Shown here one piece after another: positions 1 through 64,000 of a stretch of 64,000 nucleotides of DNA. How positions within the stretch are numbered: the stretch's first letter is position 1; the number at the start of each line of letters is the position of its first letter. Source of the DNA: an uncultured Gemmatimonadota bacterium (lineage in GTDB: Bacteria > JAAXHH01). The position numbers were made by a program, and so were the translations under genes. A model generated the notes under the pieces. It saw only the letters and a list, made by a program, of their open reading frames with translations, made no database searches and was not told the origin of the DNA. The stretch is taken from assembly GCA_951812955.1 (NCBI GenBank), contig OX638340.1, forward strand, positions 192,001-256,000, given 5' to 3'.

Positions 1-1
1 G

Positions 2-676
2 GAGGAAGACACGACGGGACCACGTCTGTTCGGCCTGTGCGGCCACGTGAAGAAACCCGGCATCTACGAGTACGACTCCGACGTCACGCTGCGGGAGTTG
101 ATCTACGACGCAGGCGGCGGCATACGGGACGGCAATCGGCTCAAGGGAGTCATCCCCGGCGGGATCTCGGCGCCGATCCTGACGCCGGAGGAGATCGATA
201 CCACCATGGGCTTCGGCGCCCTGGGCAAGCTGGGTTCCATGGGCGGAACCGGCGGGATCATCGTGATGGACGAGACCACCAGCATGGTGGACGCCCTGCT
301 GAACGCCTCCTCTTTCGCCGCCCACGAGTCATGCGGCCAGTGCACGCCCTGCCGCGAAGGCGTGCCATGGATGAACGACATCCTCCGCCGGATCCACAAC
401 GGCCGGGGTCGCGACGAGGACCTTGACCTGCTGCTGGATATCTGCAAGCAGATCCATGGCCATACGGTGTGCGTTTTTGGCCAGGCGCCGGGGGTCTGGC
501 CCGTACGGACCATTCTCGTCAAGTACTGGCCGGAATTCAGAGCCTGCATCGAACGGAAAGAACGGGTCGTCCTGCCCGTGGAGGAATCGTACCTGCAGCC
601 CGACCAGTATGAACACATACCCCCCGTACCCGGCAATTTCCGTATGAAAACCAACGAAGCCGACGCGGCTGGATGA
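2..676 (+). CDS. nuoF: NADH-quinone oxidoreductase subunit F, C-terminal part (5' end truncated by window edge)
   Basis: Reading frame open from nt 2; LFGLCGHVKKPGIYEY and the ESCGQCTPCREG Fe-S cysteine motif typical of NuoF; directly followed by nuoG-N. Confidence 0.88.
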   Translation, partial: EEDTTGPRLFGLCGHVKKPGIYEYDSDVTLRELIYDAGGGIRDGNRLKGVIPGGISAPILTPEEIDTTMGFGALGKLGSMGGTGGIIVMDETTSMVDALLNASSFAAHESCGQCTPCREGVPWMNDILRRIHNGRGRDEDLDLLLDICKQIHGHTVCVFGQAPGVWPVRTILVKYWPEFRACIERKERVVLPVEESYLQPDQYEHIPPVPGNFRMKTNEADAAG

Positions 677-683
677 GTATCCC

Positions 684-2294
684 ATGGCAACCATTACCAT
701 AGATGATCGGCAGTATACCGTCGAAGAAGGCCGCAACCTGATCGACGCGGCGGCGGACCTGGACATCGACATCCCCCATTTCTGCTATCACCCGGGGCTG
801 GCGCCGGACGGCAACTGCCGCATGTGCCTCACCGAAATGGAGATACGGCCCGGACAGTTCGGCATCGTCACGTCGTGCACGATCCGGATCAAGGACGGGA
901 TGAACTTCCGGTTCAATTCGCCGGCAGTGCTGGACAACCGCAAGGGGATCATGGAGTTCCTGCTCATCAACCACCCCCTGGACTGTCCCTGGTGCGACCA
1001 GGCCGGGGAGTGCAAACTGCAGGACCATTCCTTCGACCACGGCCGGGGTCACAGCCGGTTCGTCGAGACCAAGCGCGTACCGCCGAAGAAGGACCTCGGA
1101 CCGCACATCACGCTTTACACGACGCGCTGCATACTGTGCCAGCGCTGCACCCGTTTCTGCGACGAGATCACGGGGACGTCCGAACTCGGCGTCGTACAAA
1201 TGGGGAGCAAGTCCGAGATCGCGACCTTCGAGGGCGTCCCCCTGGACAATAAGATGTCGGGGAACGTGGCGGACATCTGTCCCGTCGGCGCCCTGGTCAC
1301 CAAGGATTTCCTCTACAAGCCCCGTATATGGCATTACGACAAGGTAGACACCCTCTGCCCGGGATGCGCCACCGGGTGCAACACCACCCTGGAAGTCATG
1401 CACCAGAAGATCTACCGCACCCGTCCCCGGCACAACGAGGCCGTCAACGGGCACTGGATGTGCGACGAGGGCCGGTTCTGCTACCATGACTGGCAGGACG
1501 TGGACCGGCTGAAAGCGCCGCTGAAGCGGGTGGACGGCGAATTGCGACAGGTTACGTGGCCCGAGGCCCTGGACGCCGCCGTTAGCGGCATACAGGCCCT
1601 CCTGGCGGACGAAGGGGATTCCGCCATGGGCGTGATCGGGTCGTCCATGGCGACCAACGAGGAGAACTACCTGCTCGGATTACTGGGCGCCGGAGCCTTC
1701 GGGTCTTCGCGGACCGGCCTCATCCGCAAGCCCGGTGGGGAAGCGTGGACGTCGAAGAGCGGATTTCACATCGACGCGGACAAGACGCCAAACAGCCGGG
1801 GCGCCGGCGACATGCTGGGTGTCGACTCGCTGGACGTCATCCTGCAGGGAATCGAAGACGGAACGATACGGGGGCTATACGTACTGGGCGGCGATATCGG
1901 ACAGACGCTGTCGCAGGAGGTCGCGGAGGCCTTCCGCAGGCTCGAATTCCTGGTGGTGCACGACGTGCGCCGGTCCGACCTTGCCGAGCTGGCCGACGTG
2001 GTCTTCCCGGGGGCGGTTCCCTTCGAGAAGACTGGTACCATGACCAATGCGCAGGGGCGCGTGCAACGCCTGAACGCCGCCTTTCCCCAGCCCGGCGGAG
2101 CACGGGAGGACGGTGCGATCCTCCGGTATGTTGGACTGCGCATGGGCGTTGAAATGGGCGAAGCCGACCCTGCCCGGATCCTGGAGGAAATCGCCCGAAG
2201 CGTGGGTGGATACGCGGGTCTCACCTATGACCTGATCGGCGATCAGGGCGCCATGACGGGCGGCGAAGAGCCGTCCGAGGCCGCGGGAGGTTAG
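684..2294 (+). CDS. nuoG: NADH-quinone oxidoreductase subunit G (short 536-aa form)
   Basis: N-terminal 2Fe-2S ferredoxin motif CYHPGLAPDGNCRMC, HPLDCPWCDQAGEC and CILCQRCTRFC 4Fe-4S motifs; position between nuoF and nuoH. Confidence 0.9.
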   Translation: MATITIDDRQYTVEEGRNLIDAAADLDIDIPHFCYHPGLAPDGNCRMCLTEMEIRPGQFGIVTSCTIRIKDGMNFRFNSPAVLDNRKGIMEFLLINHPLDCPWCDQAGECKLQDHSFDHGRGHSRFVETKRVPPKKDLGPHITLYTTRCILCQRCTRFCDEITGTSELGVVQMGSKSEIATFEGVPLDNKMSGNVADICPVGALVTKDFLYKPRIWHYDKVDTLCPGCATGCNTTLEVMHQKIYRTRPRHNEAVNGHWMCDEGRFCYHDWQDVDRLKAPLKRVDGELRQVTWPEALDAAVSGIQALLADEGDSAMGVIGSSMATNEENYLLGLLGAGAFGSSRTGLIRKPGGEAWTSKSGFHIDADKTPNSRGAGDMLGVDSLDVILQGIEDGTIRGLYVLGGDIGQTLSQEVAEAFRRLEFLVVHDVRRSDLAELADVVFPGAVPFEKTGTMTNAQGRVQRLNAAFPQPGGAREDGAILRYVGLRMGVEMGEADPARILEEIARSVGGYAGLTYDLIGDQGAMTGGEEPSEAAGG

Positions 2295-2298
2295 TGGA

Positions 2299-3357
2299 TT
2301 GATCGTCGACCCCATGATCCTGGAAGGCGCAATCGCCCTGGTCAAAATCGGCATCCTGCTGGGGGTGGTGTTCACCACCGTCGCCTACCTCACCTTCATG
2401 GAACGCCGGGTAAGCGCAATGATCCAGGACCGGCTCGGTCCCAATCGAGTCGGACCTTTGGGGCTGCTGCAGCCGCTGGCCGACGGCATCAAGTTCATGT
2501 GGAAGGAAGAGTTCATCCCGGCGAGCGCTGATCGCACCCTCTTCGCCATCGCGCCGGCCCTGATCCTGGTACCGGCCCTGTTGATCTTTGCCGTCATTCC
2601 CGTGGGCGGCGAAGTGACCATACCGGCCTTCACCCTCTTCGGCCTGCAGATCCAGGAAATCACGACCTCGCTGCAGATCATCGATCTGAACGTAGGGATC
2701 CTGTACATCCTGGGCATGACCTCCATCGCCGTATACGGGATCGCCCTGGGCGGATGGAGCGCAAACAACAAGTTCACCCTGCTGGGCGGGATCCGGTCGT
2801 CGGCGCAGATGATCAGCTACGAACTTTCGCTGGGCCTCTCCATCGTCGGCATCCTGATGCTCACGGGGTCTCTCCAGATGAGCCGGATCGTCGACGCGCA
2901 GGGCACCTTTCTCGACTGGTTCATTTTCCGGCAGCCGCTGGCATTCCTGATCTTCGTCATCGCGGCATTTGCAGAGAACAACCGGTTGCCCTTCGACCTG
3001 GTCGAGTGCGAACAGGAACTCGTCGGGGGCTTCCATACGGAATACAGCAGCATGCGGTTCTCCATGTTCATGATCGCGGAGTACGCCAGCATGATCGCGG
3101 CTTCCGCCTTGATGGCGACCCTCTTCTTCGGGGGATGGCACATGCCCTTCGAAGATCTGGTCGGACCGGGCCTGGTGACCCTTTACCAGGTGGCCGGGTT
3201 CCTGGTCAAGACGGGATTCTTCCTCTTCCTCTATATCTGGGTGAGGTGGTCGCTGCCGCGATTCCGGTATGATCAGCTCATGGCGATCGGATGGAAGGTG
3301 CTGCTGCCGCTGGCCCTGTTGAACGTGGTATTTACCGGTATTTGGATGCTGGTCTGA
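2299..3357 (+). CDS. nuoH: NADH-quinone oxidoreductase subunit H
   Basis: Polytopic membrane protein, 352 aa, conserved NuoH-like segments (GLLQPLADGIKF, ELVGGFHTEYS); operon position. Confidence 0.9.
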   Translation: MIVDPMILEGAIALVKIGILLGVVFTTVAYLTFMERRVSAMIQDRLGPNRVGPLGLLQPLADGIKFMWKEEFIPASADRTLFAIAPALILVPALLIFAVIPVGGEVTIPAFTLFGLQIQEITTSLQIIDLNVGILYILGMTSIAVYGIALGGWSANNKFTLLGGIRSSAQMISYELSLGLSIVGILMLTGSLQMSRIVDAQGTFLDWFIFRQPLAFLIFVIAAFAENNRLPFDLVECEQELVGGFHTEYSSMRFSMFMIAEYASMIAASALMATLFFGGWHMPFEDLVGPGLVTLYQVAGFLVKTGFFLFLYIWVRWSLPRFRYDQLMAIGWKVLLPLALLNVVFTGIWMLV

Positions 3358-3366
3358 CTCGGGAGA

Positions 3367-3951
3367 GTGCAACCCATGGCAATCGTCGTTGAAGCACGCA
3401 AGATGACCCTGGCGGAACGGCTGTACCTGCCGGCGGTGATCAAGGGCATGCTCCTTACCCTGACCCACCTGTTCAAGAAAAAGGTCACGATGCAGTACCC
3501 TGAGGTGCAGAAGGTCCTGCCGCCCGGATACCGCGGCGCCCACCGGCTCAACAAGGATGAGCAGGACCGGATCAAGTGCGTGGCCTGTGAAATGTGCGCC
3601 GTGGCCTGCCCCGCCGATTGCATCACCATCGAAGGCACGGAAACCGAGTGGGACGACCGGGAAAAGATCCCGCGCACCTTCCAGATCGACATGCTCCGGT
3701 GCATTTTCTGCGGCATGTGCGTGGAGGCCTGCCCGGAGGACGCCATCGATATGACGGACAACATCGATCTCGTGGCCACGACACGGGAAGAAATGATCTG
3801 GGACCGGGATCGGCTGCTGAAGAACTACGACGACACCCGGAACCAGGAGGGCACGCTAGGCCAGGTCCTTCGAAAGAGCCGGAAGGCTTTTACGCGACCC
3901 AGGGGAGACCAGCTTCCAGCTCCGGGCGGTCCGGGCGGTCATACGCATTGA
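3367..3951 (+). CDS. nuoI: NADH-quinone oxidoreductase subunit I (2x[4Fe-4S] ferredoxin)
   Basis: Two CxxCxxCxxxCP motifs (CVACEMCAVACP, CIFCGMCVEACP); operon position. Confidence 0.9.
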   Translation: MQPMAIVVEARKMTLAERLYLPAVIKGMLLTLTHLFKKKVTMQYPEVQKVLPPGYRGAHRLNKDEQDRIKCVACEMCAVACPADCITIEGTETEWDDREKIPRTFQIDMLRCIFCGMCVEACPEDAIDMTDNIDLVATTREEMIWDRDRLLKNYDDTRNQEGTLGQVLRKSRKAFTRPRGDQLPAPGGPGGHTH

Positions 3952-3997
3952 CGCATTGACGGGCTGCGGATAGCCCCCTACGGTATTTACGGTATCT

Positions 3998-4513
3998 ATG
4001 GAACTCTACTTCTTCCTGTTTTTCGCCTTCGTGGCCGTCGCGAGCAGCGTGGCGATGATCCTGCAGCGCAACCCGATTTACTGCGTGCTCCTGCTGATCA
4101 TGGTCATGATCTCCATCGCCGGCCTGTACCTGATGCTGGATGCCCAGTTCGTCGCGATCATCCAGATCGTCGTTTATGCCGGGGCCATCATGGTGCTGTT
4201 CCTTTTCGTCATCATGCTGCTCAACCTGAGCCGCGAGGAGGGCGGAATGTTCCGGATTCAGAAACCGACGGCCGTCATCCTGGCCGTGCTCCTGTTCCTG
4301 CCTGTGGCGGCCATGGTGATGTCGTACCCGGGCGGAGGGACGGCTCCGCCGGTGGAAGGGAGCCAGGCGGGATTCGGCGAGGTGGAACAGATCGGAACGT
4401 TGCTGTTCACGAAATACCTGCTGCCCGTGGAGATCGCGGCCGTGCTCCTGTTGATCGCTATCGTGGGGGCCGTGGTGCTGACGCGCAAGGGCACCGTTGC
4501 CACCGGCGAATGA
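3998..4513 (+). CDS. nuoJ: NADH-quinone oxidoreductase subunit J
   Basis: 171-aa hydrophobic protein in the nuoI-nuoK position. Confidence 0.85.
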   Translation: MELYFFLFFAFVAVASSVAMILQRNPIYCVLLLIMVMISIAGLYLMLDAQFVAIIQIVVYAGAIMVLFLFVIMLLNLSREEGGMFRIQKPTAVILAVLLFLPVAAMVMSYPGGGTAPPVEGSQAGFGEVEQIGTLLFTKYLLPVEIAAVLLLIAIVGAVVLTRKGTVATGE

Positions 4514-4542
4514 GAACCCGACATGCTGGAATCAAATAACCC

Positions 4543-4845
4543 ATGATCCCTGTCACTTATTACCTGATTCTCAGCGCGGTGCTTTTCCTGATCGGCACCA
4601 CCGGCGTGCTGATCCGTCGGAACGCGATCATCGTGCTGATGGGCATCGAGTTGATGCTCAACGGGGCCAACCTGTCGTTCGTGGCCTTCGCCCGGGAGTT
4701 TGGCATGGCCGACGGCCACATCTACGTTTTCCTCGTGATCACCGTGGCGGCCGCCGAGGTGGCGATCGGTCTTGCCCTGGTCATCCTGCTGTTCCGAAAC
4801 CGTGGAACGGTCAACATCGACGAGGTCCGATCCCTGCGCTGGTAA
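4543..4845 (+). CDS. nuoK: NADH-quinone oxidoreductase subunit K
   Basis: 100-aa three-helix membrane protein ([17 protein letters not shown]), operon position. Confidence 0.85.
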
Positions 4846-4866
4846 CGGGAGCCTTCGAGTACAAAC

Positions 4867-6792
4867 ATGACCGAATCCTTCAGCTACGTCTGGCTGATCC
4901 CCTTCCTGCCCCTGCTGGGCGCATTCATCAACGTATTCTGCAACCGGAATCCCCGGGTGTCCGGAATGATCGCCTGCGCCGCGGTGGCCACGTCCTTCCT
5001 GCTCGTGCTGGCCGTCTTCTTCCAGCTCATCGGGCTGCCGGCCGGGGAACGCAGCGTCGACGTGGTCGTCTATTCGTGGATAACGACCGGTACCTTCGCG
5101 GTGGACGTGGCCTTCCTGATCGATCCGCTTTCGACGGTCATGATGCTGGTGGTGACCGGCGTCGGACTGCTGATCCACGTCTATTCCATCGGATACATGG
5201 GCAAGGACACGTGCTGCGTCCGGTATTTCTCCTACCTGAACCTGTTCATGTTCGCCATGCTCATCCTCGTGATGGGCAACAACTTCCTCCTGATGTTCGT
5301 AGGCTGGGAGGGCGTCGGCCTCTGTTCCTACCTGCTGATCGGCTTCTGGTGCGAAAGGCAGTCCGCGGCCAACGCGGGCATGAAGGCCTTCGTGGTGAAC
5401 CGCGTCGGTGATTTCGCCTTCATCCTCGGCCTGCTCCTGATTTTCCTCTATGCCGGTTCGCTGACCTACGCCGACGTGTTCGCGGTAGACCCGAACGTAC
5501 TCGCCCCGGTCATCACTGCGATCACCCTGCTGCTCTTCATCGGGGCCATGGGCAAGTCCGCCCAGGTCCCCCTCCACGTCTGGCTTCCGGACGCCATGGA
5601 AGGCCCCACGCCGGTCAGCGCGCTGATTCACGCGGCCACCATGGTAACCGCTGGGGTGTACATGGTGGCCCGTTGCCACGCGCTCTTCGCGCAGTCAGCC
5701 ACGGCCATGACCGCCGTGGCCGTAGTCGGCGCGTTCACGGCCATTTTCGCCGCGTATATCGCCATGACCCAGTACGACATCAAACGCGTCCTCGCCTATT
5801 CCACCGTGAGCCAGCTGGGATACATGTTCCTGGCATGCGGTGTCGGTTATTTCACCGCGGGCATCTTCCACCTGGTCACCCACGCGTTTTTCAAGGCCCT
5901 GCTGTTCATGGGCGCGGGCAGCGTCATTCACGCCCTGGAACACGCCCTGGAAAAGGGCAAGGATCCACAGGACCTCCGCAACATGGGCGGGCTCAGCAGT
6001 CTGATGCCGGTAACCTATAAGTCCATGCTGCTGGCCACCCTGGCCATCGCGGGGATCGCGCCTTTCGCCGGATTCTTCAGCAAGGACCTGATCCTGCTGG
6101 GCGCCTTCGTCAACGCCCCCGTGCTGTGGGTAGTGGCCCTGGCCACCGCGGTAATGACCGCATTCTACATGTTCAGGCTGCTGTTCATGACCTTCGGCGG
6201 CAAGACCCGGATGAACCCGCCGGAGACGGAGAAGGTACACGAATCGTCCCGGGTCATTACCATACCTCTGGTCCTGCTGGCCATTCTTTCCACCGTGGGT
6301 GGTTTCATCGGTATTCCCCATGTTTTCGCGAAGGGCATGGACCGGTTCGGCGGATTCCTGGCTCCGGTGTTCTCCGGACTTCCGGAAGCGCCGGTTCCTT
6401 CTTCGAGCGTTGAACTGGCCCTGATGGTCCTGACTCTGCTGCTGGCCGCGGCCGGCATCTGGGGCGCCTACACGGTCTACATCCGGGGCAATACGGTTTT
6501 CGACCGCCTGGTTCCCCGCGCGCTGTATACGCTCTCGCTGAGGAAGTTCTACGTGGACGAGGTCTACGACGCCCTGATCGTCGGGCCGATCAGGAAGATT
6601 GCCTGGGGATTCTCACGCATCGTGGACGCCCTGATCATCGACGGCGGCCTGACCCTGGCCGCGCTCACGGTGCGCAGCGTGGGGAACGTGATCCGGTACT
6701 CGCAAACGGGTGTCGTTCAGCATTACGCGCTGATCATGGTCATCGGCGCACTGGTGGTAATCGTCTACGTCACCGGTTACCTGGGACCCTAA
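4867..6792 (+). CDS. nuoL: NADH-quinone oxidoreductase subunit L
   Basis: 641-aa antiporter-like subunit with long C-terminal extension; WLPDAMEGPTPVSALIHAATMVTAGVY motif. Confidence 0.9.
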   Translation: MTESFSYVWLIPFLPLLGAFINVFCNRNPRVSGMIACAAVATSFLLVLAVFFQLIGLPAGERSVDVVVYSWITTGTFAVDVAFLIDPLSTVMMLVVTGVGLLIHVYSIGYMGKDTCCVRYFSYLNLFMFAMLILVMGNNFLLMFVGWEGVGLCSYLLIGFWCERQSAANAGMKAFVVNRVGDFAFILGLLLIFLYAGSLTYADVFAVDPNVLAPVITAITLLLFIGAMGKSAQVPLHVWLPDAMEGPTPVSALIHAATMVTAGVYMVARCHALFAQSATAMTAVAVVGAFTAIFAAYIAMTQYDIKRVLAYSTVSQLGYMFLACGVGYFTAGIFHLVTHAFFKALLFMGAGSVIHALEHALEKGKDPQDLRNMGGLSSLMPVTYKSMLLATLAIAGIAPFAGFFSKDLILLGAFVNAPVLWVVALATAVMTAFYMFRLLFMTFGGKTRMNPPETEKVHESSRVITIPLVLLAILSTVGGFIGIPHVFAKGMDRFGGFLAPVFSGLPEAPVPSSSVELALMVLTLLLAAAGIWGAYTVYIRGNTVFDRLVPRALYTLSLRKFYVDEVYDALIVGPIRKIAWGFSRIVDALIIDGGLTLAALTVRSVGNVIRYSQTGVVQHYALIMVIGALVVIVYVTGYLGP

Positions 6793-6807
6793 CCGAAGGA
6801 CTCGAAG

Positions 6808-8370
6808 GTGCCGTTCATGACCGATCTGCCCCTGCTTTCCCTCATCATCTGGCTGCCTGTACTCGGCGCGATTCTCCTCCTCTTCGTCAAGGGGGACGTG
6901 GCTGCCCGGTGGGTGGGATTCGGCGTCACGGCGCTGGTGTTCATCCTCTTCGCGGTCTGTTTCGGGGCTTTCAAGTCACACATCGGCGATCCGCAGTTCG
7001 TGGAACGGATACCCTGGATCGAGACCCTGGGCGTGTCCTATTACGTCGGTGCGGACGGCATAAGCATTCTCCTCGCCGGGATCACCGCGCTCATGTGGCC
7101 CCTGGCGCTGCTCGGCACCTGGACGATCGTCACCGTGCGCGTCCGGGCCTACCAGGTATTCATGCTGCTGATGCAAACCACGCTGATGGGCGTGTTCTTC
7201 TCCCTCGACCTGTTCCAGTTCTTCCTCTTCTGGGAAGGCATGCTGATCCCCATGTATTTCCTGATCGGAATCTGGGGTTACGAACGGAGCAGCATGGCGG
7301 CGCTGAAGTTCTTCCTGTTCGCCATATTCGGCAGTCTGCTCATGCTGGCCGCCGTCATCACGCTGGCCTTTCTCTATCACCAGGCCCACGGCGTCCTCAC
7401 CTTCGAGATGGCGGCGCTGTATCAGCTTGCCATCCCGCCGGAAGTACAGTTCTGGCTCGCTCTCGCCTTTATCGCCGCTTTCGCCGTGAAGGTGCCCATG
7501 GTCCCGTTCCATACGTGGCTGCCCGATGCCATCGTCCTCGCCGTCGTACTCGTCAAGATGGCGGCCTACGGGTTCATTCGCCTGACCCTTCCCATGTTTC
7601 CCGATGCCCTGGCCGAACTGGCGCCCCTGATGTGCGGGGCGGCGGCGGCCGGAATCGTCTACGGCGCACTGATCGCCCTGGCGCAGTCCGATATTCGAAG
7701 GATGATCGCCTATTCCACCATCAGTCACGCGGGGTTCGTCGTACTCGGCGTATTCGCCCTGAATCAGCACGGTATCCAGGGCGCGGTCGTCCACATCGTC
7801 AGCCTGGCGCTGTCTACCGGTGGACTGTTCCTCGCCGCGATGATGCTCGTGCAGCGTCGGAATACCTGGGACATGGAGGCATACGGCGGACTCTGGCACA
7901 CGATCCCCGTATTTTCCGCTTTTCTCCTCATATTCTCCCTGGCCTCCGTCGGCCTGCCGGGCCTGAGCAATTTCGTCGGGGAATTCCTCATCCTGGTCGG
8001 GGTTTTTCAACAGCATGCGGCGATCGCGGTGGTTGCCGCCACCGGAGTCATCCTGGCGGCCGTCTACATGCTCCGGATGTACAGGAAGGTCATCTTCGGT
8101 CCTTTGACCAGGGACGAGAACAGGGGGATCAAGGATCTCTCGTTCAGGGAGACGGCCGTCCTCGCCTGCATGACGCTTTTCATCATCGGGATCGGGGTGT
8201 ATCCCAATCCGGTTCTGCGGACCATGGAGGCCTCGGTACAGAAACTCCTGGTCCAGACCCACCGACTCGCGGAGACGGCTCCGGCGGGAACGTCCGGGAC
8301 ATCCACCGAAGCGGCGTCGCGGCCGGTCGGCCTGGACGCGACCCGGGGAATCAGCCAGGATAATCGATGA
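6808..8370 (+). CDS. nuoM: NADH-quinone oxidoreductase subunit M
   Basis: 520-aa antiporter-like subunit (FHTWLPDA), operon position. Confidence 0.9.
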   Translation: MPFMTDLPLLSLIIWLPVLGAILLLFVKGDVAARWVGFGVTALVFILFAVCFGAFKSHIGDPQFVERIPWIETLGVSYYVGADGISILLAGITALMWPLALLGTWTIVTVRVRAYQVFMLLMQTTLMGVFFSLDLFQFFLFWEGMLIPMYFLIGIWGYERSSMAALKFFLFAIFGSLLMLAAVITLAFLYHQAHGVLTFEMAALYQLAIPPEVQFWLALAFIAAFAVKVPMVPFHTWLPDAIVLAVVLVKMAAYGFIRLTLPMFPDALAELAPLMCGAAAAGIVYGALIALAQSDIRRMIAYSTISHAGFVVLGVFALNQHGIQGAVVHIVSLALSTGGLFLAAMMLVQRRNTWDMEAYGGLWHTIPVFSAFLLIFSLASVGLPGLSNFVGEFLILVGVFQQHAAIAVVAATGVILAAVYMLRMYRKVIFGPLTRDENRGIKDLSFRETAVLACMTLFIIGIGVYPNPVLRTMEASVQKLLVQTHRLAETAPAGTSGTSTEAASRPVGLDATRGISQDNR

Positions 8371-9833
8371 ATATGGTACTGCCCGAAATAAACCTCTATG
8401 CCGTGATGCCGCAGATCTTCCTCGTGTCCTCCGCGACCGTGGTCTTGATCGTCGGTCTATTCGAGAGATTTCGCAGGGCCATACCATACCTCAGCCTGGT
8501 GCTCCTGGCGATTTCGGGCGTGGTTGCGGTAAACCAGCTGGGACAGGATCCCATCGCCTTTTCGGATACATCGCCGATGATGGTGTCGGACGATTTCAGC
8601 CTGGTGGCCACCCTGATATTCATCGCCGGCGCCATGCTGACCGTGCTGATTTCCGTCTCCTACGCCGAAGCCAGGTCGATTGGCCGCGGCGAGTATTACG
8701 CGCTGCTGATCTACGCCGTATCGGGCATGAGCATGATGGCGGCGGGCACCGACCTGTTCTCCTTCTTCCTGGGTCTTGAAGTGCTCTCCATTTCGCTCTA
8801 CGTGCTGATCGGCTTCGAACAGCGTGAAGCCGGTTCGAACGAAGGCGCGTTGAAGTATTTCCTGCTGGGGGCCTTCGCCAGCGGCTTCATCCTCTACGGA
8901 ATGGCCCTGCTCTACGGCGCCAGCGGCAGCACGGAGTACGAAGTCATAGCGCACACCCTGGCCGGGGAACGGAGCGACGCGGTGAATCTCCTGCTGCTCG
9001 GCGGCCTGGGTCTGTTGCTGGTCGGCATCGGATTCAAGATTTCCATGGTCCCGTTCCACGCCTGGACGCCGGACGTGTACCAGGGCGCGCCCACGCCCGT
9101 CGCTGCCTTTCTGTCCACCGGATCCAAGGCGGCCGGCTTCGTGGTGTTAATCAGGTTGCTTGATTCGGTTTTTTCCGGCCTCCAGGTGGATTGGATTCCG
9201 CTGATCTCGGTGCTGGCGGTCCTTACGATTGCCGTCGGAAACGTAGTAGCACTGGTTCAGTCCAACCTCAAAAGACTGCTGGCCTACTCCAGCATCGCCC
9301 ACGCCGGGTACATGCTCCTGCCCTTCATGTCAAACAGCCAGGACGGCAGCGCGAGCATCATATTCTACCTGATCGTGTACACGGCGATGAACCTGGGCGC
9401 TTTCGGCGTGCTGGCCGTGCTCACAGCCCGCGGATCGACATGCGCGACCCTGGACGACCTGGCCGGCCTTGGGAGCCGCCATCCCCTCCTTGCCGCGATC
9501 ATGGCAGTGGTCATGTTCTCTCTGGCCGGCATACCGCCCACAGCCGGATTCATGGCGAAGTTCTACCTCTTCAGCGCGGTGGTGACCGGGGGATACATCG
9601 AACTGGCCGTGATCGGCCTGCTTTTCAGCGGGGTGTCTCTGTATTACTACCTCCGAATCGTGATCTGGATGTACATGCGCCCCGCGGCCCGGGAATCAGC
9701 CGACGCGACCGGCCGCCTGTCCTACAGCGGCATGACGGCGCTATGCGTCTCCGCCCTGGCCATCCTGGCAGTGGGCGTTTTCCCCTCCGGGTTGCTGCAG
9801 CTGGCCCAGCGGGCCGTAATGACGCTGCCGTAA
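8367..9833 (+). CDS. nuoN: NADH-quinone oxidoreductase subunit N
   Basis: 488-aa antiporter-like subunit (PFHAWTPDVYQGAPTPV); ATGA start/stop overlap with nuoM. Confidence 0.9.
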   Translation: MNMVLPEINLYAVMPQIFLVSSATVVLIVGLFERFRRAIPYLSLVLLAISGVVAVNQLGQDPIAFSDTSPMMVSDDFSLVATLIFIAGAMLTVLISVSYAEARSIGRGEYYALLIYAVSGMSMMAAGTDLFSFFLGLEVLSISLYVLIGFEQREAGSNEGALKYFLLGAFASGFILYGMALLYGASGSTEYEVIAHTLAGERSDAVNLLLLGGLGLLLVGIGFKISMVPFHAWTPDVYQGAPTPVAAFLSTGSKAAGFVVLIRLLDSVFSGLQVDWIPLISVLAVLTIAVGNVVALVQSNLKRLLAYSSIAHAGYMLLPFMSNSQDGSASIIFYLIVYTAMNLGAFGVLAVLTARGSTCATLDDLAGLGSRHPLLAAIMAVVMFSLAGIPPTAGFMAKFYLFSAVVTGGYIELAVIGLLFSGVSLYYYLRIVIWMYMRPAARESADATGRLSYSGMTALCVSALAILAVGVFPSGLLQLAQRAVMTLP

Positions 9834-9893
9834 CCACGGACCTGCCGCCAACTCCAACTACGCGCCCACACCGGCGAATTGGGTTGACTTCCG

Positions 9894-9922
9894 GTCGAAT
9901 TCACACCATATTTGCATGTATT
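9894..9922 (+). promoter_or_regulatory. Candidate sigma70-type promoter (TTGACT-N17-CATATT) upstream of ispB-like gene
   Basis: TTGACT at 9894-9899, 17-nt spacer, CATATT at 9917-9922 in the nuoN/ispB intergenic region. Confidence 0.4.
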
Positions 9923-10043
9923 TCAGCGTGCGTAACCGCACAGCAAATCGGGGGCATTCATAGACTTCAGGACAATCAGCGCGCCGGTTCAGGGGCATCT
10001 CGATCGATTTGAAAGCAAGATCAGGGAGATCTCCAGATCCGAC

Positions 10044-10931
10044 GTGGAAGTCATCAACCAGATCTGGTCTCACCTGGTTCGCACCAAGGGCAAGCGGCTC
10101 AGGCCCGCGCTGGTTTTCCTTTCCGCCTCGGCATATGGCTCGCCGTGCAGAGAGACCATGCTGGCGGCATTTATCATCGAGCTCTGCCATACCGCGACGC
10201 TGATCCACGACGACGTGGTCGACCGGGCGACGACCCGGCGCGGACTGCCCACGCTGAATTCAGTCTGGGACAACCATGTCTCGGTGCTCATGGGCGACAA
10301 CGTGATCGCAAGGGTGTTGACGCTGATCGCGAAACTGGATTGTTCGAGGATCACGACGAAAATAGCGGAATGCGTCGAACGGCTGACCGAGGGCGAGTTG
10401 CACCAGGCCATACGCCGGTTCAACATCAGTACGACCGAGGCGGAGTATTACCGCATCATCAGCAACAAGACGTCTTCGCTCATTGCATGCGGCTGTGATT
10501 CCGGAGTTTACCTTTCGAGTCAGTCGGTCGAGACCGCCCGCCGGTTCGGCGAGTTCGGCGAGAAGCTCGGGATGGCGTTTCAGATTACCGACGACATCCT
10601 GAATTTCACGGGAGACGAGGACGTCATCGGCAAACCGAGAGGTAACGATTTCCGGGAAGGCACGGTTACCCTGCCCCTGATCCATGCCCTCCGCAACGCC
10701 TCCAGCGACGGAAACCGGCGCGTGGAGCAATTGCTTGAAACGGAGTGGAGCGACCGCGTCTGCGACGAGATCGTCGAATTCGTCCACGTCCACGACGGCA
10801 TCCGTTACGCGAAAGGCAAGGCGCTGGCATACGCGGAAGAGGCCAAGAAGATCCTGGCCGAAGAACCGGAGACCCCTGCGAAGCAAGCCCTGTTGAACAT
10901 GGTGGATTACGCCATTGAACGGGATCGATGA
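10044..10931 (+). CDS. ispB: Long-chain polyprenyl diphosphate synthase (IspB-like, octaprenyl/heptaprenyl)
   Basis: Trans-IPPS motifs IHDDVVD and ITDDIL; GTG is the first canonical start after the in-frame TAA at 9933, yet the conserved N-terminal helix appears to extend upstream (see finding). Confidence 0.8.
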   Translation: MEVINQIWSHLVRTKGKRLRPALVFLSASAYGSPCRETMLAAFIIELCHTATLIHDDVVDRATTRRGLPTLNSVWDNHVSVLMGDNVIARVLTLIAKLDCSRITTKIAECVERLTEGELHQAIRRFNISTTEAEYYRIISNKTSSLIACGCDSGVYLSSQSVETARRFGEFGEKLGMAFQITDDILNFTGDEDVIGKPRGNDFREGTVTLPLIHALRNASSDGNRRVEQLLETEWSDRVCDEIVEFVHVHDGIRYAKGKALAYAEEAKKILAEEPETPAKQALLNMVDYAIERDR

Positions 10932-10938
10932 TGCATGT

Positions 10939-11814
10939 ATGGATTCTATATCCGTAATCGTCATTACCTATAACGAAGAACCGCATATCGATTCCTGTCT
11001 GCGGAGCGTTTCATGGGTCGACGAAATCGTGGTGGTGGATTGCGGCAGCAGCGATCGCACGGTTGAGATCTGCAACGGCCACGAGAAAGTCCGGCTGTTT
11101 CATGTAGACCGGCACGGCAGTGGACAGCAGAAACAACAGGCCCTGGACCGGGCGGTTTCCGAATGGGTGCTGAACCTGGACGCGGACGAACGGCTCAGCG
11201 AATCCCTGCAGTCGGACATACGGCGCCTCCTCGAGACACCGGCGCCCTGCGACGGTTACCATATACCAAGGGAGAACTACTTCCTCGCCAGGCATATCCG
11301 GCACGCGGCGGGATGGGGAGACGACCGGCCGCTCCGGCTGCTCCGACGGACGAAGGCGGCCGTCACCCGGACCCAGGTGCACGAGACCTTCGTGGTGGAC
11401 GGACCGACCGGCAGGCTCGAATCTCCCCTGATACACGATGCCTACACCAGCCTGTACCAGTATATCGAGAAGCTGAACGAATACACGTCGATCGAGGTGA
11501 GAAACCGGCTCAAGGCGCGGCCGGACCGAAAGATTACCTGGGTGCACATTGCCCTCGCTCCCCTGGGCACGTTCTGGAAGTTGTACGTGATGAAACGAGG
11601 GTATCTCGATGGGATGCAAGGGCTTTTGCTTTGTGTCCTTTCATCTGTATCGGTCATGTCCGGGTACGCGAAGACATGGGAATACGGGATGTACAGGAAG
11701 CGGGGCGGCCGGATGTTCCCGCCCATTCGGACCGAGGAAGTAAGGACCCGGCAACCGGGCTACAACCGGCTGATCCGGGATGGCGACGAAGAATTCAACT
11801 GGAAGGATGATTGA
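10939..11814 (+). CDS. Glycosyltransferase family 2 (WaaE/KdtX-like LPS-core glycosyltransferase), paralog 1
   Basis: N-terminal SISVIVITYNEE...VVVDCGSSDRT...LNLDADERL GT-A motif set; ATG at 10939 preferred over upstream TTG at 10915. Confidence 0.8.
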   Translation: MDSISVIVITYNEEPHIDSCLRSVSWVDEIVVVDCGSSDRTVEICNGHEKVRLFHVDRHGSGQQKQQALDRAVSEWVLNLDADERLSESLQSDIRRLLETPAPCDGYHIPRENYFLARHIRHAAGWGDDRPLRLLRRTKAAVTRTQVHETFVVDGPTGRLESPLIHDAYTSLYQYIEKLNEYTSIEVRNRLKARPDRKITWVHIALAPLGTFWKLYVMKRGYLDGMQGLLLCVLSSVSVMSGYAKTWEYGMYRKRGGRMFPPIRTEEVRTRQPGYNRLIRDGDEEFNWKDD

Positions 11815-11820
11815 GACCCG

Positions 11821-12807
11821 ATGGGCCTGAAAGACACCTTTTACAAGACCGCGTCCCGGTACGAACCGCTTCAGCGGGTCCTGCGCAATGCCGTCGTCGC
11901 GCGTAAACTGCGATTTCCCGAAGTGATCAGCATCGAGTCTTCGAGTTTCTGCAATGCCGACTGCATCATGTGCCCGAGGGAGCTGCTCAGCCGCAAGAAG
12001 GGCAACATGTCCATGGAGCTGTACCGCAAGATCATCGACGAGTGCGCCGAGAACGCCCGGTACATCAAGCTCGTACAGCCCTTCATGTTCGGTGAGTCCT
12101 TCATCAACAAGCAACTCGTCGACATGATCGCGTATACGAAAAACCGGCTGCCCCGCGTGCCGGTCAGTGTGAGCACCAACGGTTCCCTCATCGATCCCCG
12201 GAAGGCCCAGGAGCTCATCGACTGCAAGCTGGACAAGATCAACATCGATATCGACGGGGCGACGGCGGACACCTTCGAAGCGGTGCGCGTGGGTCTCGAT
12301 TACAAACAGGTGGTGGAAAACGCGCGGTACTTGATGGAGCTGAAACGGTCCACCGCCAGCCGGACGCCCGAAATCACGGTGACGATCATCAATATGGAAG
12401 AAACCCAGCACGAAGTCGAGGCGTTCCGGGAGCTGTGGGCGCCCATCGCCGACAACGTGGTCGTGCAAAGCTACACCACGTGGACCGGAAGCGTGGATGA
12501 CAAGAACGTGGGTGATCAGGCCGCGGCTTCGGCGGTGGGCGGTTTCACCTTTCCCTGCAAGCATCCCTGGGAGGAGTTCGTCATCGCCAACGACGGCCGC
12601 GTGTCCATCTGCTGCCTCGATTTCGACTTCAAGGTGGAGGTGGGCGACGTATCGAAGCAATCGATCAGGGAGGTCTGGAACGGCGCTCCGATCGAGGAGA
12701 TCCGGCAGAAGATGATCGAGAACAGGTACGACGAACTCGAGATCTGCAGCCAGTGCAACAACTACATCTTTCAGACCGAATGCGCCTGGCACCAGGTGTG
12801 GAAGTGA
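11821..12807 (+). CDS. Radical SAM enzyme with C-terminal SPASM/twitch-type auxiliary cysteine cluster
   Basis: CNADCIMC (CxxxCxxC) near N-terminus; C-terminal cysteines CKHPW...ICCLD...CSQCNNY...C; sits inside the glycosyltransferase locus. Confidence 0.8.
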   Translation: MGLKDTFYKTASRYEPLQRVLRNAVVARKLRFPEVISIESSSFCNADCIMCPRELLSRKKGNMSMELYRKIIDECAENARYIKLVQPFMFGESFINKQLVDMIAYTKNRLPRVPVSVSTNGSLIDPRKAQELIDCKLDKINIDIDGATADTFEAVRVGLDYKQVVENARYLMELKRSTASRTPEITVTIINMEETQHEVEAFRELWAPIADNVVVQSYTTWTGSVDDKNVGDQAAASAVGGFTFPCKHPWEEFVIANDGRVSICCLDFDFKVEVGDVSKQSIREVWNGAPIEEIRQKMIENRYDELEICSQCNNYIFQTECAWHQVWK

Positions 12808-12887
12808 TGCCGGTCCACTCGTATCCCGCCTGAATGGGCAGGCCGCCCGGATACCCGTAAGCGTCCCCTTTTTAAATCTCCTTCGAC

Positions 12888-14045
12888 ATGAGGAATACCA
12901 TGGACCGCATGGCGCCCGCGCGCATCCTGCAGGTGTGTTCCTCCCTGGCCTGGGGTGGTACGGAGATGCACGTGCCGATCCTGTCGGGTAAACTCAGGGC
13001 CCGCGGCCACGACGTGCGTCTGGTGCTTCATCCGAAGGGATCGATCGCCGGCGAGTCACGGGAATTGGGTTTCCCGACCGAGACCATCCCCATCGGCGGA
13101 TACGTGAATCCGGTTACTACCTGTGCGCTGGGGCGGTGCATACGGCGCTTCAGGCCTCGTGTCATCCACCTCCACCTTTCCCGCGACCTCTGGCAGACCG
13201 TGCCCGCTGCGCGGTTGGCGGGATACGACGGGCCGGTCGTCCTCACCAAGCACGTGGGTTCCTACGTGACGAAAACGGACCCTCTGCACCGCTGGCTGTA
13301 CCGCCGCGTGTCCCGCGTCATTACGGTATCGGAGACGTTGAACCGGAACGTGCGCGAGACCTGTCCCATCGACCCGGAACGCGTAGTAACCGTGCATCCG
13401 GCTCTGGACCTGGAACGGTTCGATCCCACCGGTTACGATCGGATGGAAACGAGAAAGTCGCTTGGATTCCCGTCCGGCGCCGTCGTGGTGGGGACCGTGG
13501 GGCGCGTTTCTCCGGGAAAGGGGTACGAAGAGTTCCTGCAGGCCGCCCGGTTGCTCCGGGACCGCCATCCCGATGTGCCCCTGCGTTTCCTCGTGGCGGG
13601 CGAGGCCAGCTACGGAGAGGAAGCCTACCACGACGGAATCGTTCATTACGCCCGGGAACTCGACCTCGCTGAGACCGTTCTTTTCGCGGGTTTCAGGCGG
13701 GATATTCCCGCCTTGCTGAACGCCATGGACGTTTTTATATTTCCCTCCAGAGCGGAGGGATTCGGCGCGACCGTCATCGAGGCGATGGCCATGGGCGTTG
13801 CCTGCGTATCGACCCGGTCCGACGGGACGCTGGACACCGTGGAGGACGGGGTAACGGGCCTGGTCTTCCAGGGAGGCGACGCGGAAGGGCTTGCGCGGTC
13901 GGTCGAATCGCTGCTTACGGACGAGCAGTTGCGCACGCGCATCGCGGAGAACGGCTGCAGACAGGCCAGGGAACGCTTTAATCTCGATGCCATGACCGAC
14001 CGCGTGGAAGCGCTCTACGCCGAATCAAAAGCCCATCCCGCCTGA
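12888..14045 (+). CDS. Glycosyltransferase family 4 (GT-B, group 1)
   Basis: GT4 architecture: N-terminal WGGTEMHV, C-terminal FIFPSRAEGFGATVIEAMAMGVACV E-x7-E region. Confidence 0.8.
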   Translation: MRNTMDRMAPARILQVCSSLAWGGTEMHVPILSGKLRARGHDVRLVLHPKGSIAGESRELGFPTETIPIGGYVNPVTTCALGRCIRRFRPRVIHLHLSRDLWQTVPAARLAGYDGPVVLTKHVGSYVTKTDPLHRWLYRRVSRVITVSETLNRNVRETCPIDPERVVTVHPALDLERFDPTGYDRMETRKSLGFPSGAVVVGTVGRVSPGKGYEEFLQAARLLRDRHPDVPLRFLVAGEASYGEEAYHDGIVHYARELDLAETVLFAGFRRDIPALLNAMDVFIFPSRAEGFGATVIEAMAMGVACVSTRSDGTLDTVEDGVTGLVFQGGDAEGLARSVESLLTDEQLRTRIAENGCRQARERFNLDAMTDRVEALYAESKAHPA

Positions 14046-14063
14046 TCACGGTCCCGGCCCTTC

Positions 14064-15998
14064 ATGAACCTGTATCTCCGAATACTGTCCTATGTAAAGC
14101 CCTACTGGTACTTCATGGCCGGCGCCATGGTGTGCATGGCCTTCTTTGCGCTGACCAGCAGCGCAACGGTCTGGGTGGCCCTGCCCTTTCTGCAGACCCT
14201 GTTCGGCCATCAAACCGTACAGACGGACCAGTCCGGGCAGACCGGGCAAACCGTACAGACGGACCAGACCGGGCAGTCCGGGCAGACCGGGCAGTTCGAC
14301 TTGGCGCGGGATTCGGCGAACCGGTTGGAGCAACGGGCCGGGATGGCGGGCCTGCGCGAGTCGTTGAAGGATCGCACCAACGCCCTGATCACCCGGCCGA
14401 CCAGGCAGGCTACGCTGGAACGCCTCTGCCTGATCATCCTGTTCATCCTCCTGATCAAGAACATCAGCAGTTACCTGCAGGCCTACCTGATGGCCTACGC
14501 CGAGAACGGGGTCATCAAGGACCTACGGAACCATCTCTATATCCACCTTCACCGCCTTTCCCTGTCCTACTTCCACCGTGAACGCACGGGAGAGCTCATC
14601 TCCCGCGTGTCCTACGACGTCATGAAGATCAACGGGACGGTTTCCGCCGCCTTCGGGACGTTGATCAAGGAACCTATGCTGGTGGTGGTCTACCTCGCGA
14701 TCCTCTTGATCCTGAGCTGGCAATTGACGCTGGTCTCCCTGGTGCTTCTTCCCTTCAGCGTCCTCGTCATCACCACGGTGGGCAGGCGGCTGCGCCGGAG
14801 CAGCACCGCCTCACAGGAAGCCATGGCCGATCTGACCTCGACGCTCCAGGAGACCGTGGCCGGCGTACGGGTGGTCAAGGCCTTCAACATGGAATCCTTC
14901 GAGATCGGCAAGTTCAAGCGGCAGACCCAGCATTACTTCGCCACGCTGCTTCGACTGACCCACATGCACAACCTGGCCAGCCCCATCACGGAGATCCTGG
15001 GCAGCTTCGTCGGCCTGGCGATCCTCTGGTACGGCGGCCGGCAGGTCCTCGAAGGCGGCCTGCTTGCTCCGGAGGATTTCCTGACATTCTTTCTCGCCCT
15101 CTTTTCCATGATGAAACCGGTCAAGGAACTCGGACAGGTGCACAACCGAATCCAGGAGGGAATCGCGGCCGCCGACCGCGTGTTTTCGATCCTGGACACG
15201 GCGCCCGAAATCACGGACGCGCCCGAAGCGGAGCGGCTTCCCGACCTGCGGCGGGAAATCCGGTTCCACCGTGTTGCCTTCCGGTACGACAGGTCCGCCG
15301 AACCCGCCCTTGAGGATATCGATCTCGTGGTCCGATCGGGAGAGACCGTGGCCCTCGTGGGACCGAGCGGTGGTGGCAAGTCCACCCTGGTTGACCTCGT
15401 CGCACGGTTTTACGACCCGACCTGCGGGCGTATCGAGATAGATGGGAAAGACCTGCGTTCGGTCACCGTGGCGTCCCTCCGGGACAAGATGGGCATCGTG
15501 ACACAGGACGTGATCCTGTTCAACGACACGGTCCGCAACAATATCGCTTACGGCGTGCAGGACATGCCCGTGGACCGGATACAATCCGCCGCGGCTGCTG
15601 CCAACGCGGATGCCTTCATCGACCAGTTGCCCGATGGATACGAAACATATCTCGGGGAACGCGGCGTGCGTCTCTCCGGGGGCCAGCGCCAGCGTATCGC
15701 GATCGCAAGGGCCATCCTGAAGGATCCCCAGATCCTCATATTCGACGAGGCCACCTCCAGTCTGGATACCGAGTCCGAACTGCTGGTCCAGGAGGCCATC
15801 GACCGGTTGATGGCGGGGAGGACGGCCCTGGTCATCGCCCATCGCCTGTCGACCGTGCAGAAGGCGGACCGGGTGGTCGTGGTCGACCGTGGCCGTATCG
15901 TGCAGACCGGCGATCACGGATCGCTGATCCGGGAAGACGGCCTGTACCGGAAGCTCTACAATCTGCAGTTCCGGGACCAGGAACCCGTCGCGGAATAA
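14064..15998 (+). CDS. msbA: MsbA-like lipid A/glycolipid ABC exporter (fused TMD-NBD) with ~60-aa repeat-containing insertion in first extracytoplasmic loop
   Basis: Six-TM domain plus NBD with Walker A GPSGGGKST, signature LSGGQRQR, Walker B ILIFDEATS; 644 aa vs ~580 typical. Confidence 0.85.
   Translation: MNLYLRILSYVKPYWYFMAGAMVCMAFFALTSSATVWVALPFLQTLFGHQTVQTDQSGQTGQTVQTDQTGQSGQTGQFDLARDSANRLEQRAGMAGLRESLKDRTNALITRPTRQATLERLCLIILFILLIKNISSYLQAYLMAYAENGVIKDLRNHLYIHLHRLSLSYFHRERTGELISRVSYDVMKINGTVSAAFGTLIKEPMLVVVYLAILLILSWQLTLVSLVLLPFSVLVITTVGRRLRRSSTASQEAMADLTSTLQETVAGVRVVKAFNMESFEIGKFKRQTQHYFATLLRLTHMHNLASPITEILGSFVGLAILWYGGRQVLEGGLLAPEDFLTFFLALFSMMKPVKELGQVHNRIQEGIAAADRVFSILDTAPEITDAPEAERLPDLRREIRFHRVAFRYDRSAEPALEDIDLVVRSGETVALVGPSGGGKSTLVDLVARFYDPTCGRIEIDGKDLRSVTVASLRDKMGIVTQDVILFNDTVRNNIAYGVQDMPVDRIQSAAAAANADAFIDQLPDGYETYLGERGVRLSGGQRQRIAIARAILKDPQILIFDEATSSLDTESELLVQEAIDRLMAGRTALVIAHRLSTVQKADRVVVVDRGRIVQTGDHGSLIREDGLYRKLYNLQFRDQEPVAE
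14211..14294 (+). repeat. In-frame tandem repeat inside msbA encoding QTVQTDQ(S/T)GQTGQ units
   Basis: caaaccgtacagacggaccag...gggcagaccgggcag repeated twice with gggcag(a/t)ccgggcag sub-repeats. Confidence 0.85.
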
Positions 15999-16008
15999 CG
16001 GACGGTGG

Positions 16009-17154
16009 ATGATGTGGTATCCTATCGAGAAGCGTTTCAAGACCCGCGTGCTCAAATGGCTGGCAAGCCATCCCCTGGGACAGCGCCACGCGCCGCCCGG
16101 CACGGTCGATCCGGATGGCATCAACCGGATCCTGATCATCCGGCAGCATGATCAGTTCGGCGATTTCCTGCTGACCACCCCCGCGATCCGTGCGCTGCGT
16201 GCGCGGTTTCCCGATGCGCACCTGTCGCTGGTCGTCCGCGCCTACTTGTATCCCGTGGCCCAGGGCAATCCGGACGTGGACCAGGTCCTGGTTTTCCACG
16301 AATCCGGTTTTCGCTGGCGACCCCGAGACATCCGTTCTTTCGTCGACCTGATGCGCGGGTCCATCGACCTCGCCGTCGTGTTCAATACGGTATCCCATTC
16401 CTTCTCCAGCGACCTGATCGCCTGGCTCTCCGGCGCCCCCGTAGTCATGGGACCCGCGACACCCACTTTCGACCACCTCGATCATAATCCGTTCTACACG
16501 GTAAACGTACCCGTCAATCCCGAACCCAGGCACCAGATCCAGCGAAACCTGGACGTGGTCCGGTATGTAGGCGCGGATACGGAAGACCTTTCCTACGGTT
16601 ATGCCATGTCCGAGGATGAACGGGCCGGAGGACGTGAAGTAGTCGAAGGACAGGCAGGAGGTCCGACCGCGCCCGGAGGCCCCGTGGTCGCCGTCCACTT
16701 CGGAACCGGGGACGTGAGGAAACGATATCCGGTCGGACAACTGGCCCGCGTTTGCGACGAGTTGGCCACCCGACTCTCCGCCCGGATCCTGGTCATACCC
16801 GCACCGGGGGACGAGGCACTGCTGCGCGCCCTGTGCGACGCGGCATCCACGCCCCTGCGCGGGGTGCCGCCCATGTCGCTGCGGAGGGTAGCCGGAGTGC
16901 TCCACGCCGCGGATCTGCTCGTGTGCAATGATACCGGGGTACTTCACCTGGCCGCCGCGGTAGGAACGCCGACTCTTTCCTTCCACGCCACGAGTGATCC
17001 GGCCTACTGGAAACCGCCCGGCGCCGGGCACCGCGCCTTCTATGCCGTCAGCCGGCGGATCGATGAGATCCCGCCGGACCGGGTTTGCCGCGAAATTTCC
17101 GCCATGCTCGATGGTCCCCCCGGGGCCGGAACAGGCGAGATAATCCGCGTCTGA
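16009..17154 (+). CDS. Glycosyltransferase family 9 (LPS heptosyltransferase-like), paralog 1
   Basis: GT9 hallmarks: N-terminal ILIIRQHDQFGDFLLTTPAIRAL, C-terminal VCNDTGVLHLAAAVGTPTLSF. Confidence 0.8.
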   Translation: MMWYPIEKRFKTRVLKWLASHPLGQRHAPPGTVDPDGINRILIIRQHDQFGDFLLTTPAIRALRARFPDAHLSLVVRAYLYPVAQGNPDVDQVLVFHESGFRWRPRDIRSFVDLMRGSIDLAVVFNTVSHSFSSDLIAWLSGAPVVMGPATPTFDHLDHNPFYTVNVPVNPEPRHQIQRNLDVVRYVGADTEDLSYGYAMSEDERAGGREVVEGQAGGPTAPGGPVVAVHFGTGDVRKRYPVGQLARVCDELATRLSARILVIPAPGDEALLRALCDAASTPLRGVPPMSLRRVAGVLHAADLLVCNDTGVLHLAAAVGTPTLSFHATSDPAYWKPPGAGHRAFYAVSRRIDEIPPDRVCREISAMLDGPPGAGTGEIIRV

Positions 17155-17181
17155 ACCCGAATCGATTACGGGCTAATTATC

Positions 17182-17210
17182 TTGACAGGCACCCGGGCTT
17201 CCGGTACCAT
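17182..17210 (+). promoter_or_regulatory. Candidate promoter TTGACA-N17-TACCAT ahead of methyltransferase/DUF4212/SSS operon
   Basis: TTGACA 17182-17187, 17-nt spacer, TACCAT 17205-17210 in the 103-bp gap after the GT9 gene. Confidence 0.4.
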
Positions 17211-17257
17211 GTAGCCCGCTCGCGCGCAGGCCGCAACAGGCATGGAAACTGGTAAAC

Positions 17258-17758
17258 ATGGCGACCAAACTCGATATGGGCTGCGGTCCCTTCGGGAAAC
17301 TGGAAGGCGCCGTCGGCCTGGATATCAATGACGCGGCGCACGTGGACGTCGTGCACGATCTGGACGAGTACCCCTATCCCTTCGTCGACGGCCAGTTCGA
17401 TCATATCGAGATGTCCCACATTCTGGAACATATCCGCCAGCCGGCCAGGGCCATGGACGAAGTTTTCCGCATCGCGCGATCCGGGGCGTCGATCCGTATC
17501 GTCACGCCCCATTACTCTTCCCAGTTGTCCTATGGCGACCTGACCCACTATCATCACTTCGGCTACGTGACGATCACCCAGATGTGCCGGGACGGGCGGT
17601 TCCGAATGGACGGCTGCAGGCTGATTTTCAGCGACATCTACCGGGTACTGGGCATCAGCCTGTTCGCCAACTGGTTTCCCCGGCGTTGGGAGAAATACCT
17701 CGCGTTCATCTTCCCGGGCATGTACGTAGAGGCGAATCTGAGCGTTGTCAAAGCTTGA
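17258..17758 (+). CDS. Small class I SAM-dependent methyltransferase
   Basis: LDMGCGPFG glycine-rich SAM-binding motif I, acidic motif II (VHDLDE), 166 aa. Confidence 0.75.
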   Translation: MATKLDMGCGPFGKLEGAVGLDINDAAHVDVVHDLDEYPYPFVDGQFDHIEMSHILEHIRQPARAMDEVFRIARSGASIRIVTPHYSSQLSYGDLTHYHHFGYVTITQMCRDGRFRMDGCRLIFSDIYRVLGISLFANWFPRRWEKYLAFIFPGMYVEANLSVVKA

Positions 17759-17768
17759 ACGGAACGGG

Positions 17769-18098
17769 ATGAACCGGAGGGCCGACATGGCCGCATCGAC
17801 AGATACCACCGGAAACAAGGCCGCACGGGCCCTGCGCCGGTACTGGCGGGCCAATATTCGGTTCATGGCCGTGTTGCTCGGGCTGTGGGCCCTGGCCGGA
17901 CTGGGCGCCGGCATCCTGTTCGCGGACGCGCTCAACGCTTACCGGATATCCGGCACCGGCTTTCCCCTGGGTTTCTGGTTCGCCCACCAGGGCAGCATCA
18001 TCGTGTTCGTGCTGCTCATCCTGGCCTACTGCCTCTACATGAACCGCCTGGATAAACGGCACCGTCGCGAACTCGAAAGTACGGAACAGGAAGGTTAG
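17769..18098 (+). CDS. DUF4212-type small membrane protein (putative accessory subunit of sodium:solute symporter)
   Basis: ~110-aa two-TM protein immediately upstream of an SSS-family permease, the conserved DUF4212/SSS pairing; start chosen at ATG 17769 (ORF opens at 17745 overlapping the MT gene). Confidence 0.6.
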   Translation: MNRRADMAASTDTTGNKAARALRRYWRANIRFMAVLLGLWALAGLGAGILFADALNAYRISGTGFPLGFWFAHQGSIIVFVLLILAYCLYMNRLDKRHRRELESTEQEG

Positions 18099-18107
18099 AA
18101 TCGGCCT

Positions 18108-19961
<1,854 letters not shown>

Positions 19962-19979
19962 TCGACGGGAGCCGGCGCC

Positions 19980-20768
19980 ATGTCCATTTCCGTCATAGTC
20001 ATAGCCCGGGACGAAGCCCTCCGGATCGAAACCTGCCTGCAGAGCGCGCGCTTCGCCGACGAGATCGTGCTCGTGGACTCCGGGAGCACGGACGACACCG
20101 TCGCCATCGCGCGGAAGTACGCCGACCAGGTCATCGAATCGGAGTGGCGTGGCTACGGCGCGACCAAGCAACTGGCCCTGGAGCACGCCAGCGGGGACTG
20201 GGTACTCTGGCTGGACGCGGACGAACGCGTCCCGCCGGACCTGCGGGATGAGATCCTCGCCACAGTGGATGCCGGCGAGCATGCCGGATACCGCATCGCT
20301 CGGAAGACGTTTTTCCTGGGACGCTGGATTCGCCACTGCGGCTGGTATCCCGACTACGTACTCCGCCTGTTCCGGCGTGCGGCCGAACCCCGGTTTACCG
20401 ACGACGAGGTCCACGAGTCGCTGCGCATCCAGGGCACGACCGGCGATCTGAAACACCCGATGATTCACGATACCGATCCCACACTCCACCACTACCTCCG
20501 CAAGTTCAACAGTTTTACCAGTCTCGGCGCCCGCCAGCTATACCTGTCTGGCCGGCGTTTCCGTTTGACAGATCTGGTGTTCCGTCCGATTTTTACCCTG
20601 GTGAAAATGTACGTGCTGAAGCGGGGTTTCCTGGATGGCCTGCCCGGCTTCATCTTGTGCGGCCTTTCCGCCTGTTACGTTTTCGCCAAGTACGCCAAGT
20701 TATGGCACCTGCACGCCCGCGGCTCCGCCGACTTCGAATCGGGCGCGGCGGGCGGCCAGTCCTCCTGA
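19980..20768 (+). CDS. Glycosyltransferase family 2 (WaaE/KdtX-like), paralog 2
   Basis: SISVIVIARDEA...VLVDSGSTDDT...WLDADERV; same architecture as 10939-11814. Confidence 0.8.
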   Translation: MSISVIVIARDEALRIETCLQSARFADEIVLVDSGSTDDTVAIARKYADQVIESEWRGYGATKQLALEHASGDWVLWLDADERVPPDLRDEILATVDAGEHAGYRIARKTFFLGRWIRHCGWYPDYVLRLFRRAAEPRFTDDEVHESLRIQGTTGDLKHPMIHDTDPTLHHYLRKFNSFTSLGARQLYLSGRRFRLTDLVFRPIFTLVKMYVLKRGFLDGLPGFILCGLSACYVFAKYAKLWHLHARGSADFESGAAGGQSS

Positions 20769-20793
20769 AACCGCACCTTCACCGGCGACTCCC

Positions 20794-21606
20794 ATGCAAA
20801 CGCTGTCCGTCGTGGTAATCACCCGCAATGAGGAACGGAAACTCCGCTGCTGCCTGGATCCCGTCTCCTGGGCCGACGACATCGTCGTAGTAGACAGTTA
20901 CAGCACCGACGCCACGGTGGAAATCGCGGAAACCTACACCGGCCGCGTGTTTCGTCGGGCCTGGTCCGGCTTTGCCGACCAGCGGAATTTCGGCATGGAG
21001 CAGGCCCGCGGGGAATGGATACTCTTTCTCGACGCGGATGAATACGTCACCGGCGGGCTCGAGCAGCGTATTCGCGAATTGTTGCGGGACGGCGGGGACT
21101 ACGACGCCTACAAGATCCATCGCCTGGAACACTTCCTTCGGTTTCCGATCAGACACGGGACCCTCAATCCGAGTTACCAGCCCCGGCTGCTGAGAAAAGG
21201 GAAGGGGTACTGGACGGGCGGCGCGCACGCCCATATCGAGGTAGACGGCCACGGCGAACTGGGCCTGATCCACGAGGACCTCTACCATGATTCGCACAAC
21301 TCGCTCTCCGATTTCATCGAACGGATCAACCAGTACACCACGGTGGACGCGGAAGAGCGTATTCTGGCGGGGCAGCGTGTGGGACGACTGCGCCTGGTGC
21401 TTTCACCTGTCGGGATGGCCTGGAAGTGCTATATCGTTAAAAAGGGGTACCGGGACGGGTTCCCCGGCCTGCTGTTCAGCCTTTGTATGGGGATCTATTC
21501 GTTCCTGAGGCTGGTCAAGGTCTGGCAGCACGGATCCCGGGTAGAGGAGCGTACGGAAGGCCGGGCGAAGGATAACCCGGAAGGCCGGGCGCAGTCGCCG
21601 TCGTGA
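20794..21606 (+). CDS. Glycosyltransferase family 2 (WaaE/KdtX-like), paralog 3
   Basis: TLSVVVITRNEE...VVVDSYSTDAT...FLDADEYV; ATG at 20794 chosen (upstream part of ORF overlaps previous gene). Confidence 0.8.
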   Translation: MQTLSVVVITRNEERKLRCCLDPVSWADDIVVVDSYSTDATVEIAETYTGRVFRRAWSGFADQRNFGMEQARGEWILFLDADEYVTGGLEQRIRELLRDGGDYDAYKIHRLEHFLRFPIRHGTLNPSYQPRLLRKGKGYWTGGAHAHIEVDGHGELGLIHEDLYHDSHNSLSDFIERINQYTTVDAEERILAGQRVGRLRLVLSPVGMAWKCYIVKKGYRDGFPGLLFSLCMGIYSFLRLVKVWQHGSRVEERTEGRAKDNPEGRAQSPS

Positions 21607-21626
21607 AGGACAATTCGGACTGAATC

Positions 21627-22586
21627 ATGTCACAGGACGAACGATGCAGTATCGTGATACCGACGTGGAACGCGGGTTCATTGATCGAACGGTGCCTGCG
21701 CGCACTGAAGGATCACGGGGAAGCGGACCGTACGGAGATCGTAGTGGTCGACGACGGCGGCACGGACGACTCCGTCGAAAGGATAGAGGCGGCCTGTCCG
21801 GATGCGGTCCTGGCCAGGCACGGGGAGAACAGGGGTTTTGCCGCGGCGTGCAACACGGGCGTGGCCCGGGCTTCGCACGAAGTCGTGGTCCTGCTCAACA
21901 ACGACATCGTCGCCACCGGCCCGTTCCTGGATCCGCTCCTTTCCCATTTCCGGGATGACCGGGTGTTCGCTGTCAATCCCCGGGTCTACCACGCCTCGGA
22001 TCGGCGTCCCGGCGGCGGGTTGGTGCGGGGGTACATGCACTGCGGGCTGTTACGACTCAGGTGGGCCGAAAGCGAGTCCCGGCGCGAAGCCGGAGGACTC
22101 ACGCTGTACGCCAACGGGGCCGCCATGGCGGTTTCCAGGGAAAAGTACCTGTCGCTCGGTGGATTCGACACCCTGTACGCGCCCTTTTACTCGGAAGACC
22201 TGGACCTGTCCTACCGTGCGTACCAGCGGGGATGGACCGTGCAATATGAACCGGAAAGCCGGCTTGACCACGATCACGGCGCCACGATCGGCGCCCGACA
22301 TGATCAGACCCGCATCGACCGGGTCAGCATGAGAAACCGGATCCTCTTCGTGTGGCGCAACGTACGGGACGGGCGGTACCTGGCCGGTCATGTCCTTTGG
22401 ATGATCGCCCGCTCGTTCGGCGCGATGCTGAAGGGCGATCTGGCCTTTCTTGGGGCGCTTGTGGACGCGACGGCCCGGTGGGGCGCGGTGATGAAGCGGC
22501 GGCGGTCCGATCAGGAACCCGTGGTCTCCGACCGCGAGATCCTGCGATCCACATCCAGGTGGGCCGGTCGCGAACAGGCCGGATAG
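21627..22586 (+). CDS. Glycosyltransferase family 2 (larger GT-A type)
   Basis: CSIVIPTWNAG...VVVDDGGTDDS...LLNNDIV...YSEDLDLSYR (DxD and ED motifs). Confidence 0.75.
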   Translation: MSQDERCSIVIPTWNAGSLIERCLRALKDHGEADRTEIVVVDDGGTDDSVERIEAACPDAVLARHGENRGFAAACNTGVARASHEVVVLLNNDIVATGPFLDPLLSHFRDDRVFAVNPRVYHASDRRPGGGLVRGYMHCGLLRLRWAESESRREAGGLTLYANGAAMAVSREKYLSLGGFDTLYAPFYSEDLDLSYRAYQRGWTVQYEPESRLDHDHGATIGARHDQTRIDRVSMRNRILFVWRNVRDGRYLAGHVLWMIARSFGAMLKGDLAFLGALVDATARWGAVMKRRRSDQEPVVSDREILRSTSRWAGREQAG

Positions 22587-22637
22587 TCGGATTCTGCGCG
22601 CGCTCGGATTCTGCACTTGCTCGGATTCTGCACGACA
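22587..22637 (+). repeat. Three contiguous 17-bp direct repeats (TCGGATTCTGC core) in GT2/GT9 intergenic region
   Basis: tcggattctgcgcgcgc / tcggattctgcacttgc / tcggattctgcacgaca back-to-back immediately upstream of the GT9 start at 22658. Confidence 0.9.
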
Positions 22638-22657
22638 AATGGATAAGTTTGACTACC

Positions 22658-23701
22658 ATGAAAGCACCGGAACTGGATCGGATCCTCATTTCCCGTTTGC
22701 GGTTCATCGGCGATGTCGTGCTTACCACGCCGGTGATCAGGGCGCTGAAGCGTCAGTACCCGGAAGCGGGCCTCTACTTCTTGGCGGAGTCGGGACCCGC
22801 GGCGGTCCTCGCCCGGAACCCCTACCTGGAAGAAGTGATCGTGCTGCCGGATGAGCTCCTTCCAGGCCGGGCCGTCCTGACCCGGTGCGCTGCCCAGGTG
22901 CGGTTCCTTCGTTCATTGCGAAAGCGGCGGTTCGACCTGTCGATCGATCTCTTTGGCAATCCCCGAAGCGCGTTGCTGACCCTGGCCACGGGTGCGCGGT
23001 ACCGGGTCGGCTATGATGTTCGGGGAAGGGGCCGGGCGTATAATGTCAAGATCAGGCGGACCGAATCCCGCCGGGTGCTCGATGCCTACCTGGACGCCGT
23101 ACGGACGATAGGGGTTCCGGTCGAGGACGATCGCACCGAAGTGCATTTCTCCGTGGAAGACGCGAAGTGGGCGGACTCCTGGCTGAAGGCGCGGGGAATC
23201 GACGGAACCCGTCCGATTGTCGCCTTGAACCCCGGCGCCAGCTGGCCCGCCAAGACCTGGAGCGCGGGGCGGTTCGCCGAACTGGCGGCGGGGTTGACCG
23301 GAGAACTGAATGCGGCGGTCCTGCTGGTGGCGGGACCGGGTCAGCGGGATTTCATGAATGTAACAGACGCGCTGACCGCTCATGACTGTCCCGTCGTGCA
23401 TACCGATTCGCTCACCCGTCTGGCGGCGTTGATCCACCGCTGCCGCCTGTACGTTTCAAATGACTGTGGCCCGATGCATATCGCTGTCGCCGTGGGCACG
23501 CCTACGATCGGCCTCTTCGGACCGAGCCGGCCGGAGATCTGGTTTCCCTATTCGGCTGAGGAAGGGCACGTAGCACTGCAGGCCGAAACGGACAACTGCT
23601 GCGGCCGCGATTTCTGCATAAGGTCGACGCCCTGCATCGAATCGATCTCGCCGCGCAAAGTGCTCGACACCGCGGAATCTCTGCTAGGCCGGTCCGTTTA
23701 A
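22658..23701 (+). CDS. Glycosyltransferase family 9 (heptosyltransferase-like), paralog 2
   Basis: ILISRLRFIGDVVLTTPVIRAL ... VSNDCGPMHIAVAVGTPTIGLFG. Confidence 0.8.
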   Translation: MKAPELDRILISRLRFIGDVVLTTPVIRALKRQYPEAGLYFLAESGPAAVLARNPYLEEVIVLPDELLPGRAVLTRCAAQVRFLRSLRKRRFDLSIDLFGNPRSALLTLATGARYRVGYDVRGRGRAYNVKIRRTESRRVLDAYLDAVRTIGVPVEDDRTEVHFSVEDAKWADSWLKARGIDGTRPIVALNPGASWPAKTWSAGRFAELAAGLTGELNAAVLLVAGPGQRDFMNVTDALTAHDCPVVHTDSLTRLAALIHRCRLYVSNDCGPMHIAVAVGTPTIGLFGPSRPEIWFPYSAEEGHVALQAETDNCCGRDFCIRSTPCIESISPRKVLDTAESLLGRSV

Positions 23702-23721
23702 TCACCCAACCGGAATAATCC

Positions 23722-24762
23722 ATGCCCGTATCACCCGAACGAATCCTGGTCATTAAACTGCGAGCCACAGGTGACGTCGTTCTATCTACTCCCGTAATCG
23801 AAAACCTGAAGCGGCGGTTTCCCGGGGCCCGTATCACATTTCTGACGGAAGAGGCCTCCGCTGACGTATTGAGATGGAATGAATTCCTGGATGACCTCAT
23901 CGTGCTGCCGGTTCGTCGGTGGAAACGCGCCGGTTTCCGGCGGTCCTGGCGCGAGCAGGCTCGTTTCTACCGTAACCTGCGCCGCAGGCGTTTCGATCTC
24001 GCGATAGACCTCTTCGGCAACCCGCGCAGCGCCGTGCTGACCTGGCTGAGCGGGGCGGCGAACCGGGTCGGCTACGCCTTCAGGGGGCGTCGCCTCGCCT
24101 ACAACACCGTGGTTGCGCCCCCGGAACGGGCGGGGCACGAGGTCCTTTTCCACCTCGAGGCCCTCGAGGCCCTGGACATCCCGGTTGTCACCAGCCGGCC
24201 AGCCGTCACCATACCCGGGACGGCCGAAGGAAAGGCGCGCCGGTGGCTGCGTGGGCATATCCAGGAAAGCCGCGCGGTCGTTGGGCTGAATCCAGGTGGC
24301 GGATGGGCAATCAAGCGGTGGCCGCCGGACAGTTTCGGCCGCCTGGCAGACGCCCTGATCGATGAATTCGGCGTGGAAGTCCTGGTCATGTGGGGTCCGG
24401 GCGAAGAGGCGCTCGTCGAAGCGGTGGCCGGCGCCATGCGTAACCGTCCCTTCGTTATCCCCGCGGTAACGCTCGCGGAACTCGGCGCCTACCTCAAACG
24501 CTGCTGCCTGCTGGTCAGTAACGACAGCGGTCCGATGCACATGGCCGCGGCGCTGGACGTTCCGACGATCGGTATTTTCGGTCCAACCGATCCCCGGGCC
24601 CAGGGGCCATGGGGCGATGGTCACGGTGTGGTGCGGAAGGAAAGTGTCGACTGTCTCGGCTGCAACCGGGTCGAATGTCCCATCGGCAACATTTGCATGA
24701 CGACGCTGGAACCCCGAGAGGTACTCGAGAAGATACAGCCATACATTCCAGTCGAAGCTTGA
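23722..24762 (+). CDS. Glycosyltransferase family 9 (heptosyltransferase-like), paralog 3
   Basis: ILVIKLRATGDVVLSTPVIENL ... VSNDSGPMHMAAALDVPTIGIFG. Confidence 0.8.
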   Translation: MPVSPERILVIKLRATGDVVLSTPVIENLKRRFPGARITFLTEEASADVLRWNEFLDDLIVLPVRRWKRAGFRRSWREQARFYRNLRRRRFDLAIDLFGNPRSAVLTWLSGAANRVGYAFRGRRLAYNTVVAPPERAGHEVLFHLEALEALDIPVVTSRPAVTIPGTAEGKARRWLRGHIQESRAVVGLNPGGGWAIKRWPPDSFGRLADALIDEFGVEVLVMWGPGEEALVEAVAGAMRNRPFVIPAVTLAELGAYLKRCCLLVSNDSGPMHMAAALDVPTIGIFGPTDPRAQGPWGDGHGVVRKESVDCLGCNRVECPIGNICMTTLEPREVLEKIQPYIPVEA

Positions 24763-24787
24763 CATTAACCGGTCCACATGTTATATT
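24759..24787 (+). promoter_or_regulatory. Candidate promoter TTGACA-N17-TATATT for rng
   Basis: TTGACA 24759-24764 (overlapping the stop of the preceding gene), 17-nt spacer, TATATT 24782-24787. Confidence 0.5.
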
Positions 24788-24847
24788 TTACTACTTTGGA
24801 ACGCTTACTTTAACCGGCTCTCCTGGAGCCAGACAGAAGGTTTTTAT

Positions 24848-26380
24848 TTGCGGAAAGATATCATAGTTGAGACGGCCACGCACGAAACGCGCATTGCCAT
24901 GCTCGAGGACAACCATCTCGTTGAGCTTCTGGTCGAACGCCCGGAACACGAACGCGTGGTCGGGAATATCTGCAAGGGCGTTGTAACGGCGGTCATACCG
25001 AGTATTCAGGCAGCCTTCGTCGATATCGGCATGGACAAGGCGGCCTTCCTGCAGGCGTCGGATGTCACCGGAGGGGCCGACTGGATCGATTTCGATGACG
25101 ACGAAAACCAGGATTCCGGATCCGGCAGGAGCAGAGACCGGGAATACCGGATACAGGAGATGGTCAAAGAAGGCCAGGAAATCGTAGTCCAGATTACGAA
25201 GGAGTCGATCGGCACCAAGGGACCTCGGGTCACCTCCCAGATATCTCTGCCGGGCAGGTTTCTCGTGCTGGTTCCCCATGCCAATTACGTCGGCGTGTCG
25301 CGACGGATCGACGACTGGAGCGAAAAGCGCAGGCTCAGGGACCTGGCCCGAAGCCTCAAGTCCGACGACTTCGGGGTCATCGTGCGGACGGCCGCACTGG
25401 GCAAATCGGATTCCGAGTTGAAGAACGATCTCAAGCAGTTGACCAAGATCTCGAAGAATATCGAGAAACAGGTCGGGAATACATCGGCCCCCGCCATGAT
25501 CCACAAGGACGTCGAAATGACGTCGGGGATGATACGCGATCTGTTCACGCCCGATATCGACAGTGTAATCATCGATTCGAAGGCGGTATACAAGGAGATC
25601 CTCGCATACCTCAAGGGGGTGGCCCCCCAGCTCCGCTCGCGCGTTCACATGTACGATGGGACGGCGCCGGTGTTCGACGCCTACGGGATCGAAAACGAGA
25701 TCGGCAAGGCGCTGCACCGGAAAGTATGGCTGAAGAATGGCGGATACATACTCATCGAGCCCACAGAAGCGCTGGTGACGATAGACGTGAATTCGGGGCG
25801 GTACGCGGGCTCCAAGGGGCACGAGGAAACGGTGTACCAGACCAACCTGGAAGCCTGCGCGGAGGTCGCCCGGCAGCTTCGGCTCAGGGACATCGGGGGC
25901 ATCATCGTTATAGATTTCATTGACATGGAAGACCGTGGAAACCGCCGCCAGGTGCACCAGGAGATGGAAAAGGTCATGGCGCACGACCGCGCGCGGACAC
26001 GCATGTCCAAGGAGATCAGCGAATTCGGACTGATAGAGATGACCCGCCAGCGGATCCGTCCCAGCCTGCTCTTCACCTTCAGCGAAGCGTGCCCGGTGTG
26101 CGACGGAACCGGACGAATCATGTCGCGCCTTACCATGGTAACCCAGATCGGCCGGTGGCTGAAGCGGGCGAAGCCGGGCTTGAGAGAACGAAGGCTCAAG
26201 CTCAAAGTCCATCCCACCGTGGCGTTGAGTCTGAACGAAAACGGCCGGGAGAAACTGGTGAACCTGCAAGACGAATACAAGATGCAACTTCAGATCGAGG
26301 AAGATCCGTTTCTTCACGTGGAGGAGTTCCGCGTGTTTTCGGGCAAACGGGACCTGGACGTGACCGACGAGTTTAAGTGA
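24848..26380 (+). CDS. rng: Ribonuclease G (RNase E/G family, short form)
   Basis: N-terminal S1 domain VGNICKGVVTAVIPSIQAAFVDIG, catalytic region VTIDVNSG, Zn-link CPVCDGTG; 510 aa; TTG start. Confidence 0.8.
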   Translation: MRKDIIVETATHETRIAMLEDNHLVELLVERPEHERVVGNICKGVVTAVIPSIQAAFVDIGMDKAAFLQASDVTGGADWIDFDDDENQDSGSGRSRDREYRIQEMVKEGQEIVVQITKESIGTKGPRVTSQISLPGRFLVLVPHANYVGVSRRIDDWSEKRRLRDLARSLKSDDFGVIVRTAALGKSDSELKNDLKQLTKISKNIEKQVGNTSAPAMIHKDVEMTSGMIRDLFTPDIDSVIIDSKAVYKEILAYLKGVAPQLRSRVHMYDGTAPVFDAYGIENEIGKALHRKVWLKNGGYILIEPTEALVTIDVNSGRYAGSKGHEETVYQTNLEACAEVARQLRLRDIGGIIVIDFIDMEDRGNRRQVHQEMEKVMAHDRARTRMSKEISEFGLIEMTRQRIRPSLLFTFSEACPVCDGTGRIMSRLTMVTQIGRWLKRAKPGLRERRLKLKVHPTVALSLNENGREKLVNLQDEYKMQLQIEEDPFLHVEEFRVFSGKRDLDVTDEFK

Positions 26381-26407
26381 CTGGACCAAATGAACAAGGA
26401 GTGATCG

Positions 26408-26734
26408 ATGTACGCTGTGATCAGATCGGGCGATCAGCAGTTCAGTGTCAACGAGGGGGATGAGATCCAGGTCGAGAAGATTGCCGCCGAAGTGGGCGAG
26501 GAGATCACCATCGACCAGGTACTCCTCCTGGGCGGCGGGGAGACGCTGGTCGGTACGCCGACGGTGGCCGGTGCTACCGTGACGGCCAGGGTAACGGAAC
26601 AGGGGCGTCATCCCAAAATCGTGGTGTTCAAGATGAAACGCCGTAAGAACTACCGCCGGAAGAGGGGGCACAGGCAGCATTATACCGCGCTCGAAATAAC
26701 CGGCATCAACTACGACCCAAGCGTGACCAACTGA
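26408..26734 (+). CDS. rplU: 50S ribosomal protein L21
   Basis: [14 protein letters not shown]... canonical L21. Confidence 0.92.
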
Positions 26735-26752
26735 TTTGAGAGGAGCCTTGAC

Positions 26753-27007
26753 ATGGCCCACAAGAAAGGCGTAGGGAGTTCTCGCAACGGTAGAGACAGC
26801 AATCCCAAGTTTCTCGGCGTGAAAACCGGAGACGGCATGCGCGTCCGGGCTGGCAACATCCTCGTTCGGCAGCGGGGAACGCGTATTCTACCTGGAACGA
26901 ACGTCGGGCGCGGCAACGACGACACACTCTTTGCCCTCGCGGATGGCGTCGTTCAGTTCCGCCGGCTCGGGAAGAGCCGTACGCAGGTCCATATCGCCAA
27001 CGGGTGA
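26753..27007 (+). CDS. rpmA: 50S ribosomal protein L27
   Basis: [24 protein letters not shown] canonical L27. Confidence 0.92.
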
Positions 27008-27011
27008 TCCC

Positions 27012-29231
27012 ATGGCGATCGCCGATGACGCCGTCGTTCGAAAGGCGAAAGACGGGATTTTCGCCTTCCTCGAGGGACAGTTCCGGGGCGGGCTGATCGA
27101 TGAAGGACTCTACGAACAGGCCCGCCGCAACGTAGTCCCGAATCTCCGCAACTGGCTGACCGACCCTCACATCATCCGGCTGTCCCCCCGGCTCGGAGAA
27201 GGACTGAGAACCGCGGTCGAAGCGGACAGGTGGGCCGAACTGATCGAAGCCTTCGTGGACGAGATCAAGTTCGGCACAGCAGGTATACGCGGCAAGGCCG
27301 CGATGTCGGATGAAGAACTGCAGATCCTTTCCCGCGACGGCATGGATGCCCCCATCCTCAAGGGGCCGAATACACTCAACAACATCGTTCTTCTGCTGAA
27401 ATCCACGGGCGTGGCGAAATACGCTGTCGATCATGGGCTCAGGGCCATCGTCATCGGATATGACAGCCGGGTCGCGGGCCAGGACTTCGCGCGGCTGGTG
27501 TCCCGGGTTTTCCTGGCGGCGGGAATGAAGGTCTACCTGTTCGACGAAGCCTGCCCATATCCGGAAATGACCTTCGCCATTCCAACGCTGGGCGCCGACA
27601 TGGGTATCCTGATCTCAGCGAGCCACAACGACCGCAGATACAATGGCTACAAGCTTTCTGCCGGTACGGGATCGCAGTTTCCACCGGGGGAACGTGCCGT
27701 AATCTACAACGACTACATCAGGAGAACGACCCCGGCCCATATAGCCCTCGTGGACTACAATGAAGCCGGCGTCGATCCGGATCACCCCGATGATCCTGGC
27801 CGGGACGGCAACAGGCTCGTGTTTCTGGGCGGGGCGGCTCCGTTGTCCGGCTTCGACTACCTGGACCGTCCTCTCGTCGATATCCACCGGATGTACCAGG
27901 ACCAGATCCGGGGCTTCATATCCGACCCGGCCATGACGAAGTCCTGGGCACCCACCGTCGGGATCGGGTATTGCGCCTTCCACGGGGCCGGGCGTAAGGC
28001 CGTGCCGCGGTTGCTGAAGGACTTCAGTTTCACCCGCGTGAACCGGATAACCAGGCACCAGTTGAACGAGCTCAACGGCCTTTTCCCCGCCTTCCAGGAT
28101 CACCCGGAACAACAACCGGACCCCGGTGATCCCATGGCTGCGGAGATTGCCGTGAACGCTTACCGGGAACAGTACGGCGCGGAAGATCTGGAAGGCCTCG
28201 ACCTCATGATCGGTACCGACCCGGATGCCGACAGGGCGGGACTGGTGATCAAGGTCCCCCGGGAATTCCGGGCGTACCACGAGAACAGGTCCCATATCCT
28301 TTTGTCGGCCGACGATGCCTGGTCCCTGCTGCTCTGGTACCGCCTGTCCAGGGATACCGGGGATTCGCGGGCGTTTCGACCCCGGCCGGAGGAGTCCTTC
28401 GTCGTGCTTTCCCATATTACGACCGACGCACTGGTCCGGCTCGCGCGAAAGTACGGGCTTGGCGTCATCAAGACCTGGGTCGGTTTCGGCTTGATCGCCA
28501 ATGCGGTCGAACGCGTGTGGTCAGGAGACGACCTGTCGGATCCCCGTTTCAGGGACATCATCTATCAGACCGTGGATATGGATGGTAAGCCTCGAAGCTA
28601 CAATGTGGGGTGCCTTGAACAAAGTAACGGGTTCAGTATACTGGGTGGCCCGCCGGCCACGGCCGAGGCCATGGGAACGAACGGGCACGTGCGGGACAAG
28701 GACGGGGTCTTTGCCGCGATCCTGCTCGCCGAGGTGGCGGCCTATGCCGCGTCCATCGGGACGACGATCTATGACCTGATAGACGAAAAGATCTACCTGG
28801 ATCCGGACATCGGATGTTTCGTGACCGATGTCGTGCCCGTTCCGCAGTGGGGAGAATTCGCGGGACTGGAGGGGTTGACGCGGAAGATCGTTTGCCTCAG
28901 GCGATGCGCCGACCTGGGGGAACGCGTCCGGGAAGGCGAATCCATATCGCTGGACGGTCTTCCGGTGCTGTCATCGGAAACCTTCGTCGCGGGCAAGTAC
29001 GCGGATGCGCACCAGTGGCCCGGTTTTCCCGATGAGGGCATTCGGTTCTACTTCGACGAGGAAAGACTGAATTACATGACCGTGCGTCCATCGGGCACGT
29101 CCCAATGCTTCAGGTTTCACATGCAGTTGCAGGTGGAGAACCCGACACGGCACCGCCTGGCGCAACAGAAGTACGAGGCCAGGCTGCGTGCCCGGAGGAT
29201 GATCGCCGCGATGCGCGAACGGATCATGTAG
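27012..29231 (+). CDS. Alpha-D-phosphohexomutase superfamily protein (PGM/PMM-like), 739 aa with N-terminal extension
   Basis: GTAGIRG; phosphoserine loop ISASHND; metal loop GTDPDADR; phosphate-binding RPSGTSQ; ATG at 27012 right after rpmA stop. Confidence 0.75.
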   Translation: MAIADDAVVRKAKDGIFAFLEGQFRGGLIDEGLYEQARRNVVPNLRNWLTDPHIIRLSPRLGEGLRTAVEADRWAELIEAFVDEIKFGTAGIRGKAAMSDEELQILSRDGMDAPILKGPNTLNNIVLLLKSTGVAKYAVDHGLRAIVIGYDSRVAGQDFARLVSRVFLAAGMKVYLFDEACPYPEMTFAIPTLGADMGILISASHNDRRYNGYKLSAGTGSQFPPGERAVIYNDYIRRTTPAHIALVDYNEAGVDPDHPDDPGRDGNRLVFLGGAAPLSGFDYLDRPLVDIHRMYQDQIRGFISDPAMTKSWAPTVGIGYCAFHGAGRKAVPRLLKDFSFTRVNRITRHQLNELNGLFPAFQDHPEQQPDPGDPMAAEIAVNAYREQYGAEDLEGLDLMIGTDPDADRAGLVIKVPREFRAYHENRSHILLSADDAWSLLLWYRLSRDTGDSRAFRPRPEESFVVLSHITTDALVRLARKYGLGVIKTWVGFGLIANAVERVWSGDDLSDPRFRDIIYQTVDMDGKPRSYNVGCLEQSNGFSILGGPPATAEAMGTNGHVRDKDGVFAAILLAEVAAYAASIGTTIYDLIDEKIYLDPDIGCFVTDVVPVPQWGEFAGLEGLTRKIVCLRRCADLGERVREGESISLDGLPVLSSETFVAGKYADAHQWPGFPDEGIRFYFDEERLNYMTVRPSGTSQCFRFHMQLQVENPTRHRLAQQKYEARLRARRMIAAMRERIM

Positions 29232-29304
29232 CGTACTACGTCCGCTGACTGCCGATGGGGTGGTATGGTGGCTTCAGCGGTTGGCCGATGGAAGCGGATA
29301 AGCC

Positions 29305-31125
29305 TTATATGGCGAAAAAGGACCTCAGATTGTTCTCGATGTCCGCGTCTTCGCGCAGCTTGGTCAGCCATTCCTCGTACAGCTGATTCTGCTTCTGAAG
29401 CAGCAGCTGCCGTTTCAGGCCATCTTTCACCATTTCGTAGGTTGTCTCGTCGACCGGCTCTCTGGTTACCAGTTGAATGAGGTAGTAACCCCTTTCCCCT
29501 TCGACCACTTCGCTGAGCGCACCGGTCTCCGCCAGCTGGAACGCGCCCTTGATGAAAGCCAGATCCTGTCCGATTCTAGGGATGAAAGCCTGTTGTCGCG
29601 AAATGGGATCCGTGGCGATGACACGGTCCGCCAGGACGCCGCTCAATGCGTCCAGGTTCCCGGCGCCGAGGCCCGCCCTGACCTCCTCGCCCCGCAGCCT
29701 GGCCCGTTCCATTTTCTGATTCCGCACGAGGATCGACCGGATGCGCAACGCCACTTCCTCCAGGGGCAGTACGCCGGCCGGCTTTTCCTCCGCGTTCGCG
29801 AGTACGTAAAAACCGTTGGCGTTTTCCAGTACTTCGCTGATGTCGCCGGGTTCCGAGTCGAAGGTGAAGGACGAAGCGCCGACCAGGTACCCGATGCCCG
29901 GGATGAACCCGTCGGGGCGGTCGGTGAAAAACCCGGTGGTTTCGATCTCCAGGGAATCCGGCATGCCGAGGACGGTTTCGGCCAGGCTGCTTTCGAGTGC
30001 CCGGGTTCGAAGCTGTCCCGCCTGCTCGAGCAGCGTGGCGAGGGTCTGCTGGCCGGTGATGGTCTTCAAGAGAATATGGCGCGCGCGGACCTGCTCAGCG
30101 CCATCCCTGTCCGTAGCCTCTTCCACCTGGATAATGTGCCATCCGTGCTGCGTTTTTACAGGTTCCGAGATGGAGCCCGGTGGCGTTGCGAAGGCGACCG
30201 CCTCAAATTCCGGGACCATGGTGTTTCTTCCGAAAAACCCCAGGTCTCCCCCTTCTGCGGCATTGGATGCGTCCTCGGAGAAGTCCCTGGCCAGTGTTGC
30301 GAAATCGGCGCCGTCGACGAGCTGCCCGTATAGCTCCTCGATCTGGCGTTCGACGCGCTGGGAATCGGCCACGCTCGGTTGCTTCGGAATCATGACGTAG
30401 GTTAACGAAACCCGGTCGTCCTCCATGAAGGCTTCGGCATGATCCGCGTAGTACGCGGCGATGTCGCCGTCGGTGATCGATTCCGGTTCCACTTCCTGGT
30501 CTTCAGGATCGAAAAAGAGGTATTTGGCCGTCAACTGCTCGTTTTGTTCCTCAAAAGCCTGCCTTACTTCCAGATCCGTGACGCGCGCGCCCGAGATCAC
30601 CCGATTGATGAGCTTCCGCCGGGGCAGCAGCGTGCGGTACTGGTCTTCGAGGAACGCCCAGCCTTCGACGGCCGGGTCGTTCAGCGCCTGGAGATACTTG
30701 GTCTGGTCGAATTCGCCGTCCGTCTGGAACATCTCCTGCTGCCGGACATATTCCGGTGGATTGTTGCGAATCGCTTCCAGTATTTCGGCGTCGGTTACGA
30801 AAATCCCCTGTCTTCCGATTTGCTGTCCGAGCAACGTGAGTTCGATGCGCCGGTCCCATACCTCGTTTATGATTTCCCGGCTCCTGAATTCGTCCAGGGT
30901 GCCGCCCTGCTGCTGGCGTTCGATTTCCTGCACCCGTTCCACTTCAAACCGCATTTCCTCATAGGACACCGATTCACCGTTTATCGATCCCACGGTGTTC
31001 TGCCCCCCCGGCCCCCTGCCCGCCATGTCGGCGCCCCATTCCAGGCCGATCAGACCGATGAAGGCTATGACCAGGATAATCATGACGACGTGGGTTCGTT
31101 CTCTCAGTAGTTTCATCAATGCCAT
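29305..31125 (-). CDS. ppiD: Periplasmic chaperone / peptidyl-prolyl isomerase PpiD-like (SurA-N domain + parvulin domain)
   Basis: N-terminal membrane anchor, SurA-like N domain, PpiC-type rotamase segment (TQHGWHIIQVE); ATG at 31125 preceded by AAGGAG; only minus-strand gene in window. Confidence 0.75.
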   Translation of the reverse strand: MALMKLLRERTHVVMIILVIAFIGLIGLEWGADMAGRGPGGQNTVGSINGESVSYEEMRFEVERVQEIERQQQGGTLDEFRSREIINEVWDRRIELTLLGQQIGRQGIFVTDAEILEAIRNNPPEYVRQQEMFQTDGEFDQTKYLQALNDPAVEGWAFLEDQYRTLLPRRKLINRVISGARVTDLEVRQAFEEQNEQLTAKYLFFDPEDQEVEPESITDGDIAAYYADHAEAFMEDDRVSLTYVMIPKQPSVADSQRVERQIEELYGQLVDGADFATLARDFSEDASNAAEGGDLGFFGRNTMVPEFEAVAFATPPGSISEPVKTQHGWHIIQVEEATDRDGAEQVRARHILLKTITGQQTLATLLEQAGQLRTRALESSLAETVLGMPDSLEIETTGFFTDRPDGFIPGIGYLVGASSFTFDSEPGDISEVLENANGFYVLANAEEKPAGVLPLEEVALRIRSILVRNQKMERARLRGEEVRAGLGAGNLDALSGVLADRVIATDPISRQQAFIPRIGQDLAFIKGAFQLAETGALSEVVEGERGYYLIQLVTREPVDETTYEMVKDGLKRQLLLQKQNQLYEEWLTKLREDADIENNLRSFFAI

Positions 31126-31270
31126 ATTGCCTGCGCTCCTTGCGGACTTGTGCCGTTCGTTCCTCCAGCATGTTTCCGGACGTATGGAAAAAGACACGTA
31201 AATATAAGGGACCGGCTTTTCGTCGGCAACTCATTTGTCCCGGACGGGCGGGCCTGAAGGCAAAAGATGC

Positions 31271-31299
31271 TTGACAGTCTGCCAGACTCCACCTATTTT
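31271..31299 (+). promoter_or_regulatory. Candidate promoter TTGACA-N17-TATTTT for rpmE-prfA-prmC
   Basis: TTGACA 31271-31276, 17-nt spacer, TATTTT 31294-31299; AAGGAG RBS before rpmE. Confidence 0.5.
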
Positions 31300-31373
31300 T
31301 GGCTGGGCGCTTAAACAAACAAGCAGCCCGGCGATGCTTATAACACGGCCGATGACCTCAAGGAGTCAGCCTG

Positions 31374-31577
31374 ATGAAGAGTGGAATTCACCCTGAGTAC
31401 AAGGAAATCACGGTAAGCTGCGCCTGCGGCAATACTTTTAAGACTCGCTCGACGATCGATACGATCCACGTTGAGATCTGCTCGGCTTGCCATCCCTTCT
31501 ACACCGGAAAGCAGAAAATGGTCGACAGCGCAGGCCGCGTGGAACGCTTCAACCGGAAGTACGGAATCAAAGAGTAA
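31374..31577 (+). CDS. rpmE: 50S ribosomal protein L31 (Zn-ribbon type, CxxC...CxxC)
   Basis: MKSGIHPEY...CACGN...[10 protein letters not shown]. Confidence 0.9.
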
Positions 31578-31671
31578 GCCGCGATCGTAGTCGCCCGACC
31601 CTTCCAGGCCCGACAGTCCAGGCTGTTCCCGACTGTCGGATGCCGCCGCTCCCCTACCTTGCCATGCCTCC

Positions 31672-32754
<1,083 letters not shown>

Positions 32755-32775
32755 CGCCATCCCCGGAAATGGCCC

Positions 32776-33735
32776 ATGAACAGACTTGAATGCCCTGCCG
32801 CGTTGACCGTGCTACAGGCGGTCGACTGGGCAGCCCGCAAGCTGGACGGCCGGGCGAATCCCGCCAGCCGCGTCGAATCCGAAATCCTGCTGGGGGAGGT
32901 GTGCGCATCAAGCCGTCTCGCGTTGTACCTCGACCATGCCAGGCGTCTCGACATACTGGAGACTTCCCGGTTTTCGGCGCTGGTCAGCCGAAGAGTGCGC
33001 GGGGAACCAGTCCAGTATCTTACGGGTAGTGCGGAGTTTTACGGCCGTGAGTTCCTGGTATCGCCGGCCGTGCTGATCCCCCGGCCCGAGACCGAGCGGA
33101 TTGTAGACCACGTGCGTCCCTTTCTGAATGGGATTCGGCGCGTGCCCGTAGGAAACCCGGGCATGCGGGCCCGGGCGCGGAATACCGGCGGAACGCCTTC
33201 CGACCGCCCCGTTCATTTCGCGGACGTCGGCACTGGATCAGGGGTCCTCGCGGTCACGCTCGCCCTGGAATGCCCGTCGGTTCGGGGGTATGCAACCGAT
33301 GTCTCCGACGAGGCCCTGGGGATCGCGCGCAGAAATGCGGGCCGCCTGCTCCGGGACCGTAGCCGGATTGCCTTCGCGCGGGGTTCGTTACTGGCGCCGT
33401 TGAACGCGTCATCCATCCCCGCTTTGGACCTCATCGTGTCCAACCCGCCTTATGTCACTTCGCGGGAGATGGACAGCCTGCCGGATGAGATTCGCGCGTT
33501 TGAACCACGGCTGGCCCTCCATGGCGGCGAAGATGGCCTGATATGCTACCGCGAACTCATCGACCAGGCCCCGGCGTACCTGAAAAAAGGCGGGATGATC
33601 GCCCTGGAGATCGGCTCGGAACAGTCCGCGGCGGTGTCTCGTTTATTGACGGACCGCCGTGTATTCGGAAACATGAAGATCGTGAAGGATTACAATGGCC
33701 TGGACCGTATCGTGTCCGCCATCCACGTCGGGTGA
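32776..33735 (+). CDS. prmC: Release factor glutamine N5-methyltransferase PrmC/HemK
   Basis: SAM-binding DVGTGSG, catalytic NPPY; follows prfA. Confidence 0.88.
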   Translation: MNRLECPAALTVLQAVDWAARKLDGRANPASRVESEILLGEVCASSRLALYLDHARRLDILETSRFSALVSRRVRGEPVQYLTGSAEFYGREFLVSPAVLIPRPETERIVDHVRPFLNGIRRVPVGNPGMRARARNTGGTPSDRPVHFADVGTGSGVLAVTLALECPSVRGYATDVSDEALGIARRNAGRLLRDRSRIAFARGSLLAPLNASSIPALDLIVSNPPYVTSREMDSLPDEIRAFEPRLALHGGEDGLICYRELIDQAPAYLKKGGMIALEIGSEQSAAVSRLLTDRRVFGNMKIVKDYNGLDRIVSAIHVG

Positions 33736-33765
33736 TCCCCGGCTTCACCGACCGGAAGGTGCACC

Positions 33766-34584
33766 ATGCTGAACAACCGTCGCATCATGATACTTGGAAC
33801 TGGAAACATGGGATCCTGCCTGCTCGGCGGCATACGCAGAGCAAATCTCGTTCCCCCGGAACAAATCGTGATTACCGGTCTGCGGTCCGATTACCTCAAG
33901 GACCTGGCGGAGCAATGGGATGTTAGCTGGACAACGGACAACCGCAAAGCGGTGCGTGAAGCGGATATCGTCATGATCTGCCTCAAGCCCCAGGCCATAG
34001 AACGCGTGGTGGATCAAGTACGCGACTGTCTCCGTCCCGATCAGCTGCTGATTACGATCGCGGCGGGAATGACGACGACCTCGATTACGGAAATGGCACG
34101 CACCGAGAATCCTGTCGTCCGGGTGATGCCGAATATCGCCTCCCTGGTGGACGAGGGGGCTGCGGCTATTTCGCCGGGCACGTACGCCGGCGAAGAACAT
34201 AAACAGATTGCAGCCCGGATCTTCCAGGCGGTAGGGCGCGTCGTTTTCGTGAACGAGCATCTTCTGGACGCGGTAACCGGTCTCAGCGGCAGCGGCCCCG
34301 CCTATATATATATGGTAATAGAGGCATTGTCAGACGGCGGTGTGAAAATGGGCCTGCCCCGAGATGTCGCCCTGGACCTCGCGGCCCAGACCGTACTTGG
34401 CGCCGCGCGGCTTATTCAGGAGACCGGCAAGCATCCCGCGGTGTTGCGCGACCAGGTACTTACGCCGGGCGGCACCACCATCGCAGCGGTACATGACCTG
34501 GAAATCCGCGGATTGCGAAGCATGTTGATCAGCGCGGTCGAGACCGCCACGCGGCGATCAAGAGAACTCCGAGACGGCAATTAG
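33766..34584 (+). CDS. proC: Pyrroline-5-carboxylate reductase
   Basis: N-terminal Rossmann ILGTGNMG; P5CR C-terminal dimerisation domain (SGSGPAYIYMVIEAL, TPGGTTIAA). Confidence 0.9.
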   Translation: MLNNRRIMILGTGNMGSCLLGGIRRANLVPPEQIVITGLRSDYLKDLAEQWDVSWTTDNRKAVREADIVMICLKPQAIERVVDQVRDCLRPDQLLITIAAGMTTTSITEMARTENPVVRVMPNIASLVDEGAAAISPGTYAGEEHKQIAARIFQAVGRVVFVNEHLLDAVTGLSGSGPAYIYMVIEALSDGGVKMGLPRDVALDLAAQTVLGAARLIQETGKHPAVLRDQVLTPGGTTIAAVHDLEIRGLRSMLISAVETATRRSRELRDGN

Positions 34585-34908
34585 ACTCTCCCCGGGTCTT
34601 TTGAGAAACAGGGCCGGATGCTGCCGGCAGGCCGGCGCGCCCTGAAATGAATCGTCCGGATTCGGCAAGACCCCATCGCATTTTAATCCACACAGGCTGA
34701 CAAAAAGGATTTCACGTTCGGGAGGAATCCTCCCGGGGGCGTCTTTGCGCGTGAACGGCGCCATATAGTGCCTGAACCGACGGTATTTCGTAGTATATGG
34801 TGTCAACACCTGATGTGTATCAACACACATATAGTCTTTTGCGCACGTAGGAGTTACGAAGATTCCCTTATCCAAAGGTAAAGAAAATCGATGTAAGTCC
34901 ATTTTTTA

Positions 34909-34937
34909 TTGACAATATGGGGGGTGCTATGTAGTAT
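34909..34937 (+). promoter_or_regulatory. Pmra-type promoter TTGACA-N17-TAGTAT for the dcw cluster
   Basis: Perfect -35 TTGACA 34909-34914, 17-nt spacer, TAGTAT 34932-34937, ~120 nt upstream of mraZ. Confidence 0.6.
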
Positions 34938-34938
34938 A

Positions 34939-34963
34939 GTGGGTAGAAGTGGGACGAAGTGGG
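34939..34963 (+). promoter_or_regulatory. Putative MraZ operator: three GTGGG direct repeats at 10-bp spacing
   Basis: GTGGG at 34939-34943, 34949-34953, 34959-34963 (GTGGG-N5-GTGGG-N5-GTGGG) immediately downstream of the -10, overlapping the expected transcription start. Confidence 0.6.
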
Positions 34964-35060
34964 TCCCAGAACATCCTGATTACCAAACACTTGTATAGTA
35001 ATCGTAAATAACTACCTCAGGACAGGGTGTTTACTCCTTTGTGTTACAGGGAGATCGTGA

Positions 35061-35501
35061 ATGGTTAACTTCCTGGGTTCATACACCTACACCGTGGACC
35101 ACAAAGGCCGGGTCAATGTCCCTGTGAAGTTTCGCAAGCACATCCGGACCGACGAGGACGACACGCTGATCATCACGCGGGGACTCGATGGATGTCTTTT
35201 CGTCTATCCAATCGACGAATGGGAACAGATCGACACCCGATTGCGAGAACTGCCCGTCACAAGGCAGAACACGCGGATCTTCATCAGGATGCTCTCGTCG
35301 GAGGCCGTGGCAGTCTCCATGGACAAGCAGGGTCGTATCGCCCTTCCCAGGCAGCTGATCGAACGCGCCGGCATTGAAACGGAAGTACTGATCATCGGAA
35401 CGCTTGACCACTTTGAACTCTGGAGTCCCGGGGAGTATGAGAAAGTAATGAACGAATCGGGACATACATACGAAGAGATCGCGGAGTCCCTGTTCGTTTG
35501 A
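35061..35501 (+). CDS. mraZ: Transcriptional regulator MraZ
   Basis: Two SpoVT/AbrB-like halves with DHKGRVNVP and DKQGRIALP motifs. Confidence 0.92.
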   Translation: MVNFLGSYTYTVDHKGRVNVPVKFRKHIRTDEDDTLIITRGLDGCLFVYPIDEWEQIDTRLRELPVTRQNTRIFIRMLSSEAVAVSMDKQGRIALPRQLIERAGIETEVLIIGTLDHFELWSPGEYEKVMNESGHTYEEIAESLFV

Positions 35502-36511
35502 TGCTTTCCACCCATGCGGCTCCGTTAAATCACGGAATGATCATGGGTCTGGCAGACAAGTACAATCATGTTCCCGTTCTTGCGGGGAAGGTAGCCGAGA
35601 TGCTCGTCTGGAACACTTCCGGCACATATGTAGACGGTACAATCGGCGGAGGCGGTCACGCGCGCGCCATACTGGAGCGGCTTGGCGAATCCGGACGGTT
35701 GATCGGGCTGGACAGGGATTCCGAAGCGGTCGGCGCGGCAGGTGCGCGGCTTGCGCGGGGAAGTACTCCTCGCGTGGAGATCCTGCAACGGGACTATACG
35801 GAGTTGGCGTCCGTGCTGGAAGCGAAACGCATCTCCCGGGTGGACGGACTGATTCTGGACCTTGGCATTTCGTCCTACCAGGTCGATACGCCTGATCGCG
35901 GATTTTCATTCCAGTCCGACGGTCCGCTCGACATGCGCATGGACCGGGGCAAGCCGTTGACCGCGGCTCATATCGTCAACGAAAGTTCCCGGGATGAACT
36001 CGAGCGGATCATACGGGAATACGGCGAGGAACGGCAGGCGCGCGGCGTCGCGAACGCGATCGTCAGAACCCGCGACAGGGCGCCGCTGACTTCCACCGCC
36101 AGGCTGGCTGATACGATCAGGTCCGCGGTCCGCCGCAGATGGGCGGTCAAGTCCTGCGCCCGGGTGTTCCAGGCACTAAGAATCGCCGTCAACCAGGAAC
36201 TGGACAAATTGAAATTGGTTTTGGATACCATGCTTCCCCTCCTGAGCAACCGGGGTCGTTTCGGTATCATATCCTATCATTCACTGGAAGATCGACTGGT
36301 CAAGCGGACATTCGAAACCTGGGCATCGGACTGCATTTGTCCGCCCGGCTTTCCACAGTGCGTCTGCCAGCACAGGCGCGTTGCCGTGCTACATACGAAA
36401 CGGGCCGTCGTGGCCTCCCGTGAAGAAGTCGCGAAAAACCCGCGGGCGCGAAGCGCCAGGTTCCGGATGATTGAACGTTTGCCCGACGATCAACACGCAC
36501 ACTGTAATTAA
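35498..36511 (+). CDS. rsmH: 16S rRNA (cytosine1402-N4)-methyltransferase RsmH/MraW
   Basis: HVPVL...DGTIGGGGHA, LILDLGISSYQVD; start may be at internal ATG 35534/35540. Confidence 0.9.
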   Translation: MMLSTHAAPLNHGMIMGLADKYNHVPVLAGKVAEMLVWNTSGTYVDGTIGGGGHARAILERLGESGRLIGLDRDSEAVGAAGARLARGSTPRVEILQRDYTELASVLEAKRISRVDGLILDLGISSYQVDTPDRGFSFQSDGPLDMRMDRGKPLTAAHIVNESSRDELERIIREYGEERQARGVANAIVRTRDRAPLTSTARLADTIRSAVRRRWAVKSCARVFQALRIAVNQELDKLKLVLDTMLPLLSNRGRFGIISYHSLEDRLVKRTFETWASDCICPPGFPQCVCQHRRVAVLHTKRAVVASREEVAKNPRARSARFRMIERLPDDQHAHCN

Positions 36512-36541
36512 CATCTTTAATTCAGAACGGAGAAGCCCGTC

Positions 36542-36964
36542 ATGAAATCCGCTATCAGATTCCGCAGCGACCACTCGTACATGGGACAATTGATCGGCTG
36601 GATCGGTACGATCGCGCTCGTAACGTCGCTGAGCATGGGTTACATCTGGCACCAGGTGGAAACCACGACGCTGATGCGGGAGATCATCGAACTGAAGGAT
36701 CAGAAAGAAGCCTTGAAAAAGGAAAGCGCCTATTTGCACGTGCGGATCGTTCGGCTCGCGGAACAGCTTCGGAACGAAACAGTGGCCATGAGTCGTTTCG
36801 ATTTGGAACACGCTGCAGTCGGACAGGTTGTGAACATGGATGCGGTAGACACGGCCATGGCTTTGGCCAACACCGAGCCCGATGTAAGGGCGATTGCGGG
36901 TAAGCCGGCGGATGACGCGTTGATCCTTGCCTCGTACCCTGCGGCTCACGTGGATACCCGATGA
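36542..36964 (+). CDS. ftsL: Cell division protein FtsL-like (single TM + coiled coil)
   Basis: Position between rsmH and ftsI; N-terminal TM then coiled-coil heptads (IIELKDQKEALKKESAYLHVRIVRL). Confidence 0.6.
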   Translation: MKSAIRFRSDHSYMGQLIGWIGTIALVTSLSMGYIWHQVETTTLMREIIELKDQKEALKKESAYLHVRIVRLAEQLRNETVAMSRFDLEHAAVGQVVNMDAVDTAMALANTEPDVRAIAGKPADDALILASYPAAHVDTR

Positions 36965-36976
36965 GGGAATACCGTT

Positions 36977-39040
36977 ATGGTCGCGAAATCCTGTATGCGC
37001 AGACTGACCCTCCTGGCCGTAGTCGGAGTGGTACTGTGTGCAGGTCTCGGGATTCGTATCGCGCTAATTCAGATTCGCGACGGCGAGGCCTACAGGCAGC
37101 GGGCGCGTGACCAACAGCACCGGGTGGTCACCATCGACCCCCGCCGGGGCCGTATCTTCGACCGCAACCGTAACACGCTGGCGCTGAGTGTCGAGTTCGA
37201 CTCCTTCGGTATCCAGGATCTCGACCGGGACCGGTACGGCCCCTCCGATATCGGAAACCTGGCCGTTCAGCTTTCCCAGATCACCGGCGAAGATCCCCAG
37301 CATATCATCGACCGGGTTTCCGAGACCTCCGACTTCAGGTATTTGGTCCGCTGGGTGAATCCCGAAACCAGTGAACGGATTAGAAGCCTCTCCACCTATC
37401 CCTTGTTCGAACCCTATATACGCACGCAAAAGGAAGCCAGGCGGGTCTATCCCTATCGGACCGCGGCCGGCCAGATACTGGGTTTCAGCGTAGATGGTTC
37501 CGGTCGGGCCGGGTTCGAAATGGAACACAACCAGCTGTTATCTGGTTTAGAAGGGTACAGCGTGGTGCAGATAGACGCTCAGCGACGGGCGTATTCGTGG
37601 CTTGATGCCTACCAGAATCCGGCGGAGAACGGCGCGGACGTCGTACTGACGATCGATATCGCTGCCCAGGTTGCCGCGGAAGAGGCGCTGGAGGAGGCGA
37701 TAGCGTGGCACGGGGCGCTCGGCGGTATGGTCATCATGATGGATCCGGCGAACGGCGACATACTGGCCATGGCCAGTTCTCCGGACTTCGATCCGAATAC
37801 ACCGGGACGGTTTCCATTCGAAGCCCAGAAGATCAGGCCGGTGGTGGATATCTACGAACCTGGGTCGACTTTCAAGATCGTAGCAGCGACCGCGGCCCTG
37901 GAGACCGGTGCGTTCTCTCTTGAGGACCGGATCGATACCAGTGCAGGCCGGATCGAGGTGGGCGCGCAGACGATATCAGACCACGAGGTCTACGACGAAC
38001 TGAGCGTACGGGAAGTCATCGAGCGGTCCAGCAACGTGGGTACCGTCAAAATCGCCCTGGCCCTCGGTGAAAAGGAGTTTTTCAAATACACCCGGGCCTT
38101 CGGTTTCGGCATGAAAACGGGCGTGGCCCTCCCGGGCGAGGCAAGAGGTATCCTGCATAAACCGGCCGTTTGGTCCATGTCCACGCTTCCCGCCATGGCC
38201 ATCGGCTACGGGGTTTCCGTCACCGGAGTACAACTCGCGACCGCCTATTGCGCCGTAGCCAACGGAGGCCTGCTCCTGCGACCTCGGATAATCAGATCCA
38301 TCCTGAGAAACGACGGTTCCGTGCAGACCGAACCGCGGTTTGTCGTTCGCAGGGTGATGAAAGAGGAGACCGCCGAAGCCTTACTGGGCGTATTCGCCGG
38401 AGTGGTGGACCAGGGTACGGGCACAAAGGCCGCGGTAACGGGTTTCAAGGTCGCGGGAAAGACCGGCACAGCCTGGAAGACCCGTGAGGACGGCAGGGGA
38501 TACACCAGGAATTACCGGTCGTCGTTTGCCGGGATGTTTCCGGCGAATGACCCGGAAATCGTCGTGCTCGTCATGATCGACGAGCCGAAGAAACGCGGCT
38601 TCTATGGCGGATCCGTGGCCGCGCCGGTTTTCAACAAAATCGTTCGCCGCCTCGTCCATCTGCCGGACGGACCCGTTGAGTCGGTTCCCGAATCCGATGA
38701 CGGCCTGCCCCTTCACCTGGCCTCCATCAAGCCTGGTTCGTCCTCGGGCAGCAGACCGCAGGGTTCTGCTACGGCATCGGGAGGACCGATGACTGGAGAC
38801 TTACTGCAGCTTGGCGGCCACTGGGAAATCGAACGTCCCGGTACCGGGGCGGAACAGGCACCGGTGCCGCTTCCGTCGGTGACAGGCATGAGCGTTAGAG
38901 AAGCCGTAAGGACCCTGGCCGAACAGGGTATTGAAGCAACCATAGTCGGTAAGGGCTACGTCCGACGCCAGATTCCTTCACCGGGCCGCATGGTCTATCC
39001 CGGCGATCGATGCCTCATCGAATGTGGTCCCTACAACTAG
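36977..39040 (+). CDS. ftsI: Peptidoglycan D,D-transpeptidase FtsI (class B PBP) with C-terminal PASTA-like domain
   Basis: SxxK GSTFKIV, SxN RSSN, KTG(T) AGKTGTA; C-terminal ~70 aa PVPLPSVTGMSVREAVRTLAEQGIEATIVGKGYVRRQ resembles PASTA. Confidence 0.88.
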   Translation: MVAKSCMRRLTLLAVVGVVLCAGLGIRIALIQIRDGEAYRQRARDQQHRVVTIDPRRGRIFDRNRNTLALSVEFDSFGIQDLDRDRYGPSDIGNLAVQLSQITGEDPQHIIDRVSETSDFRYLVRWVNPETSERIRSLSTYPLFEPYIRTQKEARRVYPYRTAAGQILGFSVDGSGRAGFEMEHNQLLSGLEGYSVVQIDAQRRAYSWLDAYQNPAENGADVVLTIDIAAQVAAEEALEEAIAWHGALGGMVIMMDPANGDILAMASSPDFDPNTPGRFPFEAQKIRPVVDIYEPGSTFKIVAATAALETGAFSLEDRIDTSAGRIEVGAQTISDHEVYDELSVREVIERSSNVGTVKIALALGEKEFFKYTRAFGFGMKTGVALPGEARGILHKPAVWSMSTLPAMAIGYGVSVTGVQLATAYCAVANGGLLLRPRIIRSILRNDGSVQTEPRFVVRRVMKEETAEALLGVFAGVVDQGTGTKAAVTGFKVAGKTGTAWKTREDGRGYTRNYRSSFAGMFPANDPEIVVLVMIDEPKKRGFYGGSVAAPVFNKIVRRLVHLPDGPVESVPESDDGLPLHLASIKPGSSSGSRPQGSATASGGPMTGDLLQLGGHWEIERPGTGAEQAPVPLPSVTGMSVREAVRTLAEQGIEATIVGKGYVRRQIPSPGRMVYPGDRCLIECGPYN

Positions 39041-39090
39041 CCGATTCATCGTTCATGAGGGTGAGGACGACGGCATAGAGGGTCAAGGCG

Positions 39091-40635
39091 TTGAAACAGC
39101 TTTCGAAATTGCTGGCCGCGTTACCTCAAAAAAAAGTCATCAGCCGGCTGAATGCCTCGAACCGGGCGGACCGGGCGGACCGGGCAGTCCAGGCGGACTA
39201 TGCGGACCATGCGGACCATGCGGACCAGGAGATTGGAACCATAGTCCATGACTCGAGGTCCGTAGAGCCAGGCGATGTTTTTGTCGCGCTCCGCGAGCCT
39301 TCGGGCCGCGACGGCCGCAGGTACGCCCGCGACGCGGTTGCACGGGGCGCTTCGGTAGTGGTACAGGAAAGCGAGGAGGGCCTGGATGACGCGATCGTGA
39401 TAAGCGTTCCGGACACTTCCAGGGCTCTGGGCTTGATGGCCGCGGCGTACTACGGTCAGCCGGCGACCGACCTTTGTCTGATCGGTATTACGGGGACCAA
39501 CGGAAAGACGACCGTGTCATTGCTGGTCGAGGCTATCCTTCGGGAATGTGGCTGGGCCGTGGGCGGGATCGGCACGCTGGGCAGCCGGTTCATGGGCAAT
39601 GTGCTCGACTGGAAACTGGGCCACACCACGCCCTATCCGATGGAGCTGCACGGCACCCTGAGGAAGATCCGGGACCGGGGAGGCGAATGCGTCGTCATGG
39701 AAGTATCCTCTCACAGCCTGGTCTGGCAACGCCTGTCCGGCCTGCGATTCACCACGGGCGTCTTTACGAATCTCTCCAGGGAACACCTGGACGACCACAA
39801 GACCTTCGACGCTTACAAGGAAGCGAAGATGGTGCTTTTCTCGAAATACCTCGAGGAGAAAGGCAACGCCGTCCTGAACATGGACGATCCGGCCTATGTC
39901 CATTTCAAGGACGCATCGCGCGCACAGGTGCGATCATACGGACTGGACAAGAAGGCTGACGTCCGCAGGGCGGGTCCAATAGGATACTATGCTGACCGGA
40001 CCGTCATGAAAGTGCAGATTCAATCCGGTCCCCCTTTCAACGTGACCTTGCCTCTCCTGGGTCGTTTCAACGCGTACAACGCCCTGGCAGCCATATCCGT
40101 GGGGCTGGGATTCGGCATCGACTGTGAACTGATGAGCCGGGCCATGTCACGAGTCAGGGTACCCGGCCGGCTTGAGCGCGTCGAGGCTGGACAGCCTTTC
40201 AACGTGCTCGTGGATTTCGCCCATACGCCCGACGCACTCGGCGCCGTACTGTCCGCCTGCCGGGAATGGACCCGTGGAAGCCTGACCGTCGTATTCGGTT
40301 GCGGCGGGGACCGTGATCCCGGCAAGCGGCCGCTGATGGCCCGTGCGGCGTCCACCCACGCCGACGTAGTCATCGTGACGACCGACAACCCGAGAACGGA
40401 ACCGCCCGACCGGATCATAAGAGATATCGAGCCGGGTCTCCTGCCCCACGTCCGGTCCCATATAGTCCAGGACCGCGGCGAAGCGATCCATAAGGCCCTC
40501 AGCGATGCCGGCGAAGGAGACACCGTGCTGATCGCCGGAAGAGGAGACACGGCCTACCAGATCGTTGGCGAATCGCAAATCGAGTTCGACGACCGGTTCA
40601 AGGCCAGGGAATGTCTCGAGGCGCACTATGGATAA
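39091..40635 (+). CDS. murE: UDP-MurNAc-L-Ala-D-Glu:meso-DAP ligase MurE (with ~25-aa repeat-rich N-terminal extension)
   Basis: GITGTNGKTT P-loop, DNPR and meso-DAP-type C-terminal motifs. Confidence 0.9.
   Translation: MKQLSKLLAALPQKKVISRLNASNRADRADRAVQADYADHADHADQEIGTIVHDSRSVEPGDVFVALREPSGRDGRRYARDAVARGASVVVQESEEGLDDAIVISVPDTSRALGLMAAAYYGQPATDLCLIGITGTNGKTTVSLLVEAILRECGWAVGGIGTLGSRFMGNVLDWKLGHTTPYPMELHGTLRKIRDRGGECVVMEVSSHSLVWQRLSGLRFTTGVFTNLSREHLDDHKTFDAYKEAKMVLFSKYLEEKGNAVLNMDDPAYVHFKDASRAQVRSYGLDKKADVRRAGPIGYYADRTVMKVQIQSGPPFNVTLPLLGRFNAYNALAAISVGLGFGIDCELMSRAMSRVRVPGRLERVEAGQPFNVLVDFAHTPDALGAVLSACREWTRGSLTVVFGCGGDRDPGKRPLMARAASTHADVVIVTTDNPRTEPPDRIIRDIEPGLLPHVRSHIVQDRGEAIHKALSDAGEGDTVLIAGRGDTAYQIVGESQIEFDDRFKARECLEAHYG
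39160..39227 (+). repeat. In-frame 9-nt tandem repeats in murE 5' region (ccgggcgga x3-like then gcggac(c/t)at x4) encoding RADRADRAVQADYADHADHAD
   Basis: aaccgggcggaccgggcggaccgggcag...gcggactatgcggaccatgcggaccatgcggaccag; preceded by an A8 homopolymer at 39129-39136. Confidence 0.85.
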
Positions 40636-42049
40636 CCGCAATGGGTCGGCGGCGCCCACGTTGCTGGAAATAGCCGATATCATGGGCGGGAGACTGCATG
40701 TATCCATCCCCGCGCTTGGTCACAGACGGATCACGGGCGTTTGTTCCGATACGCGGCGTATCGCGGAGGGCAACCTGTTCGTCGCGATTGCAGGTGAACG
40801 GTACGACGGTCACGATTTCGTGCCTGAAGCCATGCGCTCGGGAGCGTGTGCGTCGCTGGTTGCGGCCGATTGGCTCGCGGGTCGGCCGGACCGGGAGACT
40901 CCGGATGACGCGCGGATCGTCGTGCCGGAAGTACTTCCGGCCCTGCAGGCATTCGCCGGTTGGCACCGAAGACGATTCGATCTGCCGGTAATCGCGGTTA
41001 CGGGTTCCAGCGGGAAGACCACCACGAAGAACATGATGGCCGCCGTGCTGGGAGAGCGCTACAGGGTTTTCAAAACACCGGGGAACCTGAATAGCCAGCT
41101 GGGAGTCTCCGAATCGCTGTTCTCGCTGCACGAAGGCCACGGCGCGGCGGTACTTGAACTGGGTATGAACCGGGCAGGTGAACTGACCCGGCTGTCCCGA
41201 ATGACCTGTCCATCCGTTGGCGTGATTACCAATGTGGGGCCCGCGCATATCGAGTTTTTCGAATCGATCGAAGGAATCGCCCGGGCCAAGGGCGAAATTC
41301 TCGACAATCTGCCAGGGGCGGGAAGCGCGGTGCTAAACGCCGACGACCCCCTCGTCATGAAGCAGGCCGTTCGCAGTCCGGCGCGAGTCGTTACGTTTGG
41401 ACGCAGCGAGGGAGCCGACGTAAGGCTGGCAAGCGCAACGACCGCACTGACCGGATCGACTTTCGCCTTGTCGGATGGCGCATCCTTTCGAATAAACCTG
41501 TTGGGGGAACACCAGGTCATGAATGCAATGGCCGCCGTGGCGGTGGGCAGGATTTCGGGAATCGACGACCAGGACATCGCTCGCGCGTTGCGAAACTTGG
41601 ATCCCACGCCCATGCGCATGGAATACAGGAAGGTGGGCGCCGTGCACCTGATCGACGACACATACAATGCCAATCCGTCGTCGATGAAGGCGGCCCTGGA
41701 CACGCTGGCGACTGCCGGAGGCCGTAAACTGGTCGTCCTCGGGGATATGCTGGAACTGGGCGAACTGGGCATGGCGGCGCACAGGGAAATCGGAAAACGC
41801 GCCGCGGATGTGGCGGAACGGATCGTCACGGTGGGAGAACTGGCCCGCGAAATCGCCGGAGCCGCGATGCATGCGGGGATGCCGGCGTCGCGCGTCTCGT
41901 CCTGCCTTTCCAACGACGAGGCGGTCGCTGAGGTAATGGCGGGAATCGAAGCCGTCGACGTCATACTCGTCAAGGGATCGCGCGGCATGCGGATGGAAAC
42001 GATCGTTGAATCCCTGGAACTAGCACTGGGCCATACCGAAACGGAGTGA
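40628..42049 (+). CDS. murF: UDP-MurNAc-tripeptide:D-Ala-D-Ala ligase MurF
   Basis: GSSGKTTTK P-loop; ATG 40628 overlaps murE stop; Mur ligase middle/C domains. Confidence 0.9.
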   Translation: MDNRNGSAAPTLLEIADIMGGRLHVSIPALGHRRITGVCSDTRRIAEGNLFVAIAGERYDGHDFVPEAMRSGACASLVAADWLAGRPDRETPDDARIVVPEVLPALQAFAGWHRRRFDLPVIAVTGSSGKTTTKNMMAAVLGERYRVFKTPGNLNSQLGVSESLFSLHEGHGAAVLELGMNRAGELTRLSRMTCPSVGVITNVGPAHIEFFESIEGIARAKGEILDNLPGAGSAVLNADDPLVMKQAVRSPARVVTFGRSEGADVRLASATTALTGSTFALSDGASFRINLLGEHQVMNAMAAVAVGRISGIDDQDIARALRNLDPTPMRMEYRKVGAVHLIDDTYNANPSSMKAALDTLATAGGRKLVVLGDMLELGELGMAAHREIGKRAADVAERIVTVGELAREIAGAAMHAGMPASRVSSCLSNDEAVAEVMAGIEAVDVILVKGSRGMRMETIVESLELALGHTETE

Positions 42050-42053
42050 TTCC

Positions 42054-43196
42054 GTGTTACATCAGCGAATCGATCTTCCACTGCTGGTTTCATCCCTGCT
42101 CCTCCTGGGCGTGGGATCGGTCATGATTTACAGCGCGAGTTCAGCCGTTGCCGAAGAGATGTTTTCCGGCGACAGTGGTTTCTTCGTCAAACGCTACCTG
42201 GTCAGGTTGATTCTCGGAATCGTCATCCTGGTCCTGTTCGCCAGCCTGAATTACCAGAAACTCGGGAAGTGGTCCCCATTACTGGTTGCCGTCGGCATGG
42301 TGTTTCTCGTGCTCCTCTTTGTTCCCGGTATCGGCCTGACCATCCGGGGCGCGACCCGCACCTTGAGCATGTTCTCCACGACGATTCAGCCCGCGGAAGG
42401 GATCAAGGTCGCCCTGGTCATATACCTGGCCTACTGGCTGGACAGGCGCCAGAACGTCATGGACCGTTTCTTCATCGGATTTCTGCCCGGAATAGCGGTG
42501 GTCGCGGCAGCCTGCCTGCTGATTGTCCTGCAGCCGGATTATGGTACCGCGATCGTGCTTGCCGCAACCTCGTTCGCGATGCTCTACATCGGCCGCGCGC
42601 GGATGCTGCACCTGGCAAGCACCGTGGGAATCATGTTGCCGGTCCTTTTCTACAGACTGTATTCGTCGGCTCACAGCCGGCAGCGTCTCATGGCTTATTT
42701 CGATCGGCTTTTCGGCAATTCCGTCGATCAGTCCGTCAATCTGCAAGGTGCGGACTACCAACTGCAACAAGCGCTGATCAGTCTGGGTACAGGCGGCGTA
42801 TTTGGAAACGGTCTGGGACAAAGCCGTCAGAAGTTTCTGTTCCTTCCCGATCCCCACACTGACTTCGTGTTCGCGGTGATTGGCGAAGAACTCGGTTTTC
42901 TGGGGTCGATGGCGGTGCTGGGCCTCTTTGTCGTATTCGCCTGGAGGGGTTTCAGGGTCGCCCGCATGGCACCTGACACCTTCGGGTTTTTCCTGGCGTC
43001 CGGGCTTACTATTCTTATCACACTGCACGTGCTGGTGAACATCGGTGTGGTGACGGGCATGCTCCCCACCACGGGGCTTCCGCTACCCTTCCTGAGCTAT
43101 GGCGGGTCCTGGCTGCTTTTCTGCATGATGAGCATCGGGATACTGCTGAACATTTCCAGAATGACATACCGGTGCCAGAGACTGAAATATGACTGA
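42054..43196 (+). CDS. ftsW: SEDS-family peptidoglycan glycosyltransferase FtsW
   Basis: LPDPHTDFVFAVIGEELGF, LPLPFLSYGGSWLL SEDS motifs; directly follows murF (no mraY/murD between). Confidence 0.85.
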   Translation: MLHQRIDLPLLVSSLLLLGVGSVMIYSASSAVAEEMFSGDSGFFVKRYLVRLILGIVILVLFASLNYQKLGKWSPLLVAVGMVFLVLLFVPGIGLTIRGATRTLSMFSTTIQPAEGIKVALVIYLAYWLDRRQNVMDRFFIGFLPGIAVVAAACLLIVLQPDYGTAIVLAATSFAMLYIGRARMLHLASTVGIMLPVLFYRLYSSAHSRQRLMAYFDRLFGNSVDQSVNLQGADYQLQQALISLGTGGVFGNGLGQSRQKFLFLPDPHTDFVFAVIGEELGFLGSMAVLGLFVVFAWRGFRVARMAPDTFGFFLASGLTILITLHVLVNIGVVTGMLPTTGLPLPFLSYGGSWLLFCMMSIGILLNISRMTYRCQRLKYD

Positions 43197-44607
43197 TCGG
43201 CAAAATACGGACATTGCATGCCGTCACGCGCATTTCATCGGCATAGGCGGAATCGGAATGAGCGGTCTGGCTGAACTGATGCTCGAATTTGGTTACGAAG
43301 TGAGCGGATCGGACCTGCGGCGAACACAGCTGACGGACCGGCTCAGCGGTCTCGGAGCGTCCGTCTTCCACAGCCACGACCCGGGCAACGCGGCGGGTGC
43401 GGACCTGATCGTGTACTCTTCCGCAATTCCGGAGGACAATCCCGAACTCGAAGCGGCCCGTAGGCATGGCGTACGTTTGGTCCGCCGCGCCGAACTGCTC
43501 GGTATACTGATGCGCGGGGCACGAAGTATCGCCGTGGCGGGCGCTCACGGCAAGACGTCCACGTCGGCGATGATCGTAAACGTACTGGCCGCCGCGGGCC
43601 TGGATCCGACCGCCGCCATAGGCGGGATCATGACGGAGAACGGATCCAACGTCCGGCACGGCAGCGGATCGTGGATGGTCGCGGAAGCCGATGAATATGA
43701 TCGTTCGTTCCATGCGCTGGCTCCGACTACGGCAGTAATCACATCGGTGGACGCAGACCACCTGGAATACTACGGATCGCAGGAAGCCATAGATGCAGCC
43801 TTCACTACTTTCGCCCATCTCGTACCCGAGGACAGGCCGTTGTTCGTGTGTGCCGACGACCCGGGCATCCGCAGGATCAGTCCCGCGCTGCGCCGACGGC
43901 TGGTGACCTACGGCCTTTCCGGTCACGCCTGCATCCGGGCAGACCGGGTGGCGACCGAAGGCTGGAGCATTTCCGCCGAAGTATTCGTGCGGGACGTTCC
44001 GGCCGGCCGGCTGGTTTTGCCTCAGCCCGGCGAGTGCAACCTGGTCAATGCCCTGGCGGCCATCAGTGTGGCCGACTACCTCGAAATACCCGTCGAGCGG
44101 ACCCTGGCGGCCCTGGCGGATTACCGGGGACTGAGGAGACGTTTCGAAGTACTCGGAAGGATTCAAGGTGTGGAGGTAGTGGACGACTATGCCCACCATC
44201 CCGTCGAAATCGAGGCGGCGTTGCTCGCCCTGTCAAACGCGGGAGCCCGGCGCATGTTCGTCATATTCCAACCCCACCTCTTCAGCCGAACGCAGCATCT
44301 GTGCCGCGAATTCGGGCGCGTACTCGGGCGGTTTCCCGCATATCGGAAGATCGTTACGGACGTGTACCCCTCCAGGGAAACGCCGCGGGAGGGGGTTACG
44401 GGTGAGTTGATCGTCAGGGCGTCGAGCGCATTCGGAGGAGGCGTCGCGTACATGCCGGACAAGAACCGCATCGCGACCACCCTGGTGGACGATCTCGAGA
44501 AAGGGGACATGGTGCTGACGCTCGGCGCGGGGGACATCGACGAAGTAGGACGGCAGGTTTGCGAACTACTTAGGAAACGCGGGGTCAGGTCCCATGCATG
44601 TATATGA
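43189..44607 (+). CDS. murC: UDP-N-acetylmuramate:L-alanine ligase MurC
   Basis: HFIGIGGIGMSGLAE N-terminal Rossmann, GAHGKTSTSAM P-loop; directly follows ftsW (no murG between). Confidence 0.9.
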   Translation: MTDRQNTDIACRHAHFIGIGGIGMSGLAELMLEFGYEVSGSDLRRTQLTDRLSGLGASVFHSHDPGNAAGADLIVYSSAIPEDNPELEAARRHGVRLVRRAELLGILMRGARSIAVAGAHGKTSTSAMIVNVLAAAGLDPTAAIGGIMTENGSNVRHGSGSWMVAEADEYDRSFHALAPTTAVITSVDADHLEYYGSQEAIDAAFTTFAHLVPEDRPLFVCADDPGIRRISPALRRRLVTYGLSGHACIRADRVATEGWSISAEVFVRDVPAGRLVLPQPGECNLVNALAAISVADYLEIPVERTLAALADYRGLRRRFEVLGRIQGVEVVDDYAHHPVEIEAALLALSNAGARRMFVIFQPHLFSRTQHLCREFGRVLGRFPAYRKIVTDVYPSRETPREGVTGELIVRASSAFGGGVAYMPDKNRIATTLVDDLEKGDMVLTLGAGDIDEVGRQVCELLRKRGVRSHACI

Positions 44608-45520
44608 AATGCTCAGTGGGTCGATCGCTTCCGAACGGCTGCGGTGCGACGAGGGCCTTGATCGGCATTCTACTTACCGGGTCGGAGGGCCGGCGGACGT
44701 GATGTGCCTGCCTCGAACCCGATCGGAACTGCTGGATGTCGTCACCGCTGCAAGCGTGCGCGGGATACCCTGGCTGGTGGTGGGAAACGGGAGCAATATC
44801 CTCTTCTCGGATGACGGATTCCGCGGTCTGGTGATCAAGATAAGAGGCGCGGTCCCGGTGGAGGGGACGCTGTGGCAATTGGCGCAGGAAGGTGATTTCA
44901 TCCGGGCGGGCGCGGGCGTCAGCCTGCCTCGACTCGCCAGGTCGGCGGCGGCCGCGGGACTGAGCGGACTGGAGTTCTGCACCGGGATACCCGGCGTGGT
45001 TGGCGGATCCATCCGGGGCAACGCCGGCGCTCACGGGAGTGATCTGGGCGCTGTAGTGGAGTCTGTGGAAATGATTCGGCCATCCGGTGACATCGTGACG
45101 ATCAGGGCTTCGGAGGCCGGGTTTTCCTATCGGGAAAGTGAAATTGAGCCGGACAGCATCGTGACCGGGGCGGTGTTCAGGCTGACGCCGGATGAACCGG
45201 AGAACGTGCAAGAACGCATAAGGGTCTTCACCGAATACAGAAAGCGCACGCAGCCGTCCTCCGATCAGAGTGCCGGGTGCATGTTTAAAAACCCGGTGGG
45301 CGACAGTGCCGGAAGGCTGATCGACGCGGCCGGGTGCAAAGGACTTCAGGTCGGCGGATCGAGGGTGTCCGAAATCCACGGTAATTTCGTAATCAACCTG
45401 GGTGGTGCAACGGCGTCGGACGCGTTGCGGTTGATCGACCTGGTTCGCGAACGGGTCTTCGAGCGAACCGGCGTAGCCCTCGAACTCGAGGTGCGCGTGA
45501 TGAAATCGGGCGTGGTATGA
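44594..45520 (+). CDS. murB: UDP-N-acetylenolpyruvoylglucosamine reductase MurB
   Basis: FAD-binding VGGPADV...LVVGNGSNILFSD, C-terminal MurB domain GNFVINLGGATASD. Confidence 0.88.
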   Translation: MHVYEMLSGSIASERLRCDEGLDRHSTYRVGGPADVMCLPRTRSELLDVVTAASVRGIPWLVVGNGSNILFSDDGFRGLVIKIRGAVPVEGTLWQLAQEGDFIRAGAGVSLPRLARSAAAAGLSGLEFCTGIPGVVGGSIRGNAGAHGSDLGAVVESVEMIRPSGDIVTIRASEAGFSYRESEIEPDSIVTGAVFRLTPDEPENVQERIRVFTEYRKRTQPSSDQSAGCMFKNPVGDSAGRLIDAAGCKGLQVGGSRVSEIHGNFVINLGGATASDALRLIDLVRERVFERTGVALELEVRVMKSGVV

Positions 45521-46359
45521 ATTCGAACAGGATGCGTTTCACATTCCGTTTGATGACCGGACTTGCGATTGTCCTGCTCGCCTCAGGTACGACGGCCGGA
45601 CTGGTCATGGGAGGCCTGGCGCTGTCCAGGTGGACTGAGAACTCGCCGGTTTTCAATCTGGACGCCATCGTCGTCGAGGGGAACAGGATCGCTGGCAAGG
45701 AGGACATCATCCGGGTTTCCGGCCTCGAAATGGGCAAGAACATCTGGTCGGCCGACCTCGAGGAGACCGGACGGCGACTCATGCTCGACACGCGGTTCGA
45801 TCGGGTCGCGCTGAGCAGGAGGTTACCCGGTACCGTCGTCGTTCGGGTGAAGGAACTGCAGCCCATCGCCATTGTACAGCTGGATCGCCTCTACGGAGTC
45901 TCCGAACGCGCCGAGCTGATCCCGCTTTCACCGGGAAACGGGTTGCCGGACCTTCCCGTGATTACCATCGACGCTTCAGGTTTCCGGCCGGAGTCAGGCG
46001 CCGCGGAATCGCGGGACCTTCATTTCGAAACGCTCAGGGAAGCCATGCTGGTCGATCCCGAGATGGGCCGCGCCCTCTACCTCATGCGGGTGCTCAGAGC
46101 GATGTCTCCGGGGATGTACGACGAGTTATCCGAGATTCACATGTCCAGACCGAATGACCCGATCGCCTACATGGTGGAAGGCGGATTGGCCATACGGTTC
46201 GGAACGGGACACTACCCCCGGAAGATCGAGATGCTCAGACGAACTGTGGAGCGGTTGGAAGCCGACGCCATCAGGACCCGGTTGATCGATCTGAGGTTCA
46301 AGGACCAGGTTATCGTCCGCCCGGTTGTATCCAGCCGGTCCCTGGACAGGCGTTCGTAG
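45517..46359 (+). CDS. ftsQ: Cell division protein FtsQ/DivIB (POTRA domain)
   Basis: N-terminal TM, POTRA segment IVVEGNRIAGKEDIIRVSGLEMGKNIW; ATGA overlap with murB; no ddl between murB and ftsQ. Confidence 0.8.
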   Translation: MNSNRMRFTFRLMTGLAIVLLASGTTAGLVMGGLALSRWTENSPVFNLDAIVVEGNRIAGKEDIIRVSGLEMGKNIWSADLEETGRRLMLDTRFDRVALSRRLPGTVVVRVKELQPIAIVQLDRLYGVSERAELIPLSPGNGLPDLPVITIDASGFRPESGAAESRDLHFETLREAMLVDPEMGRALYLMRVLRAMSPGMYDELSEIHMSRPNDPIAYMVEGGLAIRFGTGHYPRKIEMLRRTVERLEADAIRTRLIDLRFKDQVIVRPVVSSRSLDRRS

Positions 46360-46377
46360 CGGTAAAAGGAGTTTCGC

Positions 46378-47598
46378 ATGGCCCGTGAATGTATAGCTGC
46401 ACTCGACCTGGGCACGACCAAAACGGTCGTGTTGATCGGCGAGATGACTGACGCCGGCCTCCGGATCCTGGGCGAGGGTACGTGCCGGTCCCAGGGCCTC
46501 CGGCGAGGCGTCCCGGTCAATATGGACGAAGCTGCCCGTTCGATCGCGGAGACGATTCAGGTCGCGGAACAGGCGGCCGAAGCCAGGATAAGCGAGGTCT
46601 ATGTCGGGTGTTCCGGCGATCACATCGAAAGTGTCAACAGCAGAGGCGTCGTGGCCATTTCGTCCGACGGGGGACGGGGCGTGACGCGTAAGGACGTTGC
46701 TCGCGCCTTCGATTCCGCGACGGCCCTGAGGATTCCCATGGACCGCCAGGTCATCCATGTGCTCGCACAGGACTATATCGTGGACGACCAGTGCGGTATC
46801 CGCGACCCGTGCGGCATGTCCGGCGTCCGGCTTGAAGTGCTGGTGCACATCGTGACCGGGGCGATCACCTCGTTGCGGAATGTACGCAATTGCATCATGC
46901 AGTCCGGAATTCAAGTCCGGGAAATCGTCCTCGATTCGCTCGCCGCGAGCCAGGCGGTGCTCACATCCGACGAAAAAGAGCTGGGTGTCGTTCTCCTCGA
47001 CCTCGGCGGGGGCACCACGAACATCGCGCTGTTCCAAGACGGCAGCATCCGGCATTCGTCGGTTATTCCCGCCGGAGGAATCAACCTTACGAACGATATC
47101 GCGATCGGTCTCCGCACCCCGCATGAAGATGCCGAACGAATAAAGCGGCACTACGCGAGCGCGGTATATGTCCGCTCGGAAAGGGACAACATGATTGAAG
47201 TACCCGGGGTCGGCGGACGCGAGTCGCGTATGGTGACGCGGGAGGAATTGGCGTTCGTGGTCGGCCCACGGATCAAGGAGCTTCTGGTCCTCGCTCGGGA
47301 GACGATCAGGAACAGTGGATTCGAACACCTGGTCCGCACCGGTATCGTTATCACAGGGGGCGGTGCGCTGATGCCGGGTATTGCGAAACTGACGGAACAG
47401 GTCTTCGGCATGTCCGCGAAAATCGGTGCGCCGGAGGAAGTTCACGGCCTGGCCGATGATGGGAACGCCCCCCTGTACGCAACCGGTGTAGGCTTGTTGC
47501 GCCACGCAGCGGACAGCTCGTCAGGAAAAAAGTGGCACCATGATACGGAAGGAGGATGGCTGGATCGTGTGAGAAGCCGGATCGTAGCCATGTTGTAG
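46378..47598 (+). CDS. ftsA: Cell division protein FtsA
   Basis: Actin-fold motifs IAALDLGTTK, VLLDLGGGTTNIALF; position before ftsZ. Confidence 0.9.
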   Translation: MARECIAALDLGTTKTVVLIGEMTDAGLRILGEGTCRSQGLRRGVPVNMDEAARSIAETIQVAEQAAEARISEVYVGCSGDHIESVNSRGVVAISSDGGRGVTRKDVARAFDSATALRIPMDRQVIHVLAQDYIVDDQCGIRDPCGMSGVRLEVLVHIVTGAITSLRNVRNCIMQSGIQVREIVLDSLAASQAVLTSDEKELGVVLLDLGGGTTNIALFQDGSIRHSSVIPAGGINLTNDIAIGLRTPHEDAERIKRHYASAVYVRSERDNMIEVPGVGGRESRMVTREELAFVVGPRIKELLVLARETIRNSGFEHLVRTGIVITGGGALMPGIAKLTEQVFGMSAKIGAPEEVHGLADDGNAPLYATGVGLLRHAADSSSGKKWHHDTEGGWLDRVRSRIVAML

Positions 47599-47666
47599 CA
47601 CACACCATGCGCTATCGTACGGATTCGGCGGTTTGCTAACTCAAACCCCACAGAAGGAGGCAGGAA

Positions 47667-48839
47667 ATGTCTACTTTCGACTTTGATGCGGAACCGGGAT
47701 TGTTTGCCCGCATGAAAATAATCGGCGTAGGCGGCGCAGGAAAGAACGCCGTCAACCACATGGTTGAAATCGGCGTCCCGGGCGTTGATTTTCTAGTCGC
47801 CAACACCGACGCGCAGGACCTGGCGGGTTCCAATGTGAAGTACAAGATACAGCTGGGACAGGAAACTACCCGTGGACTCGGCGCCGGCGCTAATCCCGAC
47901 GTGGGCCGCAAAGCCGCGGAGGAAAGCCGGGACGAAATCGCGGAACACCTGACCGACATCGACATGGTGTTCATCACGGCGGGTATGGGGGGAGGCACGG
48001 GAAGCGGCGCCGCGCCGGTGATTGCCCAGATTGCGAAGGAACTGGGTGTGCTGGCCGTCGGCGTCGTGACCAAGCCGTTCGCGTTCGAGGGACCCAAGCG
48101 TGCGGCGAACGCCGAGACCGGGCTCTCAGCTTTGAAGGAACATGTAGATACGGTGGTCATCATACCAAACCAGAAACTGAAGGAGGCCGTGAGCCGCAAC
48201 ACCACATTCAAAGACGCGCTCAAGGTGGCCGACGAAGTCCTGTTGCAGGCCACGCGCGGCATTTCGGACCTGGTTACACTGCCCGGATTGATCAATGTCG
48301 ATTTCGCCGATATCAGGACGACCATGGAGAACAAGGGCGAAGCCCTGATGGGAACCGGCGAAGCCGATGGCGACAAGCGTGCGCTGGAAGCGGCGGAACG
48401 GGCCATGCGGCACCCGTTGCTGGCGGACATGGACATCGACGGGGCCAAGGATATTCTGCTCAATATATCGGGCGGCCAGGACATGACCCTGTTCGAAGTG
48501 GAAGAGGTGATGACCACGGTTCAGGCGGCCGCGGGACATACCAACATCATCATGGGTACGGTCCTCGACGAAAGCCTCGACGGCAAGGTCCGCGTAACGG
48601 TGATCGCCACGGGGCTGGACCAGTCGATGGCTGCCCCTGACGATATGTTGACGCGTAACATCCTGAAGTTTCAGCCGGACCGCCCTAACGAACTGGAAAC
48701 GCCGGCCTTTCAGCGTGTCAAGCGCAACGGGTTCGATACGGAAGAAGTGACCGTCGGCGACCCTTCTGACGACGCGGTCGACAACAACGGGCTGGACGTG
48801 CCGACCTACATGCGTCGCAGGCGGGCTTTCGGTTCGTAG
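47667..48839 (+). CDS. ftsZ: Cell division GTPase FtsZ
   Basis: Tubulin signature GGGTGSGAAPV, IGVGGAGKNAV; GAAGGAGG RBS. Confidence 0.95.
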   Translation: MSTFDFDAEPGLFARMKIIGVGGAGKNAVNHMVEIGVPGVDFLVANTDAQDLAGSNVKYKIQLGQETTRGLGAGANPDVGRKAAEESRDEIAEHLTDIDMVFITAGMGGGTGSGAAPVIAQIAKELGVLAVGVVTKPFAFEGPKRAANAETGLSALKEHVDTVVIIPNQKLKEAVSRNTTFKDALKVADEVLLQATRGISDLVTLPGLINVDFADIRTTMENKGEALMGTGEADGDKRALEAAERAMRHPLLADMDIDGAKDILLNISGGQDMTLFEVEEVMTTVQAAAGHTNIIMGTVLDESLDGKVRVTVIATGLDQSMAAPDDMLTRNILKFQPDRPNELETPAFQRVKRNGFDTEEVTVGDPSDDAVDNNGLDVPTYMRRRRAFGS

Positions 48840-48902
48840 CATTCCGCATCATTCCGCGCCCGCAAGGGCGATTCGGGTGACTGCCATACAGGGTGAATTT
48901 GA

Positions 48903-48931
48903 TTGACAGACCCGCGTCGGCGCGGTATTTT
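48903..48931 (+). promoter_or_regulatory. Candidate promoter TTGACA-N17-TATTTT for valS
   Basis: TTGACA 48903-48908, 17-nt spacer, TATTTT 48926-48931 in the ftsZ/valS gap. Confidence 0.5.
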
Positions 48932-49079
48932 GAGGCAGGCGATTTTCGCGTTGCTGCTTTCAAGATACCGTCCCGATGGAGGGCGTAGTCTTACCTGTTC
49001 CGGTATACAGTCTGATTACGGCCATTCCATAACCTGTTCTATTTAGTAACGCTCGATACGACAGGGAGAAACATCCTAG

Positions 49080-51749
49080 ATGGCCGAGGGCTTGTCCCCG
49101 CAATACGATCCCGGAACCGTCGAACGGAAGTGGTACGCTTTCTGGGAAGAAAACCAGTTCTTTCACGCCGACCCCGACTCCGGCAAGCCGCCCTATTCCA
49201 TCGTTATACCCCCTCCCAACATCACCGGCATACTCCATCTCGGACACGTGCTGAACAACACGATCCAGGACGTGCTTATCCGATTCAAGCGCATGCAGGG
49301 CTTCGAAACCCTCTGGATGCCGGGAACGGATCATGCCGGTATCGCCACGCATGTCGTAGTCGAAAGGATGCTCGCCGAGCGGGGCATCGACCGAGAGGAA
49401 ATAGGTCGAGAGAGATTTGTGGAGGAAGTATGGAAATGGCGGGAGCAGTACGGCGGCACGATCGTCCGCCAGTTGAAGGAACTCGGTTGCTCATGTGACT
49501 GGAAGCGCGAGCGTTTCACCTTGGATGAAGGGCTTTCCAGGGCGGTTGCCACGGTATTCGTCGCGCTTTTCGAAAAGAAGATGATCTATCGGGGCGATCG
49601 CATCATCAACTGGTGCACCCGCTGCAATACAGCCCTGTCCAATGAGGAAGCCGTTCCCCTGGAAGAGCAGGGATCGCTGTGGCAGATCCGATATCCCCTG
49701 GAAAACCGAGATGGAGGGATCAGTATCGCCACGACGAGACCGGAGACCATGCTCGGTGACGCGGCGGTCGCGGTCCATCCGGAGGACGACCGTCACGCAC
49801 ACCTGGTGGGCGAACGGGTGAAGCTGCCTTTGACGGATCGGACCATCCCGGTCATTGCGGACGCGGAACTGGTGGACATGGCATTCGGAACGGGTGCCGT
49901 TAAAGTGACGCCGGCCCATGATTTCAACGATTTCATCATCGGCAACAAACACGATTTACCCCGAGTCGTGGTTATGGACGAGGACGGCGTGATGAACGAT
50001 GCCGCGGGCCTCGTCTACAAGGGACTGGACCGGTTCGACTGCAGGCGCAGGGTCGTGAAAGACCTCGAAGATCTCGGCTTGCTCGAAGGGATCGATGGGC
50101 ACGTCCATGCCGTGCGCCACTGCCAGCGTTGCGACTCGGTCCTCGAACCCCGGCTTTCACGACAGTGGTTTCTGAAGACCCGGCCACTCGCCCTGCGCCT
50201 CCTGCACGCCCTCGAAAAGGACGGATTGCCGGGTTTTACGCCGGAGCACTGGAAAAAGACGTACCGCCACTGGCTGGAGAACATCGAAGACTGGTGTCTT
50301 TCCCGGCAGCTGTGGTGGGGGCACCGCATCCCGGTCTGGTATTGCGAGTCGTGCGAAAGCGCGCACGCGGGCGTCGAAGCGCCCGCCGGTTGCGGCAGTT
50401 GCGGCCACGGCGTCCTGCGTCAGGACGAAGACGTGCTCGACACGTGGTTTTCCTCGGCCCTCTGGCCCTTTTCGACCATGGGCTGGCCGGACCGGACCGG
50501 GGAACTCCGAACCTTCTATCCCACTTCCACACTGGTTACCGGCCACGATATCCTGTTCTTCTGGGTCGTTCGCATGATGATGATGGGTTATGAGTTCATG
50601 GACGACCGGCCCTTCGACGACGTCTATCTGACGAGCCTGGTCCGCGACATTAAGGGACGCAAACTGAGCAAATCGCTCGGTAATTCGCCCGATCCCCTCG
50701 AGGTCATGGACACCTACGGCACCGACGCGCTGCGATACGCGATGATGCTGATCGCGCCGCACGGACAGGACTTGCTCTATTCCAACGAACAGGTTGAGGT
50801 GGGCCGTAATTTCGCGAACAAGATGTGGAACGCCGCACGGCTGGTGCTTATGCATCAAAAGCAGCCCGCACCCCAACACCTGATTCCCGAAAACCTCTGG
50901 GACCGCTGGATTTTGTCACGAATGGCGAGAACCGTCGATCAGGTAACCCAGTCCCTGGAGAGATACGCTTTCCACGAGACGGCGCTGCTGCTATACGATT
51001 TTTTCTGGCACGACTACTGCGATTGGTATCTCGAAACGATAAAGCAACGGGTCTACGACGAATCGAATCTCGATTCCGGGGAACAGGCACGGCGCACGGC
51101 CCTGCTTGTACTGGAACGGACGCTACGCCTGTTTCATCCGTTCATGCCGTTCATCACCGAGGAAATCTGGCAGCAGTTGAGGCCCTATCTGGCGGATGAT
51201 GACGCGGAACCGCCCGGCATCGTCGTAGCTCCCTGGCCGGAGGCGCATCCGGATTGGATTCAAACGGACGCCGAAGGGGACGTTCGCTTCGTACAGGAAT
51301 TGATCGGGGCCATCCGGGGCGTACGAGCCGATTTCCGGGTTCATCCTACCCGGGAAATGACGGTGTACTGCCAGGTCGCGGACACCGGGCTGATTGACGT
51401 GCTGTCCGGCGAGGCCGCGACGGTCCGGTCTCTGGCCAGAAGCGAATTGGTGTTTGTCGACGGCGACGGGGACCGGCCGGCCGGTTGCGCGTCCGGCGTG
51501 CTGCGAGACATGGAGTTCTACATCCCACTTATTGGACTGATCGACCTGGAGATCGAAACGGAACGTCTTTCGAAGGAGAGGAACCGGGTCGAGCAGGAGC
51601 TGGAAAAGGTCCGCAAGCGCCTGTCGAATGGCCAGTTCGTAAACAAGGCGCCAGCGGATGTCGTAGAGAAGGAAAAGAACAAGCAGAACGACTACGAGGA
51701 CATGATCGGCAGACTGAATCGGAATCTCGAAATGATTTGTGCCGGATGA
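49080..51749 (+). CDS. valS: Valine--tRNA ligase
   Basis: HIGH-type PNITGILHLGH, KMSKS-type KLSKSLGN, CP1 editing domain, C-terminal coiled coil. Confidence 0.95.
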   Translation: MAEGLSPQYDPGTVERKWYAFWEENQFFHADPDSGKPPYSIVIPPPNITGILHLGHVLNNTIQDVLIRFKRMQGFETLWMPGTDHAGIATHVVVERMLAERGIDREEIGRERFVEEVWKWREQYGGTIVRQLKELGCSCDWKRERFTLDEGLSRAVATVFVALFEKKMIYRGDRIINWCTRCNTALSNEEAVPLEEQGSLWQIRYPLENRDGGISIATTRPETMLGDAAVAVHPEDDRHAHLVGERVKLPLTDRTIPVIADAELVDMAFGTGAVKVTPAHDFNDFIIGNKHDLPRVVVMDEDGVMNDAAGLVYKGLDRFDCRRRVVKDLEDLGLLEGIDGHVHAVRHCQRCDSVLEPRLSRQWFLKTRPLALRLLHALEKDGLPGFTPEHWKKTYRHWLENIEDWCLSRQLWWGHRIPVWYCESCESAHAGVEAPAGCGSCGHGVLRQDEDVLDTWFSSALWPFSTMGWPDRTGELRTFYPTSTLVTGHDILFFWVVRMMMMGYEFMDDRPFDDVYLTSLVRDIKGRKLSKSLGNSPDPLEVMDTYGTDALRYAMMLIAPHGQDLLYSNEQVEVGRNFANKMWNAARLVLMHQKQPAPQHLIPENLWDRWILSRMARTVDQVTQSLERYAFHETALLLYDFFWHDYCDWYLETIKQRVYDESNLDSGEQARRTALLVLERTLRLFHPFMPFITEEIWQQLRPYLADDDAEPPGIVVAPWPEAHPDWIQTDAEGDVRFVQELIGAIRGVRADFRVHPTREMTVYCQVADTGLIDVLSGEAATVRSLARSELVFVDGDGDRPAGCASGVLRDMEFYIPLIGLIDLEIETERLSKERNRVEQELEKVRKRLSNGQFVNKAPADVVEKEKNKQNDYEDMIGRLNRNLEMICAG

Positions 51750-52573
51750 GCGTCGAACGCTATATTGATTTACACGCCCACAGCGACTGTTCGGATGGCG
51801 TCGATACCCCCGAAGAGCTCGTTGCCAAGGCCCGCGCCGCCGGTTTGCACGCACTGGCGATCACTGACCACGACGCGGTGGACGGCGTTGAGCGGGCGCG
51901 TCGCGTTTCTCCCGGGGACCTGGAGATCGTGTCCGGCGTGGAACTCAGTGCGAGGGAAGGCGCTTCCGACGTGCATGTGCTGGGTTATTGCTTCGATCCG
52001 GCCAACCCGGAGTTGCTTGCTTATCTGGAAACCTTCAGGTCAAACCGGTTGAGCCGGGCGGAAGGAATCGTACAGAAGCTCAATGACCTGGGCGTGACGC
52101 TCGAACTGGAATCGGTCTTCGCCCACGCGCGGGACGCCAAAGCCAGCATTGGCAGACCGCATATCGCCCGGGCGTTGGTGGAAAGCCGCCAGGTCGGTTC
52201 CATGCAGGACGCCTTTACGAAGTACCTCGGCAATCATGCCCCCGCCTATGTGCCCAAGATGCTGTTCACTGTCGGGAATGCGGTTCAGATCATTCACGAC
52301 GCGGGCGGCGTGGCGGTGCTGGCCCACCCGGGTTCCCTTCGGCGGGACGAGTTGATTCCCGGATTCATCGAATCCGGATTGGACGGCCTGGAGGTCATCC
52401 ACCCGGACCACTCGTCAACGGTCCGTCGTTATTACGGACAACTGGCGTCAAAGAACAGGCTGGTTACAACGGGTGGATCGGACTACCACGGACCGCGGCC
52501 GGACCGATGCGGCCTGGGTGGAATGAAGGTTCCTTATCGACATCTGGCCGACTTGAAACGGATTTCGGACTGA
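51746..52573 (+). CDS. PHP-domain metal-dependent phosphoesterase (TrpH/YciV-like)
   Basis: IDLHAHSDCSDG and LAITDHD histidine motifs of PHP family; ATGA start/stop overlap with valS. Confidence 0.8.
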   Translation: MSVERYIDLHAHSDCSDGVDTPEELVAKARAAGLHALAITDHDAVDGVERARRVSPGDLEIVSGVELSAREGASDVHVLGYCFDPANPELLAYLETFRSNRLSRAEGIVQKLNDLGVTLELESVFAHARDAKASIGRPHIARALVESRQVGSMQDAFTKYLGNHAPAYVPKMLFTVGNAVQIIHDAGGVAVLAHPGSLRRDELIPGFIESGLDGLEVIHPDHSSTVRRYYGQLASKNRLVTTGGSDYHGPRPDRCGLGGMKVPYRHLADLKRISD

Positions 52574-52633
52574 ATCCAGCTGACTTGCCGCGCTTTCGGT
52601 CTAGGGTTTCAGAAGGAATCAAGGAGACGAAAT

Positions 52634-53668
52634 ATGCGTTTTATCCTGCCGGACTTCTTTTCTAATGATATCGGCATCGATCTGGGTACGGCCAATACGC
52701 TCGTATATGTCCGTGGCAGAGGCATTGTGATCAACGAGCCATCCGTGGTGGCCGTCAATACCAAGTCCGGGAAAGTCGTCGCCGTCGGTGCCGAGGCTAA
52801 AGTCATGCTCGGAAGGGAGCCGCCCGATCTCAAGGCGCACCGGCCGTTGCGCGATGGCGTGATTGCCGACTTCGAGTATACGGAAGCGATGATTCGATAC
52901 TTCATCCGCAAGGTCCTCAAGAATTCATTCTTCATTCGGCCACGCGTCGTGGCATGTATTCCCTCGGGAGTGACCGACGTTGAAATGAGGGCGGTCCGGG
53001 ATTCGGCGGAGCGAGCGGGCGCCAAGGAAGTGATGTTGATATCCGAGCCCATGGCGGCCGCTATCGGTTGTTCGTTGCCCGTGGATGAACCGGTGGGCAG
53101 CATGATCATCGATATCGGCGGCGGGACGTCGGAGATCGCCGTGATCTCCCTTGGCGGCATCGTGACGGCAAAGTCGGTACGCATCGGCGGCGATGAAATG
53201 GACGAGGCAATCATCAACCACATGAAGAACGACTGCAACCTTCAGATCGGCTACAATATGGCCGAACAGATCAAGTGGAATCTCGGGTCGGCCTATCCGG
53301 TGTTCGACAAGGAACTGGATATGACGGTAAAGGGGCTCGATCTGATCGACAGGATACCACGTTCTGTAGTTGTCGATTCCCTGGCGATTCGCAGGGTACT
53401 TTCCCAGCCGCTCGACGGGGTGATCATGGCAGTGCGGCAAACCCTGGAATTGACACCGGCGGAACTGGCGGCCGATATTATCGATCGCGGTATCATCATA
53501 AGCGGAGGCGGGTCCCGGCTGCCCGGCCTGGACAGGCAGATCACGAAGGAGACCAAGCTGCCGGTAAGGCTCGATGAGGAGCCTATGACGTCCGTTGTTC
53601 GGGGAGCGGGAAAGATCATAGAGAACTTTGCCGCTTACGAGACTATGCTGAGCGTCCTGAAGGACTAG
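52634..53668 (+). CDS. mreB: Rod shape-determining protein MreB
   Basis: IGIDLGTANTLVYV, IIDIGGGTSEIAVIS actin-like motifs. Confidence 0.95.
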   Translation: MRFILPDFFSNDIGIDLGTANTLVYVRGRGIVINEPSVVAVNTKSGKVVAVGAEAKVMLGREPPDLKAHRPLRDGVIADFEYTEAMIRYFIRKVLKNSFFIRPRVVACIPSGVTDVEMRAVRDSAERAGAKEVMLISEPMAAAIGCSLPVDEPVGSMIIDIGGGTSEIAVISLGGIVTAKSVRIGGDEMDEAIINHMKNDCNLQIGYNMAEQIKWNLGSAYPVFDKELDMTVKGLDLIDRIPRSVVVDSLAIRRVLSQPLDGVIMAVRQTLELTPAELAADIIDRGIIISGGGSRLPGLDRQITKETKLPVRLDEEPMTSVVRGAGKIIENFAAYETMLSVLKD

Positions 53669-53669
53669 C

Positions 53670-54485
53670 ATGTTCCGGTTCTTTTACGTTCTGTATCACC
53701 AACGCCAGTACACAGCTTTCGCGCTCGCCATGGTCATCTCGATCCTGCTTCTGACGGCGTCCCCGCAGCGGCAGATCGGTGTCATGCGGATCGTCTGGTT
53801 GACTGTGCTGACGCCTTTTCAGGAAGCGTTCGCCTTCATTCCGTCGTATTTCAACCTCAAATCCGAAAACCAGCTGCTGCGACAGAAACTCGTCCAGATG
53901 CAATTGCAGACCGCCGATCTCGAGGAACGAAGATTTGAAAACCAGCGGCTGCGCGGGCTCCTCAGTCTGAAGGACAGAAAGAAGTATACCTATGTGCCCG
54001 CCGAAGTCGTCGGCTGGAATACCGATCAGAGGCTGAACACCATTATCATCGATGTCGGTCGTTTCGATCAGATCCGCAAGTACATGGCCGTAGTGATGGA
54101 AGACGGTGTCCTGGGTAGAATCATCGAAGTCGGCCTGACTTCGTCCTACGTGCAATTGCTTTCCGACAGAAACTGCCGTATCAGCGGCCTGGTCCAGCGA
54201 AGCCGGGAACAGGGAATCATCCGCTACCAGAATGAAGCGTTGTATATGCAGTTGCCATTACGGGCAGACGTCCGTCTAGGCGACCGCGTGGTGACATCCG
54301 GCCTGGGGGAGACCTTTCCTTCGGGATTGCCCGTTGGCAGTATAAGCCGGATCGCACTCGGAAGCCGGAACCTTTTCAAGCAGGTAACGATCACTCCCGC
54401 GGTGGAACTGAATCGTCTGGAGGAGGTGTTTGTGATCGCGGGTGAAGAAACACCTGCCGCGGCCGATTCGCTCCAGGTCGAGTAA
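53670..54485 (+). CDS. mreC: Rod shape-determining protein MreC
   Basis: N-terminal TM, coiled coil (NQLLRQKLVQMQLQTADLEERRFENQRL), beta-rich C-terminal domain; position. Confidence 0.8.
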   Translation: MFRFFYVLYHQRQYTAFALAMVISILLLTASPQRQIGVMRIVWLTVLTPFQEAFAFIPSYFNLKSENQLLRQKLVQMQLQTADLEERRFENQRLRGLLSLKDRKKYTYVPAEVVGWNTDQRLNTIIIDVGRFDQIRKYMAVVMEDGVLGRIIEVGLTSSYVQLLSDRNCRISGLVQRSREQGIIRYQNEALYMQLPLRADVRLGDRVVTSGLGETFPSGLPVGSISRIALGSRNLFKQVTITPAVELNRLEEVFVIAGEETPAAADSLQVE

Positions 54486-54526
54486 TCTCGGGTTCGACGA
54501 GCCGGTTTTTATGATCCAGCTATTCC

Positions 54527-55027
54527 ATGCACTTAAAACACGCTATCCTACTGTTCCTGGCATTTGTAATCGACAGTACCTGGGGACACGAAATCGCCAT
54601 ACGGACTATCAGGCCGGATTTCGTACTGATGATCCTGATCTTTGGCGCGATGGGATCGGGCGCCTTCTGGGGGACCATCCTGGGCTTCAGCGTAGGGCTC
54701 ATGGAGGATTTCAACAGCACGCCTGTGAACCTGGGACTCAATGCCATGTGCAATACGCTGATCGCATACGGCGTGGGAATTGCCGGAAAAACGCTCTACA
54801 GGGACAGTCTCTCTACCCTGCTGCTCACGCTGCTTGCCGCCAGCCTGGTCCACGCCGTCATTTACTGGCTGGTATTCACCCGGTTCCAACTGGCTGAATC
54901 TGTATTCATGCTGGCAACGGTCTCATTGCCCACGATGCTTTACACCGTCTCCGTAGCCCTGTTGCTCGTGCTCGGATTGACCTATCGACAGGGACAGATC
55001 AATGTCCGGTGGCTTTTCCCAGAATGA
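54527..55027 (+). CDS. mreD: Rod shape-determining protein MreD
   Basis: 166-aa polytopic membrane protein following mreC. Confidence 0.7.
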   Translation: MHLKHAILLFLAFVIDSTWGHEIAIRTIRPDFVLMILIFGAMGSGAFWGTILGFSVGLMEDFNSTPVNLGLNAMCNTLIAYGVGIAGKTLYRDSLSTLLLTLLAASLVHAVIYWLVFTRFQLAESVFMLATVSLPTMLYTVSVALLLVLGLTYRQGQINVRWLFPE

Positions 55028-56822
55028 CAATTCCTCGCACAGGGGCCAGTTGTACCTGTTTATGGGCATCGTAACGGCACTCTTTCTGCTACTGGCCGTT
55101 CGCCTGTTTTATTTTCAGGTCATTTCGGGCGAGGAGTACCGGGCGCATTCGGAACGGAACCGGATTCGGCCGGTCGTGCTCGAAGCGCTGCGTGGATTGA
55201 TCCTGGACCGCTACGGGGTCGTCCTGGCGGAGAACAGTCCATCCTATACCATTGACGCCGTTCCTTTCGAGACCTCCGACGAAACAGTGGACTACTTGGG
55301 GGAACTCACCGGGCAGGATGTCCAGGCTATTCGAAGGCGTATTCGCGATCCGTCCGTGAACCGGTTCAATCCCATACCCGTTCAGCGGAACGTTTCCTTT
55401 AATATCGCGTCCCAGGTCGAAGAACACTTGCTGGACCTTCCCGGTGTATTCGTTCAGATAACCCCCGGCCGGATGTACGGCAAGGGAACGCTGGCGAGCC
55501 ACGTGCTCGGTTACGTTTCCGAAATAAGCCGTGCGGAACTCGATGGACTGGCCGACGAAGGATATCGATCCGGCGACATCATCGGAAAACTGGGGGTAGA
55601 AAAGTCCTTTGAACAACACCTTCGCGGCCAGAACGGCCTGGAGTTCATGGAAGTCAACGCGCGCGGCGAGGAACTCGGACCACTGCCCGGCATGCCGGTC
55701 CTTCTGCCGGAGACGGGAAACAACGTTTATCTGACCCTGGATACCCGGATTCAGTCCGTAGCCGAGGAGGCGGTTCCCGACAGCCTGGCCGGAGCGCTGG
55801 TCGCGGTGGAACCCAGGACAGGCGCGGTCATCGCGATCGTCAGCAGGCCCGGATACGACCCGAACCTGTTCACGGAGTGGATTCCCCAGGAGACGTGGGA
55901 TACGCTTCGCAATCATCCACTGAAGCCGCTGTTGGACCGGACCCGGGACGGGCAGTATCCGCCGGCTTCGACGATGAAAATCGTAACAGCCAGCGCCGCG
56001 CTGGAAGAAGATCTGGTCACGCCGAACTCGGTATTCCGTTCCTGTAACCGAGGTTACCAATTTGGCAATCGCTGGGCGGGTTGCTGGACCTCCGGTCACG
56101 GTTCCATGTCATTCAGGGATGCTATGACCAATTCCTGCGATGTCTATTTCTACCAGGTGGGACACCTGCTTGGATTGGATCGATGGGGCAGGTACGCGCG
56201 GGGCTTCGGCTTCGGAGTCCCTTCCGGTATCGACGCGGGCGTCGAACAGGCCGGACTGGTACCCGATGCCGACTATTACGATCCGGCGAAGAACCGTGTC
56301 TGGACTCCCGGCAAGATTCTCAACCTGGCGATCGGCCAGGGCGAGCTGCTCGTTACTCCCCTGCAGATGGCAATGATGACAGCCGCGGTGGCGAATGGAG
56401 GCGTGCTGTACAAGCCATACATACTCGACCGGGTTGAATCGGCCGACGGAGAAACGGTGACAACCGGCGAGCCGAGGATCAGGGACTGGCTGCCTGTTTC
56501 CGTCGAAACACTGCGTCTGATCCAGGATTCCATGATCGCTGTGGTGAACGAAGGAACCGCGAGGTCGGCGCAACTGCCCTACGCGCAATTGGCGGGGAAG
56601 ACGGGCACGGCGGAGAATCCGCACGGCCTGGATCATTCGTGGTTTATCGCGTACGCTCCGGCGGAAGCGCCCCGTATAGCCGTTGCTGCGGTCATGGAGA
56701 ACGCGCCTTCGGGCTCTGCCGTACCCGTCGTACGGAAGGTAATCGACGCCTATCTCTCCCTGGAGAACCGACCTGTTGCCGGCCGCATCGACGAAGATTC
56801 CGCGGATTACGCCATACCCTAG
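55002..56822 (+). CDS. mrdA: Peptidoglycan D,D-transpeptidase MrdA (PBP2)
   Basis: SxxK ASTMKIV, SxN SCD-region, KTGT AGKTGTA; start may be internal ATG ~55062. Confidence 0.88.
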   Translation: MSGGFSQNDNSSHRGQLYLFMGIVTALFLLLAVRLFYFQVISGEEYRAHSERNRIRPVVLEALRGLILDRYGVVLAENSPSYTIDAVPFETSDETVDYLGELTGQDVQAIRRRIRDPSVNRFNPIPVQRNVSFNIASQVEEHLLDLPGVFVQITPGRMYGKGTLASHVLGYVSEISRAELDGLADEGYRSGDIIGKLGVEKSFEQHLRGQNGLEFMEVNARGEELGPLPGMPVLLPETGNNVYLTLDTRIQSVAEEAVPDSLAGALVAVEPRTGAVIAIVSRPGYDPNLFTEWIPQETWDTLRNHPLKPLLDRTRDGQYPPASTMKIVTASAALEEDLVTPNSVFRSCNRGYQFGNRWAGCWTSGHGSMSFRDAMTNSCDVYFYQVGHLLGLDRWGRYARGFGFGVPSGIDAGVEQAGLVPDADYYDPAKNRVWTPGKILNLAIGQGELLVTPLQMAMMTAAVANGGVLYKPYILDRVESADGETVTTGEPRIRDWLPVSVETLRLIQDSMIAVVNEGTARSAQLPYAQLAGKTGTAENPHGLDHSWFIAYAPAEAPRIAVAAVMENAPSGSAVPVVRKVIDAYLSLENRPVAGRIDEDSADYAIP

Positions 56823-56841
56823 GAAATACGCCTGAAATCCC

Positions 56842-58059
56842 ATGGAAATCCACTTAAACCGCACACTCGTCATCATATCCCTCCTGTTGTCCGTGATCGG
56901 CATTATCGTGATCTACAGCGCCACGCGGGACGTAACCGGTCTGGGCATGTCCCGTTTCATGCTGCAGTCCATGTGGTTCCTGACCGGTATCGGGGTCATG
57001 TACGTGACTTCGGTGTTGCCGACCCGGTTCCTTCAGGCCATTACCATCCCGGTATTCGTGCTGGTGATGGTCCTGCTGGTCATCGTTCTGACCACCGAGA
57101 CAGTCAAGGGGTCCAGCCGGTGGATCAGATTCGGCTTTATCGGCATACAGCCTTCCGAGCTGGCGAAAATCGCCGTCATCATGGCGCTCGCACTGTATCT
57201 TTCCCAGGTGCGGTCCAACATTCACCGGCCATCGGTTATAGCCACCTGCGGGTTTATCGTGGCGCTGCCCGTTTTCCTGATTCTGTCGCAGCCCGACCTG
57301 GGCACTTCCATCGTTTTTGGAGCGATCCTATGCGGCGTGCTGCTCTGGGCGGGGTTGAGCGTCCTCGAACTGATTCTCATGGTTTCTCCCCTGATCGGTG
57401 TCGTTATCGGCGTCGTGAGCGGGTTCGACTGGGTAATCTGGTCGGTATTCATTCTGAGCGTGGCCGGGATCATGTATCTGAAGCGGCCTCCCCGGTTCGT
57501 CACCATATTCCTGATCGTGGCTCATCTGGGCGTTGGCCTGGGCGCCGAACCGCTCTGGGATTCGCTGCACGACTATCAGCAGCAGCGCGTCGAAACCTTT
57601 CTGAATCCTCAGGTCGATCCCAAAGGCGCGGGTTACCAGATCATCCAATCCAAAATCGCCATCGGATCAGGCGGATTGACCGGGCGTGGGTTTCTGCAGG
57701 GATCTCAAACCCACCTTGCGTTCCTCCCCGAACAGCACACTGATTTCATCTTCTCCGTCATCGCCGAGGAATTCGGGTTCTTGGGCTCGATCGCCGTCCT
57801 CGGGCTGTACTACGTCTTCATACTCATCGGCATCAATATCGCCATGAACGTCAAGAGCCGGTACCAGGCCATGCTGGCGGCCGGTTGCGTTTCCGTTTTC
57901 ACTTTTCACGTGGTCATGAACATTGGGATGGCCGTCGGTGTGCTGCCGATCGCCGGCGTACCCCTTCCTTTTCTCAGCTACGGCGGCTCTTTTTTAATGT
58001 CCAGCCTGATACTGTGCGGCCTGTTGTTGAATGTCTGGCGTCATCGATTTGACTACTGA
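56842..58059 (+). CDS. rodA: SEDS-family peptidoglycan glycosyltransferase RodA (MrdB)
   Basis: LPEQHTDFIFSVIAEEFGF, LPLPFLSYGGSFLM; follows mrdA. Confidence 0.9.
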   Translation: MEIHLNRTLVIISLLLSVIGIIVIYSATRDVTGLGMSRFMLQSMWFLTGIGVMYVTSVLPTRFLQAITIPVFVLVMVLLVIVLTTETVKGSSRWIRFGFIGIQPSELAKIAVIMALALYLSQVRSNIHRPSVIATCGFIVALPVFLILSQPDLGTSIVFGAILCGVLLWAGLSVLELILMVSPLIGVVIGVVSGFDWVIWSVFILSVAGIMYLKRPPRFVTIFLIVAHLGVGLGAEPLWDSLHDYQQQRVETFLNPQVDPKGAGYQIIQSKIAIGSGGLTGRGFLQGSQTHLAFLPEQHTDFIFSVIAEEFGFLGSIAVLGLYYVFILIGINIAMNVKSRYQAMLAAGCVSVFTFHVVMNIGMAVGVLPIAGVPLPFLSYGGSFLMSSLILCGLLLNVWRHRFDY

Positions 58060-58091
58060 ATCCCATCTCCCGTCGCGAACAAGGATATAAA

Positions 58092-58925
58092 ATGCATCCC
58101 ATACTTTTTGAGATCGGCCCACTGACTGTACGAACCTACGGCCTTTTGCTTGCCGTATCCTTCATGGTTGGGATTCTCCTGGCGCTTAGACGATCCAGGG
58201 CCCGTGGCTTGAACCAGAACAAGATGGTCAACATGAGCCTGCTCATCATGCTCACGGGCATCGTCGGCGCCAGGATCATGTATGTCATACCCCACTGGAA
58301 CGAGTTCAGTGCGAACCCCCTCGATATCATCAGTCCCTTTCAAAGCTCCGGTTCGATCGGTCTGACCGGATTGACCCTGTACGGCGGATTCATCGCGGCG
58401 GTCCTGGCATCCATACTGTACCTTCGCATGAACAGGCTGTCGGTATGGAAGGCCTGCGACGCCTTTGCACCGAGTATCGCCCTCGGTATCGGGATCAGCC
58501 GCGTCGGTTGCTTTATGAACGGCTGCTGTTTCGGACTTCCCACCGAGTCGGCCCTGGGTGTAGTCTTCCCGGCGTTCAGCGCGGCGGGCTCTTTCTATCC
58601 GGACGTCTCGCTTCATCCCGCCCAGCTGTACAACGCCGTACTGGGCTTCAGCCTCTTCGGCCTGTTGATGTGGCTGGACCGTAAGCCTCGATTCGACGGA
58701 TTCCTCTTTGCCATGCTGCTGATTACAGAACCCATCACTCGGTTTTTCGTCGATCTGTTCAGGTACTATGAATCCAGCATGACGCTGGGCAACCTGGGCG
58801 GCGCGGTCCTTTCGGTAAACCAGGGGATCAGTATCGTTTTGTGCGGCGTTGGGTTCCTCCTCCTGGGGTGGCTCAGAAACCGCGCCCGGCGACGTTCGGA
58901 TCGGAGTCGGCCCCGTCGTGCGTGA
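58092..58925 (+). CDS. lgt: Phosphatidylglycerol:prolipoprotein diacylglyceryl transferase
   Basis: Lgt signature region FPDVSLHPAQLYNAVLGFSLFGLLMWL and G-rich TM helices. Confidence 0.88.
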   Translation: MHPILFEIGPLTVRTYGLLLAVSFMVGILLALRRSRARGLNQNKMVNMSLLIMLTGIVGARIMYVIPHWNEFSANPLDIISPFQSSGSIGLTGLTLYGGFIAAVLASILYLRMNRLSVWKACDAFAPSIALGIGISRVGCFMNGCCFGLPTESALGVVFPAFSAAGSFYPDVSLHPAQLYNAVLGFSLFGLLMWLDRKPRFDGFLFAMLLITEPITRFFVDLFRYYESSMTLGNLGGAVLSVNQGISIVLCGVGFLLLGWLRNRARRRSDRSRPRRA

Positions 58926-58958
58926 CGTAATCCGGTACGGCGGTCCATTTTCTTTCGC

Positions 58959-59062
58959 GCTTCAGTCCAGCCATCATCCGTGCTGACGCGGGCCGATGAT
59001 CCGCCGGAACGCTTCAGTCCAGCCATCATCCTTGCTGACGCGGGCCGTTGATCCGCCGGAAC
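58959..59062 (+). repeat. 52-bp direct tandem repeat, 2 copies (2 mismatches) in lgt/comF intergenic region
   Basis: gcttcagtccagccatcatcc(g/t)tgctgacgcgggccg(a/t)tgatccgccggaac at 58959-59010 and 59011-59062. Confidence 0.9.
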
Positions 59063-59204
59063 GATTACGCCGGTATCTCGCACAATATGCGAGAAACGGG
59101 CTGCGGTTATAGACTGATATAAGAAAGGAACCGCTGGAAACAGGTTTCGCTTCGACGGACGCGCCGGTCTTCGGTGATCCCCTTCCTATACGAATCGATC
59201 GTGC

Positions 59205-59966
59205 ATGCTTCGTTCAGCATCGATCGGACAGAGTCCCAAAGCCCAATTAACCAACATGTTACGTACGGTAGGCAGCGCGGTAATGGACCTGGTCTATCCC
59301 CCATGCTGCGTGTCCTGCCGGGTCCGGGTTTTCGATGGCTGCCGCGTAATCTGCAGGGTCTGCGAATCGGGACTGCTGCCGATTGATGCGCCATTCTGCG
59401 AACGATGCGGCAATCCGCTGGACACACCGGTAGTCCCCTGTCCGGCCTGCCCGGGCCGTACGTTCTATTTCGACGGCGCAATTTCCGGGTTCGAGTTCAA
59501 CCGGCCGCTACAGGATCTAATCCATCAGCTCAAGTACCGGAACCGGCCCGGCATCGGGTTGTTCCTGGGATCCTTACTGGCAAAAAGGGTTGAACAGGAA
59601 CCGGGGATGCCGCATATTACGGGCGTTATGCCCGTGCCCCTGCATCCCTTGAGAAACCGGGAAAGGGGGTATAACCAGAGCGCGTACATCGCGCGGGGTA
59701 TATCGGATGTAATGGGGATTCCGGTATTGGAAAACGTGCTTGCCCGGACCCGTAACACCCCGACGCAGACCTCGTTGAGTCCCGAAGAACGAATGGCCAA
59801 TGTCGAGGGCGTATTCGAAATCTGCGATGTCGAGGCCGTGCGTGACGCCACGATATCGCTTGTAGACGATATATTCACGACTGGGGCAACGATTAACAGT
59901 TGCGCCCGAGCTTTGCTTCAGGCCGGCGCCGAAAGGGTATTCGCCCTGACCGTTGCGCGCGCCTGA
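59205..59966 (+). CDS. comF: ComF-family protein (phosphoribosyltransferase domain, ComFC-like)
   Basis: N-terminal Zn-finger cysteines (PPCCVSC...CRVC...CERCG...CPAC), C-terminal PRTase loop LVDDIFTTGAT; alternative ATG at 59256. Confidence 0.75.
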   Translation: MLRSASIGQSPKAQLTNMLRTVGSAVMDLVYPPCCVSCRVRVFDGCRVICRVCESGLLPIDAPFCERCGNPLDTPVVPCPACPGRTFYFDGAISGFEFNRPLQDLIHQLKYRNRPGIGLFLGSLLAKRVEQEPGMPHITGVMPVPLHPLRNRERGYNQSAYIARGISDVMGIPVLENVLARTRNTPTQTSLSPEERMANVEGVFEICDVEAVRDATISLVDDIFTTGATINSCARALLQAGAERVFALTVARA

Positions 59967-59995
59967 AACCCCTCCGTTTCACATTCAGGCGGGAG

Positions 59996-61039
59996 ATGAA
60001 ATCACAAATGCAAATCGGCATATTGACGGGTGGCGGCGATTGTCCGGGATTGAACGCCGCGATCCGGGCGGTGACAAGGCGCTCGATCAAGACCTATGGA
60101 TCGACGGTCCTGGGTATACGTAATGGATGGGCTGGATTGATAAACAACAATACCAGTCCACTCGACCTGGTTTCCGTATCGGGTATCCTTCACAGGGGCG
60201 GCACCATCCTGGGCACTTCCAGGACCAACCCGTTGAAGAACGAAGGAGATATCGATCGAATCCAGGAGAACGTCGGGAAACTGGGCCTGGACGCGGTGGT
60301 CGCCATAGGCGGCGAGGATACACTTGGCGCCGCGGCTGCCTTGAACGAAGCCGGCATACCCATGGTGGGCCTGCCGAAGACGATCGACAATGACATCGTC
60401 GGAACGGACATGACATTCGGTTTCGACACGGCGGTGACGATTGCCACAGACGCCATAGACCGCCTGCATACTACCGCGGAGTCCCACCACCGTGTGATGG
60501 TCATCGAGGTGATGGGGAGGCATACCGGCTGGATAGCGATCAAGTCGGGTATCGCCGGTGGAGCAGACTGCATCCTGATCCCGGAGGTGCCCATGACTCT
60601 GGACGAGGTCTGCGCACTCGTCAAACAGCGCATTGACCGGGGCAAGACCTTCAGCCTCGTCGTGGTAGCCGAAGGCTTCACGATGAAGGATTCCCAGGGC
60701 CACGTGACCCAGGATGACCAGGTAGATGAATTTGGACACGTGCGCCTGGGCGGTATCGGTGAAGTGATCGGCGCCGAGATCGAACGGCGGGCGCGGATAG
60801 AAACCCGTGTGACCACACTGGGATACACTCAGCGCGGAGGATCTCCGACGCCCTACGACCGGGTCCTGGCGACGAGATACGGAGTCACCGCGGCCGACCT
60901 GGTTCACAGCGGCGATTTTGGCAAGATGGTGGCACTGAAGGGCTCGAAGATCGGAACGGTGCCGCTCGCCGAAGTGACCGGCAGGATACGCACCGTCGAC
61001 ATGGAACTGTATGACATTGCCCAGGTATTTTTCGGTTAG
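59996..61039 (+). CDS. pfk: 6-phosphofructokinase, probably pyrophosphate-dependent type
   Basis: GGDCPGLNA, IGGEDT (Asp at the Gly104-equivalent) and PKTIDND (Lys at the Gly124-equivalent), the PPi-PFK signature pair. Confidence 0.82.
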   Translation: MKSQMQIGILTGGGDCPGLNAAIRAVTRRSIKTYGSTVLGIRNGWAGLINNNTSPLDLVSVSGILHRGGTILGTSRTNPLKNEGDIDRIQENVGKLGLDAVVAIGGEDTLGAAAALNEAGIPMVGLPKTIDNDIVGTDMTFGFDTAVTIATDAIDRLHTTAESHHRVMVIEVMGRHTGWIAIKSGIAGGADCILIPEVPMTLDEVCALVKQRIDRGKTFSLVVVAEGFTMKDSQGHVTQDDQVDEFGHVRLGGIGEVIGAEIERRARIETRVTTLGYTQRGGSPTPYDRVLATRYGVTAADLVHSGDFGKMVALKGSKIGTVPLAEVTGRIRTVDMELYDIAQVFFG

Positions 61040-61051
61040 TAAAACAACGGA

Positions 61052-61843
61052 GTGGATTTGAGTACGGCGTCGCGCCGGTTGATTATCGCCGGCAATTGGA
61101 AAATGCATACCGACGTGGTCGACGGCGCTTCGCTGGTCGCCGAGGTGGTCGAGTGCACGGCATCGCTTGCACTGGCCGCGGACCTTGTGCTGTGCCCTCC
61201 TTTTACCCATCTTGCCGTGGCCGCCACGCAGTTGTCACGCAGTTCGATTTCACTGGGCGCCCAGAACATGCACCAGGCGCCGGAAGGCGCGTACACGGGG
61301 GAAGTGTCGGCCAGAATGCTGTTGACTTCGGGGTGCAGGTACGTTATATTGGGGCACTCTGAAAGGCGGACGTATTTCGACGAAACGAATCACTCCGTCA
61401 ACGAAAAAGTGAAATCGGCCATTGCGGCGGGTCTAACCCCGATCCTCTGCGTCGGCGAGACGCTTCAGGACCGCGAAGCCGGCCGTACCGAACAGGTTGT
61501 CGACGAGCAGGTACGACAGGGTCTGTCGGATACGAAGCCGGAAAGTGCCGAAGATCTCGTCCTGGCTTACGAGCCGGTCTGGGCGATCGGGACCGGAAGG
61601 GTAGCCACGCCCGATCAGGCGGACCGGGTGCATGGTCACCTGAGGACGGTGATCGCGGATATGTATGACGACGATTTCGCCAGTCGGATCCGAATTCAGT
61701 ACGGGGGAAGTGTCAAACCTGAAAACGCGGGCGCGTTGATGTCCCGTCCGCACATTGATGGAGCACTTGTGGGTGGAGCCAGCCTGGACGCCTCGTCTTT
61801 CGAGGCCATTGTCCGGGCCGGACTGGGATTTGACGGCGGCTAA
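61052..61843 (+). CDS. tpiA: Triosephosphate isomerase
   Basis: IAGNWKMH, catalytic His in ILGHSERR, AYEPVWAIGTG; GTG/TTG start. Confidence 0.9.
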   Translation: MDLSTASRRLIIAGNWKMHTDVVDGASLVAEVVECTASLALAADLVLCPPFTHLAVAATQLSRSSISLGAQNMHQAPEGAYTGEVSARMLLTSGCRYVILGHSERRTYFDETNHSVNEKVKSAIAAGLTPILCVGETLQDREAGRTEQVVDEQVRQGLSDTKPESAEDLVLAYEPVWAIGTGRVATPDQADRVHGHLRTVIADMYDDDFASRIRIQYGGSVKPENAGALMSRPHIDGALVGGASLDASSFEAIVRAGLGFDGG

Positions 61844-61890
61844 CGAATCCTGATCCGCTGCCGCCTTTCGCCAATCGAAGGATACATACC

Positions 61891-62262
61891 GTGTTTACCA
61901 CCGCAGTTGCAATACACGTCGTGGTCTGTCTCGTTTTGATCCTGTCTGTCCTGTTGCAGTCGGGCAAGGGCGGTGGCTTGTCCAGCGCTTTCGGAGCGGG
62001 TGGCCCAACCGGCGGCATGGCCGGCCAGATGTTCGGCGGCCGGGGCGCCGCGACTTTCCTGGGTAAGGTGACGACCATATTGGCGACGCTTTACATGCTG
62101 ATCGTCATCGGTCTGAACCTGTTGCCCGACGATGCGCAACGCACACGCAGCATTATCCAGGAAGAAGCCCTGAGAAACCAGCAGGCGTCTCCCGCCCAGG
62201 GATTGCCCGACGCGGAATCGGGACTGCCCGCCGCTCCAGCGGACCAAGGGACCACGCCCTGA
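61891..62262 (+). CDS. secG: Protein-export membrane protein SecG
   Basis: VLLQSGKGGGLSSAFGAG SecG signature, two TM, 123 aa; GTG start. Confidence 0.85.
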   Translation: MFTTAVAIHVVVCLVLILSVLLQSGKGGGLSSAFGAGGPTGGMAGQMFGGRGAATFLGKVTTILATLYMLIVIGLNLLPDDAQRTRSIIQEEALRNQQASPAQGLPDAESGLPAAPADQGTTP

Positions 62263-62310
62263 CCCGTCGACCATCTCGCGGCGGTCCTTCCGCCGGGAAA
62301 TCGACGTGAC

Positions 62311-62394
62311 GCCGAAGTGGTGGAATTGGTAGACACGCTGTCTTGAGGGGGCAGTGGGAGAAATCCCGTCGCGGTTCGAATCCGCGCTTCGGCA
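62311..62394 (+). tRNA. leuU: tRNA-Leu (anticodon GAG), class II with long variable arm
   Basis: Acceptor GCCGAAG/CTTCGGC, D-loop AATTGGTAGA, anticodon stem CTGTC/GGCAG with loop TTGAGGG (anticodon GAG), long variable arm, T-arm CGCGG-TTCGAAT-CCGCG, discriminator A. Confidence 0.85.
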
Positions 62395-62455
62395 TCCTTA
62401 CCTTTACCTTTACACGCGTCTAACTTACCAGTCCACGTCATCCGGAAGGCGTCCT

Positions 62456-64000
62456 ATGCGTCCGGTGCGTCCATTGGTTCGCATGATCGCAGGCCTTGCG
62501 ACCCTCGCGATCGTCTCCACGTCCCCCGGCCAAAGCCAGCGGACGAATTCGGTAGGCAAGATCATGCCTCCGGATGCCGCTCCCCTGTCCCGTCAAATCA
62601 TCCGCGTGATGAACATGGAGCCGCGCGGCCTCGATTCCGGCATCCATCCCTACGACGACGAAGGGCTGGTCCTGAGACCCTTCGAAATGCTGATGTGGCG
62701 GGACGAATTCATGCGTCCGATACCGGGCGCGGCCGAACGTTACGAGCGTTCCGAAGATGGACTGACGTGGACGTTCCACCTGCGGCCCGGCGCCCGGTGG
62801 AGCGACGGCCGCCCGGTCACCGCGCACGACTTCGTCTATACGTTCAGGCGCAACATCGATCCTGCGTCGGGAAACATCTACGCGAACTTCTATTACGATT
62901 TCAAGAATGCGCGGGCGATAAACCAGGGTTGGATCGAGGACATCGAACAGCTGGGCGTACGTGCGCTGGACGACCTGACTCTGGTGATCGAGACCGAACA
63001 GCCGACGCCCTACCTACTATACATCATCTCATTTCCGGACACCTTTCCTGCGCCGCGCTGGGCCGTGGAAAAGTATGGGCGCAAATGGACAGAACAGGGC
63101 AACATCGTCACCAACAGCGGCTTCAAGATGGCCGAGTGGGCGCCCGGCAGCCACATCAAATACGTGCCGGATCCCATGTATAACGGTCCCCACAAGCCCT
63201 TTCTGGAACAGGTCGTCCAGTTGTTCCGCGAGGCCGCGGTGGCCAACATACTGCCCTATGAGAATGACGAGGTGGACATGGAAGCCGTCGATCTCGCGGA
63301 GCTCCACCGCATAGAAAACGACCCCCGCCTGGGGAAGGAGATCGTCCGTTCGCCGAGTTACCAGACCTGGTACTTTATCTTCCGAACCCGGGAACCGCCC
63401 TTTGATGACGTCCGGGTCCGGGAAGCTTTCACCCGGGCCATCGACCGCGAGTCGATCTGCCGCGTTATTCTCCAGGGTGCTGGCATCCCGGCTTACTCGA
63501 TGATTCCGCCTGGTTTCGACGCCTACGCGGGGCCGGAATACAAGCTGTATCAGGGTTATGATCCGGGACGGGCCCGGCAGCTCATGGCAGAGGCCGGCTA
63601 CCCGAGGGGGCGGGGGTTCCCAACCGTAGAAACCTGGCTCAGGGCGCCCAATCCCATCACCCGCCGTATCGCCGAGGCGATTCAGGGGATGTTGCGAACA
63701 GATCTCGGGGTGAATATCACTTTCCGCAGCAGCGATATGGGTTCCTACATGAGCGCACTCTTCGACTGGCAGATACCCCTCGGTTTCATTGCCTGGGGAG
63801 CGGATTATCTCGACCCGAGGAACATGCTGGACATGACCTGGCATTCGCGGCCGCGCGGGGCGCAGCGGCAGGATTGGACCCATCCGGCCTTCGACGATCT
63901 CGTGGACCGGGCGATCGCGGAGCCCGATCCCGCCCGGCGCACGGAGATGTACCGGCAGGCCGAACGGATCCTCGTATCCGACTACGGCGGCGCCTTCATC
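62456..64000 (+). CDS. ABC transporter substrate-binding protein, family 5 (oligo/dipeptide-binding, OppA/DppA-like); 3' end beyond window
   Basis: ATG at 62456, signal peptide (MRPVRPLVRMIAGLATLAIVSTSPGQS), open frame to window end with no stop; conserved SBP_bac_5-like segments; not in ORF track because no stop in window. Confidence 0.8.
   Translation, partial: MRPVRPLVRMIAGLATLAIVSTSPGQSQRTNSVGKIMPPDAAPLSRQIIRVMNMEPRGLDSGIHPYDDEGLVLRPFEMLMWRDEFMRPIPGAAERYERSEDGLTWTFHLRPGARWSDGRPVTAHDFVYTFRRNIDPASGNIYANFYYDFKNARAINQGWIEDIEQLGVRALDDLTLVIETEQPTPYLLYIISFPDTFPAPRWAVEKYGRKWTEQGNIVTNSGFKMAEWAPGSHIKYVPDPMYNGPHKPFLEQVVQLFREAAVANILPYENDEVDMEAVDLAELHRIENDPRLGKEIVRSPSYQTWYFIFRTREPPFDDVRVREAFTRAIDRESICRVILQGAGIPAYSMIPPGFDAYAGPEYKLYQGYDPGRARQLMAEAGYPRGRGFPTVETWLRAPNPITRRIAEAIQGMLRTDLGVNITFRSSDMGSYMSALFDWQIPLGFIAWGADYLDPRNMLDMTWHSRPRGAQRQDWTHPAFDDLVDRAIAEPDPARRTEMYRQAERILVSDYGGAFI

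Follow-up and report, generated by a model that had tools for sequence, protein, structure and literature searches.

The radical SAM gene at positions 11,821 to 12,807 of the analysed window (64,000 nucleotides of contig OX638340.1 from an uncultured Gemmatimonadota bacterium) encodes a 328-aa protein which, judging by its sequence, is a soluble enzyme distantly related to the carbohydrate-type enzyme BtrN and carrying a C-terminal Twitch domain with one auxiliary cluster rather than a full SPASM domain. The enzyme most likely modifies an envelope sugar, since its gene lies in an operon of lipopolysaccharide (LPS) core glycosyltransferases (GTs) and the closest relative to have been studied acts on a sugar-like precursor of an antibiotic. 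Its substrate is probably a carbohydrate, which may belong to the LPS core.

The gene and its surroundings comprise the following features (window coordinates, all on the + strand):

10044..10931, +, polyprenyl diphosphate synthase gene, first in the run of same-strand genes (Pfam polyprenyl_synt, 2.1e-66)
10915..11814, +, GT2 glycosyltransferase gene, directly upstream of the radical SAM gene with a 6-bp gap (Pfam Glycos_transf_2, 5.8e-18)
11821..12807, +, radical SAM/Twitch-domain enzyme gene (ATG start, 328 aa)
11950..11973, +, SAM-binding [4Fe-4S] motif CNADCIMC, codons for C44-x3-C48-x2-C51 (aligned to BtrN C16/C20/C23)
12550..12783, +, Twitch (truncated SPASM) domain, residues ~244-321 (Pfam PF13186; predicted ligands C246, C264, C309 and C312, plus C265 and D267)
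12888..14045, +, GT4 glycosyltransferase gene, directly downstream of the radical SAM gene with an 80-bp gap (Pfam Glycos_transf_1, 6.4e-38, and Glyco_transf_4)
14064..15998, +, MsbA-like lipid A/LPS-core flippase (ABC exporter) gene (NCBIfam TIGR02203 MsbA_lipidA, 1.8e-171, 571.5 bits, just below the cut-off of 602)
16009..17154, +, GT9 (heptosyltransferase-family) glycosyltransferase gene (Pfam Glyco_transf_9, 7.4e-20; partial matches to heptosyltransferase I and III models)
19980..22586, +, three GT2 genes in a row, at 19980-20768, ~20794-21606 and 21627-22586 (Pfam Glycos_transf_2 each)
22583..24762, +, two more GT9 genes, ~22583-23701 and 23722-24762, at the end of the GT block (Pfam Glyco_transf_9, 2.5e-38 and 4.5e-39)

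The three consecutive GT2 genes encode proteins of 262, 270 and 301 aa in a contig that encodes an identical radical SAM protein, and the start of the GT9 gene at ~22583-23701 was taken from a 372-aa gene call in locus L094. The genes at 10044-17154 all lie on one strand with gaps of -17, 6, 80, 18 and 10 bp (the polyprenyl synthase and GT2 genes overlap by 17 bp). No terminator-like site was found in any intergenic gap of this run; the promoter and terminator scans, which found no more sites than in shuffled sequence, were used only for these terminator-free gaps. The GC content is uniform across the locus. The initial annotation had placed the gene between a GT2 and a GT4 gene in an LPS-core-like locus, and both points were borne out: the same-strand block spanning 10.9-24.8 kb holds three GT9, four GT2, one GT4 and one MsbA gene, as is characteristic of an LPS inner-core locus. 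The upstream GT2 (10915-11814), which the initial annotation had labelled WaaE-like, matches generic GT2 models only (Pfam, NCBIfam).

Pfam annotation covered 10044-17758 and 19980-39040, minus a few short ORFs and a DUF4212/SSF pair. This pair (17745-19961), as well as nuo genes upstream of the locus, was located through precomputed Pfam hits in the contig encoding the identical radical SAM protein. The annotated part of the window contains only GT genes, MsbA, a small methyltransferase and housekeeping genes. Neither a precursor peptide nor a sulfatase was found there, in agreement with the earlier remark that none is nearby, and no aminotransferase or keto-sugar-processing SDR was detected with Pfam in the 10.9-24.8 kb block.

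The ATG start is correct, because the N-terminus (MGLK...) is kept in homologues. A 383-aa ORF that runs in the opposite direction (11641..12792) is a shadow ORF of the kind usually seen with a gene of 60% GC. The CxxxCxxC motif (CNADCIMC) is present in the ORF exactly as first described, and its cysteines C44, C48 and C51 are invariant in 51 diverse relatives; in BtrN, the aligned C16, C20 and C23 are the residues mutated to knock out the radical SAM cluster (PMC9012708). Pfam confirmed the assignment, with matches to Radical_SAM (PF04055) at residues 39-204 (E = 1.4e-16, 61.6 bits against a gathering score of 29.5) and to SPASM (PF13186) at residues 246-313 (E = 7.8e-15, 55.4 bits against 21.5), both far above chance expectation. 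The AlphaFold2 (AF2) model (pLDDT 95.3) shows the partial TIM-barrel fold of the radical SAM superfamily, with strand 1 preceded by ~30 residues forming two basic helices. No transmembrane segment was recognized in the 328 residues (maximum 19-residue Kyte-Doolittle mean 0.75).

The C-terminal cysteines had been described as typical of SPASM/twitch auxiliary clusters. An auxiliary-cluster domain is indeed indicated by the Pfam and fold matches, and its fold, whose absence would have spoken against the proposal, is predicted by AF2 at pLDDT 95; the assignment to full SPASM did not hold. SPASM domains typically bind two auxiliary clusters via seven or eight conserved cysteines (PMC9477430, PMC9012708). 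In the window protein only C246, C264, C309 and C312 are invariant, both in the 51 diverse relatives and in ~217 aligned relatives; C321 is not conserved among the latter. The CX2CX5CX3C motif is absent, the next cysteine after C309-x2-C312 coming only 8 residues on, so that a single auxiliary cluster can be ligated by the four conserved cysteines. These align one-to-one with C169, C187, C232 and C235 of BtrN, whose auxiliary cluster has four Cys ligands (PMC9012708), and the pattern is that of a Twitch domain, i.e. a truncated SPASM with three or four conserved cysteines and one cluster. The PF13186 match, although above the gathering score, cannot separate the two classes, since the same region (residues 244-323) is also covered by the alignment with BtrN, itself a Twitch enzyme.

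The initial annotation had suggested HMM classification as a check, with membership of an anSME or peptide-maturase clade as the finding that would overturn it. The proposal survived this check. A single-sequence phmmer search matched BtrN over both domains (E = 9e-17), with BlsE as the second solved match. The family profile matched BtrN at 5.9e-37, again over both domains, followed by MoaA (2.6e-13); BlsE was matched at 1.9e-11, and the anSME match (2.5e-7) was restricted to the core. BtrN was also Foldseek rank 1 (target-normalised TM 0.79), with DesII and AprD4 among the further fold matches.

The relationship to BtrN (2-deoxy-scyllo-inosamine dehydrogenase of butirosin synthesis; PDB 4M7T/4M7S) is nevertheless remote, at 19-22% identity. 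BtrN has ~250 aa as against 328; the core region ~154-243 of the window protein is without a BtrN counterpart, as are its two extra N-terminal helices, and Cys265 stands in place of BtrN Phe188. Moreover, BtrN is encoded in an aminoglycoside cluster, whereas the window gene belongs to an LPS-core GT operon with no adjacent aminotransferase. The protein is consequently not a BtrN orthologue (DOIA dehydrogenase) on the grounds of identity, gene context, core length and the Phe188 to Cys replacement. As the core barrel is ~50 residues longer and identity so low, the substrate pocket of BtrN is not transferable.

Of the curated models, only spiro-SPASM (TIGR04321), whose family is itself uncharacterised, aligns along the full length of the window protein (residues 8-315, model positions 204-505 of 510). 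The score of 91.2 bits falls well below the cut-off of 250, and the N-terminal domain of that family (~200 residues) is missing from the window protein; one relative (P0159) has this cytidylyltransferase-like N-terminal half.

The family comprises more than 1000 clusters at 50% identity (E<=1e-30), and none of the relatives reached a curated NCBIfam cut-off. Synteny around the radical SAM gene is identical in homologues down to ~70% identity, the position of the GT2 gene being kept. In the 39-44% identity range, Nitrospinota outgroup loci show the order rSAM-GT9-GT9-O-antigen ligase, and the P0027 outgroup locus the order GT9-GT9-rSAM-GT9-GT2-GT4-GT9, with overlapping genes. A GT4-like gene occupies position +1 in 12 of 20 distant loci; GT4 also headed the neighbour families in 44 further loci and recurs more than any other neighbour type in the family as a whole. 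Gene fusions were also identified among the relatives: GT4-GT4-rSAM (P0171), cytidylyltransferase-rSAM and GNAT-rSAM.

A genome scan with alignment A1 returned mostly one proteobacterial clade (motif SSCFLDW), which differs at residue 265, and the first neighbour census therefore describes a sister clade. The census was repeated on metagenome loci of the Cys-Cys type. Taken as raw counts without background control and resting on a crude gene caller, the censuses were led by GT4, GT2, sugar SDRs, RmlC, and C- and O-methyltransferases; peptide-associated families were absent from the top 25 neighbour families in both. As to the suggestion that the family might consistently co-occur with GT9 and GT2 genes, its family-wide neighbours are indeed carbohydrate genes (GT4, GT2 and sugar SDRs). 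A family-wide link to GT9 was rejected, with GT9 genes near only 2 of the 72 metagenome relatives; the link is seen in the window's lineage, in Nitrospinota and in P0027. The GT9 link is limited to the nearest relatives, with exceptions.

The initial annotation had regarded a sugar- or lipid-directed radical reaction as plausible, naming epimerisation, C-methylation and dehydration. The sugar is favoured by the carbohydrate neighbours and the relationship with BtrN, and epimerisation and alcohol oxidation are the best candidates among the chemistries considered. C-methylation is unlikely, because Radical_SAM and SPASM were the only Pfam domains found: there was no match in the 328 residues to the B12-binding domain PF02310, which is N-terminal in cobalamin-dependent radical SAM methylases, or to another methylase domain.

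Residue 265, which directly follows the auxiliary-cluster ligand Cys264, bears on the choice between the two fitting reactions. It is Cys in 161 of 217 relatives, in 133 of the 150 top representatives and at 70 of the 72 metagenome loci, and Phe in BtrN and in a proteobacterial deoxysugar-cassette clade. The sugar epimerase NeoN (Cys249; PMC10991966) and EpeE (Cys223; PMC13012085) each use a single cysteine to donate the H atom, and mutation of one cysteine turns the Twitch epimerase HygY into a dehydrogenase, according to the title of the HygY paper as cited in PMC10991966. The near-invariant Cys265, a putative equivalent of the donor cysteines of HygY and NeoN, thus favours epimerisation over oxidation, and epimerisation is the outcome that we infer. 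Cys265 might instead be structural.

Our preferred reading, put forward tentatively and short of being probable as a whole, is that the Twitch radical SAM enzyme acts on an LPS-core sugar, or on its activated precursor, during assembly in the cytoplasm, and epimerises it. SAM would be bound by the predicted C44/C48/C51 cluster and cleaved reductively, and the resulting 5'-deoxyadenosyl radical would abstract hydrogen at a carbinol carbon of the sugar residue. The thiol of Cys265 would then quench the substrate radical from the opposite face, making the overall reaction a redox-neutral epimerisation of the sugar. The auxiliary cluster, predicted to be fully Cys-ligated (C246/C264/C309/C312), would have a structural or electron-relay role. 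The lack of a keto-sugar-processing aminotransferase or SDR in the 10.9-24.8 kb block would suit such an epimerase. An alternative to the ADP-heptose 6-epimerase HldD was considered as a candidate specific function. The known Twitch sugar epimerases and dehydrogenases HygY, NeoN and SpeY act on free pseudo-oligosaccharide antibiotics, in contrast to the envelope glycan proposed here.

A BtrN- or SpeY-type dehydrogenase acting on the same class of substrate is a serious, if rather unlikely, alternative. In this case the radical would be deprotonated and an electron passed to the auxiliary cluster, yielding a keto-sugar by two-electron oxidation, which enzymes encoded elsewhere would reduce or aminate, or which would be left as such. 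BtrN is the closest characterised relative by every measure, and the four-Cys auxiliary cluster is as in BtrN, an arrangement proposed to accept electrons, unlike the open-iron, substrate-binding site of MoaA (PMC9012708). In addition, the invariant D267 aligns with BtrN D190. Against oxidation, neither an aminotransferase nor a ketoreductase was found in the locus, and the window's clade has Cys where BtrN has Phe188, while the clade that keeps Phe adjoins SDR genes. Furthermore, to our knowledge, LPS cores do not usually contain keto-sugars as final products.

Other radical chemistry on an envelope glycan or nucleotide sugar, i.e. dehydration or deoxygenation of a 1,2-diol (AprD4-like), decarboxylation (BlsE-like) or C-C bond formation, has little likelihood. 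It is suggested by the BlsE, DesII and AprD4 matches mentioned above and by the SDR genes that flank many distant relatives, which recall a dehydratase/reductase pair.

Equally improbable is a lipid-directed reaction, in which the polyprenyl carrier or the acyl chains of lipid A would be modified before export by MsbA. A polyprenyl synthase gene heads the gene run, which includes MsbA, the N-terminus of the enzyme consists of two basic helices, and archaeal tetraether lipid synthase was among the family-profile matches (8.7e-13). This match is confined to the SAM core (residues 44-164), though, and tetraether lipid synthase has a two-cluster SPASM domain (PMC13459092). Moreover, the adjacency of polyprenyl synthase and MsbA is found only in the window's own lineage, within which the polyprenyl synthase is syntenic, and both are absent from the Nitrospinota and P0027 loci; family-wide, the neighbours are sugar and not lipid enzymes. 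The polyprenyl synthase gene comes after the nuo operon and may function in the synthesis of quinones, and its link with the radical SAM enzyme is uncertain.

We consider it just as unlikely that the position in a GT locus is incidental and that the enzyme has a role unrelated to glycans, e.g. in the maturation of another protein or a cofactor. Some relatives do occur in other surroundings: one with 39% identity lies inside a Bat/MoxR-DUF58-VWA operon, and others adjoin just a methyltransferase, or redox genes such as DsrE, rubrerythrin and rubredoxin. The best partial NCBIfam matches are also to maturase families, namely the tungsten-cofactor oxidoreductase radical SAM maturase (TIGR04317; 104.5 bits, residues 36-228) and a Geobacter metalloenzyme maturase (92 bits), but both are confined to the SAM core and lie far under the respective cut-offs of 380 and 400 bits. 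The GT synteny kept across lineages at 39-44% identity, with overlapping or tightly spaced genes, and the existence of GT4, cytidylyltransferase and GNAT fusions speak against an incidental position.

An anSME- or RiPP-type peptide or protein maturase with its substrate encoded elsewhere, for which the Pfam SPASM match and strong fold matches to SuiB, CteB, SkfB, ChlB and anSME could be cited, is highly improbable: the four conserved cysteines can ligate one auxiliary cluster only (although SkfB is itself a Twitch enzyme; PMC6231123), the anSME profile match is far weaker than that to BtrN, and peptide-associated families are missing from the leading neighbours. In contrast to anSME and the RiPP SPASM maturases (SuiB, CteB, PqqE, SkfB), the window protein has no peptide-recognition domain, precursor gene or true sulfatase: its N-terminal extension (~30 residues, two helices) is too short for an RRE/PqqD domain and gave no PqqD match, the flanking gaps of 6 and 80 bp are too short for even a small ORF, and PF00884 was not matched by any of the scanned window proteins. 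One relative (37% identity, locus L115) has a neighbour of the PF00884 'Sulfatase' family. An anSME-like role prompted by this neighbour was rejected: the protein has 4-5 N-terminal transmembrane segments and no C/S-x-P/A-x-R motif, and therefore looks like a transferase of the LtaS/EptA type and not a formylglycine sulfatase.

The subfamily had been called largely uncharacterised. In accordance with this and with the NCBIfam results, our literature searches found no description of a radical SAM step in the assembly of LPS core, O-antigen or polysaccharide; a mention of radical SAM in a Burkholderia Tn-seq paper concerned HpnH and was not a relevant case. As far as these searches show, the radical SAM enzymes whose sugar chemistry has been characterised to date (BtrN, NeoN, HygY, SpeY, AprD4, DesII and BlsE) come from antibiotic pathways. 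A bolder generalization, possible but more doubtful than the epimerisation proposed for the window, would be that a very large clade of BtrN-like Twitch enzymes (>1000 clusters, C-C-x-D motif) tailors envelope glycans; that in the window's lineage, in Nitrospinota and in the P0027 organism the enzyme, in concert with the GT4 and GT9 transferases encoded next to it, would carry out an NAD-independent, Cys265-mediated epimerisation of a core sugar, and thereby the first known step of LPS-core assembly to use radical SAM chemistry; and that Cys or Phe at position 265 would predict epimerases and dehydrogenases throughout the family.

A large family occurring consistently among glycosyltransferases points to an unrecognised route to unusual envelope sugars, and such sugars shape host recognition, phage receptors and symbiosis. 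The Cys/Phe dichotomy beside an auxiliary-cluster ligand offers a simple, testable rule for predicting the outcome of the reaction. Should the enzyme prove to be a plain BtrN-like dehydrogenase, many thousands of proteins that at present carry no more than the label 'radical SAM/SPASM domain protein' would still gain a useful annotation. From the isolate names of the closest metagenome-assembled genomes, the window's lineage may be associated with sponges or corals.

The radical SAM gene at 11821-12807 (+), with its CNADCIMC-encoding motif, was placed by the initial annotation between a GT2 and a GT4 glycosyltransferase (GT) gene, and this placement is correct. The locus is organized as follows:

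upstream of the GT block: nuo genes and a polyprenyl synthase gene
10915-11814, +, GT2, 6-bp gap to the radical SAM gene
11821-12807, +, radical SAM protein, ATG start, 328 aa
12888-14045, +, GT4, 80-bp gap from the radical SAM gene
14064-15998, +, MsbA-type ABC exporter (TIGR02203, 571.5 bits vs. a cut-off of 602)
then, same strand: GT9, small methyltransferase, DUF4212/SSF pair, three GT2 and two GT9 genes
end at 24762, +, last two GT9 genes of the block
downstream of the GT block: housekeeping genes (RNase G, PGM-like, SurA-like, RF1, PrmC, ProC, then the dcw cluster)

The GT2 gene shares its first 17 bp (10915-10931) with the 3' end of the polyprenyl synthase gene, GC content is even across the locus, and no terminator-like sites were found in the intergenic gaps of 10931-17154. 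As originally remarked, neither a precursor peptide nor a sulfatase was found nearby: the gaps flanking the radical SAM gene leave no room for a precursor ORF, and a Pfam scan covering most ORFs of 10044-17758 and 19980-39040 found no sulfatase or peptide-recognition domain, nor any keto-sugar-processing aminotransferase or reductase. An opposite-strand ORF of 383 aa (11641-12792), spanning nearly the whole radical SAM gene, was rejected as a shadow ORF typical of 60% GC DNA; its translation is of low complexity and rich in Arg, Gly, Asp and His.

Pfam searches revealed a Radical_SAM domain at residues 39-204 (E 1.4e-16) and, in the HMM classification that had been suggested, a SPASM domain (PF13186) at residues 246-313 (E 7.8e-15), both well over the gathering score. 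The protein contains 11 Cys residues, of which only seven (C44, C48, C51, C246, C264, C309 and C312) are invariant among 51 relatives (25-95% identity); the same holds for G91-E92, G259 and D267, at least 90% of the relatives retain C265, and C75, C135 and C321 are variable. In phmmer alignments the SAM-cluster motif C44-N-A-D-C48-I-M-C51 matches, through its three Cys residues, C16/C20/C23 of BtrN (2-deoxy-scyllo-inosamine dehydrogenase of butirosin biosynthesis), the three residues mutated earlier to remove the RS cluster (PMC9012708), and C246/C264/C309/C312 match BtrN C169/C187/C232/C235. The BtrN auxiliary cluster has four Cys ligands (PMC9012708). Homology establishes that the C44/C48/C51 cluster binds SAM and that a second cluster is fully ligated by Cys. 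A SPASM domain has 7 or 8 conserved Cys residues and two clusters, and a Twitch domain 3 or 4 and one cluster (PMC9477430, PMC9012708); judged by its four conserved C-terminal Cys residues, matching those of BtrN, the protein is a Twitch-type enzyme despite the Pfam "SPASM" match. The "SPASM/twitch" pattern first described is thus narrowed to Twitch. An AF2 model built from the 51-sequence alignment is confident (pLDDT 95.3, pTM 0.92): a pair of helices at the N-terminus is followed by a core of alternating strands and helices, and the C-terminal domain is a hairpin plus helix.

BtrN ranked first by four measures, among them a single-sequence PDB search (E 9e-17, the sole match spanning both domains; BlsE second, 7e-6), Foldseek (E 1e-15, target-normalised TM 0.79) and a family-profile search (BtrN 5.9e-37 vs. 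MoaA 2.6e-13, tetraether synthase 8.7e-13 and SkfB 1.5e-11, with weaker matches to BlsE, 1.9e-11, SpeY, 5.1e-9, and anSME, 2.5e-7). With the last of these values the family falls outside the anSME/peptide-maturase group, and the two neighbourhood censuses described below agree, peptide-associated families being absent from the top 25 of both. Orthology with BtrN was rejected, considering the 19-22% identity, the different gene context and a core stretch (residues ~154-243) without counterpart in the BtrN alignment. None of the curated NCBIfam cut-offs was reached by the protein or by eight diverse relatives, and the only model aligning over its full length was the uncharacterised "spiro-SPASM", through the C-terminal half of that model (91 bits vs. 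250). The initial interpretation is supported with a refinement to a BtrN-like Twitch enzyme and not a two-cluster SPASM maturase. The protein is a putative Twitch radical SAM carbohydrate enzyme of envelope-glycan (LPS-core) assembly, with nothing mechanistically unprecedented, from a large unnamed family.

When 1.84 billion cluster representatives were searched exhaustively, 1026 relatives scored E<=1e-30 and 12029 scored E<=1e-10; the top matches were full-length and 30-44% identical. Among the best 150 were three fusions: (i) GT4-GT4-radical SAM (P0171, 1070 aa, two GT4 domains), (ii) a cytidylyltransferase-like domain joined to radical SAM, a spiro-SPASM-like arrangement (P0159, 524 aa) and (iii) GNAT acetyltransferase-radical SAM (P0135, 455 aa). 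An 899-aa ORF in homologue locus L070 (9637-12336) may be a radical SAM-GT4 fusion or a gene-caller artefact.

Close homologues (70-98% identity) have their genes in the same order all the way from nuo to GT2, which is lineage synteny only. Their MAG labels (L014-L040; best match OY762445.1, 98%) are inconsistent, being Candidatus Latescibacterota, Gemmatimonadota/Gemmatimonadetes or plain "bacterium", and the isolate names IRC1, APA, SB0665 and Plut suggest sponge or coral hosts for several. Being independent lineages, the following relatives are informative: Nitrospinota (40-44% identity; radical SAM, GT9, GT9, O-antigen ligase, the other flank holding unrelated genes), P0027 (40%; overlapping genes GT9-GT9-radical SAM-GT9-GT2-GT4-GT9), a Lentisphaerae relative (32%; adjoining GT4 and a sugar SDR) and P0024 (31%; GT2-SDR fusion, DegT aminotransferase, ATP-grasp protein, formyltransferase and WbmS-like protein).

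Neighbours up to three genes away were pooled in two censuses that relied on a crude in-house gene caller, itself checked against the window, and the counts stand without a random-locus control. The first (mostly proteobacterial relatives, 27-32% identity; 20 non-redundant loci, 114 neighbour proteins) gave SDR 14, GT4 14, FkbM 12, RmlC 6, C-methyltransferase 5, GT2 5 and CmcI O-methyltransferase 4. The second (metagenome relatives, 27-43%; 44 non-redundant loci, 144 proteins) gave GT4 19, GT2 10, class-I methyltransferases 10, other radical SAM 10, SDR 8, FkbM 5, O-antigen ligase 4 and polysaccharide deacetylase 3. The glycan-context signal is clear. Of the co-occurrence with GT9/GT2 genes initially put forward as a check, the GT2 part, together with GT4 and sugar enzymes, holds family-wide; GT9 genes lie near only 2/72 metagenome relatives, which confines the GT9 link to the closest relatives. 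Exceptions were a 39% relative with the Cys-Cys motif (P0028; L099 8001-9017, L100 2213-3229), which lies inside a BatD/MoxR AAA/DUF58/VWA/TPR (Bat aerotolerance-type) operon and has no glycosyltransferase gene in its vicinity, one relative with only a methyltransferase beside it, and one adjoining DsrE, rubrerythrin and rubredoxin genes. A PF00884 "Sulfatase"-family protein adjoins a 37% relative (L115 4006-5904); with 4-5 TM segments at its N-terminus and no C/S-x-P/A-x-R (formylglycine) motif, it looks like an LtaS/EptA/OpgB-type transferase, i.e. another envelope-modifying enzyme.

In the predicted reaction, the 5'-deoxyadenosyl radical would abstract H from a sugar carbinol carbon, by analogy with BtrN. 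The substrate would be part of LPS-core assembly on the cytoplasmic side; the protein has no TM segments and its gene lies ahead of MsbA in the operon. BtrN oxidises the substrate radical, the proposed electron acceptor being its auxiliary cluster (PMC9012708); epimerases acting on sugars and peptides return H to the opposite face from one Cys thiol, e.g. NeoN Cys249 (PMC10991966) and EpeE Cys223 (PMC13012085). HygY belongs here too: going by the title of its paper, cited in PMC10991966, a single Cys mutation brings out a dehydrogenase activity. Cys265 directly follows ligand C264, at the position of BtrN Phe188. This position is Cys in 161/217 aligned relatives, 133/150 best representatives and 70/72 metagenome loci; it is Pro in the Lentisphaerae clade and Phe in the proteobacterial clade with the deoxysugar cassette, most of whose members have an SDR gene next door. 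Given this pattern and the lack of keto-sugar-processing genes in the locus, epimerisation, one of the reactions listed initially, is tentatively favoured over oxidation. A BtrN-like oxidation, for which the BtrN precedent speaks, is the less likely outcome, considering that neither an aminotransferase nor a reductase for a keto-sugar was found in the locus and that Cys265 stands in place of Phe188. C-methylation, also listed, is unlikely because Pfam found no cobalamin or methylase domain in the protein. The Cys/Phe difference at residue 265 offers a rule that can be tested.

The residue following the second ligand of the auxiliary cluster divides the family (loci L048-L093 vs. L105-L182): most members, including the window protein, have Cys-Cys, and the Cys-Phe clade, as in BtrN, comprises Hoeflea, Rhizobium, Methylophaga and others. 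In that clade the gene lies within an NDP-6-deoxyhexose cassette of nucleotidyltransferase, 4,6-dehydratase, RmlC, C-methyltransferase, reductase, radical SAM, GT4, FkbM-type methyltransferase and CmcI O-methyltransferase genes.

Several minor features of the GT block were also recorded. The DUF4212 small membrane protein and SSF sodium:solute symporter genes (17745-19961) in its middle are kept in all syntenic homologues. The ORF listed as 20635-21606 overlaps the preceding GT2 gene (20635-20768) and probably starts near 20794, its counterpart in L094, a locus encoding an identical radical SAM protein, having 270 aa. A 17-bp tandem repeat of 2.8 copies (TCGGATTCTGCACGCGC) lies at 22587-22634, where the last GT2 gene meets the next GT9 gene. 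The MsbA-like protein (644 aa vs. the 572-position MsbA model) has a Q/T/G-rich insertion, which includes QTVQTDQSGQTGQTVQTDQTGQSGQTGQ, at 14211-14294, encoded by a tandem repeat with period 9/18/36, which may be why its score falls just under the TIGR02203 cut-off.

What the first reader, a model, noticed from the sequence alone, without database searches (positions are those of the whole stretch)
14211..14294. Tandem-repeat insertion (QTVQTDQ-S/T-GQTGQ units) in the first extracytoplasmic loop of the MsbA-like exporter
Relative to canonical MsbA (~580 aa), this 644-aa protein carries a ~60-aa insertion between TM1 and TM2. Its first half is an in-frame DNA tandem repeat (about 36 nt repeated, with nested gggcag(a/t)ccgggcag sub-repeats) encoding a Q/T/G-rich low-complexity segment. 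Such repeats are slippage-prone and in-frame, so copy number could vary between strains and alter a periplasm-facing loop of a glycolipid flippase.
Basis: seen in the sequence. Interest (0 to 1): 0.5.

Follow-up and report, generated by a model that had tools for sequence, protein, structure and literature searches.

The report
Variable 9-nt repeat in exporter loop
A short in-frame DNA repeat encoding a floppy Gly/Gln-rich stretch sits in the outward-facing loop of an MsbA-like lipid exporter and changes length between close relatives, which is an ordinary slippage-driven coding repeat and not a new kind of system.

Summary
Window 14205-14294 encodes ten x-y-Q triplets (residues 48-77) of a 644-aa MsbA-like ABC half-transporter. 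It consists of a 9-nt unit (NCC-GGG-CAG) plus a recent 36-nt higher-order duplication (34/36 identical).

The tract lies between TM1 and TM2, and AlphaFold predicts it as disordered. In 40 distinct tracts from relatives at least 86% identical, it has 6-16 triplets and always changes in whole 9-nt units. Proteins 98-99.5% identical outside the tract carry 6, 10 or 11 triplets.

Two corrections apply:
- The long TM1-TM2 loop is not special to this protein. It occurs across the homologous family (Zixibacteria, KSB1, Calditrichota and others) as a variable first half plus a conserved pre-TM2 segment. Only this clade fills the variable half with triplet repeats.
- The same 9-mer family (WCCGGGCRG) forms variable arrays in other frames or on the other strand in cytoplasmic MurE, in the neighbouring GT9 glycosyltransferase and in intergenic DNA. 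It also forms arrays in many unrelated high-GC metagenome contigs.

The best reading is a near-neutral slippage-generated spacer. It is a new member of a known kind, and interest is modest.

The parts
14064..15998 (+). MsbA-like ABC half-transporter gene (644 aa; TMD + NBD)
   Evidence: PF00664 + PF00005. Best NCBIfam match is TIGR02203 MsbA at 571.5 bits, below the 602 cutoff. PDB MsbA chains match at E~1e-111. Foldseek top hits are MsbA structures.
14109..14204 (+). Approximate coding region of TM1 (about residues 16-47), ending in the conserved ALPFLQTLF
   Evidence: AF2 helix 2-47. Motif conserved across the clade.
14205..14294 (+). Hypervariable triplet tract: ten x-y-Q units (residues 48-77), a 9-nt coding minisatellite with unit NCC-GGG-CAG
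   Evidence: TRF period 9 and 36. Codon view. AF2 coil with pLDDT ~40. 6-16 units in relatives, no partial units.
14211..14246 (+). Higher-order 36-nt repeat, copy 1 (QTVQTDQSGQTG)
   Evidence: Absent as a second copy in L001/P0133, which are 98.4-98.7% identical outside the tract.
14247..14282 (+). Higher-order 36-nt repeat, copy 2 (QTVQTDQTGQSG), 34/36 identical to copy 1
   Evidence: The two-copy state is also seen in P0127, P0132, P0134 and L054.
14295..14402 (+). Conserved second half of the TM1-TM2 loop (residues 78-113, FDLARDSANRLEQRAGMAGLRESLKDRTNALITRPTRQ)
   Evidence: Nearly unchanged across the clade. AF2 helices 77-91 (low confidence) and 94-109 (pLDDT 70-80). Family consensus R..LK........G..R...L.RLC.
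14403..14549 (+). TM2 (residues 114-162); L118, R120 and C122 near-invariant in the family
   Evidence: AF2 helix 114-162. Query 115 aligns to E. coli MsbA residue 61. Conservation list.
39161..39229 (+). Second array of the same 9-mer family, in frame near the N-terminus of MurE (NRADRADRAVQADYADHADHADQ), read in a different frame from msbA
   Evidence: TRF period 9 x 7.7. Sequence and ORF. Copy number varies among clade MurE orthologs and is absent from more distant ones.

Best explanation
The tract is a coding minisatellite. A 9-nt unit (NCC-GGG-CAG, encoding x-Gly-Gln) expands and contracts by replication slippage or unequal recombination, always in whole units so the frame is kept. In the window's lineage a 36-nt block of four units has in addition been duplicated recently.

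It encodes an intrinsically disordered Gly/Gln/Thr/Pro/Ala-rich spacer in the first periplasmic loop of an MsbA-like ABC exporter. The spacer lies between the top of TM1 and a conserved loop segment that precedes TM2. That part of the loop is variable and unstructured in the whole protein family, so it tolerates length change, and the copy-number variation is most likely nearly neutral.

Shown: the repeat, its frame, its unit-wise length polymorphism among close relatives, the family-wide long loop, and similar arrays in unrelated genes. Inferred: the slippage mechanism, the disorder, the periplasmic location (by homology to MsbA topology) and neutrality.
For: Repeat structure and frame. Across 40 distinct tracts in relatives at least 86% identical there are 6-16 triplets and never a partial unit. 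Position 3 is Q in 72%, position 2 is G in 57%, and position 1 is T/G/A/S/P. The composition has almost no hydrophobic or aromatic residues.

Proteins 98.0-99.5% identical outside the tract carry 6, 10 or 11 triplets. Lineage-specific homogeneous runs indicate expansion in place: (GPG)3-4 in L007/L011, (GPT)3 in L003, (GQP)3 in L009 and (GQAGQG)3.6 in L012.

AF2 gives pLDDT ~40 and coil for residues 48-76 within an otherwise confident MsbA-like fold. Homologs at 50-73% identity from other phyla all have a 50-90-aa TM1-TM2 loop with a non-conserved first half.

The same 9-mer family (WCCGGGCRG) forms variable arrays elsewhere: in another frame in cytoplasmic MurE; on the opposite strand as (PPG)1-9 at the GT9 N-terminus; in the GT9 interdomain loop; and in intergenic DNA upstream of GT4. 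It also occurs in at least 120 unrelated high-GC metagenome contigs in many frames.
Against: Gly and Gln persist through synonymous codon changes (GGG/GGA/GGT/GGC; CAG/CAA), and the tract length stays within 6-16 units. Either could reflect selection on composition or length rather than pure neutrality.

No read-level data were available, so within-population instability was not measured. Predicted DNA secondary structure is only weakly better than shuffles (sense strand z = -2.25; other strands not significant), so no special slippage-promoting structure was demonstrated. Disorder rests on an AF2 confidence score and composition, not on experiment.
Confidence: 0.75

Rival explanations
1. Adaptive length tuning. 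The triplet number is under diversifying or opposing selection because the spacer sets the reach or mobility of the conserved periplasmic loop segment (residues 78-113). This would be analogous to the intragenic repeat tract of E. coli TolA, where copy number changes stress tolerance.
For: The tract is in an envelope protein and faces the periplasm. Its length is bounded at 6-16 units and Gly/Gln are kept through synonymous changes. The segment it tethers is conserved family-wide. A precedent exists: the TolA repeat number modulates detergent, osmotic and phage tolerance (PMC3477136).
Against: Similar variable arrays sit in cytoplasmic MurE and GT9 and in intergenic DNA of the same genomes, so variability does not need a periplasm-specific reason. 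No phenotype data exist. The corresponding region in other phyla is simply unconserved.
Confidence: 0.15
2. Structural Gly-X-Y element. The tract forms a collagen-like or polyproline-II rod that projects the loop into the periplasm.
For: Gly recurs every third residue in the homogeneous part. Some relatives carry GPT, GPG or GQP runs. GPT triplets also occur in the collagen-like region of Bacillus BclA (own knowledge).
Against: Only 6-16 triplets are present, and they are interrupted by V/D/E at the Gly position (G in only 57% of units). There is no Pfam Collagen hit. ABC half-transporters are dimers, not trimers (established knowledge). AF2 gives no structure.
Confidence: 0.03
3. DNA- or RNA-level function. 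The G-rich sense strand (GGG every 9 nt) forms a G-quadruplex or other structure that regulates transcription or translation of the exporter, or acts as a recombination hotspot.
For: Ten of 22 relatives have a canonical G3-N1-7 x4 motif on the sense strand of the tract, against only 2 such motifs in the whole 64-kb window. The sense-strand DNA fold has z = -2.25.
Against: The window's own tract and 11 other relatives lack a canonical quadruplex motif, so it is not a conserved property. The other strands and the MurE array fold no better than shuffles. There is no Rfam match.
Confidence: 0.05
4. Assembly or sequencing artefact: the duplication is a mis-assembly of a repeat.
For: Short tandem repeats can be mis-assembled. 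One short-read relative (L014) has a run of N right after the tract, although the tool notes that some stretches of that collection are masked.
Against: The two-copy architecture recurs with small differences in independent assemblies (P0127, P0132, P0134, L054). The exact window protein is on record on a 3.81-Mb contig. The 84-nt array is shorter than any read type, and all variants keep the frame.
Confidence: 0.02

Closest known systems
Intragenic (coding) variable-number tandem repeats in bacterial envelope proteins, e.g. the E. coli tolA repeat tract (Zhou, Michiels and Aertsen 2012, PMC3477136)
   Same: In-frame head-to-tail DNA repeats inside a periplasm-exposed, extended part of an inner-membrane-anchored envelope protein. 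Copy number differs among closely related strains, and changes occur in whole units.
   Different: The unit here is 9 nt (3 aa), with 6-16 copies, against 2-39 copies tested in TolA. It sits in a loop of a polytopic ABC exporter, not a long periplasm-spanning domain. No phenotype or rate has been measured here; the TolA work showed RecA-dependent contraction at 6.9e-5 and stress phenotypes.
MsbA, the lipid A-core flippase (TIGR02203; PDB 3b5w, 6bpl, 9bd6 and others)
   Same: Same half-transporter architecture and fold. It is the best family and structure match, and the gene sits in a glycosyltransferase cluster next to a GT9 heptosyltransferase-like gene.
   Different: The score is below the equivalog cutoff even with the loop removed (571-582 against 602 bits). 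It carries a ~64-aa TM1-TM2 loop that solved MsbA structures lack. No lpx genes were identified among the window genes examined.
PglK external helix in the TM1-TM2 periplasmic loop (Perez et al. 2015, as summarised in PMC4900756)
   Same: An extra helical element is predicted in the same loop of a lipid-linked-glycan ABC flippase relative (AF2 helices 77-91 and 94-109).
   Different: The helices here are not significantly amphipathic (hydrophobic moment within shuffles), are charged, and are predicted with low to moderate confidence. PglK has no repeat tract. The resemblance is positional only.
Gly-X-Y triplet (collagen-like) repeats with length polymorphism, e.g. Bacillus anthracis BclA GPT repeats (own knowledge)
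   Same: 9-nt units, Gly periodicity, strain-to-strain copy-number variation, and identical GPT triplets in one relative (L003).
   Different: The tract is far shorter and interrupted, has no trimerisation context, has no Pfam Collagen match, and is predicted disordered.

Membership tests
MsbA lipid A exporter (NCBIfam TIGR02203 equivalog) | Whole-protein score at or above the curated cutoff (602 bits) | tested here: not met
   571.5 bits for the native protein; 574.3 with the tract deleted and 581.9 with residues 48-108 deleted.
MsbA lipid A exporter (NCBIfam TIGR02203 equivalog) | ABC type IV exporter half-transporter: six-helix TMD followed by an NBD, with the fold closest to MsbA | tested here: met
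   PF00664 + PF00005. PDB MsbA chains at E~1e-111 to 1e-116. Foldseek top hits are MsbA at E~2e-38, TM up to 0.82.
MsbA lipid A exporter (NCBIfam TIGR02203 equivalog) | LPS/lipid A biosynthetic context and lipid A-core flipping activity | tested here: inconclusive
   Neighbours are GT4, a GT9 heptosyltransferase-like gene, GT2s, a radical SAM-SPASM protein and a polyprenyl synthase. No lpx gene was identified among the proteins scanned. Activity is not testable here.
Coding variable-number tandem repeat (intragenic TR, TolA type) | Head-to-tail DNA repeat, unit a multiple of 3, in frame within a gene | tested here: met
Coding variable-number tandem repeat (intragenic TR, TolA type) | Copy number differs among closely related strains by whole units | tested here: met
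   6, 10 or 11 triplets in proteins 98-99.5% identical elsewhere. 40 distinct tracts, 6-16 units, remainder always 0.
Coding variable-number tandem repeat (intragenic TR, TolA type) | Copy number affects a phenotype | not testable with these tools
   Needs genetics; see next steps.
Phase-variable contingency locus (frameshifting simple sequence repeat) | Unit length not divisible by 3, so copy change switches the reading frame on or off | tested here: not met
   The unit is 9 nt, and all 40 variants keep the frame and full-length protein.
Collagen-like triple-helix repeat (Pfam PF01391) | Long uninterrupted Gly-X-Y run detected by the Collagen model | tested here: not met
   No Collagen hit at E<=0.001. 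Gly occupies its position in only 57% of units.
PglK-type external helix | Short membrane-parallel helix in the TM1-TM2 loop that contacts the lipid tail | tested here: inconclusive
   AF2 predicts helices 77-91 and 94-109 (pLDDT ~42-80). The hydrophobic moment is not above shuffles (fraction reaching the observed value 0.21 and 0.72).

The most novel reading that the evidence does not exclude
In this lineage of uncultured bacteria (MAGs labelled Latescibacterota or Gemmatimonadota), 9-nt WCCGGGCRG minisatellites may act as a genome-wide source of rapid protein-length variation concentrated in envelope-biogenesis genes (the MsbA-like exporter, the GT9 glycosyltransferase, MurE). In that case the exporter's periplasmic spacer length would be tuned by selection, as in TolA, and would change how the conserved loop module engages its lipid substrate or a periplasmic partner.
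Probability: 0.1. Interest if true: 0.55.

Novelty: new member of a known kind. Interest (0 to 1): 0.3.

Why it matters
If the length changes are neutral, the value is practical. The tract is a ready-made strain marker (VNTR) for these uncultured bacteria. It is also a warning that protein-length differences and clustering artefacts in this family come from a repeat.

It also documents that the MsbA-like exporters of the Zixibacteria, KSB1, Calditrichota and Latescibacterota-type lineages share a long first periplasmic loop with a conserved pre-TM2 segment that solved MsbA structures lack. That loop may be relevant to how they handle their substrate.

If the length is selected, it would be a second example, after TolA, of repeat-number tuning of an envelope machine, this time inside an ABC flippase.

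Tried and rejected
- **Clade-specific 9-mer element.** I considered this because msbA, murE, GT9 and intergenic arrays share WCCGGGCRG in different frames and strands, and the 9-mer is about 4-fold enriched in the window (27 against 6.6 expected). I rejected it as clade-specific: three tandem copies occur in at least 120 metagenome contigs of very different GC content and origin. The enrichment test also does not preserve codon usage.
- **Amphipathic, PglK-like external helix.** The hydrophobic moment is not above shuffles.
- **Slippage-promoting hairpins.** Support is weak for the sense strand only (z = -2.25) and absent for the antisense strand and the MurE array.
- **G-quadruplex motif.** Present in 10 of 22 relatives but absent from the window.
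- **The loop as the reason for missing the MsbA cutoff.** Deleting it raises the score by only 3-10 bits.
- **Source lookup.** The look-up of encoding contigs for the exact protein returned nothing, although the sequence is in the protein collection.
- **Literature.** A search for a described MsbA periplasmic-loop insertion found nothing relevant. The Brucella paper's 'periplasmic loop' refers to WadA.
- **Rfam.** A scan of the window gave no match.

Full report
**Observation**

The sequence at 14205-14294 is a genuine tandem repeat. Tandem Repeats Finder reports a 36-nt period (14211-14289, 2.2 copies, 93% matches, score 137) with a nested 9-nt period (14229-14294, 7.3 copies). Read directly, copy 1 (14211-14246) and copy 2 (14247-14282) differ at 2 of 36 positions and are followed by CAGACCGGGCAG. 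The sub-repeat GGGCAGNCCGGGCAG occurs 5 times in the window against 0.09 expected, and three of those are here.

The array is in frame in ORF 14064-15998 (+, 644 aa). It encodes ten x-y-Q triplets, GHQ-TVQ-TDQ-SGQ-TGQ-TVQ-TDQ-TGQ-SGQ-TGQ (residues 48-77).

**The protein**

It has an ABC exporter membrane domain and an ABC ATPase domain. Its best family match is MsbA (TIGR02203, 571.5 bits), just below the curated cutoff of 602. Removing the tract or the whole extra loop raises the score only to 574-582 bits, so 'MsbA-like' is accurate but equivalog membership is not met.

Solved MsbA chains match at E~1e-111 to 1e-116, with query residue 115 aligned to E. coli MsbA residue 61 at the start of TM2. 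An AlphaFold2 model (mean pLDDT 78) has MsbA structures as its best Foldseek matches. The model gives:
- helix 2-47 (TM1);
- coil at pLDDT ~40 for residues 48-76;
- helices 77-91 (low confidence) and 94-109 (pLDDT 70-80);
- TM2 from residue 114.

By the established topology of this fold (N-terminus and NBD cytoplasmic), the TM1-TM2 loop is periplasmic. This is an inference from homology and was not tested.

The gene lies between a GT4 glycosyltransferase and a GT9 heptosyltransferase-like gene. Nearby are a radical SAM-SPASM protein, GT2s, a polyprenyl synthase and a nuo operon.

**Is the insertion special to this protein?**

No. Homologs at 50-73% identity, labelled Zixibacteria, KSB1, Calditrichota, Latescibacteria or 'bacterium', are 613-672 aa long. 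All carry a 50-90-residue TM1-TM2 loop. In a 78-sequence alignment the first half of that loop has no consensus. The part before TM2 does have one (R..LK........G..R...L.RLC), with L118, R120 and C122 near-invariant.

The loop is therefore an ancestral family feature made of a variable spacer plus a conserved module. What is specific to the window's clade is that the spacer is built from triplet repeats. Basal members at 73-82% identity have at most one or two proto-units (L013, L016, L017, P0012).

**Does copy number vary?**

Yes. A scan of species-representative genomes found 22 close relatives (86-96% identity) in MAGs labelled Latescibacterota, Gemmatimonadota or 'bacterium'. Members of two 90%-identity protein clusters added more.

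Among relatives at least 86% identical there are 40 distinct tracts of 6-16 triplets and never a partial unit. Across all 56 clade sequences, which include the more basal relatives, the extended segment takes lengths 20, 23... 53, all equal to 2 mod 3, with 43 distinct versions.

Position 3 is Q in 72% of units (otherwise P, E or R). Position 2 is G in 57% (otherwise V, Q, D or A). Position 1 is T/G/A/S/P. The composition is 28% G, 27% Q and 12% T, with almost no hydrophobic residues.

Proteins 98.0-99.5% identical to the window protein outside the tract carry 6 triplets (L001, P0133: one copy of the higher-order block), 10 triplets (window, P0127, P0132: two copies) or 11 triplets (P0134, L054: two copies plus one unit).

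Lineage-specific homogeneous runs show expansion in place: (GPG)3-4, (GPT)3, (GQP)3 and (GQAGQG)3.6. Independent assemblies reproduce the two-copy state with small differences, and the exact window protein is on record on a 3.81-Mb contig. An artefact is therefore very unlikely.

**DNA process or peptide function?**

The window holds a second 9-nt array at 39161-39229 (7.7 copies). It is in frame near the N-terminus of MurE, a cytoplasmic enzyme. It shares the string GACCGGGCAGTCC with the msbA tract but is read in another frame (DRAVQ instead of TGQS). MurE orthologs in the same clade carry from zero to about a dozen such units, as (ADQ)n, (GQA)n, (ADR)n or (DHT)n. More distant MurE proteins have none.

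In the relatives' 12-kb loci further arrays of the same 9-mer family appear:
- on the opposite strand as (PPG)1-9 at the N-terminus of the GT9 gene;
- in its interdomain loop;
- in the intergenic DNA upstream of GT4.

TRF rows for period-9 arrays of three or more copies number 32 in 324 kb of clade DNA and 4 in 404 kb of other taxa. These rows are not independent: about half are the msbA site itself, and the loci were chosen because of it.

WCCGGGCRG is enriched in the window (27 against 6.6 expected), but that test ignores codon usage. These had diverse GC content and origin and encoded (PPG)n, (GPG)n, (ADR)n, (SGQ)n, (TGQ)n and others.

This is therefore a generic GC-rich coding minisatellite, not a clade-specific element. 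Its presence in cytoplasmic proteins and non-coding DNA argues that the msbA tract needs no loop-specific explanation.

**Mechanism**

The most likely account (confidence about 0.75) is replication slippage or unequal recombination of a 9-nt unit within a region that tolerates any length because it is a disordered spacer. The frame is preserved because the unit is a multiple of three. The 36-nt duplication is a recent higher-order event in the window's sub-lineage.

Checks for a special structure were weak or negative:
- The sense-strand DNA fold has z = -2.25, and the other strands are not significant.
- A canonical G-quadruplex motif is present in 10 of 22 relatives but not in the window.
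- The post-tract helices are not significantly amphipathic, so a PglK-like external helix (PMC4900756) is only a positional analogy.

Two observations keep an adaptive reading alive at about 0.15. Gly and Gln persist through synonymous changes, and tract length is bounded. The precedent is E. coli tolA, where repeat number changes stress and phage tolerance and contraction is RecA-dependent (PMC3477136).

**Comparison, novelty and verdict**

The tract meets the defining features of a coding VNTR: it is in frame and shows unit-wise polymorphism among near-identical relatives. It is not a frameshifting contingency locus (the unit is divisible by 3). It is not a collagen domain (no Pfam hit, interrupted Gly periodicity).

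It is a new member of a known kind. Interest is modest (0.3). The most novel reading not excluded is selected length tuning as part of a lineage-wide minisatellite bias in envelope genes, which I rate at about 0.1.

Noticed in passing
window 39161-39229 (ORF 39091-40635 +, MurE): In-frame 9-nt array (7.7 copies) encoding NRADRADRAVQADYADHADHADQ near the MurE N-terminus. It shares GACCGGGCAGTCC with the msbA tract but is read in another frame. Clade orthologs vary from 0 to about 12 units as (ADQ)n, (GQA)n or (ADR)n.
   Followed up: yes
L018 7012-7091; L003 7012-7037; L014 7162-7239; window about 16085-16100: The GT9 heptosyltransferase-like gene just downstream of msbA carries (PPG)n at its N-terminus in relatives, up to 9 units in L018. 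The window has a single PPG. The unit CCGCCCGGT is the reverse complement of the MurE/msbA 9-mer.
   Followed up: partly
L014 7789-7918; L002 7579-7621; L022 7654-7693; L020 7610-7651; window about 16660-16700: A second variable array lies inside GT9, in the stretch before the conserved PVVAVHFGTGD motif. An example is (GPGAPE)n over 130 nt in L014. The window has only GGPTAPGGP there.
   Followed up: partly
L002 3721-3786; L014 3667-3770; L022 3682-3776; L004, L012 and L020 at about 3706-3768: Variable tandem arrays (periods 9, 18, 27 and 36, and a separate 15-nt unit GGAAGTGATGCCGGC) lie in the spacer between the radical SAM-SPASM gene and GT4 in relatives. The window has none there, only a single TCCGGGCGG at 12843-12851.
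   Followed up: partly
window 58958-59063: A 52-nt direct repeat (2.0 copies, 96%), mostly in the intergenic DNA after ORF 58092-58925. Each unit contains an internal inverted repeat (CATCATCC...GATGATCC). There is no Rfam match.
   Followed up: no
window 22587-22634: Three direct copies of TCGGATTCTGCAC spaced 17 nt apart, immediately after the GT2 ORF that ends at 22586 and before an ATG at about 22657. This could be a binding-site array.
   Followed up: no
window, whole (e.g. 3921-3938, 12843-12851, 16778-16786): The 9-mer WCCGGGCRG occurs 27 times on both strands against 6.6 +/- 2.4 expected from dinucleotide shuffles. About 18 of these are outside the arrays. This may only reflect codon usage.
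   Followed up: partly
L014 about 5230-5330: A short-read MAG relative has a run of N starting right after the msbA tract. This could be an assembly gap at the repeat or the collection's own masking; I cannot tell which.
   Followed up: no
window 14133-14135 and 14427-14429 (C24, C122): Two cysteines, one in TM1 and one at the periplasmic start of TM2, are at least 90% conserved across the 78-sequence family alignment, together with L118 and R120.
   Followed up: no
L086 6037-6072; L184 7-114; L181 3169-3195: Among the metagenome hits, L086 encodes ADQADQADQADRADRADRADRADQE, which resembles the clade's MurE tract. L184 and L181 carry (ADR)n or (VRA)n arrays directly before what look like ABC ATPase N-termini in unrelated organisms.
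   Followed up: no

Follow-up and report, generated by a model that had tools for sequence, protein, structure and literature searches.

In the window, by which we mean the whole 64-kb stretch of DNA analyzed here, a short tandem repeat array lies between two glycosyltransferase genes (Table 1). The window has a G+C content of 60% and its + strand holds nearly all of the genes. The gene order upstream is nuo genes, polyprenyl synthase, GT2, radical-SAM/SPASM, GT4, an MsbA-like ABC exporter, GT9, methyltransferase, DUF4212 and a Na/solute symporter. At the locus itself, three family-2 glycosyltransferase genes (GT2) are followed by the array and by two family-9 genes (GT9, the first being GT9a), after which come the genes for RNase G, L21, L27 and phosphoglucomutase. 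The other gaps among the glycosyltransferase genes are only about 18–26 nt long. The array sits inside a co-directional, tightly packed string of genes of the LPS-core type, which most likely forms a polycistronic unit. Look-ups by exact protein sequence gave no record for either GT9 protein of the window. The closest GT9 homologues belong to Gemmatimonadota MAGs, and the N-terminal of GT9a (M-K-A-P-E-L-D) is kept among the homologues; in some strains the gene callers picked an in-frame TTG (position 22649 in the window) as the GT9 start, giving 350-aa products. For the middle GT2 gene, gene calls in relatives (256–286 aa) imply a start near 20790 and a real gap of about 25 nt in place of the overlap given by its longest ORF.

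About 2 kb downstream of the array, after the second GT9 gene, there is an 85-bp gap in front of the RNase G gene (TTG start at 24848). This gap is the most conserved intergenic gap among the strains and contains a near-consensus sigma-70 promoter-like site, which suggests that the string of glycosyltransferase genes ends at 24762 and that the organism uses canonical -35/-10 promoters.

Table 1. Positions of the features at the GT2-GT9 junction and of the other window features mentioned in the text.
Feature	Coordinates	Strand	Remarks
In-frame 9-bp tandem repeat	14211..14294		CAGACCGGG x7, near the 5' end of the MsbA-like ABC exporter gene
Middle GT2 gene	20635..21606		longest ORF; overlaps the preceding gene by 134 nt
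Family-2 glycosyltransferase, third of three GT2 (upstream gene)	21627..22586	+	Glycos_transf_2, E=6e-25
Repeat unit 1	22587..22603	+	TCGGATTCTGCGCGCGC; begins immediately after the GT2 TAG stop
Repeat unit 2	22604..22620	+	TCGGATTCTGCACTTGC; unit type present three times in the four-copy haplotype L020
Repeat unit 3	22621..22637	+	TCGGATTCTGCACGACA
Non-repeated rest of the gap	22638..22657	+	AATGGATAAGTTTGACTACC
Out-of-frame 71-codon ORF	22639..22854		ATG 19 nt before the GT9a start, within AATGGA; overlaps the 5' end of GT9a
Match to TAnnTTTG	22644..22651		TAAGTTTG
Family-9 glycosyltransferase, heptosyltransferase-like (GT9a, downstream gene)	22658..23701	+	Glyco_transf_9, E about 1e-38
Second GT9 gene	23722..24762	+	20 nt after GT9a; Glyco_transf_9, E about 1e-38
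Sigma-70 promoter-like site	24759..24787		TTGACA-17-TATATT, extended TG, 11/12
In-frame 9-bp tandem repeat	39161..39229		ACCAGGCGG x7.7, near the 5' end of a Mur ligase gene
lgt	58092..58925
Second intergenic tandem duplication	58958..59063		52-bp unit x 2, 96% identical, TRF score 198
ComF-like double-zinc-ribbon/phosphoribosyltransferase gene	59205..59966

The tandem array

The original prediction described three contiguous 17-bp direct repeats in a 71-bp spacer between the GT2 end and the GT9 start, and both the sequence and Tandem Repeats Finder (TRF) bear this out, with the repeats filling most of the gap. Read along the + strand, the junction consists of GCC GGA TAG, the three units head-to-tail, the non-repeated rest and ATG AAA GCA (ATG at 22658). 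In the window strain each unit has the exact 11-nt core TCGGATTCTGC followed by a variable 6-nt tail. TRF reports positions 22587–22634 with a period of 17, 2.8 copies, 87% matches and a score of 75. The core occurs three times exactly in the window, always in the array, and allowing one mismatch adds no further site; we calculate that chance would place three exact 11-mers at this fixed 17-bp period about 4e-9 times in 64 kb. The tandem array is thus real and far above chance.

It was also claimed that nothing comparable is found elsewhere in the window. This holds for the motif and fails for tandem duplication as such, as a second one is located in the 279-bp gap between lgt and the ComF-like gene. 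That duplication has no Rfam match and its folding equals that of shuffled sequences. Its presence means that such events occur in this genome. Two further tandem repeats, both in-frame with 9-bp units, are found in coding regions and would give low-complexity N-terminal extensions (Table 1).

By fetching contigs for the GT9 homologues and for the members of the 90% cluster we obtained seven distinct haplotypes with conserved flanks (Table 2). The junction carries 1, 3, 3, 3, 3, 4 or 6 units in these seven related haplotypes, and the suggestion that the repeat number is variable is therefore confirmed by comparing one and the same junction. The six haplotypes with three to six units are 93–98% identical over 7 kb (2–7% nucleotide divergence; 2–14% at 4-fold sites) and make up one species-level population. 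The single-unit haplotype (L016) belongs to a sister lineage, about 10% diverged overall and 19–26% at 4-fold sites. In relatives with a GT9 protein that is 82–84% identical (L003–L006, L017) the array is absent although the whole gene order is kept; at the junction of L003 and L004 there is a 111-bp spacer of unrelated sequence, and GT2 overlaps GT9 in L005, L006 and L017. The array is thus a true variable-number tandem repeat (VNTR), restricted to one shallow lineage. In the six-unit haplotype, GT9a (L021 3001–4045) was called as two pieces (268 + 75 aa), which may be either a frameshift or pseudogene, or else a long-read assembly error.

Table 2. Repeat units at the GT2-GT9 junction of the seven haplotypes.
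Haplotype	Units	Composition and remarks
Window	3	GT2 stop to GT9 start gap of 71 nt
L002	3	one core is TCGGATTTTGC
L008-L011	3	...ACGCGT / TCGGATTCCGCACGCGC / ...ACGCTC
L012-L015, L018, L019	3	cores TCGGATTCCAC, TCGGATTCCGC, TCGGATACCGC
L020	4	three identical TCGGATTCTGCACTTGC and ...ACGCTA; TRF period 17, 100% matches
L021	6	units 2=3 and 4=5 identical; TRF period 17, score 137; 122-bp spacer
L016	1	37-bp spacer; TRF reports no array

By analyzing the composition of the arrays, their dynamics can be followed. Five of the six non-window haplotypes end their array in a unit with an ...ACGCT[A/C] tail, the exception being the single-unit L016. This common tail points to a shared ancestral array, and the three-unit array would therefore be older than the divergence of the haplotypes. 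Neighboring units are identical in L020 (three units) and in L021 (two adjacent pairs), which points to recent duplication. At unit position 9, every unit of the window has T and every unit of L012 has C, and L021 reads CCC-TTT. Taken with the identical neighbors, this pattern shows continuing duplication and homogenization (concerted evolution), as slipped-strand mispairing or unequal exchange predicts. Between the window and L020, its closest relative, about 6% of 4-fold sites differ, and yet their arrays are unlike in both number and composition, therefore the array evolves faster than its flanks. Pairwise divergence is roughly even along the 7 kb, which rules out that the array marks the boundary of a recombination mosaic.

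Origin of the repeat unit

One of the questions raised by the array is where its unit comes from. The 37-bp spacer of the single-unit haplotype can be aligned, with hardly a gap, to the 3' coding end of the L005 and L017 GT2 genes. In this alignment the TAG stop corresponds to CCG, the TCGGAT of the unit to GCGGAC, and AATGGAC to the AAGGAG Shine-Dalgarno sequence, which L005 has within its GT2 tail, before the overlapping TGATG. The GT2 C-terminal tail is shorter in the window than in the relatives in which the two genes overlap. Because this spacer and the GT2 coding tail are colinear, the repeat unit is probably former coding sequence; it also follows from the colinearity that nothing was inserted. 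The AATGGA of the gap remainder is present in all seven haplotypes. It also contains the ATG of the out-of-frame 71-codon ORF, and this ORF is probably without meaning, because AATGGA aligns with the former Shine-Dalgarno sequence.

A mechanism that fits these alignments can be suggested. Read in one direction, as the comparison is unrooted, the ancestral state would be a GT2 gene that overlaps the GT9 start, as is still seen in some relatives. A premature stop would then have cut GT2 short, leaving a spacer of about 37 nt whose first 17 nt may have been tandemly duplicated by replication slippage or unequal exchange. Since then the array, at one to six units, would still be growing, shrinking and partly homogenizing. 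The sole likely consequence would be a change in the distance from the GT2 stop to the GT9 start, which is 37, 71, 88 or 122 nt across the haplotypes. Coupling of translation works most efficiently where genes lie very close together and declines with intergenic distance (PMC12548453). A longer gap could weaken the coupling of both GT9 genes to the upstream genes. As coupling works best at very short distance and GT9a lacks a canonical Shine-Dalgarno sequence at normal spacing (the L21 and L27 genes have one), expansion of the array might make GT9 translation fall behind that of the upstream genes; alternatively, it may be selectively neutral.

That the array is a VNTR we regard as close to certain. 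That it is without a dedicated regulatory role is a less firm conclusion, which we hold to be probable. Our preferred reading as a whole, which we judge likely at about the same level, is a lineage-specific minisatellite generated by slippage in an untranslated gap of the glycosyltransferase operon and not a demonstrable regulatory device. Two points can be counted against the minisatellite reading: exactly three units are kept in four diverged haplotypes, and the change within the unit is non-uniform, which could reflect constraint on the octamer TCGGATTC.

Evidence for and against a regulatory role

The original prediction took the 11-nt core to be invariant. In the window strain it is, and in related strains it is not, as the cores TCGGATTCCGC, TCGGATTTTGC, TCGGATTCCAC and TCGGATACCGC are also found. 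What is better kept is the 5' part of the unit: TCGGAT is identical in 23/23 units from the seven haplotypes, and the octamer shows only two singleton changes. Joining the 15 unit types in a minimum-spanning network gave 23 inferred changes, with none in positions 1–6, two in positions 1–8 and 21 in positions 9–17 (P about 1e-4 against uniformity). In order to see what this means, the segregating sites of the four three-unit haplotypes were compared. In the octamer (positions 1–8) 2/24 sites segregate, against 57/315 at 4-fold sites of the flanking genes (indistinguishable, p=0.28) and 7–30% in other intergenic gaps. Unit positions 9–17, with 13/27 sites segregating, change significantly faster (p=0.0007), and within the array the octamer does differ from the remainder of the unit (p=0.002). 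Constraint on the 5' core is therefore not demonstrable, the octamer being no slower than 4-fold or other intergenic sites. The changes are uneven along the unit because its 3' part is hypervariable; a CpG-rich 3' tail and/or unit turnover can drive this unevenness, although they do not explain it fully.

Several searches were made for signals in the gap. The promoter scan found no sigma-70-like promoter in 22587–22657, and the same scan detects the site in front of the RNase G gene. No intrinsic terminator was found by a terminator scan, and Rfam gave no match for the gap at gathering or E<=1 thresholds. By eye, candidates for sigma-54 (-24/-12), ECF-type (GGAAC/GGAAT...CGT/GTT) and AraC/XylS-type (TGCA-N6-GGNTA) sites are unfit in spacing or sequence, the near match of the ECF type also not being conserved in L008. 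The Bacteroidetes-type -7 element TAnnTTTG does match the window (Table 1), but the match is not kept elsewhere among the haplotypes. Single-sequence folding of the gap is no better than that of shuffled controls (z=+0.81), with no hairpin. The modelled accessibility of the GT9 start is flat over natural and synthetic variants with 0–8 copies, the unpaired probability of the initiation region being 0.40–0.43 for 1–8 units.

The strongest alternative, which we nevertheless consider unlikely, is that the array tunes expression in a contingency-like manner: gain or loss of units would change how far apart the two genes lie, or how many SD-like CGGA motifs there are, and through it the output of GT9 and the heterogeneity of the LPS core. 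It draws on the variation of copy number among near-identical strains and its rapid change relative to the flanks, and on the setting, as an LPS-type gene cluster is the classic place for phase variation. With no canonical Shine-Dalgarno sequence at normal spacing, translation of GT9a may also depend on the upstream context, and the copy number of tandem repeats modulates expression in other bacteria (PMC12817950). Yet the gap has no promoter, and the start site is predicted to be equally accessible whatever the copy number. The number of units is equal in 4/6 conspecific haplotypes, and imperfect units lower slippage rates. There is also no on/off logic, since the array is non-coding and 17 bp are not tied to the reading frame.

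Another hypothesis, raised in the original prediction, is an array of binding sites through which a DNA- or RNA-binding factor controls the GT9 pair, such as a response-regulator-type protein on the direct repeats or a CsrA-like protein on GGA motifs of the mRNA. We find this improbable. The unchanged TCGGAT and the difference between the octamer and the rest of the unit agree with it, as does the GGA motif found in every unit (five across the gap); however, that difference comes from the hypervariable tail and not from a slow octamer, and no hairpins present the GGA motifs, so that a CsrA-type array finds no support in structure. Elsewhere in the window the motif is absent at one mismatch or fewer, and at two mismatches there is a marginal excess (75 found, including the three array copies, vs. 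58.8 +/- 7.3 expected). No regulator gene is present among the neighboring genes scanned. A period of 17 bp is out of helical phase and would place successive sites on different faces of the helix. Moreover, relatives run the same operon without the array, some of them without any spacer, and the unit is homologous to coding sequence elsewhere. No positive evidence for regulator binding was obtained. A related version, to which we give an equally low chance, is that the octamer TCGGATTC is a putative cis-acting protein or RNA site whose dosage (1–6 copies) is varied by slippage and tunes two heptosyltransferase-like genes.

That the gap holds a copy of a dispersed short element (REP- or MITE-like), also proposed originally, is highly improbable: it is favored only by the sequence being repeated and intergenic, and it is opposed by the lack of further copies in the 64 kb and in about 130 kb of related loci outside the GT2-GT9 junction, by the absence of an inverted repeat or hairpin (the fold score given above), and by the colinearity of the spacer with the coding tail of relatives, where nothing was inserted. 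A tandem-pair scan (TCGGATTCTGC-N6-TCGGATTCTGC) of 185,579 species-representative genomes and a metagenome collection gave only two matches, both unrelated AT-rich 17-bp arrays (L001, a Prevotella MAG, 274–301; L007, a metagenome contig, 2790–2880), although this exact-core pattern misses relatives with C at position 9 and so says little about the genome-wide distribution. We take the shared TCGGATTCTGC of these two arrays as a coincidence, because the search pattern itself fixes the 17-bp period.

Comparison with known repeats and significance

The minisatellite reading can be compared with repeat systems that are already described. Bacterial VNTRs or minisatellites, as used in MLVA typing, have head-to-tail units of 10–100 bp in a non-coding gap, with a copy number that differs between close strains, and show adjacent identical units and concerted changes, a sign of slippage or unequal exchange. 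The array resembles them in all of this, and differs in being a single known locus with few (1–6) units of 17 bp, the 3' part of which has already diverged. It has the defining features of the class, as it is tandem, variable in copy number and marked by recent duplication and homogenization.

Simple-sequence contingency loci such as lic/lgt of Haemophilus and Neisseria have units of 1–7 nt in long perfect tracts, in coding sequence or between promoter hexamers, and give on/off switching. The array shares with them the location at LPS glycosyltransferase genes and the slippage mechanism. However, its units are few, imperfect and 17 bp long and they lie in an intercistronic gap; it is not a simple-sequence tract of this kind. 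The copy-number variation seen is that between strains. MIRU elements are 40–100 bp long and occur at many loci, and a small ORF that overlaps the downstream start keeps translation coupled. They are similar to the array in that tandem units of variable copy number lie between the genes of an operon (PMC12548453). The unit here is only 17 bp, which is not a multiple of 3, and within the 64 kb and the related loci a single locus is known; at the junction the GT2 stop is not overlapped by any start codon, nor is the gap to the GT9 start bridged by an ORF. With a unit that is too short, no coupling ORF and one known locus, the array is not a MIRU. In promoter tandem repeats of M. tuberculosis, for example those of lpdA and dop, the units hold a promoter and expression rises with copy number (PMC12817950). 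They are likewise intergenic tandem duplications upstream of a gene, polymorphic between strains and with a possible effect on expression, but 17 bp are too short for a sigma-70 promoter, and this identity was also rejected, as no promoter-like site was found in the gap.

The junction offers a tidy example of how a spacer may be born and grow: a stop codon would cut the tail of a gene and the sequence that is freed would become a minisatellite. In practical terms, the array can be used to tell strains apart in this population of uncultured Gemmatimonadota. If the dosage of the octamer did matter, this would be an LPS locus of the contingency type, made from recycled coding sequence, in a Gemmatimonadota that lives free in the environment. 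If it is true that the number of units alters the output of the heptosyltransferases, repeat-driven variation of LPS would be extended from host-adapted pathogens to an environmental phylum.

Follow-up and report, generated by a model that had tools for sequence, protein, structure and literature searches.

A putative MraZ operator directly downstream of the predicted mraZ promoter in the candidate phylum Latescibacterota

The mraZ locus and the dcw cluster

The DNA that was analyzed, called the window in the following, is a stretch of 64,000 nt with a G+C content of about 60%. It contains mraZ at the head of a long series of dcw genes. Upstream of mraZ the same strand carries prmC and proC, followed by a gap of 476 nt, in which the predicted promoter and three GTGGG boxes are located. 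The features are listed below; "clade" denotes the ten sequences that are introduced in the section on conservation.

34881-34887, + strand: A-rich block AAGAAAA, inside GGTAAAGAAAA (34877-34887); its columns are invariant in the seven-sequence alignment A2 (60-95% MraZ identity)
34902-34908, + strand: T-tract directly 5' of the -35 hexamer; a T-rich run is kept in all clade members
34909-34914, + strand: -35 hexamer TTGACA (sequence and promoter scan); invariant in 10/10 clade sequences
34932-34937, + strand: -10 hexamer TAGTAT; TAnnnT, 17 nt after the -35 hexamer, in 10/10 clade sequences
34939-34943, + strand: putative MraZ box 1, GTGGG, one base (A34938) after the -10 hexamer; box and 1-nt gap invariant in 10/10 clade sequences
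34949-34953, + strand: putative MraZ box 2, GTGGG, preceded by AA (sequence and clade alignment)
34959-34963, + strand: putative MraZ box 3, GTGGG, preceded by AA (sequence and clade alignment); GTGGT in L005
34944-35060, + strand: predicted 5' leader of about 117 nt, its start placed from the -10 hexamer
34983-34993, + strand: conserved leader motif CCAAACACTTG (alignment A2); CAAA..TT invariant across the clade
35049-35053, + strand: Shine-Dalgarno sequence GGGAG in the leader
35061-35501, + strand: mraZ, 146 aa, presumed cognate repressor; PF02381 with 108.7 bits, TIGR00242 with 136.2 bits (cut-off 98.35)
35498-48839, + strand: presumed co-transcribed dcw genes rsmH, ftsL, ftsI, murE, murF, ftsW, murC, murB, an ORF in the ftsQ position, ftsA and ftsZ (NCBIfam/Pfam and gene packing)

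The MraZ protein of the window was aligned over its full length to the MraZ chains of Mycoplasma genitalium in cryo-EM and crystal entries (PDB 9qlr, 9qlg and 9sx6) with E values of about 1e-20. In this alignment D13, K15, R17, D88 and R92 of the window protein are opposite D11, K13, R15, D82 and R86 of the M. genitalium protein. The motifs VDHKGR (with D13, K15 and R17) and MDKQGR (with D88 and R92) align with DSKGR and DGAGR of E. coli MraZ. Both DxxxR motifs and the base-contacting Lys and Arg residues are, therefore, present in the window protein.

All dcw genes are encoded on the + strand, where they overlap or follow each other closely. The ftsI-type penicillin-binding protein (PBP) of the cluster is PASTA-bearing. 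From 39091 to 48839 the order is murE, murF, ftsW, murC, murB, one ORF without a family, ftsA and ftsZ, and for this ORF, which occupies the ftsQ position between murB and ftsA, no assignment was obtained with NCBIfam or Pfam. The genes from 35498 to 48839 are presumed to share one transcript from the mraZ promoter (Pmra), with gene packing as the guide to its extent. A tblastn search of the whole 64 kb with the E. coli proteins revealed no orthologues of MraY, MurD, MurG or DdlB, and the only matches to MurD were the paralogues murC and murF. Thus, these usually clustered genes must be located elsewhere in the genome. On the same strand, an elongasome-type cluster (52634-58059) follows a few kb after the dcw cluster; it consists of mreB (52634-53668, NCBIfam), the gene of a further class B PBP (about 55002-56822) and a further gene of the FtsW/RodA family (about 56842-58059), the latter two found with tblastn.

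The predicted core promoter

The two hexamers upstream of mraZ are separated by a spacer of 17 nt (34915-34931), the letters of which differ between clade lineages, and the end of the -10 hexamer is 123 nt away from the mraZ start codon (ATG at 35061). In the promoter scan the pair had 10/12 matches, with a perfect -35 hexamer and a -10 hexamer of 4/6, measured against a consensus that may not be the one of the host sigma factor. Seven promoter-like sites with at least 10/12 matches were found in the window, all of them on the + strand, and five of the seven are situated in gaps between ORFs just 5' of + strand ORFs. Because such sites favor the gaps ahead of + strand genes, promoters of the type TTGACA-17-TAnnnT are plausibly used by the organism. 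After the site at 34909, no further + strand site with at least 10/12 matches was found until 48903, where the second one precedes valS.

The block AAGAAAA (34881-34887) lies about 57-63 nt 5' of the predicted transcription start; the block may act like an UP element or be bound by another factor. Still further upstream, about 100 nt 5' of the -35 hexamer, a direct repeat of GTGTCAACAC (34800) and GTATCAACAC (34817) was noticed within an imperfect palindrome (34792-34833), which is kept only in the relatives with 92-95% MraZ identity. The upstream regions of L081 and L085 contain a different palindrome, (C)CACAATATATTGTGG. These palindromes, in the window as well as in L081 and L085, may be operators for other regulators.

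Three GTGGG boxes around the predicted transcription start

The three boxes are on the strand of mraZ and are phased by 10 bp, with the spacers TAGAA between boxes 1 and 2 and ACGAA between boxes 2 and 3. From the start of box 1 to the ATG of mraZ the distance is 122 nt. Box 1 follows TAGTAT after a gap of 1 nt and occupies the discriminator, just 5' of the start site that is predicted at about 34944-34946. The pattern GTGGG-N5-GTGGG-N5-GTGGG occurs a single time in the 64 kb, with both strands counted and even if one mismatch is allowed. The number expected in the window was 0.03 on average for dinucleotide shuffles, and 5.7e-4 exact copies were expected analytically from the base composition. 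A second site with two boxes, GTGGG-N5-GTGGG, was also not present within the 64-kb window; thus, the search for additional sites of a regulon, which the first-pass annotation had suggested, yielded no other two-box or three-box site over this length.

That annotation had described TTGACA, a 17-nt spacer and TAGTAT about 120 nt upstream of mraZ, and three GTGGG boxes with a periodicity of 10 bp directly after the -10 hexamer. Both descriptions agree with the sequence (34909-34937 for the promoter, box starts at 34939, 34949 and 34959). It had also called the promoter a consensus promoter, which is right for the perfect -35 hexamer but not for the -10 hexamer; with 4/6 matches in the latter and 10/12 in total, the label was mildly overstated.

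The predicted 5' leader of mraZ

The leader and the 476-nt intergenic region had no match in Rfam at E values up to 1. The leader did not have a conserved or unusually stable fold (z = -0.61), and the fold of the alignment contained five pairs, none of which covaried. On the basis of these results, a structured RNA or riboswitch in the intergenic region or leader was rejected.

Three further candidates in the leader were rejected. First, a second promoter around CTTGTATAGTAAT has no acceptable -35 hexamer, and its candidate -10 hexamer is not kept in L081, L085 and L005. Second, CCAAACACTTG was considered as an inverted MraZ box (CACTT is the reverse complement of AAGTG), but the GTG core is lost in L081 and L005. 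Third, the inverted repeat GATTAC...GTAATC (34978-35003) is not kept in L001 and L004. According to the clade alignment, CCAAACACTTG (34983-34993) is part of neither a covarying RNA helix nor a conserved promoter.

Conservation within the clade

The organism is represented solely by metagenome assemblies; the nearest genome records, with 92-95% MraZ identity, are metagenome-assembled and mostly labelled Candidatus Latescibacterota. The clade set consisted of ten sequences with MraZ identities of 60-95%, i.e., the window, its close relatives L001-L004, the 60% identical Latescibacterota genome L005, and the metagenomic contigs L081, L083, L085 and L087 (the contigs L081-L087 are 62-68% identical). 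All ten have the architecture TTGACA-N17-TAnnnT-N1-GTGGG-N5-GTGGG-N5-GTGG(G/T). The 17-nt spacer and both 5-nt spacers vary between lineages, but 14 box positions are invariant, and the rest of the intergenic region of about 480 nt cannot be aligned beyond the close relatives. Promoter and boxes are thus invariant while spacers and surroundings have diverged, as would be expected for a functional core promoter to which an operator is fused. The gene order prmC-proC-gap-mraZ-rsmH-ftsL is kept in L081-L083 and in L085.

In a lineage with 62% MraZ identity (L087, 338-502; L086, 74-238), the module of Pmra and three boxes is located 303 nt 5' of mraZ. A conserved acidic ORF of 54 aa lies between the module and mraZ in both contigs, and, therefore, the operon seems to begin with an extra small gene there.

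Conservation across phyla

The survey across phyla comprised 80 mraZ loci from contigs of one genome per species, and the 300 nt upstream of mraZ were inspected on the coding strand. The loci belonged to Latescibacterota, Ignavibacteria, Kryptonia, Zixibacteria, Bacteroidota and many Bacillota. The pattern GTGG-N6-GTGG-N6-GTGG was present in 65/80 of them, and it was absent from 501,740 nt of control sequence taken from the same loci. Most of the other 15 loci had two exact boxes and a degenerate third one. Wherever a good pair of -35 and -10 hexamers could be found, box 1 started 0-17 nt after the -10 hexamer. The consensus of the repeat unit in the surveyed loci was AAAGTGG(T/G)G, which agrees with the published MraZ consensus of Mollicutes, (AAAGTGKN3)3 (PMC5282649, citing Fisunov 2016).

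Three or more GTG(G/T) boxes with a spacing of 10 bp have been described as conserved in phylogenetically diverse bacteria (PMC12957436, 10.1101/2022.02.09.479790, PMC7761207). According to the literature, there are usually three of them, located at or after the -10 hexamer and overlapping the transcription start, and MraZ represses through them. A literature search for MraZ in Latescibacterota returned unrelated matches only.

Specificity of the box pattern

The bare box pattern was also used for a metagenome-wide scan, and 59/80 sampled loci turned out to be G-rich tandem repeats. Seven of the 21 sites that were not repetitive were located less than 160 nt 5' of mraZ. The bare pattern thus stems mostly from unrelated G-rich repeats; the boxes alone are no proof of MraZ binding, and as a metagenome probe the pattern was discarded because it is non-specific without context. 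It is the context of promoter and mraZ that makes the window site specific.

Several individual sites were also noted. L158 (685-709) and L156 (minus strand) contain non-repetitive triple boxes with A-rich spacers and no mraZ within 1 kb downstream, and the ORFs neighboring the L158 site look phage-like or have no recognised function. These triple boxes may have arisen by chance or may be MraZ sites outside of dcw clusters. Three GTGGGG boxes also occur on the minus strand of the metagenomic contig L123 (position 2594 of its reverse complement). About 35 nt beyond them lies a strong hairpin, rich in G+C and with a T-tail, and the contig ends before any gene. The hairpin recalls the terminator-containing UpsM leader 5' of mraZ in Rhodobacteraceae (PMC5089854).

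Comparison with known MraZ operators

The box geometry has a close counterpart in E. coli. Pmra of this species (mraZ1p) has three direct repeats for MraZ, according to Eraso et al. 2014 (J Bacteriol 196:2053) as cited in PMC8475190 and PMC7761207. In the genome of strain MG1655 the arrangement reads TTGACA-18-TAAACT-N7-GTGGG-N5-GTGGG-N5-GTGGG; here box 1 is located 44 nt upstream of mraZ. The box pattern is thus identical to that of the window, and it is likewise located downstream of TTGACA/TAnnnT, on the coding strand and ahead of mraZ-rsmH-ftsL-ftsI. The two sites differ in that the first box follows the -10 hexamer after 7 nt in E. coli versus 1 nt in the window, and in that only about 20 nt separate the last E. 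coli box from the ATG, which results in a short leader in contrast to the predicted leader of about 117 nt. The two MraZ proteins are 30% identical, and the DxxGR motifs of the E. coli protein are kept in the window MraZ.

In Bacillus subtilis the MraZ binding repeats are three GTGG[A/T]G repeats, which are needed for repression by MraZ and which form the only triple repeat of this kind in the genome (White et al., 10.1101/2022.02.09.479790). Three boxes with a GTGG core, the phasing by 10 bp and the location at the mra promoter are shared with the window, and the Bacillota loci of the survey have the same layout. In contrast to the window, where it is G, the fifth base of the box is usually T or A, and Bacillota often have a fourth, out-of-phase box downstream.

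The operator of M. genitalium contains four boxes, and cryo-EM structures of its complexes are available (PDB 9qlr, 9qlg and 9sx6; PMC12957436). The transcription start lies inside box 1, the residues K13, R15 and R86 (together with D11 and D82) read the TGT/G core in successive major grooves, and the number and spacing of the boxes matter for binding as well as for repression (PMC12957436). The window shares the GTG(G/T) cores 10 bp apart and the A-rich 5' flank, and all five core-reading residues have counterparts in its MraZ. The differences are the four boxes and the consensus AAAGTGT of M. genitalium, versus three GTGGG boxes in the window, where the A-rich flank of boxes 2 and 3 is reduced to AA.

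The last example is PmraBc of Burkholderia cenocepacia, which has four repeats of 7 nt downstream of the -10 hexamer, overlapping the mapped transcription start, and a 5' UTR of about 100 nt; in EMSA, MraZ shifts the fragment of the promoter that has the repeats (PMC7761207). The repeats are 3' of the -10 hexamer as in the window, and the length of the UTR is close to the 117 nt predicted for the window, in contrast to the number of repeats (four versus three).

Proposed function of the boxes and alternative explanations

The observed architecture, its conservation in the clade, the identity of the mraZ gene and the retained DNA-contacting residues point to one explanation, i.e., the three boxes are very probably an autoregulatory operator of MraZ that overlies the core promoter Pmra and would serve the repression of mraZ and the dcw genes. 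Binding, its cooperativity, the start site and repression are proposed here by analogy to the work on E. coli, B. subtilis, B. cenocepacia and Mycoplasma. With the housekeeping sigma factor, RNA polymerase would recognise TTGACA-17-TAGTAT and begin transcription at about 34944-34946. The three GTGGG boxes, one helical turn apart, would present one face of the DNA from about -5, in the discriminator, to about +20. Adjacent subunits of the MraZ oligomer would each insert a beta-sheet "cradle" at a GTG(G/T) core, one major groove after the other, with K15, R17 and R92 as the predicted cradle residues of the window MraZ, braced by D13 and D88. Cooperative binding of MraZ would cover DNA that the polymerase needs for the open complex or for promoter escape, and the outcome would be that MraZ represses its own gene together with the dcw genes that follow. 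The first-pass annotation had proposed conserved MraZ autorepression in a distant lineage; the gene, the boxes, the footprint of conservation in the clade and the residues support this proposal in silico, but it is not a discovery, because such autorepression has already been published.

The direction of the regulation could be different. MraZ of M. gallisepticum was reported to be an activator upon overexpression, according to the citation of this work in PMC12957436, and thus the sign of regulation should not be taken for granted. It is nevertheless highly unlikely that the site is a genuine MraZ site at which MraZ activates or has a dual effect. The boxes begin 1 nt after the -10 hexamer and reach to about +20, which is where steric repressors typically bind and which is unfavorable for activation. 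The same placement goes along with repression in M. genitalium (PMC12957436, PMC8475190), in B. subtilis (10.1101/2022.02.09.479790) and, as related in these three sources, also in E. coli. In B. cenocepacia, which has the same placement, the shift of the promoter fragment by MraZ was the readout, and repression was not read there (PMC7761207).

Still less probable is an explanation in which the repeat is bound by another protein or has survived as a relic without function, with the real dcw promoter at another place. The bare box pattern is indeed found in many unrelated repeats, and the leader holds a second conserved motif, CCAAACACTTG. However, the 14 box positions and the -35 and -10 hexamers are invariant in relatives with 60-95% MraZ identity while the spacers change, and boxes precede mraZ across phyla, with no occurrence in 0.5 Mb of control sequence. 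In addition, no other + strand site with at least 10/12 matches is present between 34909 and 48903, and no acceptable pair of -35 and -10 hexamers is conserved in the leader.

The least probable explanation is that the G-tracts act mainly through a G-quadruplex in the non-template strand, which would modulate transcription independently of MraZ: a G-quadruplex in a G-rich region just downstream of the S. aureus mraZ promoter has been characterised biophysically and proposed to be conserved (PMC11796246), and GGGGGG at 34919-34924 could form a four-tract motif together with the GGG runs of the three boxes, but the region has no canonical motif with loops of up to 7 nt and reaches four tracts only with a first loop of 14-16 nt, the fourth tract is not conserved (the spacer of L005 has only GG), many Bacillota loci have boxes of the form GTGGT or GTGGA without GGG, and the invariant feature is GTGG in strict 10-bp phasing with an A-rich 5' flank, i.e., the recognition unit of MraZ, beyond mere runs of G.

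Significance of the putative operator for Latescibacterota

The window site has every sequence-level feature of the MraZ operator family. Its mildly distinctive features are limited to the fusion of box 1 to the -10 hexamer with a gap of 1 nt, the long leader, and the two extra conserved blocks, namely AAGAAAA at about -60 and CCAAACACTTG in the leader of about 117 nt. Since within the clade the operator is fixed at an invariant distance of 1 nt from the core promoter, box 1 (GTGGG) is itself the G+C-rich discriminator. Together with the two blocks, this could point to a second input, which might come from an additional DNA- or RNA-binding regulator, or from growth-rate control through the discriminator. 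That the dcw promoter of Latescibacterota integrates such a second input with the occupancy by MraZ, and thus goes beyond the one-repressor switch of E. coli, is, however, unlikely.

Taken together, the site belongs to a well-described operator type of very wide distribution, of which it is an ordinary example, and it is new for its phylum only. The literature already describes the boxes across diverse bacteria, and, thus, the site introduces neither new biology nor a new question. It extends the MraZ dcw module to the uncultured candidate phylum Latescibacterota, in which it is conserved base for base, and it adds a further example to the evidence that the MraZ operator is nearly universal. 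In the annotation of these genomes, the site can serve to mark where the dcw transcription unit probably starts.
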